A stretch of DNA of 64,000 bases from Botryllus schlosseri (GCA_051294905.1 CM119372.1:37884001-37948000), one strand, 5' to 3'; counted from the stretch's first letter, positions 1-64,000 are shown. Numbers and translations: made by a program. The notes: a model not told the origin generated them from the letters alone.

Positions 1-1299
1 ACAAACAGACCAACAACTATCAGCTGGCGGTAAATCGCGCAATGCGCAAAAACAAATTTCAGTTATGTAATTCGTCAAAAATAAGCATGTGCAATGGTAA
101 AGCACATACCATATTCATATTATAGCGGTTTTCGTGTATAATACGTAATATTTCCTGGCATGGGCTTGGCTCAAGCGTACTTGACCATGACCTAAATCAA
201 AGACAAATGCCGTGGCCCCGCTTCAAGTCACTTCAATTTGGATTCTCATTTTTAAGATCCACAAGGCATGGTCAGTAGTGAGGGTAAGGAACTTTGTTGC
301 AGGCCAATCAGAGAGCGCCACGTCATCCTAATTGCCACGCCCATTTTCATCCCATAAGGGAACATTCATCTGCTACGTCATCTGTGCCACATCATCAAGC
401 GTCACACCTATAGTGCCACATCATCCATCCATTGCTATATCATCGCTGCATTGATTGCCGCATCTTGATACTTTTCTCAGATATTGTATTATGTGTATTT
501 AGAACTAATATCATCCGTCCATATTTTTTAAACTTGATTTTATGTGTACAAGTTACGGTTTCTGCAGTTTCCACATTTTACGACTTATGATTGCTGCGTC
601 AAAACTTACCTTGGCTAGAATCGACAGATTTTCTATTATGTGTATTTAGGACTATGTATTTAAATTCCTATTCAGATTATACATAAATGCGAAAACTATG
701 ATGTCTATGTAAGGTTATATTCTCCGGATAATATTATTAATATCAAAATTCTACACATCATCACTAATTACTTAATATAAAATGCGATTTTGAGCGCTGC
801 GACTTGATAATATGAACCCCTACGCTTCTGATGCATGATTTTTTGTGATAAGGACCTAGGTAACATTCAGAGTCTGCAACGATTGTTTGGATATACATTA
901 TAGCAATACCCACTAAACTATAGGCGGTTATATTACTCTATTGGTCAGAGATAACTCATCCGTCCATATTTTTAAACTTGATTTTATGTATACAAGTTAC
1001 AGTCTCTGCAGCCTCCACATTTTACGACTTATTTTCATTAGACGCAGGCAAGCGATTCTCCAGTTCGGAGCTACGGAAACAAATCACTCGCATGTGCGCG
1101 TTCCGAATAGTCTTGTAGAATTTTCTAAAGTCGTAACAGCTTAGTAGCATATACGCGAATCCCAAGGTGAAAATAATCGAACGAACTATAGCCGTAGGCG
1201 TGCGATTCGCAGGGCTTTATTTGTACAAACTCTATCGATGCCTGTACGCGAACCCCAGCGTTAAAACGATTAGGTCTAATTAACACGACTCTAACATTA

Positions 1300-1475
1300 C
1301 CACATCATCCGCCCATTGCCGCACCTATAGCACACCTATTGCCACATCATCCACCCATTGCCGCACCTATAGCACACCTATTGCCACATCATCCGCCCAT
1401 TGCCGCACCTATAGCACACCTATTGCCACATCATCCGCCCATTGCCGCACCTATAGCACACCTATTGCCACATCA
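1300..1475 (+). repeat. 42-bp minisatellite, 4 full units (mirror copy at 12831-12983)
   Basis: Unit CCACATCATCCGCCCATTGCCGCACCTATAGCACACCTATTG starts at 1300, 1342, 1384, 1426. Confidence 0.95.
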
Positions 1476-3829
1476 CCTGCCACATTCATCTGTGTCACAT
1501 CATCAAGCCCCACACCTATAGTGCCACATCATCCATTGCCACATCATCACCGCATTGATTGCAGCATCTATATGACGCACAGCGCCGCATCAGCCAGCGC
1601 GATGTCGATTGCTGCACCTATGACACTCATTGGCACGTCAAAACTTACCTTAGCTAGATTCGAACCTGGTTTGGATGACTATAATTTCACGTCGCTCACC
1701 ACCAGGCTATTGATAATTCCGATCACTATGTTTTGATAATGACGTGCTTCCGAGAAATAAATAACATTCATTATATGTTAGATGATACTTTTCCTTGATA
1801 TTCTATCATGTGTGTTTAGGACTAATGCAACATCACTATGTTTACGACATGTCTGATTTGAACACACTAATTTTGCGTATCACACCACAAACTGCGCAAG
1901 CCTTCAAAGTTGATAAGTAAACAAGTATTTGCACTCCATCAGAATACTAAAGTAACTTTTCGCGTATATGTACCTGTAGCTAATACTAAAGTGCTTATGA
2001 TTTCAGATTGCTTCAACTTCATGACATTTTCAGTATTAAACAGAAATATAGAACTAGAATACTAACTTTTATTCGTAAATAGCTACTTCTACCTTAATTT
2101 AATGGATTTATCTGAGATCATTGCTTTACTTAATCTCTCCAAAATGTGCATTGTACAAGTACCTCAGCATCGAAACCCTCTGGCTATAACTATCTGGGGG
2201 TATAATTGCAGCAATACTCGAGTACTAATTTAAAAGTAGCTTAGGTATCTAAATGAGCTCTGAGTCGCTGTTATCTCGCATCTGACCATGGAGTTAACAC
2301 CGGTTTTACCTTCGCTCACTGATGAAAAAGATGAAAGTTATTAAAGAAAGCAGATTTGTATGAAAACTCGTTAAATAGAAGTAAAAGTAGCCTTGAAACA
2401 TAACTACTTACTGAAAAATCGTTACGTAGAAGTGGGGTTAGTCTACGAACATAAACACCTACTTACTTTTAAATCTCAACTTGTACTTGTATTCGTACTT
2501 TACCTTTACACGGCGTTTTTGTATAATGTATACTAATTTTAATAAAAATAAACCAAAAGGACAAATATAATTGATCAAATTCATTCATTTATGCAAAAAA
2601 TTGAGAGTCTTGTCGTGATGGTCCGTTTCGAAATGCAAGCGGATGAACTAGACCAAAAGTTTCGAAGATGCGTTTTATAATTGCTCTAGGTGTGAAATAG
2701 ACATCGCACTCTTGCGGGGAAACAACATGAATTCAGTCTTCACACCACAGAAACACAGCCGCTTGGTTAACATCACAAAACCGCAATTGAACTCAAGATT
2801 GCCATACACGGAATCGCTGTTAACGATGTCTGACTGCGGCGTTTCGACGAGTAACGAATTCTCGTATTTAGTATTGATTGTGACACATAGTCAAAACAGC
2901 GACAGTTTTCACAACCCGGTACATACATTGAACCAACTGATGTAAGGTGAAACACTACGTTCGCAGCAAAAAAAAGTTTGCAGGGTATGACCACCACCAA
3001 CATATAGAGTAGTGAGTGAGTAATTAAACTACATACCCCGATTTTACTATATTCCGAGATCCGGATCACGATTCAAGTCTACCTGAGAATCCGAACTACC
3101 CTGTGAAGTTGATATATCAAGTTGTGAACCGTGAAAGGGTTGTAATCTCGGTGAAATAGTGTGCGACACATTTTTCCATAAGTCGAATGCATGTCGGTTC
3201 ATACTAAGACCATTAGGAATTTGCACAATGACAGGTTATTGAAACCGATGCCAAAACTCAGTATAATAGATTGATATTGACCGCGTGTATGTTTGACATA
3301 TATGCAGCATCTTGGATCGGCGGTGGAGCACTGAATGGCACTGCAGAAGTCATCTACTCTCCTAAGCTTGGACTGATCTAGGCTATTGCGCCACTGTGTT
3401 ACGGGTTTAGTGTTCAAGTACTTTATCTTTACACGACGTTTTTTGTAAAATGAATACTAATTTTATTGAAAAAATAAAAAATAAAAAAAGAGCGAAAAAT
3501 TACATTATATCCCGGAACGCAACAAGAAAAATCGTATGAATTTGTAAACTACTTGTTCATGACATAATAATAATTCTACTTGTACACTTTTTCACATTTT
3601 ATAACACTTTAAGTAATACTTAACAGTTTCAGTTTTAAATAAAATACGGAATATAAACTAATCGAAAAATTCGGTAACCAATTTCGCGTAGGCTATGCAT
3701 GCATACAAATGAGGAAAGTTACATCAACGCGTGTTAAAGTAGCTGTATCGAGTTATCGAATGATTTTCTCCTTACATCAAAACAACTAGAATGTATAACT
3801 AAATTAAAAAACGTATCTAAATGAGCTCC

Positions 3830-5780
3830 AGGGCATTGTGATTATGCTGCATACCAAATTTCGTCACACATTTCATGATGGAACAACTTTAAAACTAACG
3901 CAGTTCTATAGCAACTTTTGCCTAAATCTGTTTTCGGTAGCGTGTACATATACATAGTCAGATTTAATAACAGAATTATCATGCTAATATGTGACTCCTC
4001 ACCTTGAAACTTGGTACGTAGTTGTAGGACATTGTGATTATGCAGCATACCAAATTTCCTCACGCATTTCATAATGGAACAACTTTAAAACTAACGCGGT
4101 TCTACATCGACTTTTTGCGTACATCTGTTTTGCGTGGGGGGGCGTATAGCACGTACCTCTACATAGTCAACTTTAACAACGGAATTACCATGCTTAACAT
4201 TGAATCCCAACTCGAAACTTGATACGTAGTTGTAGGACATTATGGTAATGCACCATGCTAAATTTCATCACACATCTAATGATGGAGCACCTTTAAAACT
4301 AACGCAGTCGAATACCGACTTTTACGCATATCTGTTTTGTGCGAACATAGCATATACCTATACATAGTCAATTTTAATAGCAGAATTACCGTGTTAAACA
4401 TTGAATTCCCACCTTGAAAGTTGGTACGCGGTTATAGGAGATTATAACAATGCACCATACCAAATCCCATCACACATTTCATGATCGAACAACTTTAAAA
4501 CTAACGCGGCTCTACATCGACTTTTTGCGTACATCTGTTTTGTGGGAGCGTATAGCACGTAGCCTACCCATACATAGCCAACTTTAATACCGGAATTACC
4601 ATGCTTAACATTGAATCCCAACTCGAAACTTGATACGTAGTTATAGAACATTATGGCAATTCACCATGCTAAATTTCATCACACATCTAATGATGGAACA
4701 CCTTTGAAACTATCGCAGTCGAATACCAACTTTTACGCATATCTGTTTTTCGTGAACATAGCATATACCCATACATAGTCAATTTTAATAACAGAATTAG
4801 CATGCTAAACATTAAATTCTCACCTTGAACGTTGATACGCGGTTGTAGGACATAATAACAATGCACCATACCAAATTTCGTCAGACATTTCATGATGTAA
4901 CACCTTTAAAACCAACGCAGTTCTGTACAGACTTTTGGCTAAATCTGTTTTTCCGTAGCGTAGCACGTACCTATACATAGTCAACTTTAATAACGGATTT
5001 GGCATGTTATTAATCGACTTAGTTTTAAATAAAATACGGAATATAAACTAATCGAAAAATTCGGTAACCAATTTCGCGTAGGCTATGCATGCATACAAAT
5101 GAGGAAAGTTACAACAACGCGTGTTAAAGTAGCTGTATCGAGTTATCGAATGATTTTCTCCTTACATCAAAACAACTAGAATGTATAACTATATTAAAAA
5201 ACGTATCTAAATGAGCTCCAGGGCATTGTGATTATGCTGCATACCAAATTTCGTCAGACATTTCATGATGTAACACCTTTAAAACCAACGCAGTTCTATA
5301 CAGACTTTTGGCTAAATCTGTTTTTCCGTAGCGTAGCACGTACCTATACATAGTCAACTTTAATAACGGATTTAGCATGTTAATAATCGACTCCACACCT
5401 TGAAACTCGGTACGCAGTTGTAAGACATTATGACAATGCATCATGTCAAATTTTGTTACGCATTTCATGATTGAACAACTTTAAAACTAACGCAGTTCCA
5501 TACCGACTTTTGCGAGTGCGTAGCACGTACCTATATGCATACTCAACTTTCATAACGGAATTACCGAGCTAAACATTGAATGCGCAACTTGAAGATTGGT
5601 TCACAGGTGTAGGGCAGTATGACAATGGAACACATCAAATTTCATCACACATTTCATGATGGAACACCTTTAAAACTAACGCAGTTCTATACCAACTTCG
5701 CGTGAATCTGTTTGCGGGAGCGTAGCACGTACCTATGCGTGATCAACTTTAGTGATGGAATTACATATGTAATTAAGTTT
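3830..5780 (+). repeat. Diverged ~200-bp tandem repeat array in the left arm
   Basis: Motifs TTTAAAACTAACGC, CATAGTCAA(C/T)TTTAA, TTGAAACTTGGTACG and ATACCAAATTTC recur at ~200-bp spacing. The array is interrupted by a second copy (~5021-5250) of the block at ~3631-3860. Confidence 0.9.
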
Positions 5781-5837
5781 CAACACTTTTACAATGATTC
5801 GTCTTGCTTCCTATAACACCCCACTCGAGAAAATGCG

Positions 5838-6880
5838 TCGTAGGATATAGATGAAACTAGCACCACTCATCAAGACCGCTGCAAACAGTACATTTCAACA
5901 TTTAGTAGCAGTAAATTTCTAGTAAAGTACAAGACGTGATGATTTCCGAGTGAGTTAAAAAGTAAGTATTGCAGGTATAGTTTACCTGAAAACCGAATAC
6001 TCTGAAATAGAAGTAGATGCAGTGTAAATAGTTAATCACTTAATTAAGTTTAGTGCAAGCAGATAAAACCTATACTTGAGTAGTACAAAATGCACGAGTA
6101 CTTCGCTATCGCCTCCCTCCACGTAATAAGTGTCTACGGTTTAAGACTGCTTTTACCGATACTCGTCGGTTTCAGTTTTAGATAGAATTCGGAAACCAAA
6201 TAATTTCATAAACATAAGCTAATTTAATGAATTTACTCGAATGTACTATGCCGCGCTGATAAGATTAATTATAATATACTTATCATGTTACAGCGATTTT
6301 TCTAGCGTAGAAATGTTTAAAATGTAGTAAGCAGGCCAAATGAAGATATTCGTTGAGCTGAATAAACATAAAAAATACTCTAGACTACTTTATCGGTACT
6401 TTGCAGTTACAGTTTTAGATAAAATTTGTCCCTTTCACTTATAATTACAACTCCTCGCTATCTAAACATGTTTAGAATATATTATTTGCGATGATACGAA
6501 CCCGTGAAGTACTCAAGTTGCTTTTCGTAGGATATAGATGAAACTGACAACACTCACCAAGACCAGTGATCCACTGAAAAAAGTACATTGTAGCAGTAAA
6601 GTCCTACTAAAGTACAAGAAGTAATGATTTCCCAGTTAGTTAAAAAGTAAGTATTGAGGTATAGTTTGCTCGAAAAAGCGAAAAACTCTGAAATAGAACT
6701 AGATGCAGTGTAAATAGGTAATCACTTCATTAAGTATAGCGCAAGCAGGCCGAACCTATACTTAAGTACTGCAAATGTACAAGTACTTCGCTATGTTCTC
6801 CCTCCACGTAAAAAGTGACTAGGTTTTAGAGTACTTTATCGGTACTCGACAGTTTCAGTGTTAGATAAAATTTGGTAAGA
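5838..6880 (+). repeat. Diverged ~350-bp direct duplication (approx. 5838-6190 and 6526-6880) inside the left arm
   Basis: Both blocks start TCGTAGGATATAGATGAAACT and share AAAAGTAAGTATTG, CTCTGAAATAGAA, GTACTTCGCTAT and CCCTCCACGTAA in the same order. Confidence 0.85.
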
Positions 6881-8526
6881 CTTTAAATTTTAAAGTAGTT
6901 TGAGCTTACGTTTGTATCACCTTGACAAGTAACATTATCAGACATGAAAATGATACTATCACCGAATATAGAAGGTAACACGCGTCAATGTGCTTCGGAA
7001 TTCACGAGAAATTGCTTACTAAGAGAAGTATATTGTTGTATACACAATAGTGGAGAGAATATTTAAAATGTAGTAAGCAGGCCGATGGGTATTCGTTTAG
7101 TTGTATAGACATAAAAAACATTCCCGCGCGCTTCTTAGTATTAGGTGGTAGGGTTAGGAAGTGTTTTGTTTAAGAGCGCGCGGGAATGTTTTTTATGTCT
7201 ATACAACTAAACGAATACCCATCGGCCTGCTTACTACATTTTAAATATTCTCTCCACTATTGTGTATACAACAATATACTTCTCTTAGTAAGCAATTTCT
7301 CGTGAATTCCGAAGCACATTGACGCGTGTTAACTTCTATATTCGGTGATAGTATCATTTTCATGTCTGATAATGTTACTTGTCAAGGTGATACAAACGTA
7401 AGCTCAAACTACTTTAAAATTTAAAGTCTTACCAAATTTTATCTGACACTGAAACTGTCGAGTACCGATAAAGTACTCTAAAACCTAGTCACTTTTTACG
7501 TGGAGGGAGAACATAGCGAAGTACTTGTACATTTGCAGTACTTAAGTATAGGTTCGGCCTGCTTGCGCTATACTTAATGAAGTGATTACCTATTTACACC
7601 GCATCTACTTCTATTTCAGAGTTTTTCGCTTTTTCGAGCAAACTATACCTCAATACTTACTTTTTAACTAACTGGGAAATCATTACTTCTTGTACTTTAG
7701 TAGGACTTTACTGCTACAATGTACTTTTTTCAGTGGATCACTGGTCTTGGTGAGTGTTGTCAGTTTCATCTATATCCTACGAAAAGCAACTTGAGTACTT
7801 CACGGGTTCGTATCATCGCAAATAATATATTCTAAACATGTTTAGATAGCGAGGAGTTGTAATTATAAGTGAAAGGGACAAATTTTATCTAAAACTGTAA
7901 CTGCAAAGTACCGATAAAGTAGTCTAGAGTATTTTTTATGTTTATTCAGCTCAACGAATATCTTCATTTGGCCTGCTTACTACATTTTAAACATTTCTAC
8001 GCTAGAAAAATCGCTGTAACATGATAAGTATATTATAATTAATCTTATCAGCGCGGCATAGTACATTCGAGTAAATTCATTAAATTAGCTTATGTTTATG
8101 AAATTATTTGGTTTCCGAATTCTATCTAAACCTGAAACCGAAGAGTATCGGTAAAAGCAGTCTTAAACCGTAGACACTTATTACGTGGAGGGAGGCGATA
8201 GCGAAGTACTCGTGCATTTTGTACTACTCAAGTATAGGTTTTATCTGCTTGCACTAAACTTAATTAAGTGATTAACTATTTACACTGCATCTACTTCTAT
8301 TTCAGAGTATTCGGTTTTCAGGTAAACTATACCTGCAATACTTACTTTTTAACTCACTCGGAAATCATCACGTCTTGTACTTTACTAGAAATTTACTGCT
8401 ACTAAATGTTGAAATGTACTGTTTGCAGCGGTCTTGATGAGTGGTGCTAGTTTCATCTATATCCTACGACGCATTTTCTCGAGTGGGGTGTTATAGGAAG
8501 CAAGACGAATCATTGTAAAAGTGTTG

Positions 8527-10477
8527 AAACTTAATTACATATGTAATTCCATCACTAAAGTTGATCACGCATAGGTACGTGCTACGCTCCCGCAAACAGA
8601 TTCACGCGAAGTTGGTATAGAACTGCGTTAGTTTTAAAGGTGTTCCATCATGAAATGTGTGATGAAATTTGATGTGTTCCATTGTCATACTGCCCTACAC
8701 CTGTGAACCAATCTTCAAGTTGCGCATTCAATGTTTAGCTCGGTAATTCCGTTATGAAAGTTGAGTATGCATATAGGTACGTGCTACGCACTCGCAAAAG
8801 TCGGTATGGAACTGCGTTAGTTTTAAAGTTGTTCAATCATGAAATGCGTAACAAAATTTGACATGGTGCATTGTCATAATGTCTTACAACTGCGTACCGA
8901 GTTTCAAGGTGGGGAGTCGATTATTAACATGCTAAATCCGTTATTAAAGTTGACTATGTATAGGTACGTGCTACGCTACGGAAAAACAGATTTAGCCAAA
9001 AGTCTGTATAGAACTGCGTTGGTTTTAAAGGTGTTACATCATGAAATGTCTGACGAAATTTGGTATGCAGCATAATCACAATGCCCTGGAGCTCATTTAG
9101 ATACGTTTTTTAATATAGTTATACATTCTAGTTGTTTTGATGTAAGGAGAAAATCATTCGATAACTCGATACAGCTACTTTAACACGCGTTGTTGTAACT
9201 TTCCTCATTTGTATGCATGCATAGCCTACGCGAAATTGGTTACCGAATTTTTCGATTAGTTTATATTCCGTATTTTATTTAAAACTAAGTCGATTAATAA
9301 CATGCCAAATCCGTTATTAAAGTTGACTATGTATAGGTACGTGCTACGCTACGGAAAAACAGATTTAGCCAAAAGTCTGTACAAAACTGCGTTGGTTTTA
9401 AAGGTGTTACATCATGAAATGTCTGACGAAATTTGGTATGGTGCATTGTTATTATGTCCTACAACCGCGTATCAACGTTCAAGGTGAGAATTTAATGTTT
9501 AGCATGCTAATTCTGTTATTAAAATTGACTATGTATGGGTATATGCTATGTTCACGAAAAACAGATATGCGTGAAAGTTGGTATTCGACTGCGATAGTTT
9601 CAAAGGTGTTCCATCATTAGATGTGTGATGAAATTTAGCATGGTGAATTGCCATAATGTTCTATAACTACGTATCAAGTTTCGAGTTGGGATTCAATGTT
9701 AAGCATGGTAATTCCGGTATTAAAGTTGGCTATGTATGGGTAGGCTACGTGCTATACGCTCCCACAAAACAGATGTACGCAACAAGTCGATGTAGAGCCG
9801 CGTTAGTTTTAAAGTTGTTCGATCATGAAATGTGTGATGGGATTTGGTATGGTGCATTGTTATAATCTCCTATAACCGCGTACCAACTTTCAAGGTGGGA
9901 ATTCAATGTTTAACACGGTAATTCTGCTATTAAAATTGACTATGTATAGGTATATGCTATGTTCGCGCAAAACAGATATGCGTAAAAGTCGGTATTCGAC
10001 TGCGTTAGTTTTAAAGGTGCTCCATCATTAGATGTGTGATGAAATTTAGCATGGTGCATTACCATAATGTCCTACAACTACGTATCAAGTTTCGAGTTGG
10101 GATTCAATGTTAAGCATGGTAATTCCGTTGTTAAAGTTGACTATGTAGAGGTACGTGCTATACGCCCCCCCACGCAAAACAGATGTACGCAAAAAGTCGA
10201 TGTAGAACCGCGTTAGTTTTAAAGTTGTTCCATTATGAAATGCGTGAGGAAATTTGGTATGCTGCATAATCACAATGTCCTACAACTACGTACCAAGTTT
10301 CAAGGTGAGGAGTCACATATTAGCATGATAATTCTGTTATTAAATCTGACTATGTATATGTACACGCTACCGAAAACAGATTTAGGCAAAAGTTGCTATA
10401 GAACTGCGTTAGTTTTAAAGTTGTTCCATCATGAAATGTGTGATGAAATTTGGTATGCAGCATAATCACAATGCCCT
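8527..10477 (-). repeat. Mirror copy of the ~200-bp tandem repeat array in the right arm
   Basis: Reverse complement of 3830-5780. Confidence 0.9.
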
Positions 10478-13306
10478 GGAGCTCATTTAGATACGTTTTT
10501 TAATTTAGTTATACATTCTAGTTGTTTTGATGTAAGGAGAAAATCATTCGATAACTCGATACAGCTACTTTAACACGCGTTGATGTAACTTTCCTCATTT
10601 GTATGCATGCATAGCCTACGCGAAATTGGTTACCGAATTTTTCGATTAGTTTATATTCCGTATTTTATTTAAAACTGAAACTGTTAAGTATTACTTAAAG
10701 TGTTATAAAATGTGAAAAAGTGTACAAGTAGAATTATTATTATGTCATGAACAAGTAGTTTACAAATTCATACGATTTTTCTTGTTGCGTTCCGGGATAT
10801 AATGTAATTTTTCGCTCTTTTTTTATTTTATTTTTTTCAATAAAATTAGTATTCATTTTACAAAAAACGTCGTGTAAAGATAAAGTACTTGAACACTAAA
10901 CCCGTAACACAGTGGCGCAATAGCCTAGATCAGTCCAAGCTTAGGAGAGTAGATGACTTCTGCAGTGCCATTCAGTGCTCCACCGCTGATCCAAGATGCT
11001 GCATATATGTCAAACATACACGCGGTCAATATCAATCTATTATACTGAGTTTTGGCATCGGTTTCAATAACCTGTCATTGTGCAAATTCCTAATGGTCTT
11101 AGTATGAACCGACATGCATTCGACTTATGGAAAAATGTGTCGCACACTATTTCACCGAGATTACAACCCTTTCACGGTTCACAACTTGATATATCAACTT
11201 CACAGGGTAGTTCGGATTCTCAGGTAGACTTGAATCGTGATCCGGATCTCGGAATATAGTAAAATCGGGGTATGTAGTTTAATTACTCACTCACTACTCT
11301 ATATGTTGGTGGTGGTCATACCCTGCAAACTTTTTTTTGCTGCGAACGTAGTGTTTCACCTTACATCAGTTGGTTCAATGTATGTACCGGGTTGTGAAAA
11401 CTGTCGCTGTTTTGACTATGTGTCACAATCAATACTAAATACGAGAATTCGTTACTCGTCGAAACGCCGCAGTCAGACATCGTTAACAGCGATTCCGTGT
11501 ATGGCAATCTTGAGTTCAATTGCGGTTTTGTGATGTTAACCAAGCGGCTGTGTTTCTGTGGTGTGAAGACTGAATTCATGTTGTTTCCCCGCAAGAGTGC
11601 GATGTCTATTTCACACCTAGAGCAATTATAAAACGCATCTTCGAAACTTTTGGTCTAGTTCATCCGCTTGCATTTCGAAACGGACCATCACGACAAGACT
11701 CTCAATTTTTTGCATAAATGAATGAATTTGATCAATTATATTTGTCCTTTTGGTTTATTTTTAATAAAATTAGTATACATTATACAAAAACGCCGTGTAA
11801 AGGTAAAGTACGAATACAAGTACAAGTTGAGATTTAAAAGTAAGTAGGTGTTTATGTTCGTAGACTAACCCCACTTCTACGTAACGATTTTTCAGTAAGT
11901 AGTTATGTTTCAAGGCTACTTTTACTTCTATTTAACGAGTTTTCATACAAATCTGCTTTCTTTAATAACTTTCATCTTTTTCATCAGTGAGCGAAGGTAA
12001 CACCGGTGTTAACTCCATGGTCAGATGCGAGATAACAGCGACTCAGAGCTCATTTAGATACCTAAGCTACTTTTAAATTAGTACTCGAGTATTGCTGCAA
12101 TTATACCCCCAGATAGTTATAGCCAGAGGGTTTCGATGCTGAGGTACTTGTACAATGCACATTTTGGAGAGATTAAGTAAAGCAATGATCTCAGATAAAT
12201 CCATTAAATTAAGGTAGAAGTAGCTATTTACGAATAAAAGTTAGTATTCTAGTTCTATATTTCTGTTTAATACTGAAAATGTCATGAAGTTGAAGCAATC
12301 TCAAATCATAAGCCCTTTAGTATTAGCTACAGGTACATATACGCGAAAAGCTACTTTAGTATTCTGATGGAGTGCAAATACTTGTTTACTTATCAACTTT
12401 GAAGGCTTGCGCAGTTTGTGGTGTGATACGCAAAATTAGTGTGTTCAAATCAGACATGTCGTAAACATAGTGATGTTGCATTAGTCCTAAACACACATGA
12501 TAGAATATCAAGGAAAAGTATCATCTAACGTATAATGAATGTTATTTATTTCTCGGAAGCACGTCATTATCAAAACATAGTGATCGGAATTATCAATAGC
12601 CTGGTGGTGAGCGACGTGAAATTATAGTCATCCAAACCAGGTTCGATTCTAGCTAAGGTAAGTTTTGACGTGCCAATGAGTGTCATAGGTGCAGCAATCG
12701 ACATCGCGCTGGTTGATGCGGCGCTGTGCGTCATATAGATGCTGCAATCAATGCGGTGATGATGTGGCAATGGATGATGTGGCACTATAGGTGTGGGGCT
12801 TGATGATGTGACACAGATGAATGTGGCAGGTGATGTGGCAATGGGCGGATGATGTGGCAATAGGTGTGCTATAGGTGCGGCAATGGGCGGATGATGTGGC
12901 AATAGGTGTGCTATAGGTGCGGCAATGGGTGGATGATGTGGCAATAGGTGTGCTATAGGTGCGGCAATGGGCGGATGATGTGGTAATGTTAGAGTCGTGT
13001 TAATTAGACCTAATCGTTTTAACGCTGGGGTTCGCGTACAGGCATCGATAGAGTTTGTACAAATAAAGCCCTGCGAATCGCACGCCTACGGCTATAGTTC
13101 GTTCGATTATTTTCACCTTGGGATTCGCGTATATGCTACTAAGCTGTTACGACTTTAGAAAATTCTACAAGACTATTCGGAACGCGCACATGCGAGTGAT
13201 TTGTTTCCGTAGCTCCGAACTGGAGAATCGCTTGCCTGCGTCTAATGAAAATAAGTCGTAAAATGTGGAGGCTGCAGAGACAGTAACTTGTATACATAAA
13301 ATCAAG

Positions 13307-13690
13307 TGTCACGGTGGATTTTTGTCCGTATCAATGGTTCGTTACGCTCGAGTCACCTCGCCGCACGCGAGAAGAATCTGGATCACAAATCATTCTCTTC
13401 AAAAGCGGTCGTGCCGTAAACAGGGTTTTCACGCCGCTTTGAATCTGACTCTAATTAATGTAATTTCTCATTTAGAGTATTTGCCAGCGTATTTTTTAAC
13501 GGTATGATATAGTCTGGGTTGTTTGATCGACATTCTGCAATATACACAACGGGAAACTTATTGTGTCCGGACTTATTAGCCAGTTAATTATACTCATAAG
13601 TCAGTCATTACTCGCAGCGATTGCTCCAGTCCAACTCGCCGTCGAGTTGTAACAGTTCTGTGAAGGACTGAATGTGTCATAACAAGGACA
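13307..13690 (+). repeat. 5' LTR (384 bp)
   Basis: TGTCACGGTGG...AACAAGGACA; direct repeat of 16218-16669. Confidence 0.95.
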
Positions 13691-13725
13691 TAAGTTAAAA
13701 AATACGAGAGCTGACTGACATCGAT

Positions 13726-15711
13726 ATGGATCGAACACTGCAAGCTGCCGGTCGACAGGCGTTAAGCAAGCAGCAGCATATCGACGACGTCCTCCGAATT
13801 TCCAACATCAATGACTATTGCATTAAACCTCGAACTTTGAAGAAATCACCGAGTCTTCATTCCGTCACATCGTCAAGAAAAGCAGCCAAAGACCGCAAGG
13901 CTGCCCTGGAACTTAAGAAAATCGAACTTGAAGAAGAAGCTGCAGCTGCTGTTTTGAAACTCAGAGAAGATACTGCAAAAACAGCATTACATTTCAAGCT
14001 CAGAAAACTAGAAGCTATTGAAAAATTGAACGCTGCCATAGAAGAAGAAGCCTTGTGCCAACGTTTTGACAAATCACAAAAGCCGAACACTCGAATTGAC
14101 ATAAACACTACTGTGAGTACGGAACCTTCAACTTTGCCCGCTACTCAAGCAATGACTTTATCTACCTTGCACACGCCTGCATCTGTGCCAGTCAGCAGTA
14201 CTGGGCAGAGGCTCGTTTCTGAGCCGGCGATAACCCAACCGACCACTCGTCAGTTAACCGCATCAGCAATCCCATGTCATTCCCAGTCTATCCATTCTCA
14301 TAGTCTCACTGCCGGTTCCAGGCCGGTCATTCCCTTGTATTCTCAAAGCACTCAGCAGTGCCAGAGTGGCCTTAGATCTAATGATATACTTCCTCGTTCT
14401 CGCGGTCAATCCGCCGATATTCGTAGTGTGCCAACCGGGTACAACGATGTCATTCCTCGTCCTCGCGGTCAATCCGCCGATATTCGTAGTGTGCCAACCG
14501 GGTACAACGATGTCATTCCTCGTTCTCGCGGTCAATCCGCCGATATTCGTAATGTGCCAACCGGGCACAACGATCTCGCTTCTCGCTCTCGCGATAAACT
14601 CGCAAATCATCGTCGTAAAGACAATTTCAATGCTGATCTCGTGCCCTTAGCGCACAACAAATACAGTTCTCATGCTCGCGATAAAGTCGCACCTACTTTT
14701 AGTTTTATCTACGAACCTGATTGCGTCCTTGAGCCCGAAAATGTAAATCCTAACGATAAGCACTCCGCTCGAACCGAATCCACATCTTATCCTCGCAAGC
14801 TTTTCGAAAGCCTCCCGCCTGCGTCTGACACACCACACAGTGGTGTCGGTCAGAGGCCCGTTAATGGGCCGGCGCCCGCACCGACAAGTTATCCAAACCC
14901 TAAACCTAGTCCATGCGACTCCCCTAATCATGATACTCCTGTAACCATCAAACTCTTCGGGGATGTAACCATGAAATTCTTCGGGGCTGTTCCCAGAGCC
15001 CAATTCCGAACAGTCATTCCAAGTAGTACCAATGTCGCTACTGTGCCTGTCATATCTGCAAACGACGAAGTCCCTCCGCAGGGACAAAACGACCTGATAC
15101 CTGTTGCTGTAAGTGACAGTTCGACTTACTGTGACCCTGGTTATGGCAAACTCGAGATTTCTGGAAACTCTGATGCCGACACGCAAGCTGAACTCGACGA
15201 TTCTGAAGACTGTGACGCCAACACGCAACCTCTGTCCAACGTAGAAGACGCTGCGCCTCCGCGCACAACAAACATACGTCACAAAGTGTTTCCGCTCAAG
15301 AAAACGGAGACTGTCAAACTGCCCTACAACATAGAAGCTGCCAAGATGTCCCTCAAAAACCAACGCACTACATTTGCGGAAGAACCCGAGTTCTTTCGAA
15401 AGTACAAAGAGAAAATCAGCGAGTACCTACCTCGGCGGTACGTTCAGCTCGGTCCGTCTGACTTGCTCTCTTCATCCAAACGACCTTCCAAACCTATCTA
15501 TTTCCATACCCAACAACGAAAGATGCCGAGCAGCCGCAAACTCCAGCTTGCTGCAGCCGTATACGGCAACAAACTTGCTACAGACGTTGTAGAAGATTTC
15601 AACTACGATATCGACTCCGCTCGCTACTCTACCGACAGCACCGCAATGCTCCGCAGCATTCGAACGACCTCCGCTCGATTCAACGCCTTCGTCCGTCAAC
15701 GACCGCCTTGA
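13726..15711 (+). CDS. 661-aa BEL/Pao-derived polyprotein remnant (coiled-coil N-terminus, low-complexity middle, pre-RT segment fused to a Pao Peptidase_A17/RNase H-like segment)
   Basis: LPYNIEAAKMSLKNQRTTFAEEPEFFRKYKEKISEYL resembles the BEL segment preceding RT. RKLQLAAAVYGNKLA...YSTDSTAMLRSIRTTSARFNAFVRQR resembles the BEL PRLELxAAV...WTDSxxVLxYI...RFxxFVANR motif. No YxDD motif seen. Confidence 0.8.
   Translation: MDRTLQAAGRQALSKQQHIDDVLRISNINDYCIKPRTLKKSPSLHSVTSSRKAAKDRKAALELKKIELEEEAAAAVLKLREDTAKTALHFKLRKLEAIEKLNAAIEEEALCQRFDKSQKPNTRIDINTTVSTEPSTLPATQAMTLSTLHTPASVPVSSTGQRLVSEPAITQPTTRQLTASAIPCHSQSIHSHSLTAGSRPVIPLYSQSTQQCQSGLRSNDILPRSRGQSADIRSVPTGYNDVIPRPRGQSADIRSVPTGYNDVIPRSRGQSADIRNVPTGHNDLASRSRDKLANHRRKDNFNADLVPLAHNKYSSHARDKVAPTFSFIYEPDCVLEPENVNPNDKHSARTESTSYPRKLFESLPPASDTPHSGVGQRPVNGPAPAPTSYPNPKPSPCDSPNHDTPVTIKLFGDVTMKFFGAVPRAQFRTVIPSSTNVATVPVISANDEVPPQGQNDLIPVAVSDSSTYCDPGYGKLEISGNSDADTQAELDDSEDCDANTQPLSNVEDAAPPRTTNIRHKVFPLKKTETVKLPYNIEAAKMSLKNQRTTFAEEPEFFRKYKEKISEYLPRRYVQLGPSDLLSSSKRPSKPIYFHTQQRKMPSSRKLQLAAAVYGNKLATDVVEDFNYDIDSARYSTDSTAMLRSIRTTSARFNAFVRQRPP
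14383..14592 (+). repeat. In-frame 63-bp tandem repeat (about 3 units; PRSRGQSADIRSVPTGYNDVI)
   Basis: TCCTCGT(T/C)CTCGCGG at 14391, 14454, 14517. Confidence 0.95.
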
Positions 15712-16217
15712 ACCAGGATCGCTCCGCGCGCGCGTTACCTGACATGTTTCATTTTTATTTTGTCATATGTTTCTTTTCTGTCCCGACTTGGATCGTTCTC
15801 AGTTTCCTTGAGAAGCATAAAAACCCATAATTTTACCGCACTATGTCACTCGCTTTGATAATATGTCACTATCCTGCTACTGCAAGTTCTGTCTCTAATT
15901 TTAAGAAAAAATTCTGGATCATGAGACCAGACTTCCACTCGTAAACTTACTGTTTTGTAAACCAACCGGCACTCATCGTTGCATCAGAAATAGTGGTGCC
16001 TTGAATTGAATAACCTTTGCCTACTCATATTGCACGTTTTCTGTACATTGCCATCGCTTACTGACGCTGTATCAGCTTTCTATACATTGCATTTGCCTTG
16101 CATATTTCTTCATGCCCCGATTGTCTTCATAATCCAAAAAACCACCATTCCTTCATTTTTTCTGTGGCTCACCGATAACTGCCTTTTTGCAATTACGCTT
16201 CGCCACGGGGCCGGCTA

Positions 16218-16669
16218 TGTCACGGTGGATTTTTGTCCGTATCAATGGTTCGTTACGCTCGAGTCACCTCGCCGCACGCGAGAAGAATCTGGATCACAAA
16301 TCATTCTCTTCAAAAGCGGTCGTGCCGTAAACAGGGTTTTCACGCCGCTTTGAATCTGACTCTAATTAATGTAATTTCTCATTTAGAGTATTTGCCAGCG
16401 TATTTTTTAACGGTATGATATAGTCTGGGTTATTATTATTATTATTATTAAAGGTTTTCAGTGGCACTTATCACCTGTTAAGGTGCCATAGTCTGGGTTG
16501 TTTGATCGACATTCTGCAATATACACAACGGGAAACTTATTGTGTCCGGACTTATTAGCCAGTTAATTATACTCATAAGTCAGTCATTACTCGCAGCGAT
16601 TGCTCCAGTCCAACTCGCCGTCGAGTTGTAACAGTTCTGTGAAGGACTGAATGTGTCATAACAAGGACA
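16218..16669 (+). repeat. 3' LTR (452 bp = 384 + 68-bp insertion including its TSD)
   Basis: Identical by eye to the 5' LTR except for the insertion at 16432-16499. Confidence 0.95.
16432..16487 (-). mobile_element. 56-bp 5'-truncated non-LTR retrotransposon (LINE/SINE) 3' end
   Basis: Minus strand reads GGCACCTTAACAGGTGATAAGTGCC (stem-loop) ACTGAAAACCTT then (TAA)n; 12-bp TSD ATAGTCTGGGTT at 16420-16431 and 16488-16499; absent from the 5' LTR. Confidence 0.85.
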
Positions 16670-18076
16670 TCAAGTTTAAAAATATGGACGGATGAGTTAT
16701 CTCTGACCAATAGAGTAATATAACCGCCTATAGTTTAGTGGGTATTGCTATAATGTATATCCAAACAATCGTTGCAGACTCTGAATGTTACCTAGGTCCT
16801 TATCACAAAAAATCATGCATCAGAAGCGTAGGGGTTCATATTATCAAGTCGCAGCGCTCAAAATCGCATTTTATATTAAGTAATTAGTGATGATGTGTAG
16901 AATTTTGATATTAATAATATTATCCGGAGAATATAACCTTACATAGACATCATAGTTTTCGCATTTATGTATAATCTGAATAGGAATTTAAATACATAGT
17001 CCTAAATACACATAATAGAAAATCTGTCGATTCTAGCCAAGGTAAGTTTTGACGCAGCAATCATAAGTCGTAAAATGTGGAAACTGCTGAAACCGTAACT
17101 TGTACACATAAAATCAAGTTTAAAAAATATGGACGGATGATATTAGTCCTAAATACACATAATACAATATCTGAGAAAAGTATCAAGATGCGGCAATCAA
17201 TGCAGCGATGATATAGCAATGGATGGATGATGTGGCACTATAGGTGTGACGCTTGATGATGTGGCACAGATGACGTAGCAGATGAATGTTCCCTTATGGG
17301 ATGAAAATGGGCGTGGCAATTAGGATGACGTGGCGCTCTCTGATTGGCCTGCAACAAAGTTCCTTACCCTCACTACTATGGTCCACATGGCATATGGCAT
17401 GACCTTATGAGGTAATATTTTATTTCGCCATAGCGCTGTGTCTTCCTATGCGCGTTACACAGATGCTTGACAGAAAGACCAAAAAAGCATCAGCGAATAC
17501 CTACATGCATTGATCGGTTGCTCTTCAATCAGAGAGATATTCTGTTCTGCGCAAGGTCCGGCTGTCGGTCACAGTCTAGCGTTGGTGTATAGATGATACG
17601 ACGAAACTATGACATTTAAAATCGTAGTATAATTCAGTTTATTGCCATTGTTTAAACTTGAAAGTTTCATATATCAAACTCATTCCGAGTTCAAGAGACT
17701 TCAATTCGGGCGGCGTCGCGCCCCCTTCATATAGCCTACTTTCACACCCCAAGGGTGGCGCGCGCCCCAGTTTGAAAACCACTGATCCACGCATCGAGTT
17801 AGCGATACAATAATAACACGATTGCAGCAATCACGATTCAAGTTCCCGGTATTCTAACCCATAGTAGCCTATGAGTAGTTGAGCAGTTAAGAAATATGTT
17901 CCCAGTATTTCGTGCCGTACGCACTAAAAATACTCTTATTTGACATCATGAACTATTAGGCACACCAGGCAACACCTTTCACACATTCTCGTGGATTGAG
18001 CATTCCTTCTATGCATCTGCAATACTACATTAATTCTCCATAAGACAAAAAAGTCATTTGTCCAGTACCGGTAGGG

Positions 18077-19400
18077 CAGGGGTGGGCAATTATTTTCCTC
18101 CGCGGGCCAAATGAGAAGTACAAAATACGTTGGCGGGCCAAGTGAAAAATTTTAGCTATATTCTCCAGCGTATTTTAATTTTATTTCTAAATTACATTGT
18201 TGATAAATGCTGCTGAGTGAATGTGTTGACTGTTGATGTTAGGTAATGAGAAAGTGGCGATTAATTAAAAATATCTATTTGCCGTCATGATTCGAAACAA
18301 TGTTAAACATGATACATTTTTAACTCTCTTTCGAACCCTATCCACGTTATTCTATTACGACACTAAAACTGTGGTTCTCAAACTTGTTTTTAGAAACGCC
18401 CCTCTTTATGATAGTGAAAAATTTCGCGCCCACCCCCCAATCATGATATCACAACATATCAAAAAGAGCAACCTGCATGCTAGCAATCACGACGGATGGT
18501 TTGACGGCATGGAAGGTTATGGTTGTTGATGAGAGAATTCTGTAATATCAATGTCGTACAATAAACAGAGCAATAAACTATAAGATAGGGTTAAATCGCG
18601 AGAGCGTGAATTTATTTTCATTTATCTTCAGCTTCGCGCCTCCCTTCAGATGCATTCACGCCCCTCAGTTCGGTAACCACCGCACTGAAATGTATATGGG
18701 ATAGTACAAAGCTTGTCTTGGTTGCTGCATTCCGAACAGTGTGCAATTCAAATAGCCTTGATGTTGAGCGAAGTTTGCAGTTTTTCTTAAATTCGCCTTC
18801 CCTTGACCGAGTGTTTCGTGCTCAGCAAAAACTAAAAGGACTGGTTCCCCCCTAACTCCAGTAGCCTATATAAGTATTTAGTGCTCTAAACCTTCTTTGA
18901 ATTTCAACTTTCGGCTTTCTCTATTTGACATGTCCGTTCATCCTTTATGCGTGATAGATATGATGAGTCATATGGTAATCGTGAGCACTGATTGACTTGT
19001 TTTTCGAATTAGGGATTTGGAAACGCTTCACATAACAATTTGAAACACAGGCCGTATCATGCGTAATGTGACAATGGCAACAAAGAAGGTTTGACCTAAA
19101 CTATATGGAAATTGTGATTTCTTGTGCATATAATTGTTACTCATACTTTGCCACATTGCCTTTATTTGAATCTGGATTACGCATGCGAGGTACGTAGGCA
19201 GCGTAATCGTGGCACATGAATAAACAGGCTTCAAAGTATAGGAATTACCTGTTTAGTTGATACAGCCTATGGTTTTAGTCCATGCATCAACATTCAAAAA
19301 GCAGCTTTAATGTTATGAATTTCAAGCAACCTTTCGCGGGCCGCACAGAATGGCCTCGCGGGTCGCATTTGGCCCGCGGGCCGCACTTTGCCCAGGCCTG
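18077..19400 (+). mobile_element. Non-autonomous hAT-like DNA transposon (with nested ~315-bp MITE at ~18369-18682)
   Basis: Ends CAGGGGTGGGCAA / TTGCCCAGGCCTG; GGCCCGCG subterminal motifs; homologous reversed copy at 40603-43049. TSD not evident. Confidence 0.7.
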
Positions 19401-20289
19401 ATATAATACAAGGTAATGGGTAATGGGTAGTGGATACCATTGCATATGTTTCGGCATGCTATTTTGATCAGGTATGTATAAACAGGTGAAACAGGAAGGA
19501 GTGTGTCAGGTTGGTCTTTTAACCAGCGTATCTACATCATCTACATCCCGCGCGCTGATGAGAAAACGCTGTAGCATCTGCGTAATATTTACAATAATTA
19601 ACTGCATAGAAAGGACATTGAATTGAGTCGACACAAAATCACCCTTTCTACTTACCCGCCGAGCTCTCATATCTACCAAATCAGGACAGCTTTTCTACAT
19701 ATTTGGTCTGTAAATTGTTTGCTGGGGTATGATCTCTGGTACAATCAGGGTAATGCCACGGAAGATAGGCCAACGTTGTTCCTCTATACAGTATTGACGA
19801 ACATTCACCGGGGTTGTTCTAAATATCTTTCTTTTTTAAATTTCACTGGGTATCCCATGTAATTAATAGGTAGCCAAAAACCGCTGCAAATCAATTTTGA
19901 CTCATTTTCGACACGTATAAACGAAGTTATTAGAGTATAAAATTTGATATTTGAAAAATTAGTACCGTATTTACGGTGAGAAATTCTATCATACAAAAAT
20001 GCCGAAAAGTTATTGCACAGTATTTGTGAACGTACAATAATGCTATTACTTATTTACATGCATTGATCGTTATAATTGCCTGTAATCAAGCGGTATGCCA
20101 TGTATTTCAAACAAATATTCTATTGACAGAAGTAAATTTTATTATAGAAAAAGTCACGGTAACATGGTGAGTAGCAATTTCAGCAAAGAAACAATACAAG
20201 TAAAACAGTACGAAAAGCAAAAACATGCAATAATGAAAAGCTTACACATACAAATTATATCGCAGTGTCATCATATAGTCACCAATTTA

Positions 20290-20795
20290 TGCGCGAAAGA
20301 AGATATTTTGAAATCTTGGTGTAGCTTGCGCCTATGCTGGGCTACAACCAAGGGTAAAGGACAGCACGATACTATGCTCGATGGCGTAAGGAAGCATTAA
20401 CGGGTAAAATATTCGGAATTCTGCTGCTGTATATGGACAATGGTCTGATCACGAAGGAAGTATACAATTGATGGACGCAGTAAGGCCTACGCCCTACATG
20501 TAAGATCCGTAACTGGAGACGGAACACCAGAGCCGGGAAGCCCGATCTCGTGTGTCTACAATCTACATGTACCAAACCTGTCATTCTTACCCGGCACATC
20601 ACAATGTGAAGATACGCAGTTGAGTGTCGGCAAATATATTCCGAGTAACACAAAAAGGATGTAGGATGGAGGAACTGCAGTAAGAAACAGACACCTTTGC
20701 TTATCGTTGTAAGGATCGTCTTCATGCCAACCCATAAATGGAGCAAAACCAACGCGGGCAGAAGTTACCCATACGAAGAAAGTGACAGCAATCAC
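20290..20795 (-). pseudogene. Class A (rhodopsin-like) GPCR exon, TM4-TM5 and probably degenerate TM6-7; frameshifted
   Basis: Acceptor TTTTGTTCAG precedes 20795. VIAVTFFVWVTSARVGFAPFMGWH (TM4 W/P, GW), CLF (ECL2 Cys), YILFVLLGIYLPTL (TM5), continuing as TAYLHIVMCR in another frame. 3' limit uncertain. Confidence 0.7.
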
Positions 20796-21904
20796 CTGAA
20801 CAAAAGCGAGGATAACTTATAACAAGCATATCGAACGGCGCAAAACGTAAGATTGCTTGCGAAAAAGTGCTACGAAAAGTTGAAGCAGGCAGGAAATCCT
20901 ATAACGATATTCATGCATCCTTGTCGGTTCTCGTAGTGTGAAGTCATAATTGTTTTTGTGAGGTGCAGAATGTTGTTTCAAAACAATCTAGTATCCGATA
21001 TAGCCAACCTTCGGAGCAGTGTTGCCAATTTAGCGATTCTATCGCTAGATCTAGTGATTTTTCGTTCGGTTTAGCGACAAAAAATATCGATCTAGCGATA
21101 AATCTAGCGACTTTTGCAAAATATTTAGCGATTTTCTAGCGATATTTTTCAAAAATATCTGAAATCAATCAGTTTTGAGCAGCAAACATCCGGCACGTTC
21201 ACCATTCACCACAGCGTCAGCACGCATCTCCGATTTACACACAGGTCGTGTGCATGGAGAATGGACATGAACATCTCTACTAACTTTCTTGGTCATGGGA
21301 GCGAAGTTGTCCATACCTTTTCCAGCCATAAAATTCGCCAAGATCCTGGCCAATTGACCCCCAATACGAACTATCACAATCATGTTCGCCCAATGAAATT
21401 TGTTAAAGGCTACATGGTCCGATATGTGAATTAATTCTGTGCGCCCACGCAGGACGAATATGAAGGATTCCTTGCCGTCCTAAACGGAAACCGCGAGTTA
21501 CAAGATAACCGAGAAAACTATTGTGCATCGGACTTTTGATACCTACGCGAGCTGTAACAGTCCTATAACACTATTTGTACCAATATCGAGATCGAAAGGG
21601 GATCGGGTTTAAATCGTCCTCCTCAAATTGCTCGAATACATGGTTTTATATCTGATTCACGTCAGATAAATACAAAAAATAAACGATTACGTCGCGTACT
21701 TTTGATACTAACACAAGATGTAACAAACACTCTAATACTCAAATAACCAAAAAATGAAATCACGAGTTTCTATGCGTGCTGTCGGATAACAGAAAAACAC
21801 TCATAAATAGACTTTAAACTATAACTTTCTTCGTCGAACCAAGCTTCTTTCAGAATTAACACGCTACTTATGCGGACAAATATCATACGTAATGATTTAT
21901 ATAC

Positions 21905-22290
21905 TAGGGTTACCATACGTCCTCTTTTAAGAGGATTTGTCCTTTTTTTGACTTTATTGAAAGTGTCCTCGGAGGACGCCGTTTGGTCCTCTTTTTTGAG
22001 ATTTTGTCCCCTTTTTGGGGAATTTTGGTAAAACCTATGACCAAGATCGACGGAGATGCCGTAAATCAGCCCGAATTTACGCTCCGGCGGGTATTTCGGG
22101 AGCTGAGCCGGGAAGTTGACTAAAAAAAAGGTCAACCACCTGATAATGTGAAGGAAAAAACTATATTTTGGGCGCTGAGCGAGAAAGTTGGGAAAAATTT
22201 ACTTTACTTCAGAATTTTCCTCCGGTTTTGCAAGTCTAAGAGTTATGAAAAAGTGTCCTCTTTTCAGATTTCCAAAATATGGCAACCCTA
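21905..22290 (+). mobile_element. MITE, TAGGGTTACCATA family
   Basis: TIR TAGGGTTACCATA / TATGGCAACCCTA; TSD TTATATAC; GTCCTC subterminal repeats. Confidence 0.9.
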
Positions 22291-22713
22291 TTATATACCA
22301 TTGATCAGATGGATAGACAGGGAAATAGAAATATAATTAGATGGTCAGCCGCTATAAGTAGCGGTATATACTTAGCGGGTTGGCCCTCCTAATATTTTCT
22401 AAAGAGCACACTGCTACTTATAGTGGCCGCAAGCCCGGTGCGAGTCGTGTCGTGTTCAAGTACTCCCACACAGTTAAGCGAAGGCAATCGCCTCTCCGCA
22501 ATTATCAGTATATCGCATCGGATATTCACGGACGCATCGAGAAAGGCACAAGTTTGTATATCCAGGATGACGGTCAGCGGCAGTTTGTGTCACGCAGAGA
22601 GATCTGGTTTGTTTAAATCAGGGATGTCCAGATATCCCTGATCTAAATGTACCGCATAGTTCGTCCCGTTTTGAGATGACTGACAATCCGACATGAATCT
22701 TGCGTATTATTAA

Positions 22714-23669
22714 TAGGGATGGTGTGAACGTGAGGTTCACGTTCGCGTTCTGTGTGTGAACCTCGGACATTTTGAGGTTCGCGTTCACAACAGAACCTTG
22801 GTAGGTTCTGCACTGTGAACCTCTTTCATATATATTACAATTTTCACTTCATTATAACTTATTTGGTTCACATTTATTGCATTTCAACTGCGAACCACTC
22901 TATGCATGGCACTGGCAGCATAAACGATCAACACCTTGACAATTTCAAAAATTTTACTTACTTTCTAACAAAAGTTTGCTCGAAATATCCAGCTTTCCGT
23001 TTGTGAATATTTAGTGACTCTCTGCTGTGAGCTTGACCGGCAATCACACAATATCAAGAGCGAAATACACTACATGTAGATAGCGAATGATGCTTATTCA
23101 ATCGATATCGTTTTCTGATGTAAAAATCTAGTATCGTACGGGGTCAATCTTGTCTTCACCACATGTTTACTGTATCATAAAAACCAAATCCGTGCCATTG
23201 AGGTGTTTGCTATTGTTGTATAACTTGTTAATGGAGTAATAGTGGTAGCAAGTATGGAAAACCGTTTTACACTCTACGCAATATCCATGTAGCAATACTC
23301 AGACGCCGAATACATTTTCGGGTCTGGCCTATAGACCGTTAAGGCGAAGCGATCCGTCGAAATTGTTGGCGAAGCGACGGATGATATTGATTTATGGGAT
23401 TATTATATCATTTGATTGCCTCAGTTGATACATTTAGCGACGTTCAAAACGTCAATATGTACTTCAGCATTGTGCCATTATGTGGCTCGAGTCGTCGCTG
23501 GGTATCGTGTACATTAATATAGGCTATCATTTCATTGAAATATAGGGTTGGAATTAGCAATATGACGTCACGTGACGTCATGAGGTTCACGTTCGCGTTC
23601 ACACAGAACCTTTCAAAAAGGTTCGCGTTCACACGAACCTGAACCTTTCAGAGGTTCACACCATCCCTA
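22714..23669 (+). mobile_element. MITE, TAGGGATGGTGTGAAC family
   Basis: TIR TAGGGATGGTGTGAAC / GTTCACACCATCCCTA; TSD ATTATTAA; GTTCAC/GAACC subterminal repeats. Confidence 0.9.
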
Positions 23670-23807
23670 ATTATTAACTCGAAATATGATAGGGTGACCG
23701 TATATGTCCTCCTATAGGAGAATTTGTCCTCTTTTTTTAGGAAATCAAAAATGTCTTCCGAGAACACCTCAATGTCCTCCTCTTTGGTAATTCATCATAC
23801 TTTATAG

Positions 23808-24500
23808 CAGGTCTGGCCAACCCGTGGCCCGCGAGAAGGTTTTGAGTGGCCCGCGACGTCATTTCCGAAATTAGTAATATTATTAAAAATGGATTGCACA
23901 GATTGTGAACTTGCTAGGCCAACCAAAAATTTGACCAGTCTGGCCGCCACACTTGATATGTGATGACTAAAATATCAGTTCCGACGCATTAGCAGATCAA
24001 TGAGCCAGTCACATTTTGGTAGATCTTCGTACACTACAATAAAGCAGAATAATTTACGATAGATTTATCAAAAGTAAAAATTTTTCACACGCTTCGCGCA
24101 ACATGTTGTCACTCAATTTCTCGCTTTTAATGTTGATACCCCTTTGTGAAAATGAAAGAACGCCTAATGTATCAGATTGAGTCTAACTATATTCGCGATT
24201 ACGAGACAAAGTGCCGTTTAACATCTGCGACCTTGCGTTTGCGCTCGCAGAAAGACCGTCGACCATGAAACCTTGGCACAAAATGATTGACGCATGTTGG
24301 TCGAAGCTATCGATATCGATATGTCCAGGCGCCGAATAGTCCATTCCTTGCAAACTGAGCCCAGCGATAAACAGCAGGCCCGCAATATAGTCAAGTGACA
24401 ATATTATTGACCTATGAACTTCGAAAAATTTTCGCGCTTCGTGCGGCCAGTGGCCCGCGCAATAGTTCGTCAATCAAATGTGACCCTTTGGCCACCCCTG
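23808..24500 (-). mobile_element. hAT-like MITE (reversed relative of 26115-27268)
   Basis: Ends CAGGTCTGGCCAA / TTGGCCACCCCTG; TSD CTTTATAG / CTTCATAG. Confidence 0.85.
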
Positions 24501-24723
24501 CTTCATAGCTTTGTCAGTCGGGCCAATGTACAGGCACAACTAAAAACGCCATAAATGCCGTGAAATCTGCCATGTGGTTGTACGGGTGGGTCTTTCAATA
24601 ACTTTAGGAATTAATTCAGATTTAGCGACTTTTTCTAGCGATTTTGTTTCATGATTTGGCGACATCTAGCGATTTTCGACACCAGTTTTAGCGATTTTTG
24701 TCCATCCAGAGTTGGCAACACTG

Positions 24724-24933
24724 CTTCGGAGAGTCGTTCTTTCTCTGTCGAAACGTTATTCTAATTGTTTTGTATCTTTCAAAGGCCATGCCAGCCATTA
24801 TCAGACATGATGTCACTGTAGCCATTGCGATGAAACCCATGGTGATGAGACAACTGGCAAGCGGCCTTTCAGGATTAACGGCATCCGATATAGTAAGTAA
24901 CGACGCGACCCCAAGCTGAACAGTGAGCAATGG
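24724..24933 (-). pseudogene. Upstream exon of the same GPCR, TM2 end to TM3 to ICL2
   Basis: Acceptor TAATTGCAG; SCLITMGFIAMATVTSCLIMAGMAFERYKTI has the TM3 Cys and E/DRY motif; ends DSPK in phase 0, matching the phase-0 start of the 20795 exon. Confidence 0.75.
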
Positions 24934-26114
24934 CTGCAATTACAAATTGTACTCGAGGTTAAAAGGTTGAGTGTATACTAGGGTTGTTAAAATATAACTT
25001 TTTTTCCAAATTTCACTCGCTTAGTGATATAATTGTCAGGTTGCCTAAAAAACGCTAAACACCATACTTGGGTCAATTCCGACCAGTAAAGGCCGTGCAA
25101 TGATGAATTGAAATTTCGACCATTTTTGAATTTAAAGTATTTACGGTGAAAAATTTCGTCACTTCAATATTACCAAATATCGTGTTCCAGGCATGTCAGG
25201 CATGCTTTTTTCAAAGGTTTACATCTTGATACTAGGCTGTGATAGAGTTGACATAATGGAATTGTTATTTAATGAAAAATTAATTAGACACTGATTTGCT
25301 GGAAATGAGCAGAGGTGGTCAGTAACGGAGTACTTCTACTTTTTGGAAGTACTCAAGTAACTTTCCTCTACTTCTGGTACTTACTCGAGTAGATCAGATA
25401 TTCTCTACTTCTACTTCGTAATATTTTGCGATCTACTTAGTTACTTTTCGCTATTTTCAGTTTGTCAAGTAAAAGTAGTTTAATCTCCCAATAGGAAAGA
25501 TAGCGTGAGGAATTTCGGGGCTGTTTTCACGGAGTACCAACATTTAATATTCATAAAAGTTCAGTAAAGCCCAGAAATTTTGTTGCGCTTCGCGCACGAT
25601 AGTTATGAGGGTACAAATATGTCTTTACGAAAGTATAAGTGAATATAATTTAGGTACCGGATTGCTTGCTTCCACTCACACCGCATTGTCGCCCATATCA
25701 AATAATTCATCACAGTAAATATGGCGCACCATAGCGCTTGAAACTACCGTTTCGCAATCTAGCAATTACCTATCATATCGTAATCTATAGCAGCCCATTA
25801 CGTGTCTTGCTAATCTGGACAATCCAGCTTTTTTGAACGTTTCACCCGTTTTAGCAGATCATCTTTGAAGCTTTATGGACAAAAGACATGAAATATATTT
25901 TCCGCTTTTCAGAAGTGGTATTTGTATTTAACTTTCAATTGCGAGTGCCATACTATGAGTTCTAATTACTTTCAGTTATTTGGTCTGCAAAACATACATG
26001 TTGAAGCATAAAAGCAAGTGTAGTAATACCGCTATTTTATAAAAGTAAAGCCACACTAATTATAACTTTTACGATCCACAGTATTGGTTTTTATAGTATA
26101 CTAACCGCGTAAAG

Positions 26115-27268
26115 CAGGGGTGGCCAACCTTTTCAGCCAATTGGCCAAATTCGATTGGCCGACTATTGCGCGGGCCACTAGCCGCGCTAAGTGCGAACAT
26201 TTTCCGAAGTTCATAGGTCAACAATATTGTCACTTGACTATATTTCGGTCCTGCTGTATATCGCTGGTCTCAGTTTGCTAGGACTTCACTATTCAGCGTC
26301 TGGACATATCGATATCGAAAGCTTCGACCAACATGCGTCATTCATTTTGTGCCTAGGTTTCATAGTCGATGGTCTTTCTGCGAGTGCAAACGAAGGTCGC
26401 ATATGTTGAACGACACTTTGTCTCGTAATCGCGAATATAGTTAGACTCAATCTGATACATTTGGCGTTCTTTCATTTTCACATGGGGACAACAATATTAA
26501 AAGTAAGAAATCGAGTGAAAACATGTTGCGCGAAGCGTGTAGAAAATTTGTACTTTTGATAAATCTACCGCAAATTATTCTGCTTTATTGTATAGGGTTA
26601 CCATACGTCCTCTTTTAAGAGGATTTGTCCTCTTATTTGACTTTTTTGAAAGCGTCCTCGGAGGACGGGCTTTTGTCCTCTTTTTTGAGATTTTGTCCTC
26701 TTTTTGAAAATTTAGGTCAGATTTAAAGCAAATTGCGAGTGAAATTAGTGCCGCAAATTAGCAGAAAAGTGACGCTCCTGCGGGTATTTCGTGGTGAAAA
26801 ACTGTGATTTTAGCTCTGAGCGGAAAGTTGACCTTTTTTTTAGTCATCCACCCAGCAAAGTGGAGACAAAAACGTTATTTTTAGCTCTCAGAGGAAAGAT
26901 GACTTTTTTTTAATCCAACCGATCGCAAAGTGGGAAAAATTCACCGGTTTTTGAGAATTCTTCTCCGGTTTTGCAAGTCTCAAATTTCTGAAAAAGAGTC
27001 CTCTTTTTAGATTTACAAAATATGGTAAGCCTATTATTGTAGTGTCCGAAGATCTACCAAAATGTGACTAGCTCATGGACCTGCAAATGCGTCGAAACTG
27101 ATATTTTAGTTTTCACATCTCAAGTGTTGCGGCCAGACTAATCAAATTTTTGCTTTGCCTTGCAAGTTCACAATCTGTGTAATCCATTTTTGGCGATAAT
27201 ACTAATTTCGGAAATTACCTCGCCGGCAACTCAAAACCTTCCCGCGGGCCACGGGTTAGCCGGCCCTG
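26115..27268 (+). mobile_element. hAT-like MITE nested in 25310-27749
   Basis: Ends CAGGGGTGGCCAACC / GGTTAGCCGGCCCTG; TSD GCGTAAAG. Confidence 0.9.
26593..27033 (+). mobile_element. MITE, TAGGGTTACCATA family, nested in 26115-27268
   Basis: Same ends as 21905-22290; TSD TTATTGTA. Confidence 0.9.
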
Positions 27269-28123
27269 GCGTAAAGTGATGAAACCATATCCGATACAAG
27301 TTCAACGTAGTGCGCTTCGCCGAAACTTGGGGCCATATCATATGGGGTAGGGCGCCATACCATGATATTCTCTAAAACAGAGTCTTCTAGTAAACAAAGG
27401 GTTGGTATCGCGGTTTCATATCAATACTATAATTTGCATCCCATGATGCGAAAGAATGCTTATTCTGTCGAAAATTGATACCTCCTGGGATGCATCAATA
27501 CGAATCAAGCTCTCTGCACCTTCCGCATAGCTCAATCCGCAGCTTTTGACAGTCCATGCGAAGAATTAAGACTGTTTTCAAAACTACTTACTTACTTGAG
27601 TAGATTTAAAGTCAGTCAATTCTACTTCTACTTCAAGTAGTCTTAGGTGGCTTATTGAAGAAGTACTTCTACTCGTACTTGAGTAGATTTTTTCGTCGCT
27701 ACTTCTACTTCTACTTGAGTAGCTATCTTGACTACTTTGACCACCTCTGATTTCGACACATTTTGAAGTGGTCACTGTGTCCATAATACACGTCACCTCG
27801 GGTATGTGACATCAATCGAAGTAGTTGTGGTTTGCGTCGTTTTGTCGATCAATGGTATAGCAGTAAAAGTTGGAATGTATACCTGTGAGTGTCGCTGTCA
27901 CCTGTCACGATTCGCTCCTCACGGTATGATGAACAGTAGGAAAACTCTACGTTCTCGTTTATCGCCCTGGTGGCGTTTGTTTTCAATTCGTCCGCCGGAT
28001 AGTAGAATCTTACACCAATGCATATTCTATCGCCGCTGTATACTCAATACGCTGACATTGATTGAATAAATGACCCAGCTATATCTTCCTGATTACAACT
28101 TTTAACGGCCAGAACAAGGGCGC

Positions 28124-29509
28124 TGTTGTAAGCAAAGAGATACTTTACTCGTATTCCTCGAGTTAACGCTTCGTTATGGCAGGCGGTTCCAGCACCACTC
28201 GGATATATAAGCAGTATGAAGACATCATTTCTTGTAACTAGTCTTATCTTACATCGGATCTTTTACGTCGCGTGCCAGTCCGATTACTGGTCAACGTGAG
28301 AACGTCAGTTACTATCGGCGAAACGCTCTGATTTGGCTTATATGATTTGGATTTCTTCACCTGCATTTGATCCGACGATGGATTTGAGATTGAAATATAT
28401 ATGTATACATTATGGTTTATACCCGTACAGAGATTGCTCTTCCTTCAACAACGAAATTTTATTACATTGGCAACGAAGGATGATATTTCAATGAGCAGTA
28501 TACGCGCTAGGCACCCATCCATTCAGGCGGAAAAATAGGTGCATCGCCAACTTGTGAAACGCTAAACTAAAAACAATGATGTAACTATGTTTCAAAGATC
28601 GTGTGACGAGACAAGCATATTCGAATATTTGGTACGGCCAGTCAGGCGATAATTTCACCATGTGATTGTGAGGGTATCAGTATGATGTAGCGAGAAATCG
28701 ATAAAAAATATATTGTTTATTGCAGGTAAATCGAGTACACGTTTCATATAACACTATCAGCTTCCCCGATGGGTTTCTCAGGGTGACCCAATCAGTCACA
28801 GATAAGAATTACAACTATCTGATGGTATATCGGCGCAGGTGGGCAATTTATGTGAGCCCATTGAACTATTCAAGTCAATACAGGCCCAGGAGAATGATCG
28901 ATGATGTAAACTGTAAAAGGTTAGGGGCATTTAGTTATTTATTACGCATTGTTCAGAAGCGACATCATGCGAGAAGACTATACTTGAGACTTGAGTGCGA
29001 TAAACTTTATTGTATATTTGTATTCGTCAATGAATTTGACGTTTATCCATATTTTGGCAGCCGTAAAAGTGATGCGATCGTAAAGAATGCTGCAATAAGC
29101 AGAAACGTCGCCTTGAGGAACGCCAATTCACATTTCCGAAACTTGTGTCGAGCGATACTGGCGTGAGAAAGTTGCAATTTTGTATATGTTGTGAACCCTA
29201 AAGCGCCGCGTAGAAAGACGCCTATTGTAGGTAGAGATTTCGTGGAAGATGTTGTATAAGATCAAGTGAGAGATTAGGCGATGTCGAACGACACTAGCGA
29301 GGTTAACTTAAAAATTGTATGCTATCCGCCAATGAAGATAGTGTTCTATACGTAAGAGGACTTAGTAGATTTGTCGATAAAATACGGAGATGTCGCCGAA
29401 ACCATAATCATGGAATGTTGATTTCCGAAACGCTGAAAAAATGTATATTGATTTGGGTTGAATCAGTGTGACGTTGCAAACAATGGGTATATGACCAAGG
29501 TATTCTGTA
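28124..29509 (+). mobile_element. Decayed Gypsy-like LTR element fragment (putative LTR 28124-28466, PBS, gag/protease remnant)
   Basis: TGTTGT...TTACA followed by TTGGCAACGAAGGAT, resembling the Gypsy TGGCGACGAG PBS; VYVV...PIVGRDFVE (~29182-29250) resembles the retropepsin C-terminal LLGRD motif. Confidence 0.45.
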
Positions 29510-29517
29510 ATCTAGGC

Positions 29518-32500
29518 CAGGGCTCTTCAACCGGGTGTATGGTACACGCTAGAGCAGCTGTGTCAAACTCAACTTGCGTCGCGGGCCGGATCCAAACCTT
29601 CAGATCGCTCGCGGGCCAGACTGGTCAAATGGTTCCAAATTGTTACCTCAAAATCCATGCCCGTGTTTTTTACTTGAATACCTTTTATTACGAAGCATAT
29701 ATACGTGATATTATGTTACATTATATTACTATCAAAGAGCCTCCATTCTAGCAACACCTTGATTAATATAATTAATATAATTGTGAGGAATACAAGAGAT
29801 TCAGCTGTAAACGCGGACGTTGGAATTTGGTTCATCAGGATTAAATCGCGATTCGGGTTTCTGTGGATGCCAGGAACCTTTTGAGCCAAAACGGATGCGG
29901 CCCGCCGGCCATAGGTTTGAAACTCCTGCCCTAGGGGGGACCATAATTGTTAAAGGGTGTACCACTCGCATAGGGTGTACTGCGGGGTGTACCGAATCCT
30001 TATTGCAATGGAGCAGTGCTCTTCAACCATGGGGATGGTACGCACTTGTGCAAATAGAAAAAATTTCAGGGCGGATAACAAGCGTGGTGCGGATGGTGCG
30101 AATAAAAATTCAGATGAGTGCAGACCAAAATTGTTCATATTTCTCACTGTTTCTGACATGAAATAACTCAAATATAATTAATAGGATACTAAGTACAGTG
30201 ACTCCGTAACTTATGTCTTTTCGATACAATTCTAAAGACTTCTTGGTAGCTGTGATTTTGAAGTTCACAATTGAGAAACGCTCCCGATGCGTTTATATGA
30301 CGCAGTTTGAGAGAATTTTTCCGCGCGAGAGGAATACGCCACAACCGAGAAAAAATAAGTAGTATAATCGGGTTTACTTGTTCGGAAATATCCAACGTGT
30401 AAGGACCGGGTAGGTAATAGCAGCCGATGCCAGTGTTGACATTTGACATACTTAGGTGCCAAATATCGGAATTGTGACACATATTCATGTTGGTTGGCAC
30501 CGGAATTTTGCGTCTATCTCGTTGGTCCTTTCGACTGTCGTCAGCTATCACAATTAGCACATAAATATTAAGCACATTAGATCTGTAACAGATCTCGCTT
30601 ACTCTTGTAACTGAAAAGTATTTAAGGTTGCTTAAAATAAAACTAGAGTAAGCACGTATCAATGAAGAAATTATAACTGCGAACTGGCTAACGTGATTTG
30701 TGACGTCAATAAAATTGTAACTGAAAAACTGAAAAGCGAAAAGTTAAATCGTGTGTTTCATGAACCTGCCAATGAATTGGGGGGATGAGAGAGAGCGCGT
30801 CTTGTTTATCACTCCGAAGTGAGATGGTTCTCTCGCGAAAAAGTAATAGAGAAGGTTTGGAAGTTGCAAGGGGAACTTGTTGCGTGGTTTAATTAGCGAG
30901 ATGATCATAAAGCTCAATAGATTCAAGACTTATTCTGAGATGCCAGGTTAGCTTATCTAGTTAATAAATTCGGTATGGTTAATAAGTTAAACACCACTCT
31001 ACACGGAAAGGGAAATGATATATTCGCAGCGACCTCAGAAATGACTTCATTCAAGCAAAAACTTCAAATTTTAAAAGAACAAATATGCAGTTACAGTCTT
31101 AAAGATTTGAAGACGTTACAGGCCGACATGTCTACATGTGAATGGGAAAAAAGAGCACTAGTTAGAGCAGCGTATCATACAGGTGCTGAGCTCTCACGTT
31201 CCCTTTCTGAATAATAGTTTGAAATCTCATCTCCCCGCCATCGGGGAGATGACTTGAAAACAAAACTGTGAGTTTTGAACCCCTCGGTGAACAGGGGCCT
31301 CCGGGACCTTTGGGACATACTCGTGGAAGCGATTTCTGCCAGCAAGAATTTTTTAATCGCGGTAAACACTGTGTATTTTGGATAAGCGTTCTCGATACAG
31401 CTCGTATCATATTTACGTAGCCTGTAAATTACATTCATTTTGTGATGTCATAAGCATATGTTTCATGTCATCATTTAACCGTTAGTAATGGACTTATTGG
31501 TGCCTTTTGAAGTACAAGAAGGTAGAGTTAACATGTGTTCAGCTTGCGATATCTGTCTGTAATGATTCTCGAGGAAACCGTGGCGATAGATCAGACATTT
31601 TGAATCGGTACTTCTTGCGACAAGCTTATAAATAACGCTGTGTACATAATTGCCAGGGGATCCCAGGGTTTATAGTTTGAGAACCACCACGTTTGATGGT
31701 GGTCCGGTTAACTCGAGCCCTGGTAAGTATTTAGCATTTCCTATACGTTGCAGCCCTGCTCCATACTTATTTCGATTAGGCGAGGAGTGACCAACCTGCG
31801 GACGTACGGCCGCGTGCAGCCGTAAAATCATAATTATGCGGCCGCCTACATATAATTGAATTGGCGTGTGTTGGCGACCGTCAATATGCAATTTGAATGA
31901 AATAATTGGTTCCCGAATCTTTGAGAGATTTCAATGCAACCTGAGACTTTTCTTCACGCTTAGCGCGATTCAGGGTGATTCGGATTTTTCGTTTTTAATA
32001 TAATAGTGTCCTTACAATCTGAGCGAACAAATGCGAACGACAAAGGAAAATGATGCACCGCAAAAAAATAACAGGATGGAATCGTGTGCGTTTCACGAAT
32101 GAAGGTGTTTTCTGGCACGTTTGGACGATTCCAATATATTTTGAAATTACCGACAATCCAGATGGGAGGTCAAGAAATACCAACAGGCAACAAAGTGATT
32201 ATTAAAAACCGGAAGATGAATCATCAGTAATTTTGTGCCCAAATTCGCGTCTTTGGTGCATATAAAGTAACCTGCGGGGATGTTCTGCTTCTACGATTAG
32301 AAACGCTCGCACGCAAGGCAGGCTATATCTCAAGAAATAAGTGATGGCACAGAGCACCACGATGGCTCTCCGCGGTGCAAAGTTCCCAGAAGTCAATTTC
32401 ACACGAGCATTTGTCGTCCAGATGGGCCATGACGACTCTTCGCTGGAATGCGGCCGTATGCTATATATGTAAGGGAAGTGTGGTATACCGATTGCAAAAT

Positions 32501-33540
32501 TGCAAGATGATCTCTGGCTCTCAAATCTTCAGCCGAGAATAGCAGATCGTTTGCTGGCTTAACACTTTGATACAAGCGCTACCTATCGTGGACATTTACA
32601 TGAATATCCACCTTTTCAAAAAATCTTTATGAACGTTCAAAATTTGTTGCTTGAACGTATGATCGGTCCCCATCACCCGGTCGGTCCCACAGCGCGCGAC
32701 CATGGGATGTATGAGAAATACGCTAAAAAACTCGAACTTTTCATCTTGTTTAATTGTGCACTATAATCTAAGCTACAGCAAGACAATGAAGAAAGTTTCG
32801 TCACCACGTTCAAGAATAAAATAGATTGTTTCAACTCAAATGTTGGCGTAAAATCCCTTTTTGATTTACGCCCAAACTTACCAAATTAATGGCACATACA
32901 TATTTTTCGTAAATCGGTATTTTGACTTTCGAATACCTCGTTATAGCGATAAAACACCACAGGTAACTATGATTTGTGGCCTCTATTTACGTAGGCATGT
33001 TTCTCTAGTTAAGTGATTAGTTGCTCCAAATATTTTGCTTGATTTGGGTACGGTACTATAGGCCCCCACCCTATAAATATTGTAATTGAATTGAAAATAG
33101 TCCACCCGAGGTTGGTATTGAGTTTTAAAAAAATATGTGGCATTGTATACTCTGATACAAGCCCTACCCTTCGCATTAAAAATTATAGCTGGTTTGTTAG
33201 TGAGGAAGGTGACATAGAAAAATGTACACGTCGAATAAAATTTATTTTACACCCCCCAAAACATAAATCATCTGTCACAGACCCCATAACTCATGCAGGT
33301 CTAAGTTTTTTTTGCATCCGAGGAAAGACTTTGCCAGCATGCTACTGTAGATAAATTCGCGTATGTAATCAAGGGATTATCACAGGGACTTTTTCAAGTA
33401 TTTCTGGTCCATCGGTACCACATCTCTCCTAATCGAAGTGCAGCTTACTGCGGAATCGGTGTATTATGCGGTCAGGGGTGTACAAGGTTTGAGTAAACGT
33501 TAAAAGGGTGTACCACGACGGAAAAGGTTGAAGAGCACTG
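29518..33540 (+). mobile_element. hAT DNA transposon, decayed, with nested inserts
   Basis: TIR CAGGGCTCTTCAACC / GGTTGAAGAGCACTG; TSD ATCTAGGC (29510-29517, 33541-33548); GGGTGTAC subterminal repeats. Confidence 0.85.
30750..31300 (+). pseudogene. hAT (Buster/Charlie-type) transposase remnant
   Basis: YHSEVRWFSREKVIEKVWKL and LAYLVNKFGMVNKLNTTLHG match the HTEVRWLSRGKVL and LAYLxDIFxxLNxLNxxLQG motifs; stops and frameshifts present. Confidence 0.8.
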
Positions 33541-34503
33541 ATCTAGGCTGATAGACGTTGTGAAAGTGAAATAGCCCGAATGTTGTATTCAAATCGTTTC
33601 TAAACATTCTATTGTACATTTCAAATTTTCAGGGTGGATGATTTCGTACCATTTATCCATATTTCTTTCCGTAATCATATAATGTTGTTGGGGATCTTCG
33701 GCACTTGTTAGAAATGTATAGGCTACTCCGATAAATTGATTTTTTACAAGTGGCCCGTTAACAAAGAAAAAATTAAATTGGGTAGGATTGAGCATAAAAT
33801 GATATAAATTAGAGAGAAATTGGGATATATATTCAAATTATCATTTGTGATTGCAAAGCTTATTTTTTTAGTTTCTGCAGTTCTGATGATATTTCGGCAG
33901 CTGTATCCTATTTCTGTAAGATCATTGTGCTACTTGACATTTGCTGTTTGTTACCATTTTTTGATTTACGCAGTAGAATCAATTTTCTATATCCGTCTTA
34001 CTGTATTTTACTATTGTCGATACCTGAGCATTAAGGCACGCGAGTAAATATATACGATAACTATTTATTGATACAGTATTTTGATCTTTCAATAACATTT
34101 CGATACCAATACGAATGAATTAGGCACACATTAATTTGATTTTATAAACAGACACTTCTTCATCTTGGCTATCTCTATTATAACAAAGCTTCAATTGATC
34201 ATGAGGACAGCGTATGTGATGACTTGGATTATCGCTTTGAGTCTCGCCTACAGTTCCTCTCGAAACGAGCATCACTCAACTCGCAGACGTAAGTTGTGGT
34301 TAGGTTTCACGATAAACTTGTCGATTCGGCATATTTGCTCTGGATTCAATGATCGGTTTGACTGACCTCATAGCGTATTAGTTTCGTACTGTTCATTGGA
34401 AAAGTCGACAAGGGAAGGCGCACTACTGTTCTTAACGTATTGATTTCGAAGTTATTTTTCGGTCGCATTCATTACCTACAAATGGGGAAGCGATAATTTA
34501 GGA

Positions 34504-35422
34504 CAGGGTTCGCCAACTCGAAACGGCTCGCGTCCACTTTTCTAATTTCGTAGCTGCCGCGGGCCGCATGCATTCAATATCGATACAAAATAGGCAACTA
34601 CGTTTTAAAACTCTACGTAAGTACAACGCTGTGCTACCCATAACATAGGGGATTGGCATGGTGACCACAAAAGAAGTAATATTTTATTAAAGGAATACAA
34701 ATACAACAGAAAATCATTATCATCAATTTCATTTTATTTTGAGCTCTGAGCTCTGTACGATACCTCGAAATGCTTTTCAGCGACTAAAGAATCGATATTG
34801 TGGCTAGCGAGATACGTTACTAACTGAGAGACCATCTCCACGTGAAGCTTGTTCCTGTGGAGAAGCCTTAAGCCAGTGGTTCTCAAATGTTTTTAGACAC
34901 GTTTCGCTTTATAAGACTGAAAGATTTCGCGCTCCCGTTACCGTTTGGAGGCATGGAAGGTTATGACTGTTGATGAGAGAATTCTATAATATGAAGTCCG
35001 GACTATACACAGAGCGATAACTATCAATAAGGGATGAATCGCGCGAAGCGCGAAAATTTTTTCAGTTGACCGCAGCTCCACGCTCCCTTCAAATGTTTTC
35101 CGTCCCCAGTTTGAGAACCACTGCCCTAAACCGTTTTCTAGCGGTCTCGGTCTCGACAGTGTTTGGGCAATTGCACGTTAAGGCAATATGTCCATTGTTC
35201 ATTCATATCAACTGATCAACTGACGCGATGGAATGCTGTTGCCATTGTCAAAGCCGTTTTAGCTAGTGACGAATAGTGTGTTGGACACAGGATAATAGCT
35301 TATTCTGAAACAACAACAACAATATGTTGAAACTGTACTCAATTTCACGATTTCAAAATGCTATTCTTAGCTTTCTTCCGGAATCTCAAATCAAGTCGCG
35401 GGCCGCGTGTTGGTGACCCCTT
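34504..35422 (+). mobile_element. hAT-like MITE with nested CAGTGGTTCT element (~34873-35123)
   Basis: Ends CAGGGTTCGCCAAC / GTTGGTGACCCCTT; TSD ATTTAGGA / ATTCAGGA. Confidence 0.85.
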
Positions 35423-36727
35423 ATTCAGGACCTTCAAAACGACAAATAACATCTGACGGAAGGCTTAGCATTAGATTAGCATTAGATCCACGCACAAGCA
35501 CATATAGTTATGGTGATTGTGTCTCATGCATACCGTAAAATCATAACATATAGGAAGTCACGGTTTCGGCTTTGAATTTCCGACTTTTGGCAACTATTCA
35601 ACTGTGAGAAGCAAAGTATGCGCTCTGCAAGCCTATCCTACTTGAAACACCTATTAGTATGATTAAACACGTCATAAAGTACTGTGAGTTCTGCAGTCTT
35701 AAGTTCATGACGAACGGCGGTTAATTAGGCTTGCAGTTGAACAGTGCTGATGAATACGGTTTCTCGAATACGGTTTCGTTATTTACTTGTGACTCATTCG
35801 TTATTTAAAATGAATTCTCTTGGGCATTGCACAATGCACAATTGCACATGCACATGCACATACACAATTGCTATTTGGTATTACTTATTGGTATTCGACG
35901 ATCGTACTACGGGCACTATTTCAATTTTAAATATTTAGGCATATACAAATGGAATAGTAGCAAAGACGAAATATGAAATGGTTTCGACAAATTTTCAACA
36001 GAAATACGCTAGGCAATAACCGTAGGTGAATGCTCCAATCCCGAAATCAACATATCAGAGATCCTATATTTGATTTCGGAGGCTGATTCAGGGTAACGTG
36101 ATTCCACTTGACGTAACAAATGTCACGGTATAGGCCAGCGTACGAAGATGGAGATACTTATCTCACCATTGTTTATATAACTTCGCGTATTCTGCTCATT
36201 TTCTCGCGTCTCAATAGTTCTAGACGCGATGAGCAGCTTATTCAATGACTCTATTTTCAAGCACAAAGGCAACTTGAAGCAGATTTGATCCTTGCGATAA
36301 AATTCGGCTAGGGTGCTCTTGGTCCATGATGTCTTTCAACTCCCGTTGCAGTGCCTGAAACAGGACTACTGGAATTTATTTATTCAAGACCGTAAGAGAT
36401 TTTCGAATGTTGTCATAATAAAGTCGTAATCACCGTGCCCACAAATCTAAAACGAAATGACAGGTGAACACTAAATAGCACAAATGTTTGAAATCTATGG
36501 TTTTCGAGCCATTTATGGTTTCAAAAAACGTCATAGCTATGGATTGTGAAGCGGAATACAGATTTTTCGTAAATTTTCCTAAATTTACATAAAGTAGAGT
36601 TTCCAGGAGTATATTTATTCAACTTGAACTTTACTTCGTGCGAATAAATTCTTGACTTTTATGTGGGTATATCTTCCTCCCGAAGACAAAATGCAAAATA
36701 TCGCATAAGCGACAAGTGGGTCTACGT

Positions 36728-37517
36728 CAGGGGTCGCCAACTCAAAACGGGTCGCGGGCCACTTTTCAAATTTCGTAGCGGCCGCGGGCCGCATGAATTC
36801 AATATCGATATAAAGTAGGCAACCACGTTTTAAAACTCTATGTCAGTACAACGCTGTGCTACCTAACATAGTCGGTGGGCATAGTGATTACAAAAGAAGT
36901 GATATTGTATTAGAATATCACCGTCATCAATTTCATTTTATTTTGAACTCTGAGCTGTGCACGATACCTTGAAACGATTTTTGGGGCTAGCGATATACGC
37001 TACTAGATGAAAGACCATCTCCACGTAAAGCTTGATCTTGTGAAGAAGCCCTAAGTCAGTGGTTCTGAAACCTTTCTAGACATGTCCCGCTTTATGATAC
37101 TGGAAATTGTCCCCCCTCCCCTTATTGTCACATCACAAAATGCATCCATAGAGCTAGCAATCCGAACGGATAGTTTAATGGCATGGATGGTTATGAATGT
37201 TGATGACAGAATTCTATAATATGAATTCGGGACTATACAAAGAGCAATAACTATAACTATGAACACGAGATGAATCGCGCGTAGTGCGAAAAAATTTTCA
37301 GTTCACTGCAGCTCAGCGCCCCCTTCAAATGCTTTCACGCGCCCACAAGGCGACACGCCCCACAGTTTCAGAACCACTGCCCTAAACCGTTTTCTAAGCG
37401 TCTCGGTCTTGGCAGTATTTCAGCCATTGCAGGTCAATTTCAGCATTTGCAAAATGTTTTCTTAGCTTTCTTCCGAAATCTCAAATCAAGTCGCGGGCCG
37501 CGTGTTGGTGACCCCTG
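36728..37517 (+). mobile_element. Second copy of the same composite MITE (nested element ~37057-37379)
   Basis: Ends CAGGGGTCGCCAAC / GTTGGTGACCCCTG; TSD GTCTACGT. Confidence 0.9.
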
Positions 37518-38399
37518 GTCTACGTCTACCAGTATTCGCATTTACGAGAGAACGGTATATTCCTCGTATCGTTTGAGACCGTTGAAGACCATTCAAATGC
37601 TTTAAGCTAGGAGTCTCTAGCCGGCGGATGCGGAAATATTAGACACTACGGATTTTGATGTTAGCCATCATCTTAGCCACGACACACCAGGCACTTGAAG
37701 TTTCGGCCAGAAGTGCGCTCACAGAAAGGTCGATGGCGATAAAATGTTGACCGAAATGATTAACGCATGTTGGCCAAAACTTTCGATATTGATTTGCCCC
37801 GGCGCCGAAATGGACGGTGCCGAATATAGTCCTTGCAATCCCAGCCCCGAACGGAAAAATAATGTACCCCGTGAAGAAATATGAATTTGGAATCGCGTGC
37901 GTCTCACGAAAACAGTTTTTTCTCTCAATTTAGTCTGATAGGCGTGAGCAACTCCAATATCGTATATTTGAGTAGCAAGAATCGTTGCCGGAGGTCATTG
38001 AATAGCAACATGCTTAAACAAGCTTATTACTGTTATTATGATACAACGACGATGGTGGCGCTTATCGCACGTCCAGGATTTGTACGCCACGATAGTGTAT
38101 TTTATAAATTTAAGTGTCTTTACTTTTAATTTAATGGACAACTTTTCATGCTTGTGCACTCCCACTCTTCAGTCACTTTCTTGCATCCACTTTCGGGTGC
38201 TTGTTGCTGACTTGGAGCTCAGCTAATTCTTTGTCTGGACTTTTTTAAGACGCTGTGTTTACAACGTGGTCGGCGTTAAAAATCCCAGATTAACCATCGA
38301 AACACAGAAAATCGAATCAGAACCCATTGGTGTTGTGACAGTTTTAATTAGCACACTGCATCACATACTTCCCATCCAGTTAATCAACAAGGTAATAAC

Positions 38400-39653
38400 C
38401 AGAGGTGGTCAAAGTAGTCACGAAAGCTACTCAAGTAGAAGTAGAAGTAGCGACGAAAAAATCTACTCAACTACGAGTAGAAGTACTTCTTCCATAAGCA
38501 ACCTAAAACTACTTGAAGTATAAGTAGAATTGACTAACTTTAAATCTACCCAAGTAAGTAGTTGTGAAAACGATCGTAATTCGTTCGCAGGGATTTCAAT
38601 AGGTGCAAATTGAGCTATGCGAAAAGTGCCGAGCTTGATTCATATTGATGCATACCTGGAGGTATTCAATTTTCGACAGCATAAACATTCGTCTGCATCA
38701 TTGGATTAAAATGATAGTATAGATATGGAAATACGACACTAATCCTCTGTTTAATCGAACAGCACGTTTTAGAAAATATCATGGTATGGCGCCCTCCCCC
38801 ATATTATAAGTCTCGTAGTTTAGTCGAAGAGCAATATTGAGAAGCTGTAAAGGAGAAGTTGTAAAGGATACGGTGTAAACACTTTGCACGATAAGTAAAC
38901 GTGAATAAAAATATGGTGAATCCTAAAAATGCCATATTGTGTAGCTTTATTTCCGGAAATTAAAAGCATTACTACACCTATTTTATACTTCAACATGTAT
39001 GTTATCCATACAAAAGAACTGATATTAATTAGAACTCAAAGAAATGATACTGGGAATTGAAAGTGAAATATAAATTCTACTTCTAAAAAACGGAAATTAT
39101 ATTTCATATCTTTAGTCCAGAAAGTTTCAAAGGTGGTATGCTAAAACAGCTCTAAAACTATAAAAAAAAGTCTGAGTCCACTTTTCCAGATTAGGACACG
39201 CCATGGACTGCTAGATTACGATATGATAAGTAAATGTTAGATTGCGAAACATTCGTTTCAAACATTATGATGAGCCATATGTACCGTGGTGAAATATTTC
39301 ATATGGGCGAAGGGCGACAATGCGGTGTGAACGGAACCACGCCAACCCGCTACCTAAATTATATTAACCGATACTTTCGTGACATCATACTGGTTACTCC
39401 GTATCCACTGAGCGCAAAGCGCGATGACAATTCTGAGGTTTACTCAACTTTTATGAAAATTAAATGTTGATACTCCTTGAAAACAGCTCCGGGATTCCTC
39501 AGGCTATCTTCCTGATTGGAGGATTAAACTACTTATTACGAAGTAGAAGTAGAAGTAACGAAAATCAGATCTACTTGAGTAAGTACCAGAAGTAGAGGAA
39601 AACTACTTGGGTACTTCCAAAAAGTAGAAGTACTTCGTTACTGACCACCTCTG
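38400..39653 (-). mobile_element. CAGAGGTGGTCA-family element, uninterrupted reversed copy
   Basis: TIRs as in 25310-27749; TSD GTAATAAC / GTAATTAC. Confidence 0.88.
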
Positions 39654-40602
39654 GTAATTACCGACAATGAACCCGTCCAAAGCTAACCCGCAAGAACTTC
39701 ATGAATAGTCTTAACCGAGTGTCATAACAGGACATGGACATAAATAATTACAAGCCCTACATTATCGAAGACACCATGAATTTCCATCGGCTCTTCCGAG
39801 CACGCATACGCTATGCAAGTATCAATAGTATTTTCAAAACATTCATATCAGCGATTTTAGTGCTTAGTGAGCGGATAAACATAAACAGACAAGTGTGCGT
39901 TCGCCATTCCTTAGTCCGGCTCATTCATGAATCGCGTATTATCGGAATTCGTTCGCTTTGCAAAAGGTGAGTCACCAGGGTTGCATTTGCAACAAAAAGC
40001 AATTTAAAACAAACATCTTCAAAACATGTTATTTTAATTTTTTTAAGCCATGACGTCACTAATATTGTCACTGTGACGTCATAGTGGATTGGCATTGACA
40101 ATTGAAAATATAGGGGAAATGTTGCTCCTTTGACGAAATATCTACGCACTGTAGCCGTTGAACCGAACGACTGTTTTGAAGGTTCCAGCCATCCCTTATC
40201 GTATGCGTCGGCTATGTCGGATGGAAATTGTCCGTAGGTTCATACAACATGTTTTGGAAAGTATTTACACAATTATGGCATGATTCTACAAAGAAATAAA
40301 AAACAGTTTGTTTTAAGGCCTCTGTTTAAAACACTGTTATATGTTCAATTTCCACGTACATTTACCAAAAATTTCAAAAAAGAGGACAAATTCTCAAAAA
40401 TAGGACATTTAGGCGTCCTCCGAGGACACTTTCAAAAAGGTCAACAAAGATGGCAAATCCTCTTAAAAGAGGACGTATGGTAACCCTAGTATTAGCGAAA
40501 CTAGTTAGAAATCCGTACAGTAAATGGCGAAGCCAGGGAGTCTTTGCTGTCAAGACATCATCGATGTTTACTGTCAGAGCACAAGCTCAGCTTTATTCAA
40601 CG

Positions 40603-43049
40603 CAGACCTGGGCAAAGTGCGGCCCGCGGAGCTATTCTGCGTGGCGTGCGACAAGTTGCTGGAAATTCAAACATAAAACCTACTTTTCAATATTGCTGCG
40701 TGGAATAAAGCCATAGGCTGTATAAACTGAACCGGAACGGAAATCGGCTTACTTTGAAGCCTGTTCATTAATATTCCACGATTGCGCAGCCTACGTTCCT
40801 CCCATGCGCAATCCAAATTCGAAATAAAGCGAATGTAGAAAAGTAAATGCCGTATCGATTAAAGTCACAAGAAATCACTCTTTCTATATAATTTAGTTCT
40901 AACCTTCGTTGTTGCTATTGTCACATTACGCCAGGGGTCGCCAACTCAAAATGGGTCGCGGGCCACTTTTCAAATTTCCTAGAGGCCGCGGGCCGCATGA
41001 CTTCAATATCGAGATTAACATAGCCAACGCTGCTTAACAACTACGAATGATAACTCTACGTAAGTACAATGCTGTGCTCTCTTACATGGGCGATGGGCAT
41101 AGTCACCACAAAATGAATAATATTTTATTGAACAAACACAAATACAACAAAAAATATCATGCTCATCAATTTCATTATATTTTGAACTATGGGCTATGCA
41201 CGATACCAGACAACACTATATGTAGCAACTAAAACAGGGGTGGGCAACATTTTTGCTATTCACGGCCTCATTTCGATTACTCATGTAGCCCCCGGCTGCA
41301 TTCCGGTGCATAGTGGTCATAAACAAACTGGGGCCAAATATCCACGTCAAACTCACCATGTCCATTGCTGGTACACTCCGGACGAATCTATTTACTCATA
41401 TCGGCTTACTATGGGCACCGAGACCGTGAATATAGTCATGTTAAGAAGAGCGACAGGGAACGGAACTGTAGTGGCGCGAGGCGCGAAAATTTTTTCATGT
41501 CTATGAGTGAATTTCATCATTTAATATTATTATAGTTTCACATATTACTATCAAATATTCATCCTTTCTCGGCCCATGTGATCAGATTCACCGGTAGAGT
41601 TTATGCAGTGGGTGTCAGCAAAAACTTGGAGAAGTTATTAATGCTGGGGTGCATCTTTGTGTAGGCCAATTCTCATTAGTCCCCTATGTTGCATGCAGTG
41701 ATTTCTTGACCTCCCATTAGAATTGTCGCTATAGTGGAAATATATTAGATTCGCCCAAACGCAGGTCTACCAGAAAAAAATAATTCGAGATGAGAACACG
41801 AATAAAAATTGGTATTTCTTTATGGGTCGCATCATTTTTCTCCGCTGTTCGCATCTGTACTGTGGGACTCAGATTACAAAGGACACTGCTGCATTAAAAT
41901 CCAAAATCAACTCGCATTGAAGCGCGCGTAGCGCAAAGAAAATTTCAAAAATAATTCAAACCTCACATTAATTAGGGAGTCAATTCATAAATTTAATTTG
42001 CATAATATTGACAGCCACCAACACATCCTAATTGAATTGAGTGTCGAAGGCCGCATAATTTTTCTTCTACTGCCGCAGATTGGCCGCCCCAGGATTAAAA
42101 AATCGATATTGGGGTTAGTTATAGACACAGTAGGATGGTAGGCTATTTGCTCGAAAACTAACTCCTCGTAAAGCATGATCTCTTGGAGATTCCGAAATCG
42201 TTTACCAAGCCTCCCGGTCTTGGTAGTGGTGGGCCATTGCACGCCAAGGCAATATACCCATTCATATCAGCAAATTATTCCTCCATATAATGATAATACC
42301 ATGCCGAACCGAAGGAATAGTGATATTGGGCACAGTAGAATGGTTTACTTTGAACAACAACAACAATATGTTTAAACTGAAATCAATTTCGGCATTTCGA
42401 AATGGTTTACTGAACGTTCTTCCAAAATTTGCCCAAATCAGGCCGCGGGCCGCAAAATATGACCTCGCGGGCCGCGTGTTGGTGACCCCTGCATTACGCA
42501 TTACACGGTCTGTGCTTCAAATTGTTACATGATACGTCCCCAAATCCCTAATTCATAAAACAAGTCAATCAGTGCTCGTTTTTGCTATGAGACATCATCG
42601 TCTATAACGGATGAATGGGCAATTGGGCATGTCCAGCTGAAATTCAAATAAGGTATGGAGCACAAATAAAACTGCAAGCTCCGCTCAACAACAAGGCAAT
42701 TTCAGCAAGCCGCACTTTGTTCGGAAGGCAGCGACTAAGACAATAAGCTTTGTAGTGTCTCAAATACATTTTAATGTATTGATATAAAATCGTGGATAGG
42801 GGCTTCAAAGAGAGTTCAAAATGTATCAAATGAAACTAAAAATAAATATTATTTTTGTTAATTAACCGTCATTTTCTCATTATCTAATATCAACGCATCC
42901 ACTGAGCAGTATTTATTACCAATCTAATTCACTGCTTTCAATTTAGAAATTCTTACGCTGGAGAATATAGCTAGAAATTTTGACTCGGCCCGCCAACGTA
43001 TTTTCTATTTATCATTTGACCCGCGGAGAAAAATAATTGCCCACCCCTG
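40603..43049 (-). mobile_element. hAT-like element (relative of 18077-19400) with two nested levels
   Basis: Ends CAGACCTGGGCAA / TTGCCCACCCCTG; TSD ATTCAACG / ATTCAACA. Confidence 0.85.
40932..42491 (+). mobile_element. CAGGGGTCGCCAAC-family MITE nested in 40603-43049, itself containing an insert at ~41235-42092
   Basis: TSD CATTACGC on both sides; ends as in 36728-37517. Confidence 0.88.
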
Positions 43050-44379
43050 ATTCAACAATCATAACAATAATAGTATTTATCCCCATCCAGCAAGTTCCCT
43101 CGCTGTATTGAGTCTCTAGATATGGTTCATATTACTAGAAGTATGAAAAGCACTAAGCAATGAGCATTAATCCGTATTGTCAACTTAAACCACCGTCGAC
43201 TAACTCACTCTCTCTTACGCACATATATGTTGACTGCAAGTTATTTCGTTTCCGAACTAATAGGAAATGTTTTCTATTCGCTAGTGGTGAAGGCATTCCG
43301 CTTACTTTCGACCAGATGTAAATCTACATACTGTCCGACAATATTCAACGAAAATGGATGCATGCGTTTTAGGAAAGATAGAATCGAAATGAAATGTGAG
43401 TACTTGAAACCGTAAAATACATAGGATTACGAAGATCATCGAAATACGATACGTTTCGACTAAAAAAAATCAAGAATATATTCCATGGATTACAAATGGA
43501 CGCGAGGAAAATGTTGAGCATTACTTCACGTCAACTTATTATAGAATAGAATACACCAGGCCCGATTTTGACATAAATCTTCTGACTGGACATCTTCCGT
43601 TGGACGCCGTATCTAAACCCCTTTGGCGTGTACGACATATTTCCTTCATCACATCGGCTGACAACTATATAGAGTTCGATCTCTGCGTGACTGCTGGAGC
43701 GTGTTGCATCTGTGGAAATTTCAATACGTAACAGCTTCATTACGGTGGCGTTCTGAAGAAAACGGCAGCGGCCAAAATTTTTCTTTCGTTTTGCCCTTCA
43801 ATTTGAGACCACATCATTTGTAGGGTGCAGTGCCCCTTTAACGCATTACTGGTACATCTGCCACCACCCACCACCTATATTTGTGAAAATGTATTTTCAG
43901 CGCCCGTTCTTATCAAATCAAAGGCGCAGATATTCAAAGCACGAACACTTATTTCACGAAATGCAGCTGCAGAATTCACTTTGAAATAAGAAAAAATTAC
44001 CTGTAGCTTATACATATAGTATGATGTTATTTTCAAGAAAAGTCATTTTGTTGCTGTTTATTACCACCCTAATACAGTTAATATTTGTACAACGCAGATG
44101 ACGGTTGAACGATAAATGAGCTAAATTCGAATTCAAACTTGTGGAGTCAGCAGGGGTCCGTGAAGACAAAAAGGTTGAGCAGCACTGGCCTGGAACATGT
44201 TACTAAGAGGCATGTAGACTGAATGAAAAGTGTTGAATAACATGAAGAGGATAAGCTATGAAAATAAAGTGGCATATGTCGCCTGTCGGTAGGGGAAGTC
44301 GATATGTCAGATCGTGGTCCGGTAATGTCGAAGGTTGTCTAGTGTTTCTACAAAGCACTCAGCGGTGTTGTAATGGCTC

Positions 44380-44982
44380 GAGTTGTAATTTTTCGTTACT
44401 CGACTTGACTTGAGTCATTTAATAAAAATGGAAAATGACGCGAATCGAATTGAGTCATTTTGTGTATTGACTCGACTTGTGCTTGAGTCATTGCGCATGA
44501 CTCGAAACAAATCGACTAGAGGTGGTCAAAATAGTCATCGTTGGTACGTAATCAAAAGTAGAAGTAATGACGTAATATTCACTCTTAAATACAATTAGAA
44601 CTACCGATTTCGAATTCAGTGAAAGAATATGTAAAACTGAAAACTGGAGGAAGACCGGATTTTATCATAACATATATACACACCATTTCTTCTTAAGAGT
44701 CAGACAAGTGAGTATATTATGAATGAGACAACTTCGTTTCACCCCAGCAATGTTGTAAGAAATGAGTTGAACATCACTGGAACTCGAAGCCGAACAGTCA
44801 ACATGCGGTAATACAAATAGAATGACTTAAACTCGGACTCGAGTCTCATCATTGCGACTCGGAATTGACCGTTTGAACCCTTAGTTGGACTAAGACTTGA
44901 CTCGGTGGTGAATTGAAAATGACTCGATTTGACTTGTGATTGACTTGTCACTCGAAATCTTGTGACTTGGTTACAAGCCTTG
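44380..44982. mobile_element. Degenerate MITE with GACTCGA/TGAGTC subterminal repeats (relative at ~48612-50118)
   Basis: Dense GACTCGAC/GAGTCA motifs; ~44900-44980 is a reverse-complement match to ~48618-48730. Boundaries approximate. Confidence 0.55.
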
Positions 44983-45508
44983 ATATTCATTTCAGCCGTT
45001 CATCTGCCTGCCATTGTGAGCGCATGTTAGCAGCAACAACACAGCGACCCCCCCCCCCCCCCCTTAGTAATGGACGTTAATTGGATATGTACCAGATTTG
45101 TTAAATGCAATAATATTCATCTTTTCTTAGTTTGCCGGATCTGTAATAGCTACTTGTGTGGAGGAGCCGAGTCCAAGAAGTCTCCGCTGGGGTGGTGGTC
45201 ATGAGAAATCCTCCAACAAAAAAATGGTCTTTTTTCAATGGATCTTTTGTTCACTGCATTTATTTGGCACCAGGGTTACGTTGCATGTGTACTCGAGTCT
45301 TGTTATTTATGTGTCTAGAATACTCACATATTTACGCTTTTATTAATAAGTCAAGGTCCTCTTTTGAAATTTTCCTTGTACATTGTTGGAATACATTATT
45401 GACATTATGAATCAACTTCGACTGCACGGTCGTGTTCGGTGTTTCATAAATATAGGCCTATACTATCCAACCGATTTTAACAACAGCCTATTATACGTAC
45501 TTATAGAT

Positions 45509-46403
45509 CAGCGGTCGGGAAAAATGGCTCACGCGCCACATATGGCTCTTTTAGGAATATTGTATGGCTCTCTGATTAATTTTCTATTTTGCACATAATT
45601 CGTATCTTATTAATCAATATTGCTCTAACTTCGATGTCAATTTTCGAATCCGCCATATTCATTTCTTGTGGTAGCTGAGACAAGTCTGTGAGGTCAAAAC
45701 ATGACGGATCCCTTTCAGAATCCTAGAATATATGTCAAATAGTGCCTGGTGATAATTACTCAGAATGCCCAATGCTCATTTATCAGTCCAGTACAATCGT
45801 TTTTGATAAAAGCGTAAGCACGGCACCTTCAAGTTATTAAGGGGTATACGTCGGACAAATCTTATAGGTCCTGTTCGATACGAAGTTTGTATAATGACGA
45901 AAACAAGGTTTCTGAGTAGTAAAGTTAACCAAATGATATCAGTTGAAAATTTTGATTATCCTGGATTAGGGGAACTGATTGAATCGTGCGTGACTGCCAT
46001 TGAGGGAGGCTATACCTTCTTGCCTGTTGCACGGATTGCTTGGAATGTGGCTTTATTGTGATAACGTGCTACAAAAGAATACACCGTAGTTTCGTACAGT
46101 AATTCTTGTCTAAAAGTGTTGATTTTGCGTTAGAATATACATGCTAATTGCCTCAAATTTCGAAAAAATATCATTTGGCACTCATGGAATCAGAGTTTAT
46201 AATATAGGTCGCTGCAACAGTTTCCCGAACAACGTGTCGCTTGCTCCTTGCTCAACAGCCGTTTTTCATTGAGTCGCACGTAATGACGTCACTAATATTC
46301 ATTGTAGAGTAACAGTTGACACTGCCTTATGGCTCTTCGGAAGTTACAATTGTAAATATAGAGCCAATACGGCTCTTTTGACCGAAAAGGTTACCGAGCG
46401 CTA
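45509..46403 (+). mobile_element. hAT-like MITE
   Basis: Ends CAGCGGTCGGGAA / TTACCGAGCGCTA; TSD TTATAGAT / CTATAGAT; GGCTC subterminal motifs. Confidence 0.7.
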
Positions 46404-48743
46404 CTATAGATGTTCCTTCGGCAGAATTTGACAAAATATATTATGATCTTAAAGATAAACGATGTAGTTCAAGATATTCTGAATTCCACGTCGGTAATCT
46501 TTTGCGACGTAACTGTCAAGTTCAAAATGTCAATCCTTTTTTACACACTTCATGAAGCCAGATGAATCGAGTATTATCATAAACTTCCGTTGTGTATAGC
46601 CTATACGCACTGTAACGGTATAAGGGAATATTTTGTGCCATGTAAGCTCTTTTTGAGTGGAACTGTTGCATACGTTTGAAGTGCTACATCAACAACCAGC
46701 GCCAAACTTTGGGCATCAAGACATTATTTACTATTGTCAAATTTATCATACGTTAAGCTTTTTTGTACTGTATGACCATCACCAGGAGAGATTGCCGGTG
46801 AAACCGATTGGCCAAATTTGAAACATGGCAGGAATTACGTGACTGTGACGAAAAATCAGTAATCACTGACCGCTGAATGGTATTTTACGTACGACGTACG
46901 GTTGACTGCAGGGAACAATTCTATATACTCTGAGGATCATAGAAATATGAATGTATGAGTAAAATTTAACCAAACCAGCCGGTTAGTCGGAAAGTAACAT
47001 TTTTGCAAGCGGCTTAACTTCCTAGGTATTTGAACATATTTCGGTAATCAGTATTGCCAGATACGATAATATTTACGGTTATAAGATATAAGTTAAAAGA
47101 GAACCCGTTTCATTCATCTTCCTCCTCTGTAATAGGCTGTTACAAGTTCCGAGAAGTTTAACGAACGAATAAGGATTTTCCACGGAGACAGAAAACGTAT
47201 AAGCGAGTGGTTCCCCACCTTTTTTCTCCGTTCGCCCCTAGGCTTATTTTGGAACCCTTGATTCCCCACTCCATTCGACAGACATCGAGAACAACGGGAA
47301 ACAAGTTTCTTCAAATTCTTGCGTATCACTCATAACTGTCTCGTGCGAAATATGCTCTTGTTAGCACTGTTTACCAGTGAGGTAAGCATAGGATCGTGAA
47401 AACGATAGCCACTAAAGATAACATAATAGCCGCTTTAAGTATCAACACTCAACAGCCATCGATTCTAAAACGAACTTGAAAAGACACAAAACTGTTAATA
47501 AAATAAAATTGACTGAATGTTTTAACATTTTCGCCCCTATCTATACCTCCAATATTTTCGCCTCCCAATCGCCCCTTCGTTTTTCTCACCCCTGACTCTC
47601 AAAATCACACCCAGCGTGATTGGTCGTCTAGTTTAGGTACCGCTGCATTAGATAGAAACTATAGTTATTTCGACTTTTTCATCCCCATGATTTCCATTTA
47701 AAAGTACTTTTTCTCTCTGCTCACTGGGATTGATTTACGCCATTCTTTACATTAGACCATAGGCAATTCAGACTTGCTTGCCGAGCGCGAAATTATCAAT
47801 CGAAAGCTACCGCGATGCTGATTACGATAATATAAATTTGATTGTGCTCGTGGTCTTGGAACTCCTCAAAATCAGCCTCGAATTATGCATTGTAACGGAG
47901 TTTTGCATTGTGAACTGCCGTTCTGGCGTTCTGGCTCTGCTTTCGTGTATCACCACGATATGTGGTTCTCGTATACTCATACTTCACTTGCACCACAAGG
48001 ATATAATATCTCCATAGGATTTGGTACACTTGCCTCGTTTTCATCCATTGGAATATGGGTGTAAAGGCAAAATTTGTAACCAGGAAGTGCTGATTGGCTG
48101 ATTTGTACCCTACTCCGTGGTGAGAATTTGGAATACGTTATCCACCTTTTCATTTGCATTGTGGATCTCAATAACTCTGAGTAGGCCTATCGCCTCTCTC
48201 TCTAGCTCCAACCAAAAAGTTGGAAACATCCCTAGTGCTACTGCATGCGGAAAATATGCTTCTACCAGCGTCGATTCCGAATCAAATGGATGAAGCGCAC
48301 GCGCATCAACTTGCAACTAATCCATTCTATCGTTGTGCAGGTTCACATATCAAACAATGTACTGCACCCCGTGAACGAAAATAGTGTATTCTGCCGATTT
48401 TCACGATAGGGCTAGGTCAGTGGTGGCTGGCCAGAGGGCAAATACGGCATTGCCTCACCTTGTTACAACATTTCTATGAACTATATTATCATCAACAAGC
48501 CAGTCCGGGTACAGAACTGCAAACAGTAATACGGTGAATCAAATTCGAAATGCGGGGCATATTTGAACATTTACCTGCGAAACATAGTAATATTGGAAAC
48601 AAACAAATGGCTGTATGGTTGTAACCTAGTAACAAGGTTCCGAGTCACAAGTCAATCTCACTTTCATAGTTTTGACTCGAGTCAAGTCGAGTCATTTTCA
48701 ATTCACCGCCTAGTCAAATCCGAGTCCAAGTCAGTGAGTAGAG

Positions 48744-49557
48744 CAGTGGTTCTTAACCTTTTTCATGTCGTTACCCCCGGGAAGAAAATGACCGGACGCA
48801 ATTACCCCTTTTCAAAAAATAACAAATTACAGATTGCACTCAATTAATTGTAAAGCAGCACAAAGATTACGTCATAATGTACCCTGAGAGGCCTGTTAAA
48901 AATATCAAGTCAATGGGAAGGCTGATAATGTTTTCGTGTTATCCAGTGGTAAAATTTGTACAAAGAGTAGGGTAATAAACAGTCATTCGCAAACATATTT
49001 CGTTTTGATAGATACCATTGCAGAAAATCCTACTTCACAGCAATAAGTTGAAGGAAATTTAATCAGAAAGTTCAATGCCATAATAACAAAGATTGGTTAT
49101 TCATTTTGAAACCAAACCCAAAGGTTCCAAAATCTTCCCCTCGTTTCTTCGAAGGCATTTTGATGACTTCAGACTTAATTTTACTGACTAGACTAGACTA
49201 CTACAGTACTAACAACTATATTTCTACTTTATTGTTACCTGTTACCTCATTATAAGTGCAAAGCTAAACTTAGACGCCCCTTGCTGTGTTTCAATTTGCC
49301 AGCATGCGCAACAATATATGATCCGCACTAATTCACTAATAATAGTTACTATGATACCACAGCAGGCATGGTGTGTTAAGTGAAACGAAATATATATAAG
49401 CTCGCGAAAATATATGTCAGCCTACACATTTATATTCAAGTTTGAAAATACTCTCAGTGCAGCGTTATAAGTATATAAAAAACATCACTTTGAATTACCC
49501 CTAAAGAATAGCAAATTACCCCTTTGGGGGTAATTACCCCCAGGTTAAGAACCACTG
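48744..49557 (+). mobile_element. hAT-like MITE
   Basis: Perfect TIR CAGTGGTTCTTAACCT; TSD GAGTAGAG; TTACCCC subterminal repeats. Confidence 0.92.
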
Positions 49558-49574
49558 GAGTAGAGGGTCGAGTC

Positions 49575-49767
49575 TAATGTTCCCTCTAATTTTTCACGAC
49601 TCTGCACGCACTCACCAACTCACTGTGCGTAGCCTTGGACAACAGTACGTAACTACTAAAAAAAGTCATCACTTCGGCTTTCTTGTGCACGGCACACGTT
49701 TTACTGTGCAAGGCAACATTGTCAGCAGTGCACGGCCGCGCGCGCGCGCGGCTTAGAGGGAACAGTG
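49575..49767. mobile_element. Short MITE, (C/T)AATGTTCCCTCTA family
   Basis: Ends TAATGTTCCCTCTAA / TTAGAGGGAACAGTG; TSD GTCGAGTC / GTCAAGTC; relative at 63706-63890. Confidence 0.75.
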
Positions 49768-52392
49768 GTCAAGTCTGAGTCATAGTGTGTGGACTCGAGT
49801 CCGATTTCAAGACCATATGTTCACTGTTCAGTTTTGAGTGCAATGCTATTCTACCCATGTTTGTCAACTCTGCTCGAGTGATATAGAATGGTTCGCATTT
49901 ATAATGCACTATTTTCCAAGTATTAGGACTGATAGACGAAATACCAGTAATGTGATGACTTTACTATTCTTCGAATTTACAATCCGTCCTAGGCTCAAGT
50001 CATAGGACTTGGTTCGAGTTATGCATTTGAAAAAATGACTCGAGGCAAGTCGAGTCACTAAAAATGGCGACTAGAGTCGAACTCGAGTGGAGTCATGACT
50101 CTAATCATTTCAACCCTAGCCAGTTATTTCCTAGTTGAGCTACTTTTGGTATGACGTAGAGCAGGGGTGTCAAACATAGGCCAGCGGAACGCACCGGTCC
50201 CGCCAGACGATTTCATCTAGCCCGCGAAGCAATTCTGAATAGATTCAAAAATGTTTATAATATCCAACTTGTAGTTCTAACAAATCCATCGATTTTTAGT
50301 AAGAACATACTTCCATTAAATAATCCCTCAAGACAGCAAATGTCAACTATGTTCATAGTACATAAGCTTCATTATAACCATCCGACAGTGGTCTTCTGTT
50401 TTCACTCTAGTCGCTATTAGGAGCAAGTTGCTGACATTGACACACAATCCACTCTCCTATTTATATCTCCTGTCCTTTTATATTATCTTCTTTTACTGTT
50501 CATGCAGTGTGCATGCCTCCTTTTTTATATCACCTAGGTCAGGTGGGTGTCTGATTTCGAAGACTTCTCCAAGTCGTTTCGACACTTTCCTATCTTTCGT
50601 TGTATTGCAGTCTTCTGGTGTATGCAAATGATGAAATTACTAGCAATAAATTGAATTGAATTAAATTGAAGAATTCGGAGAAGGCAAAAAATGCACGAAC
50701 TGAGTTCAGAGCGTTATGGACAATTGAACCGAAAACTGGTTAATCCCAGAAGCGAAAGCGCCAATACGAAACCATTTTATGCAGGACACATAGACAATAC
50801 AATAATTGCTCAAAACTATAAATCAAATATGGGAGGTCGCACTGTTGTATCACTTCTGACTCAAAAGGTCCCTAGCCTCCAGAGAAACCCGAATCGCGAT
50901 TTAATAACATGTAGCAGTATTAAAATGGCCAATCACCGTATTTTTTTGGCTATTCGGTTCTTTGAGAATAAAGGTGTTGGCAGAATTGAGCTTCTAACAT
51001 AGGCGCCGACTTTAATTTTGCATGGGGTGTGGCAGGCGCGTAGCCAGGGGGTGTCCGAGACCCCCTCCTATTTAAACGCAAAACCCCGTCCTTTTTAAAT
51101 GACCATTCTGATGCCAATATTCAGTTACAATTCAACATGTCGTATTATCAGTGTCACGCGCGGCCGTGACCATTTAGCAAGATTCGTCTGTGCACGCCAC
51201 GCGATCTCCCGCTGAGATCATTGCGAAATTAGGTTATTGATCGCCGAGCGCTTGGCATTCATCGCTAGACTGAGAAGTAACACGGCGCAACAATTCTGGA
51301 ACACGAAGGACAGAAAAGAAATATGATTACAAACGCGTGCGGCCAATCAGTAATTATTAGGGCGGTTTTTTTTTACCTAAAAAAAAGTAAATTTTGACCT
51401 AAAAAATCAAAATTTTGACCAAATTTTGACCTAAGATATGCAAATTAGGTGTTTTCCCACATAATGTTAAAATTGTACCACTCATCTTCATTTCTGGTTG
51501 GAACTGACTGTCCTAACGAAGTAGTTTGGCCTGAAAAAACGTTTTCGGCTTAGAAACAGGCAACTTTTTACATGGAAAAAAAAAATTATTTTAACGAAAT
51601 CTGGCCCTATGAAGAATTCCAGTGGTTACAATATGTATTCTGGTAGAAATAATTAAAATATTTTGTAGTACAACGAGAGATACTATCCTACATTCTTGGG
51701 TAAAAAGATCGAATTTTACATCTCATAACGATCGTTAACTAGCTGAAATCAGCATCAGTACGCTGCGCGAAATACATAGTAGTGATCAATTTTATCGGGC
51801 TGTACAATCGGCCGGCAAGGTTGCGCTGATACCGAAATTGCAGACATGCCGCAAACCCGCAATTACAATTACAGGGTGCGCTAGTCAGTGGCGGCTCGTG
51901 ACAATATCGGGTGGTGGGGCAAGGGCTGCAAGATGACGTCACGTTCATCAAGATGACGTCACAATGGCGTTTTCCAACGTAAACAAGTAACTTGGTGGTA
52001 CGGTAACACGAACTTCCCGACAACAGTGATTTTAACGTATGTGCCGCGAGAGGTCTGCTGGTGAGCTGTGACTTGAAGTGTGGTAACTGCGTAAACGGCG
52101 TACTGAACAAAAATTCGACAAGGTTCATGTTCGCACTATACCTGACTAATTATCTGCAGAAATGGAAATGACTATAACTCGAGAGATTGCGTAATCCTGA
52201 CTGGAAAGGTCAACGAGTTCGGACACATACGTAATTGTTATCTCATAGATTGGGCCTGTCATATTGAATACAAAACATCATTCTGAAGAACTACGGATAG
52301 CAGCCTCGGAAATTCGGTCCCGGTACAGCATAGGAGATTTTGGCCTTGAGGCTGGTGACTGTCACACGACACATACGGCTTACGGTCTATAG

Positions 52393-52760
52393 CAGTGGTT
52401 CCCAACCTTTTTCGACCCATCGCCCCCTTTTCAAGGTCAACACCGATCATCGCCCCCCAAATTTTGTGCACCGAAAATTGGGCATACAAACTGTAATCAC
52501 CGGCGGGTTGACTAAAAAAAAAGGTCAAATTTTCGGCTCGATGTCTAATTTTACACACTTTTGTAACTAAATTTCCGTGGGTTAACAAAAAAAAAAAAAG
52601 GTCAGCCGCTTTGACGCGTCATCGCCGCCTTCGCTATTTTCGCCCCCCGTCGCCCCCTTTGTTCATTTTCGCCCCCCTGTCGCCCCCTTCGTCATTTTCG
52701 CCCCCCTAGACCGCCAAATCGCCCCCTGGGGGGCGATATCGCCCACGTTGGGAACCACTG
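52393..52760 (+). mobile_element. hAT-like MITE
   Basis: TIR CAGTGGTTCCCAAC; TSD GTCTATAG; TCGCCCC subterminal repeats. Confidence 0.92.
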
Positions 52761-52799
52761 GTCTATAGTGTCTATATGTCTGCTGCAAAATCGCCTTTG

Positions 52800-53727
52800 G
52801 AAAATATATCACCGAATAAATACGTGGATGAAAGCCGAAAACTTGGTACACTGTTACATGAAATCATCGAGAAGTAGCCTCATGGCCGTTTTCGGTATGG
52901 TACACTGTCAAAATTAATACGAGCAGACCAACACCGAATTTTGCGTAAAATTTACTGAGGAATAGGCTGATCAAGCGATCAGCTGTTAGCCGCCATCGAA
53001 AACGAAACAGCTATCGCGCTCGACAGGGGTTGTAATTGTAAGCAAATGGCCTGAAGGTCACAATTTCACGGTGAAATTGACATTGGAGATATAAAATAAA
53101 ACTAAATATTTGAATGCAAACCGAGGATGTTAGTAAACTGTTTCATGAAATCATCATCTCATCACCTATCTCAGTATGGAACACAGTTAGCGTTTACACA
53201 GATACACCGACTTTTGCGTGAAATCCGCAATGCGTTAGGTAGGCTAAGTGTTAGATCAGCGCACATCTATACCATACTCGACCTTGATAACGAAATTGCT
53301 GCCCTAATCATTGAGTGCCAACCTTGAGACTTGGCACAGCGTTCGATACTAAAATCAAGACATACCATACAAAAGCTCATGGCGGATCTAGCTAAGGAGC
53401 ATCGTTAAAATCAATGGAGACCAATACCAGCTTTGCGTAAAATATGTTTGCGATAAATGACGTGTCAGCTCTCACTCGACTTAGGAAACGAAATTATCAC
53501 TAACATAGTTCAGTGACAAACTTGAAACTTGGTACAGCGTTCGATACTAACGTTAAGACTTACCGTACCAAATGTCATGACCGATCTCGGTATGGAACAC
53601 CGTCAAAATCAATGGATACCAATACCGGCTTTTGAGTAAAATCTGTTTGCGATACATGACGGATCAGCACACACTCAACTTCGGAAACGGAATTACTACC
53701 CTAAACTTTGAGTAGAAACCCTGAAAC
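52800..53727 (+). repeat. Diverged ~190-200-bp tandem repeat (continues ~56340-56500 after the insertion)
   Basis: Recurrent (A/G)ACTTGG(T/C)ACAG, TACCAAA, ATGGAACAC, CAAAATC and TTTGCGTAAAAT motifs. Confidence 0.7.
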
Positions 53728-53733
53728 CAGGGC

Positions 53734-54053
53734 ATGGTATGGTATGGTATGGTATGGTATGGTATGGTATGGTATGGAAGTATGGTATGGTATAGTATGG
53801 TATGGTATGGTATGGTATGGAAGTATGGTATGGTATAGTATGGTATGGTATGGTATGGTATGGAAGTATGGTATGGTATAGTATGGTATGGTATGGTATG
53901 GTATGGAAGTATGGTATGGTATAGTATGGTATGGTATGGTATGGTATGGAAGTATGGTATGGTATAGTATGGTATGGTATGGTATGGTATGGAAGTATGG
54001 TATGGTATAGTATGGTATGGTATGGTATGGTATGGAAGTATGGTATGGTATGG
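53734..54053 (+). repeat. (TATGG)n pentanucleotide satellite with a 43-bp higher-order repeat
   Basis: GGAAG marker at 53776, 53819, 53862, 53905, 53948, 53991, 54034. Confidence 0.95.
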
Positions 54054-55665
54054 ATCGATATTTTGGTATGGAATATGGAACAATGCAAGTATGGTATGGA
54101 ATGGAAGATTTTAATCTATGGTATGGAACGACATTTCCATACTTCCATACTTTGGTGTTTTATACATTTTATCGTGATCTGTGCAAGCTTCAAGAAGCGT
54201 ACGTTGTTCGCTGTTCACGGAATACGATCGCTTTAGTTATGTGTGAACGTGAACTATTGAACGCTGTGCAGGATCAAATACACGCTTGTACAACGGTTTT
54301 ACGAGCACCTGGAACGACATGATTTTGTGATGTAATAATGACAACAGTAATGTTGACCCGATATTCTATTGAGTCTAGACACGACGTAGCATATAGTCTA
54401 TCATGTGACGCAATAATTGGTAATGTTGGCTACTCCAGCTACCTCATTCCTTGAGCGACGAGAGCTTACAAGCAATCATGAATCATGATGCAACGTACTT
54501 AATGCTCAATGTGATTGATAATTACATTTCTTCTGAAACATTATCCACACATTTATACTATTTACATACCGATATATTTTATTGGTCATATGTCAAACTA
54601 TGGAATGTGACATTCCATAGTCAAACGCTCTCGCATTAGGATTATAGATCAGGGAGTGGGGTAGATCTAGTTTGAAATTCTCGCCAGACCAACCCCAACT
54701 AAATACTGTACTAATAATCACGCAGATCGCTGCAGTATTGATCGCCTGCCACTGGGATATTTTATGGGTACGCCTATATTATAAATTATTTTGCGAGTAT
54801 TTACTTCAAACTTGCATGTGCCTCATGCCAATGAACCGGAAATGCGATGATATTCTTATGGAGCAGGGGCGTGCAACTTTTCTAGTCGGCGGGTTGGATA
54901 TAGGAAAACTAAGTACTTGGCAGGCCGGATTGCTGAATGGATAAATTATTCGCCCATATATACAAGGAATAAATCGTACTTAGGCCTATTGAATGTATTT
55001 TATCGACAGCCATGTCACTTCAAAGCCATTTCTCGCCAATAATGAAAATACAATGTGGATTTGAGAACAGCATTGTCATACAGGCGCCGCCATGCCTGCT
55101 ACTCTCTGATCAACTAACTCACAGTGCAATCCTCATTTAAGATTTTAACGCGTTTGATGAGCCCCTTTACCCAAAATTTACCAAGATATCAATTCATTAG
55201 GGTTGAGTACATCGTAAATGCCGATAATGCAAGTCTTCTCGCTTCGAAGAACTTACCCGTAAGCTCCACTCTCGCGCAGTGCGCAGACCTATATAATAAC
55301 ATGCAGTCACTGAAATTTGATGTTTAGGCAAGTAATGGGGAATCTCGGCACATTGGGGCCGCGGGCCACATGATCGTGTAAGACGGGAAACTGTCCGCGG
55401 GCCGGACAAAATCTCGTTGCGGGTCGTATGTTGCCAGTCCCTTTTGTGGACATTCCTAGATAACAATCTGCTGACTATCTCATTTTGCTCGCGGAAGCTG
55501 TCGAGTAGAGGTACACGGCACCTCACCACTGTGAACTAAGCCTCACCAAAACAGACTCTGTAAAACTATTACCAGGAGTTAGATTCGCATCATGGCTAGT
55601 TCAAGCAATAACGACATCCGAACTATCAATAATATAGTTGCTAGAAAAGGTACTATACTTATGAT

Positions 55666-56180
55666 TAGGGCTGGGCAAAATCGAGCACCTGAGTGATTCG
55701 ATTCTGAATCACGTATTATGCTTCGAGTCGAGTCGAGTATTCGATTATCACACATTATGACGTCATAACAGAATGTAATATGTCAAAGTTCAATTATGTA
55801 CCTTTTATGCCACAGCAAAGAATATAATGCCTGTTATCCGCCACATTAAAGATGCTTTGATATTTTTTCGACCATACCGATTTCATTGCACTTCGTGACA
55901 AGGTTATGGGATGATTATGACTTCGAAAATGTGTTATTTCACGTAAGCTTTGTAGCTTTGTACTATGTTTCGTATGCTTCAATGCAGCCAATCAGTGTTT
56001 TAAGCCTTCCACATTGGAAACTAGCACCAAAACTATAATTCTCGTTGATAAATTAACTTTCAGTGGCGAGGAGCTTGTAATTTCAGTACTCGATAATATC
56101 GTCTTTTACTACTCGACTCGAATCATTAAAATTAATACTCGATTCAGATTCGAGTACTCGAATCATTGTGCCCAGCCCTA
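55666..56180. mobile_element. MITE nested in 53728-56339
   Basis: TIR TAGGGCTGGGCA / TGCCCAGCCCTA; TSD CTTATGAT; ACTCGA subterminal repeats. Confidence 0.9.
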
Positions 56181-56897
56181 CTTATGATATTGAAGTATTT
56201 GAAAGTATGGAATATGTATCAAGTATGGTATGGAACAATGTTGGTATGGTATGGAAAATTGCAAGTATGGTATGGAGAGAGTAAGGCAAGTATGGAGTAT
56301 GGAAAATTCTCGTTCCATACCATACCATACCATGCCCTGCCTGAAACTTAGGACAGTGTTAAATACCACCATCACGACATGACATACCAAGTTTCAAGAA
56401 TTATCATGGTGTGAAACACCATCAAAATCGATCTATACCAGCAGAGGTCGACTAAACGCATATGACGGTAACCGAGTTCAAATATAGATACGATTGTTAC
56501 ATCACACCTTAGGGGCAACCAGGCTATGTTGCCCTACCTGCTCGTTAATTTTATGAATAGGAGAGAGTAAATCACTGTTTCTTTATTGTGCGCGGCTTTG
56601 AGAGAATAGACAGTGAAAGCTTGTTATGAGCGCTACCGGGGCATGCCCCGGCTAGGCATTCGCAAAGCGAAAACACGAAGAGAATTCGATTTTTGCAGAG
56701 ACTTCGCTATGTATGGGCATTTACAAGCGAAAGGACAAGAAGAATACGATTTTCGCTGTGATTTCGGTATATATATATATATTGCGGTGCGTCTATAAAT
56801 GGTAACGAATTGTTATTGAACAGAATTTTAGGTGGGGCAATGCCCCAGTTGCCCTATAGGACGAGCCGCCACTGGCGCTAGTCATACCTAAATACCC

Positions 56898-57212
56898 AGA
56901 GAGAGAGAGAGAGTCTTTATTTTCATCCAATCAAAACACACAACACACAGCAGTGATGGTGGTGCAAAAAATATACATGCACAGCATTCGTACAGTATTG
57001 TCTGGGCGAGGTGGGGCAACCGTGTTAGTATAACGACAAGAGGTGATCAAGTAGGTGTTTTTTTTGAATCTATTATAAGGCAATTCACGGATACGTGGTG
57101 GTAATGTATTCCAGATGATAGGTCCCGAGTAGTCGATAGATCTCTTAGTTAGGTTGCTATTAGGTAGGGGTTCAGCAATGGCAACGAGCACAATTTGTTT
57201 AGACGTGGGCAT
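56898..57212 (-). mobile_element. 5'-truncated CR1/L2-group LINE 3' end
   Basis: KRSIDYSGPIIWNTLPPRIRE...FKK resembles the ORF2 C-terminus (SFxxRGxxxWNxLP); followed on the minus strand by AATAAA and a (CT)n tail. Confidence 0.7.
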
Positions 57213-58339
57213 AAGTTTTAATCAAAAAGATACATATTCACAAACAATATTGCACTGAGAGATTGTTACTGTTTGGCGAAAGTGTTTCTGCGGACGGTAG
57301 CAGGTCTGCATGCGGACGCGCTAAATCAAATCACCGACGATAGTGCACATGAGATATCGATGACCCATTTCGCATACAAATGATTCTCGCTGATTTGCAG
57401 TATGCAGCATCGACAATACGAATTGAGAATTTACATTTCAAAAGGACGGTATTTTTACTTACTGGCTACGCACGTAGTGTTTTAATACCGGCAACGCGTG
57501 GGTTAATATCAGCCCGGGGCCTACGTATGTCCCGATCAGCCAGTCGAATTTGATCGTGAAATTGTGTGATTTTAATTATGAAGGTGTTATTGCAGCAAGA
57601 GCAATATGGACACATGCCGCAACCTTATTAATGGGAATACAAATCCCGATGGTTTGAAATTCGATTCGCAATATGGTTGCGCCCGATAGAGTCGGTCCAG
57701 CAATGAAGTTTATTGGAACATAGAAGGTTTCCGCTCAAACTAATCGAATAAATTCAGAATTTGCGTCACAGAGAATCTCTCGTTGAATCAATATTTGACA
57801 ACGTAATTCAACGCCATGCACTGCACAATGCGCAGTATTAATAACAAATCAAACACTGACAAGTGACATCGAGGGAATGCGAATGTATAAAGCAGACAAG
57901 AATTAGTAGCCTACAGATGATAGCAAACGAGATAGCGCGCATCTAATCAGTAGTTCCTCAACGTGCGTGCAGCACAATGAGGTTCCTTGTCGGACATTGC
58001 GACAATTGTCCGCTCATTATAACGACGATTGAGCTGCATTGCAGCATTTCCAGATAAAAGTTAGCAAAGCCTTGTTTGAGTAATAAATATGCGCTCTTTG
58101 CGCAGTTTTCTATCCACATGCATACACAAACACACTTTCCTATTTCGCGCTCCAATTAAAAAGAATATCACGATCCAACTCAATAATTATTTTGTGAACG
58201 AATATGCGCGCAAATACCACTTTATTGAGAGAAGTAGAACCTGAATTCGTTCGTCTGGTCAAGAGAGGAGATGGTGTTTCTCAGCGCAAGCGTGTCGATA
58301 TCGACGCCGTCAACGAGGTCGCTTCGATTGTATGATTAG

Positions 58340-59101
58340 TAGGGATGGTGTGAACGTGAGGTTCGCGTTCGCGTTCTGTGTGTGAACCTCAGAATTTTAG
58401 AGGTTCACGTTCACAAACGAACCTTGGTAGGTTCTGCACTGTGAACCTTTTTCATATACTGCAAATTTTCACGACATTATAAGATCTTTGGTTGAAATTC
58501 TTTGTATTTCAACTTCGGGCTATACTCCATACATAGCGCTGGCAGCATAACAAATCATCACTAAACGAGCATGCACCTTGCCAATCTCCGAAATTTTACT
58601 TGCTTTGTTACAAAATTTTGCTCGAAATATCCATATCTGAATATTTAGTGACTCTCCGCTGTGAGCTTGACCCACAATCACACAACATCAAGAGCGAAAT
58701 ACACTACATGTAGATATAGTCAGTGAATTATGCTTATTCGACCAATTAATGAAATTGATATAAAAATACATCGTTGTCTAATGTAAAAAATCTAGCAGGC
58801 GTACGGGATCCATCTTCATTTTATGAGTTTATTGTATCAATAAAACCAAGTGCGTACGATCGGGGTGTTGGCTACTGTTGTATATCTTGTTAATGGGGTA
58901 AAACCCGTTTTAAACTATGCTCAATGCTAGATATCGTGTACAACTGCACATTAATATAACACTTCACTGAAATGTTGGGTTGGAATTAGCAATATGACGT
59001 CACGTGACGTCATGAGGTTCACGTTCGCGTTCACACAGAACCTTACAAAAAGTTTCGTGTTCACACGAACCTGAACCTTTCAGAGGTTCACACCATCCAT
59101 A
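58340..59101 (+). mobile_element. MITE, TAGGGATGGTGTGAAC family (second copy; a reversed partial copy lies at ~61515-62190)
   Basis: Homologous to 22714-23669; TSD ATGATTAG. Confidence 0.9.
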
Positions 59102-59779
59102 ATGATTAGTGATTACTAATCCCGGATTACACTTCATTGTGGCGTTTTACGCACTAGTTCGTGGTCGCCGACGAAGCTGAGTATTCAATTATTCACGCGC
59201 GCAGCCTGTCGGTTATTGGTAAATAGTTGGCATTTACACGATATCACGGACTCGCTAATTGACAGCGCAGACGGCGGGCGTTTAGCATTTTGCATGGGGT
59301 GGCCGCCACCCCGCCATCCCGTAACTCGGCGCCTATGGTCCGTAATATAATGTAATATACCAATATAGGCATGATCATAAAGTATTCAATGAAAAACATG
59401 GGCACGGATTTTTGGTAACATTTTGGGTCGGCCCGCGAGCGATCTGAACATTTGAACCCGGCTCGCGACGCAAGTTGAGTTTGACACCTCTGACGTAGAG
59501 AGAAAATGAAGAAAAAAACATTCTCCTTTAATATTGTAGATAGAGCCCGACCGATTATCGGCTCGCCGATAATATCGAGTCGATATCACACTTGGAAAGA
59601 AATATCGGTATCGGCCATTGGAGGTAAAAAAATATCGGCCAATTTGTTTACGTCGCAACATGATGGTAGGGAGTCAGAGAAGACGTGAGGTCTTCACTGC
59701 TTGTCGGTAAATGATAAAAATAAATGCCCAAGCTGCATATAGTGCATACAAGCCAGTCTGCGTGCTTGTGTGAAAATAT

Positions 59780-60395
59780 CATAGTGTCCTATATGGTGTC
59801 GACACAAGCAAATCGCACGGTTCAATGAAATTGTATCACGTCACAGTTTCCATTTGGCCACAGGCAATTTGACGGTGATTTTTGACCGACTTGCCGAGCA
59901 TCAAATTTGATAAAACGGGTATCAATCGAAAGCTGCCGCCGTACTGATTACGAAAATATAAATTTTATTCCGCTCGCGGCCCTGGAACCCCCACAATCAG
60001 CCTCTAATTTTTCATTGTTATGGAGATTGGCATTGGGACGCAACAATGCTGTCTGGCGAAACGACAGACGCAACAATACTGTCTGGCTCCCTTTTTCTCG
60101 AGCACCTGTCTCGTTTCGCTAGACAGCATTGTTGCGTCCCAATGCCAATCTCCATAACAATGAAAAATTAGAGGCTGATTGTGGGGGTTCCAGGGCCGCG
60201 AGCGGAATAAAATTTATATTTTCGTAATCAGTACGGCGGCAGCTTTCGATTGATACCCGTTTTATCAAATTTGATGCTCGGCAAGTCGGTCAAAAATCAC
60301 CGTCAAATTGCCTGTAGCCAAATGGAAACTGTGACGTGATACAATTTCATTGAACCGTGCGATTTGCTTGTGTCGACACCATATAGGACACTATG
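59780..60395. mobile_element. 616-bp foldback MITE (~285-bp arms), possibly P-superfamily
   Basis: CATAGTGTCCTATATGG...CCATATAGGACACTATG; TSD GAAAATAT (59772-59779, 60396-60403); arms near-perfect to ~60064/60111. Confidence 0.9.
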
Positions 60396-60779
60396 GAAAA
60401 TATACTTTCACCGTCATGCCCCACTGACTTCATGGGAATCCCCTGCATTGATCGATCACTAATGGCAGAGAGCAGCTGGATGGATAGTTGTCTGCAGAAG
60501 ATTTTTCAATCGATTAGAGAAATGAGAACTTCATTCATGCTGCACTGACCCTCGGGATGATAGAGAAGAACGTCGCGTCAAAGCGTTTTCTGTAGATAGT
60601 GCTGGTGGTGTCTGTGTAAGAAGCTGACAAGCCAAGGCTCGGTACCAACAGAGCGAAATTATACCAGTAATGTATGAAGTCAACTATCTGACGGAGGCCT
60701 GACGGATACCCTGATACGAAATATGCAAGCATAGAGTGCAAGAAAATCAAGCAGAAGTGGAGTGAAGCCAAAAGTTAAT

Positions 60780-61194
60780 ACGAAAATGTTTCATTCCATG
60801 ATGACATGGGCCAATTCTGACAAAAGAGCGTAAAATATTGATCAATTCATTATTGAAATGCTGGTCATGGTCAAGGCCCAAGGGGATGGGTGGAACAGTA
60901 GCAGACGTGAACAATTTGAGTTGTTTTGTACATTCTCTTCAGCTATTTGTTAATGATGTGCTGAAGGCTCCAGGTGCATTGTCAGAAGAATATCAACACT
61001 TGGTGAAACCACTGAAGGGAAGATTCCCTGCAAGGGAGCGGTGGAACCGAAATGAGGAAAGATTTCCAATTCTTGCTCTGCCACTAACTATGGTACCAAG
61101 TGAAAGGCTGCTCACTGTGTTTAGCACTATATACATCATTTATGAAGACTACAGAAGTTCACTCCTAGGACAAAGGGGCGAGAAATTGTGCTGA
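60780..61194 (+). pseudogene. hAT transposase remnant (CxxH motif joined to the C-terminal dimerisation domain)
   Basis: SCFVHSLQLFVNDVL (CxxH) followed by WNRNEERFPILA...VPSERL...FS...RSSL...EKL (hATC-like). Confidence 0.75.
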
Positions 61195-62699
61195 ACTGTA
61201 ATCTGCAACTACTAGACTGGTACTATTGATATATTTTTATAGCCCCTAGATCATTTATTTCATGTTCAAGCATAGCAATGGCTGTGAAGTTGTTGAAATA
61301 AATGCTTTTGAGGTGTTGAATATTGGCCTTGAGCTAGATTCCATATCTTTTGAATATCGGCTGAATATATCGGGATTATCGGTGAAGGTACTGGATATCG
61401 GTTTTATCGGTATCGGCTCAGAAATCCAATCTCGGTCGGGCTCTAATTGTAGACGTATGTCTATAGTAGAACGAGGAACACTTTTTAGTGAGGACCCTAA
61501 AGGTCCAGGTACGTGTGAACGCGAACGTGAACGTATGATGTCACATGACGTCATATTGCTAATTCCAACCCCACATTTCAGTGAAGTGATATATTAATGT
61601 ACACGATACCTAGCGACGACTCAGCTCATATTCGCCACAATGCTGATGTACATGCTGACGCTTTAAACGTCACTCAATGTATCAACTGCGGAGCAATCAA
61701 ATGCTATAATAAAATCAATATCTTCCGTCGCTTTGTCAACAATTTCCAGGAGGACGTGTAAAGGATCGTAAGCCGACGCCTTAACGGTCTAGGCCAGGCC
61801 GGACAATGTATTCGGCGTTTGACTATTGCGACATTGATAATGAGCAGAGTGTCAAACGGGTTTCTATACTTGCTACCGATATTACCCCTAAACAAGTTAT
61901 ACAGTAGCCTACACCCCTATCGCACGAATTTGGTTTTTATGATACAATAAACATAACAAATCAAGATTGATCCCGTACGTGTGTTAGAATTTTTGCATTA
62001 GACAGCGATGTATTCTTTATAATAATTTCATTGATTGGTTGACTAAGCATGATTCGCTGACTACCTACAAGTAGTGTATATCGTTCTTGATGCTGTGGCA
62101 CTGGTCAAGTTCACAGCAGAGAGTCTCTGAATATTCCCAAACGGAAAGCTGAATAAGAAACATTTGCAATAAAGCAAGTAAAGCAGTACATTCTCCGGGA
62201 TGTTAAGATAATTTTGGAATGTAGATCCTACTGCTAAAATGAATTTCAGCCTGCCCGCTTACAAAGAAAAAAATGAAATTGTATAAGAGAGAGAAAATCT
62301 CAGACAGATAAGGATATATCACCAACTGCGCTCTGTGATTCAAAACCTTTTTCGTTTAGTTTATCCCGTTACTGATGGTGTTCTAATTGTTCTATTTTGT
62401 AGGCATAGGGATCATTGCGTTGACTATTATCCTCCCATCTGTTCATTACATTACATTGTGTCTTATCGCATTGTACATTGTGTGCAACTTGTTCAGATGA
62501 AAATTATAACCCAACGATTAGTCTATTAATATTGATATTGATATTACCATTCACACATAGTGACGTAAGCCCTCACTGAAAATGATACACTGTTTAAAAC
62601 AGTGGTTCTTAACCTTTTTTCCTCCAGCGCCCCCTTTCAAAGATTATTGTGCTTCAGCGCCCCCCAACCTCATATTGTAAGGAATGTGACAAAGACAAT

Positions 62700-64000
62700 G
62701 AGTGAGAGGGAGGGCCGTAACAGCACTTCGTCAACCCCCCTAAAACGATTGCCTTGCGCACCCAAAGCGTGATAAACCAAACTTATGAGGGCTTCGCCCC
62801 CAAGAACCCCGTAGCGTGATTTCGATGGTCAGCAAAGATTGCGTGGCCTGGTCGCCCTAGGTGCCAAAATTTTCTATGATACATGAATGAATAGGTGATA
62901 ATTACATATATATATCGCTATAAACTTTATATCCTCTCAGCCCACGTAATCAGATTTACCAGTAGCGCTGAGTGAGCTGTTGTATTGGAAAATAAAGGGC
63001 ACGTAATTATTAATTGAACATATTCGGGCGTGCCCGTAGGTATAATTAATTCGTTACCAGGGTCGTAACAGCACTTCGTCAGTCCCCCAAAAAACGTAGG
63101 TCTTGGGCCCCCTGTAGGGTGATAAACCAAACTTCCGGGGGCTTCGCCCCCAGACCCCCCTTCGGCTATCCGCTATTTGCTGATACTGGTCATCTACATT
63201 GGGTGTCCATTTACTGAGCCAGCTATTCTCGCCTAGACGCGCGACGTGCGAAAATTTCAATAATTATTGATTGAATTGGTCGATATGATCGGGAACTGCA
63301 TATATATTGATATCAATTTTTTTCCTCTCTCTGCTCACGTAAACAGATTTACCGGTAGAGCTGAGTGATGTGTGATTGAAAAGGTAGGAGACCATAACAA
63401 TAAGTAGCCTATCCATCTTCGGGCGCATACCCGTTGGCAGGAACGAAACGACACTTCGTCAGGCCCGCCGAAAAAACTTGGGTCTTGGGCTCCCATAGGG
63501 TGAGAAACCGACCGCCCCCCATCACGTTGTTCGCTTTTGCCGCGAAATCAGCTGTACTGTTAAGCGAGCCAGTGCAAAGCGCCAAAAGTTTCGATAATTC
63601 ATGATAAAATCGGTCAATAAGATCGGGAATTGCATAAATATTGCTATCAATTTCTTGTCCTCTCTGCTCACGTTACCAGATTTACCTGTAGAACTGAATG
63701 CGGTGCAATGTTCCCTCTAAGCTGCGCACGTGCGCAGTGCTGAGATGGTCTCTGCGCACGGAAAATCTACGTTGCGCACAACAAATCCGAAGTTATGACA
63801 TTTTTTCAGTCGTTACGCACTGTTGTCTAAGGGTCTGCGCAGTGAGTTTGTGAGTGTGTGCAGACTCGTCAAAACGTAGAGGGAACATTGTGAGGTGTCT
63901 TGGAAACTGTAGGGTCCGTAACTAATAATTAAACATAGTCGGTTGGGCGGACTCGTTCGTATGACTTCGTTGCATGATGTTATTTCGTGACCTCCTGTCT
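62700..64000 (+). repeat. Diverged ~350-390-bp tandem repeat (3 or more units) with a nested MITE at 63706-63890
   Basis: CACTTCGTCA at ~62724, ~63072, ~63452; CAGATTTACC.GTAG..CTGA at ~62951, ~63344, ~63677. Confidence 0.7.

Follow-up and report, generated by a model that had tools for sequence, protein, structure and literature searches.

Gene-less 15-kb palindromes with Maverick/Polinton ends in Botryllus schlosseri: a candidate helper-dependent satellite family

The 495-Mb genome of the eukaryote Botryllus schlosseri contains more than 100 gene-less DNA palindromes of 15 kb. They share their ends with the resident Maverick/Polinton elements and therefore probably hitch-hike on them. One copy lies in the 64,000-nucleotide stretch analyzed here (GCA_051294905.1 CM119372.1:37884001-37948000, hereafter the window). 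The most likely explanation is that this copy belongs to a multi-copy, non-coding, whole-length palindromic Maverick/Polinton derivative, that is, a snap-back, helper-dependent satellite lineage which is rebuilt from one arm in each round and integrated in trans.

Architecture and coding content of the window element

The element spans positions 274-17377 (17,104 bp) and is flanked on both sides by an exact 6-bp target site duplication (TSD), which has a chance expectation of 1/4096. The left junction reads ...ggcATGGTC|AGTAGTGAGGG and the right junction ...CCCTCACTACT|ATGGTCcac. The features are as follows.

268..273, no strand: left TSD copy ATGGTC, 6 bp
274..279, + strand: tip AGTAGT, the (AGT)2 end motif; mirrored as ACTACT at 17372-17377
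280..303, + strand: sub-tip hypervariable segment ("tip barcode"), element positions 7-30; mirror at 17348-17371
304..350, + strand: conserved terminal box of 47 nt (CCAATCAGAG...GCCACGTCATCC...TAATTGCCACGCC...); mirror at 17301-17347
274..7132, + strand: left arm, 6,859 nt, non-coding
1296..1475, + strand: 42-bp tandem repeats, 4.3 copies, with the CCACATCATC iteron; mirror at 12837-12987, 3.6 copies
3850..5698, + strand: internal tandem repeats (202/411-bp units at 3850-4997, 189-bp units at 5331-5698); mirror at 8609-10457
7133..7174, + strand: asymmetric centre (loop), 42 nt, closed by a CCCGCGCGC/GCGCGCGGG clamp
7175..13307, - strand: inner part of the right arm
13308..16668, + strand: nested insert of an unrelated repeat family, 3,361 bp, outside the element proper
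16669..17377, - strand: outer right arm, 709 nt
17378..17383, no strand: right TSD copy ATGGTC, 6 bp

The first-pass annotation had described a fully palindromic element of 13.7 kb with AGTAGT...ACTACT termini, an exact ATGGTC duplication and arms of about 6.85 kb that pair almost to the centre. The termini and the duplication were found at both junctions, and the arms indeed pair up to an unpaired loop of 42 nt (blocks 274-982/16669-17377, 976-1449/12834-13307, 1461-3488/10818-12845 and 3470-7132/7175-10837). The length had to be corrected, because the insert nested in the right arm extends the span beyond 13.7 kb. The arms are near-perfect, not perfect, inverted copies: across 6,835 aligned nt they differ by 26 substitutions, one indel of 23 nt and one of 1 nt, or 0.38%. 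The insert has a GC content of 0.49 versus 0.35-0.42 in its surroundings, is flanked by a 7-bp duplication (ATCAAGT at 13301-13307 and 16669-16675), carries a 670-aa low-complexity frame (13699-15711) and belongs to a repeat family with 234 first-look candidates in the genome. The CCACATCATC iteron occurs 16 times in the window, compared with 0.10 occurrences expected, and never further than 1.3 kb from the outer end of either arm.

The longest stop-to-stop frame within an arm of the window element is 150 aa. A Pfam scan of 18 frames (14 from the arm and four from the nested insert, including the 670-aa frame) returned nothing above the cut-off, the best E-value being 0.045, and a search for tRNAs and Rfam families detected none in the element. 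The scanned frames contained no rve integrase, and none of the capsid-morphogenesis module (major and minor capsid proteins, protease, packaging ATPase) was found. The window element thus displays the 6-bp TSD and the tip repeat of an autonomous Maverick and lacks the integrase and the capsid module. Within the frames and families scanned it has no recognisable gene, as had been claimed. Among ten further copies, the only frames of at least 150 aa are one of 155 aa and a mirrored one of 185 aa, and the centre of a 25.6-kb copy has no frame longer than 129 aa.

Copies of the palindrome and their variation

A genome-wide search with the tip 47-mer, allowing up to three mismatches, gave 113 forward and 113 reverse matches (control, 0 and 0). 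The terminal 700 bp of the window element yielded 902 first-look candidates, and all 40 of those scored were full or near-full length at 96-100% identity. Ten further copies were fetched and every one is a whole-length palindrome with an arm identity of 99.1-100%, which brings the count of palindromic copies to 11 of 11 with that of the window. The TSD is exact over 6 bp in eight of these 11, and matches at five, four and three of six positions in one copy each; the AGTAGT tip was found in 19 of 20 copies. The expectation that other loci would combine the same termini with different 6-bp duplications was thus borne out. Many copies occupy separate sites, each with a TSD of its own, as a non-autonomous derivative should. 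In a run from a different sample (X5), contigs likewise contain the family at high depth.

The predicted recurrence of the same centre was likewise observed. A 55-mer from the centre matches the genome 104 times (50 forward, 54 reverse; control, 0 and 0), and the 42-nt loop with its flanks is conserved in nine of the 12 copies read. What propagates is a lineage that keeps one conserved centre, rather than the one-off product of a template switch; the shared loop and its flanks support a single origin. The 35 window-type tip pairs have a median length of 15,586 bp, with 19 pairs between 14.25 and 15.77 kb. In spite of this clustering, to which shared ancestry may contribute in part, the arm content of window-type copies is mosaic.

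Diversity is concentrated immediately behind the tip. In an alignment of 20 copies, pi was 0.406 in the bin covering positions 7-34 versus 0.01-0.03 at positions 35-800. The barcode is nevertheless the same at both ends in ten of 11 paired copies, with one mismatch in the eleventh, and in all 11 pairs the ends of one copy group as sister taxa. Barcode distance between copies shows no correlation with body distance. Copies differ from one another by 4.6% on average and are also separated by mirrored structural mosaics.

In the window copy, 22 of 25 informative arm-arm substitutions are private to one arm (10 left, 12 right), as are 134 of 158 across the other ten. As the differences are mostly private mutations, the arms must have been identical at insertion, and the divergence accumulated since ranges from 0.014 to 0.75%. 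In two copies the private changes are unevenly divided between the arms (37 versus 11 and 21 versus 6). Asymmetries that arose in place have been retained, namely the nested insert and the 23-nt indel in the window copy and arm deletions in four others (C3, C12, C5 and C7). Both states of an arm difference are present elsewhere in the family at 24 of 158 sites in the ten copies and at two of 25 in the window copy, and exchange in place may contribute to these. Some of the two-state differences fall inside tandem repeats.

Ends shared with coding Mavericks/Polintons

Dozens of coding Mavericks/Polintons with chromo-integrase, A32-like ATPase and pPolB genes are present in the same genome and are the candidate helpers. 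Pox_A32 alone matches 83 times, in repeated frames of 205-274 aa. One such locus (L052) encodes an integrase with rve and chromo domains (4.3e-13 and 2.7e-8), an A32-like ATPase (8.3e-9) and a pPolB of 1065+228 aa with Exo I-III and Pol A-C motifs, whose nearest Atlas clusters are eukaryotic PF03175 (score 0.97, 19/30). A genome-wide profile search for PF03175 and Peptidase_C5 gave no matches. Of the morphogenesis proteins of the coding elements, only the A32-like ATPase was recognised; neither Pfam nor PHROGs (0 for nine frames) identified a capsid protein or a protease. The inverted ends of these coding copies are under about 650 bp.

The coding Polinton tip, ...CACTACT|TACGCA, is collinear with the window tip without a gap. 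The two agree at 49 of 68 nt, including 8/8 at positions 1-8 and 33/40 at positions 29-68, and both start AGTAGTGA. The 42-bp repeats of the window element align with the sub-terminal 160 nt of the Polinton at 75-79% identity (E about 1e-26). A blastn comparison of the arms with 13.6 kb of the Maverick, which leaves out its left ~5 kb, found nothing beyond the tip of about 290 nt and these repeats. The proposed Polinton derivation holds for the tip and the iterons; beyond about 300 nt, and outside the 42-bp repeats, the arms show no recognisable Polinton sequence. The termini are homologous to those of a coding element of the same genome, as would be expected of a non-autonomous Maverick derivative.

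The Polinton tip 40-mer occurs 129 times forward and 128 times reverse. Among the 38 Polinton-tip pairs listed, nine enclose an ATPase match; these measure 16.8-18.4 kb, apart from one of 35 kb. The centre of the palindrome family lies inside 11 of the listed pairs, in seven cases no more than 32 nt from the midpoint. At least 11 elements, known from their coordinates, thus combine the palindrome centre with the coding tip motif at 0-1 mismatch, and this sister set agrees with the first-pass annotation. Two of them lie at C3:15376478-15391893 and C4:25515553-25530995. Every check proposed in that annotation that could be run gave the predicted result. Coding Polintons with a collinear tip exist, but none with exactly the tips of the window sub-family was found. 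The window-type tip differs from the sequenced Maverick tip at 19 of 68 positions and none of the 35 window-type tip pairs encloses an ATPase match; the coding Mavericks are therefore only candidates for the present helper of this sub-family.

A 50-mer located 644-693 nt inside the right tip of the Polinton is found once per element in all eight ATPase-bearing pairs examined. In five elements it is present, inverted, at both ends, so that at least 690 nt of the right end occur twice. One of the five still codes, and its inverted terminal duplication is at least 3.3 kb long. End-copying therefore recurs in the Maverick family. The suggestion that one end was copied twice is supported by these elements, although, as noted above, the palindromes do not represent a one-off product of a template switch.

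Origin and propagation of the palindromes

These findings are in agreement with the satellite hypothesis. From the variation among copies, we infer that in the ancestor one Maverick end, the right one, was copied back on itself by template switch or snap-back, and that every replication round since has at some point used one arm as the template for both. The intermediate could be a hairpin "half genome", or a displaced strand might fold back on itself and be corrected. Because a single arm would template both, each new insertion would start with identical arms and identical barcodes, after which the arms would drift apart in the chromosome. By analogy with the biology of Mavericks, the palindrome would keep only the cis-acting ends, that is, the (AGT)2 tip, the 47-nt box and the CCACATCATC iterons. 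The tip would serve jump-back protein-primed initiation, the helper pPolB would copy the palindrome and the helper chromo-integrase would insert it. Such mobilisation in trans is suggested by the shared ends together with the lack of genes; the replication mode, packaging and any interference with the helper are likewise putative. With less certainty, packaging of the DNA in helper capsids may be what holds the modal length close to 15.5 kb; the helper measures roughly 17.6 kb, and the ratio of about 88% is no more than a hint of such packaging.

The known systems that come closest each match in part. Vertebrate Mavericks have an (AGT)2 or (AG)3 short tandem repeat at their tips, and intact ones vary by only about 10% around 17 kb, which the authors read as a constrained genome size (PMC8097293). 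The window element resembles them in its (AGT)2/(ACT)2 ends, 6-bp TSD and inverted ends, but it is "TIR" throughout (2 x 6.85 kb), compared with the 46-1,447 bp given for intact vertebrate copies in the same paper. The collinear 68-nt tip and the sub-terminal iterons link it to the coding copy; the lack of pPolB, integrase, ATPase and capsid gene sets it apart. For inverted duplications of one genome end, incomplete adenovirus particles are reportedly a DNA precedent. Snap-back or copy-back defective viral genomes are also highly symmetric, non-coding palindromes whose ends compete for the replication machinery (review PMC13506859). The window element has the corresponding 2 x 6.85-kb palindrome around a 42-nt centre, with helper sequence recognisable only over ~300 nt and the 42-bp repeats. 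Unlike those genomes, the palindromes are chromosomally integrated, heritable DNA with TSDs. They have persisted and diversified over a long time as one lineage around a single conserved centre, and their arms are not recognisably helper sequence. In the racket-like Polinton model of Kapitonov and Jurka (PMC4196379), as in the adenovirus panhandle, and in the rolling hairpin of parvoviruses such as AAV (PMC11575299), a displaced or excised single strand pairs with itself, which regenerates a duplex origin and renders both ends alike. Since the whole palindrome strand pairs with itself, its "racket" would have a 33-42-nt head and a 6.85-kb handle, unlike the intermediates of the racket model. 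Mavericks are not known to encode a nicking Rep-type protein.

It is unlikely that the palindromes are fold-back non-autonomous transposons that use an integrase only, move as double-stranded DNA by cut- or copy-paste with no extrachromosomal protein-primed replication and have their arms kept alike by gene conversion in the chromosome. Long internal tandem repeats are found in the arms of fold-back elements too, no free form was seen in the data used, and the two-state sites described above would fit conversion. However, the asymmetric insertions and deletions remain uncorrected and the arm differences are mostly singletons divided between the arms, which makes conversion in place a weak explanation. 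The fast-changing barcode is common to both ends of a copy, and lengths hold near 15.5 kb with no MITE-like shrinkage. FB and Galileo have longer TSDs, of 7-9 bp; with its 6-bp TSD and Maverick-shared ends, the window family does not belong to the P/Mutator fold-back elements. The tips also retain the (AGT)2 that Maverick work links to jump-back initiation (PMC8097293). Drosophila FB, Galileo, Tetris and Tm1 do share very long, internally repetitive inverted repeats that account for most of their length, and many non-coding copies, but they are assigned to the P or Mutator superfamilies (PMC3573991, PMC4079207, PMC3169594); the palindromes have Maverick-type tips, TSD length and tip homology and, at ~15 kb, are near helper size.

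The five double-right-end elements, one of them still coding, would be expected if each palindrome were a fresh, dead-end snap-back product of an ordinary Maverick that was then integrated. Independent events should, however, turn round at differing points, whereas the same asymmetric centre occurs 104 times, at the midpoint under either tip type, and the arms past the tip region are not Maverick sequence. The shared centre already contradicts such a literal single-event reading for this family, and we regard it as very improbable. Equally improbable are host-kept hairpin loci whose transcripts fold into long dsRNA and feed small-RNA silencing of Mavericks. A bulk RNA run does contain reads from both strands of the terminal 709 nt, but these are few (179 among 12.9 million records) and 173 of the 179 lie only partly on it. 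Moreover, Maverick homology is confined to ~300 nt of tip and the iterons, and TSD-flanked, young-armed copies at more than 100 sites point to ongoing transposition rather than a conserved host locus. Long-read libraries are known to generate long perfect palindromes in error, and fold-back chimeric reads could have produced false ones here. The chance that this accounts for the family is negligible given the exact TSDs at eight of 11 copies, the 113 tip pairs, the conserved asymmetric loop, the private arm substitutions, the 3.36-kb insert in one arm only and the high depth in the other sample.

A bolder version of the satellite hypothesis can be put forward only tentatively. An active Maverick virus could have the palindromes as its encapsidated satellites; these would replicate as half-length hairpins, one 7-kb arm being the whole heritable information, and unfold to the ~15.5-kb unit-length palindrome for packaging and integration. 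Their 24-nt barcode would be replaced in nearly every generation as co-replicating molecules switch ends. If true, this would be the first known case of a DNA snap-back defective genome that became self-sustaining, parasitises a virus-like transposon and is recorded in the germline, and the satellites would now exceed their helper in number by about three to one. The palindromes probably preserve a record of how the Maverick/Polinton copies itself.

The palindromic element and its family

At the left end of the element, ...ggcATGGTC is followed by AGTAGTGAGGG, which starts at window position 274. At the right end, ...CCCTCACTACT runs to position 17377 and is followed by ATGGTCcac. Thus, the tips are AGTAGT and ACTACT, and the 6-bp duplication (TSD) ATGGTC is exact. 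A repeat search of the window resolved the arms as listed.

Parts of the palindromic element (window coordinates; arm pairs from the repeat search)
274-982 with 16669-17377, inverted, arm pair
976-1449 with 12834-13307, inverted, arm pair
1461-3488 with 10818-12845, inverted, arm pair
3470-7132 with 7175-10837, inverted, arm pair
7133-7174, unpaired centre of 42 nt, the remainder after arm pairing
13308-16668, nested insert of 3,361 bp that splits the right arm; GC 0.49, higher than its surroundings

An end-to-end alignment of the arms over 6,835 nt contains 26 substitutions and two indels, one of 23 nt located in the 42-bp repeat array and one of 1 nt (0.38%). The end reading and the arm pairing bear out the first-pass annotation, which had described a near-full palindrome with (AGT)2-type tips and an exact TSD. 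Its size of 13.7 kb also holds, as the element measures 13,743 bp once the nested 3,361-bp insert is subtracted. The insert is flanked by a 7-bp duplication, ATCAAGT, and belongs to a separate dispersed repeat family with 234 first-look candidates in the genome. Other copies of that family are 82-94% identical, several of them with the same two boundaries, and the insert carries a 63-bp tandem repeat within a 670-aa low-complexity frame that has no Pfam match.

The arms contain tandem repeats with unit lengths of 42, 189 and 202/411 bp and, as had been claimed, no recognisable gene. Their longest stop-to-stop frame is 150 aa, none of 18 frames (14 from the arms and 4 from the nested insert, including the 670-aa one) exceeded the Pfam cut-off, and ARAGORN and Rfam detected no tRNA and no RNA family over window 1-18000 and L053, a locus at the right end of a coding Maverick.

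We searched the genome assembly (495 Mb, 219 contigs) for further copies. The terminal 700 bp returned 902 first-look candidates; all 40 that were scored are 96-100% identical, and they form inverted pairs 10-18 kb apart. A 47-nt box just inside the tip has 113 forward and 113 reverse matches with at most 3 mismatches, and the reversed pattern, used as a control, has 0/0. Ten further copies were taken in full length, and each is a palindrome whose left half matches its reverse-complemented right half at 99.1-100% identity over 3-8.3 kb. With the window copy included, 8 of 11 copies have a 6-bp TSD without mismatch, and in the other three it agrees at 5/6, 4/6 and 3/6 positions, respectively; among 20 distinct copies with a known tip sequence, 19 have AGTAGT. 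The expectation that more loci would share these termini, with 6-bp TSDs of their own, is therefore supported. We rejected an assembly artefact as the source of the palindromes.

The ten copies are without frames of at least 150 aa, except for one of 155 aa and a mirrored one of 185 aa, and frames in the middle 10 kb of a copy of 25.6 kb do not exceed 129 aa. The copies are mosaics of each other, one having only about a quarter of its arm in common with the window copy. The mosaic is mirrored exactly across both arms in 6 of the 10, and the other four carry one-sided deletions or insertions. Neither viral_contigs nor metagenome_contigs contained an exact match to the two tip motifs. One palindrome with tips of the window type (C11:10550547-10579766 of the same assembly) spans 29 kb because it hosts a nested element with tips of the coding Maverick type and a centre of its own (C11:10560251-10575632).

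A coding Maverick with related ends

Genome-wide searches for PF03175 and Peptidase_C5 (PF00770) gave no matches, and as their controls were equally blank, these negatives carry no weight. Pox_A32 gave 83 matches, located in repeated open frames of 205-274 aa. The 10 kb around one of them (L052, which with the 3.6-kb L053 covers C4:11852800-11866400) contain densely packed frames on one strand. These include a 339-aa integrase (Pfam rve 4.3e-13, chromo 2.7e-8), a 205-aa A32-like ATPase (Pfam 8.3e-9) and, at L052 5247-9131 (-), a pPolB that consists of a 1065-aa frame, one stop and then 228 aa in frame. Inspection by eye identified in the two frames the motifs Exo I-III and Pol A-C of protein-primed polymerases, and the single in-frame stop lies between Pol B and Pol C. 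In the ESM Atlas the 1065-aa frame adjoins eukaryotic PF03175 clusters (score 0.97, 19/30 hits); PHROGs had no match for nine Maverick frames, and a PDB sequence search with the pPolB frame returned zinc-finger noise only. A 701-nt segment located upstream of the polymerase matches 27 places in the genome with at least 95% identity, which indicates a few dozen coding copies.

Several other features were seen in this locus. Weak Pfam matches mark a C2H2 zinc-finger-like stretch at about residues 292-327 of the pPolB (zf-C2H2, 0.01) and, between the Pol A and Pol B motifs, an insert that resembles a nuclease (RAP, 0.0085). A gene with a BIR (inhibitor-of-apoptosis) domain (Pfam BIR 1.1e-18) lies about 1 kb inside the right tip, at L053 1061-1642 (+). 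A stretch near the tip that resembles a tRNA T-arm was dismissed, having no ARAGORN or Rfam support. A 250-nt dispersed repeat, unrelated to palindrome or Maverick, occurs at 77% identity in the Maverick flank (L053 3318-3568) and, far from the element, at window 52156-52389.

The right end of the coding Maverick reads ...GATATCACTACT, followed by TACGCA. When both tips are read inward from the end and compared gap-free, Maverick and window agree at 8 of 8 positions over 1-8 (AGTAGTGA), at 8 of 20 over 9-28 and at 33 of 40 over 29-68, where GGCCAATC, GCCACGTC and TAATTGCCACGCC occupy identical places. The adjoining 160 nt of the Maverick are 75-79% identical to the 42-bp repeats of the window (E about 1e-26), and an end-to-end alignment of the terminal 290 nt gives 61%; blastn of L052 against the window and the other loci found no similarity. 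The 10-mer CCACATCATC occurs 16 times in the window, always in the outer 1.3 kb of the two arms (0.10 expected), and, with at most one mismatch, 4 times in the last 210 nt of the Maverick (0.29 expected). Because the termini are those of a Maverick, we rejected an assignment to a different superfamily with 6-bp TSDs.

The Maverick tip 40-mer has 129 forward and 128 reverse matches genome-wide (control 0/0). We paired the 100 places listed and compared the pairs with the listed ATPase and centre hits. Among these, 38 pairs carry Maverick-type tips: 9 contain an ATPase hit and are 16.8-18.4 kb long apart from one of 35 kb, 11 contain the palindrome centre, within 32 nt of the midpoint in 7 cases and with a length of 15.1-15.5 kb in several, and 18 contain neither. 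The 35 window-type pairs among the matches listed include 20 with the centre motif. Since the centre lies inside pairs of both types, one palindromic body occurs with two tip types, judged from positions alone, and one of the two is that of the coding Maverick. A coding Polinton of the kind that the first-pass annotation had called for is present, with integrase, ATPase and pPolB genes and a partly matching tip. The tip match is poorest over positions 9-28, and 0 of the 35 listed window-type pairs contain an ATPase hit. The family as a whole consists of non-coding, TSD-flanked, multi-copy palindromes, and its ends are homologous to the ends of a coding Maverick of this genome.

Many of the Maverick-type pairs that lack both ATPase and centre are 15-16.6 kb apart (e.g. 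C1:12404510-12420095 and C3:28187765-28203150), and such pairs may be further non-coding derivative families. Three pairs of this kind, C11:8089261, C6:1657546 and, by the 50-mer described below, C1:28789843, have the Maverick right end at both ends. In C3:4207967-4228843 and C5:24797166-24819689, which have Maverick-type tips, two centre motifs each are found, about 2.9 and 3.4 kb to either side of the midpoint and both on the same strand, as is not expected from a simple palindrome.

Origin of the palindrome and renewal of its symmetry

A 50-mer located 644-693 nt inside the Maverick right tip has 49 genome matches. Among the matches listed, it is present at one end only in 8 of 8 ATPase-bearing pairs, which puts the TIRs of ordinary copies below about 650 nt. 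In five elements it is present at both ends, inverted. One of these contains the palindrome centre motif and another is the coding L052/L053 copy (further sites C4:11847924 and C4:11849872-11850572), in which a stretch 2.6-3.3 kb inside the right tip has an inverted 98% match. Going by coordinates only, this element appears to span about 18.1 kb (11847281-11865392) and to have at least 3.3 kb of its terminus duplicated in inverted orientation; it could represent a stage between an ordinary Maverick and a palindrome. The five elements indicate that end-copying recurs in the Maverick family and that a graded series leads from ordinary copies to all-arm palindromes.

The first-pass annotation had proposed that one end was copied twice by a template switch. 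The doubled, inverted right ends support this part of the proposal. A single fresh snap-back event for each palindrome must be rejected, because independent events would have different turn points and the centre is common to the copies. The asymmetric centre with its GC clamp is kept in 9 of the 12 copies read, the most divergent copy among them, and is absent or replaced in the other 3; its 55-mer has 50 forward and 54 reverse matches genome-wide (control 0/0), as the check for a common centre had foreseen. Hence, the palindrome arose once or rarely and then spread in palindromic form.

A tree of the terminal 700 nt from 31 ends groups left and right end of the same copy as sisters in 11 of 11 pairs, whether the variable tip is included or not; different copies, in contrast, are 4.6% apart on average. 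For each arm-to-arm substitution we checked the state in the other copies. In the window copy, one arm alone carries a private state at 22 of 25 informative sites (10 left, 12 right); at two sites both states recur in other copies, and at one site neither does. Ten other copies, with an arm divergence of 0.014%-0.75%, gave 134 private sites out of 158 informative ones and 24 with both states elsewhere; 25 further sites were without data. The arms were identical at the time of insertion. Conversion in place would also yield matching arms, and it is weak as an explanation, since chromosomal changes such as the nested insert, the 23-nt indel and the one-sided deletions persist. Symmetry arises afresh with every new copy, much like the LTRs that each retroviral cycle regenerates. 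The private substitutions are even in the window copy and lopsided in two others, C6 (L045/L046; 37 vs 11) and C10b (L049/L050; 21 vs 6).

The segment just below the tip (window 280-303 and 17348-17371, and the same place in L003-L050) exceeds the following 770 nt in diversity between copies by a factor of about 15-40: over 20 copies, pi is 0.406 in the bin 7-34 and 0.01-0.03 over 35-800. Copies with a body difference of 0.3% have 10-13 of 28 tip positions different, and tip distance does not correlate with body distance (rho 0.08). The variants resemble recombined mosaics of a few blocks, one of which, ATCGACCTTATA, is common to the coding Maverick. Left and right end of a copy nonetheless have the same variant in 10 of 11 cases; the eleventh pair has 1 mismatch. 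Tip renewal therefore precedes the synthesis of both ends from one template; that it proceeds by end-switching between co-replicating molecules is our guess. Among Maverick-type tips, 69 of the 72 listed one-mismatch rows differ at the same inner edge.

Four public runs were compared with window 16669-18600. No contig had at least 31 nt on both sides of the right junction, the best one (285 nt, 17350-17634, in X1 and X3) reaching 28 nt into the element. Nor did these runs, whose junction contigs covered at most 28 nt of the element, contain an empty-site joint. Of 179 RNA reads on this stretch, 173 lie only partly on it. In the RNA run X23, seven reads leave the window copy at 17347, the start of the variable tip, and continue as a tip variant ending ...CCCTACTACT, so that library includes some RNA (or carried-over DNA) from tips that belong to other copies.

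A replication model and its implications

The common centre, the doubled right ends, the arm identity and the tip variation together point to an ancestor that would have been a snap-back copy of a Maverick right end, and to a single-arm stage that every later round would include. Protein priming with jump-back at the (AGT)2 tip would let the helper pPolB start, and the helper chromo-integrase would insert the duplex and create the 6-bp TSD (steps adapted from the biology of Mavericks in PMC8097293 and PMC4196379). The single-arm stage could be reached by a strand switch of the polymerase at the centre, giving a hairpin of one arm's length that would be unfolded to a palindrome in the next round. 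Alternatively, the displaced self-complementary strand could fold back on itself (33-42-nt loop, 6.85-kb stem) and have its mismatches corrected. Both routes predict the same outcome, identical arms and tips, and we prefer neither.

Ordinary non-autonomous transposons become shorter, whereas 19 of the 35 window-type pairs among the matches listed fall within 14.25-15.77 kb (median 15,586) despite varying arm content. This contrast suggests, as a weaker inference, a lower size limit imposed by packaging in the helper capsid; the helper encodes a packaging-type ATPase. Part of the clustering is due to shared ancestry of some copies.

Extrachromosomal protein-primed replication and packaging of Mavericks/Polintons have been deduced mainly from gene content. 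For snap-back defective genomes, an adenovirus precedent was reportedly described by Daniell and Mullenbach in 1978. PMC13506859 portrays snap-back defective genomes, mainly from RNA viruses, as highly symmetric palindromes without coding capacity, whose high complementarity lets them compete better for the replication machinery. Vertebrate Mavericks, according to PMC8097293, have (AGT)2//(ACT)2 or (AG)3//(CT)3 end motifs and perfect 6-bp TSDs; intact ones measure 16,862 ± 1,678 bp with TIRs of 46-1,447 bp, their end repeats serve the "jumping-back" step of protein-primed replication, and particles are said there to be not yet observed. Fold-back transposons look similar but belong to other superfamilies. 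Our literature search found no palindromic or non-coding Maverick/Polinton derivative, although an unnoticed database entry is possible; "non-autonomous polinton" was used once in the literature searched, for Tlr1 (PMC5499653).

A gene-less, ends-only, symmetrically rebuilt lineage of near-helper length is the by-product expected from strand-displacement replication combined with size-limited packaging. The genome supplies more than 100 dated examples together with intermediate forms, and these ideas are testable by ordinary sequencing. The fast-changing sub-tip segment, equal at both ends, is a new observation on Maverick ends that calls for an explanation. More than 100 near-perfect palindromes of 14-16 kb are also a likely cause of chromosome fragility and of assembly error, and the palindromes may compete with their helper for replication and integration proteins.
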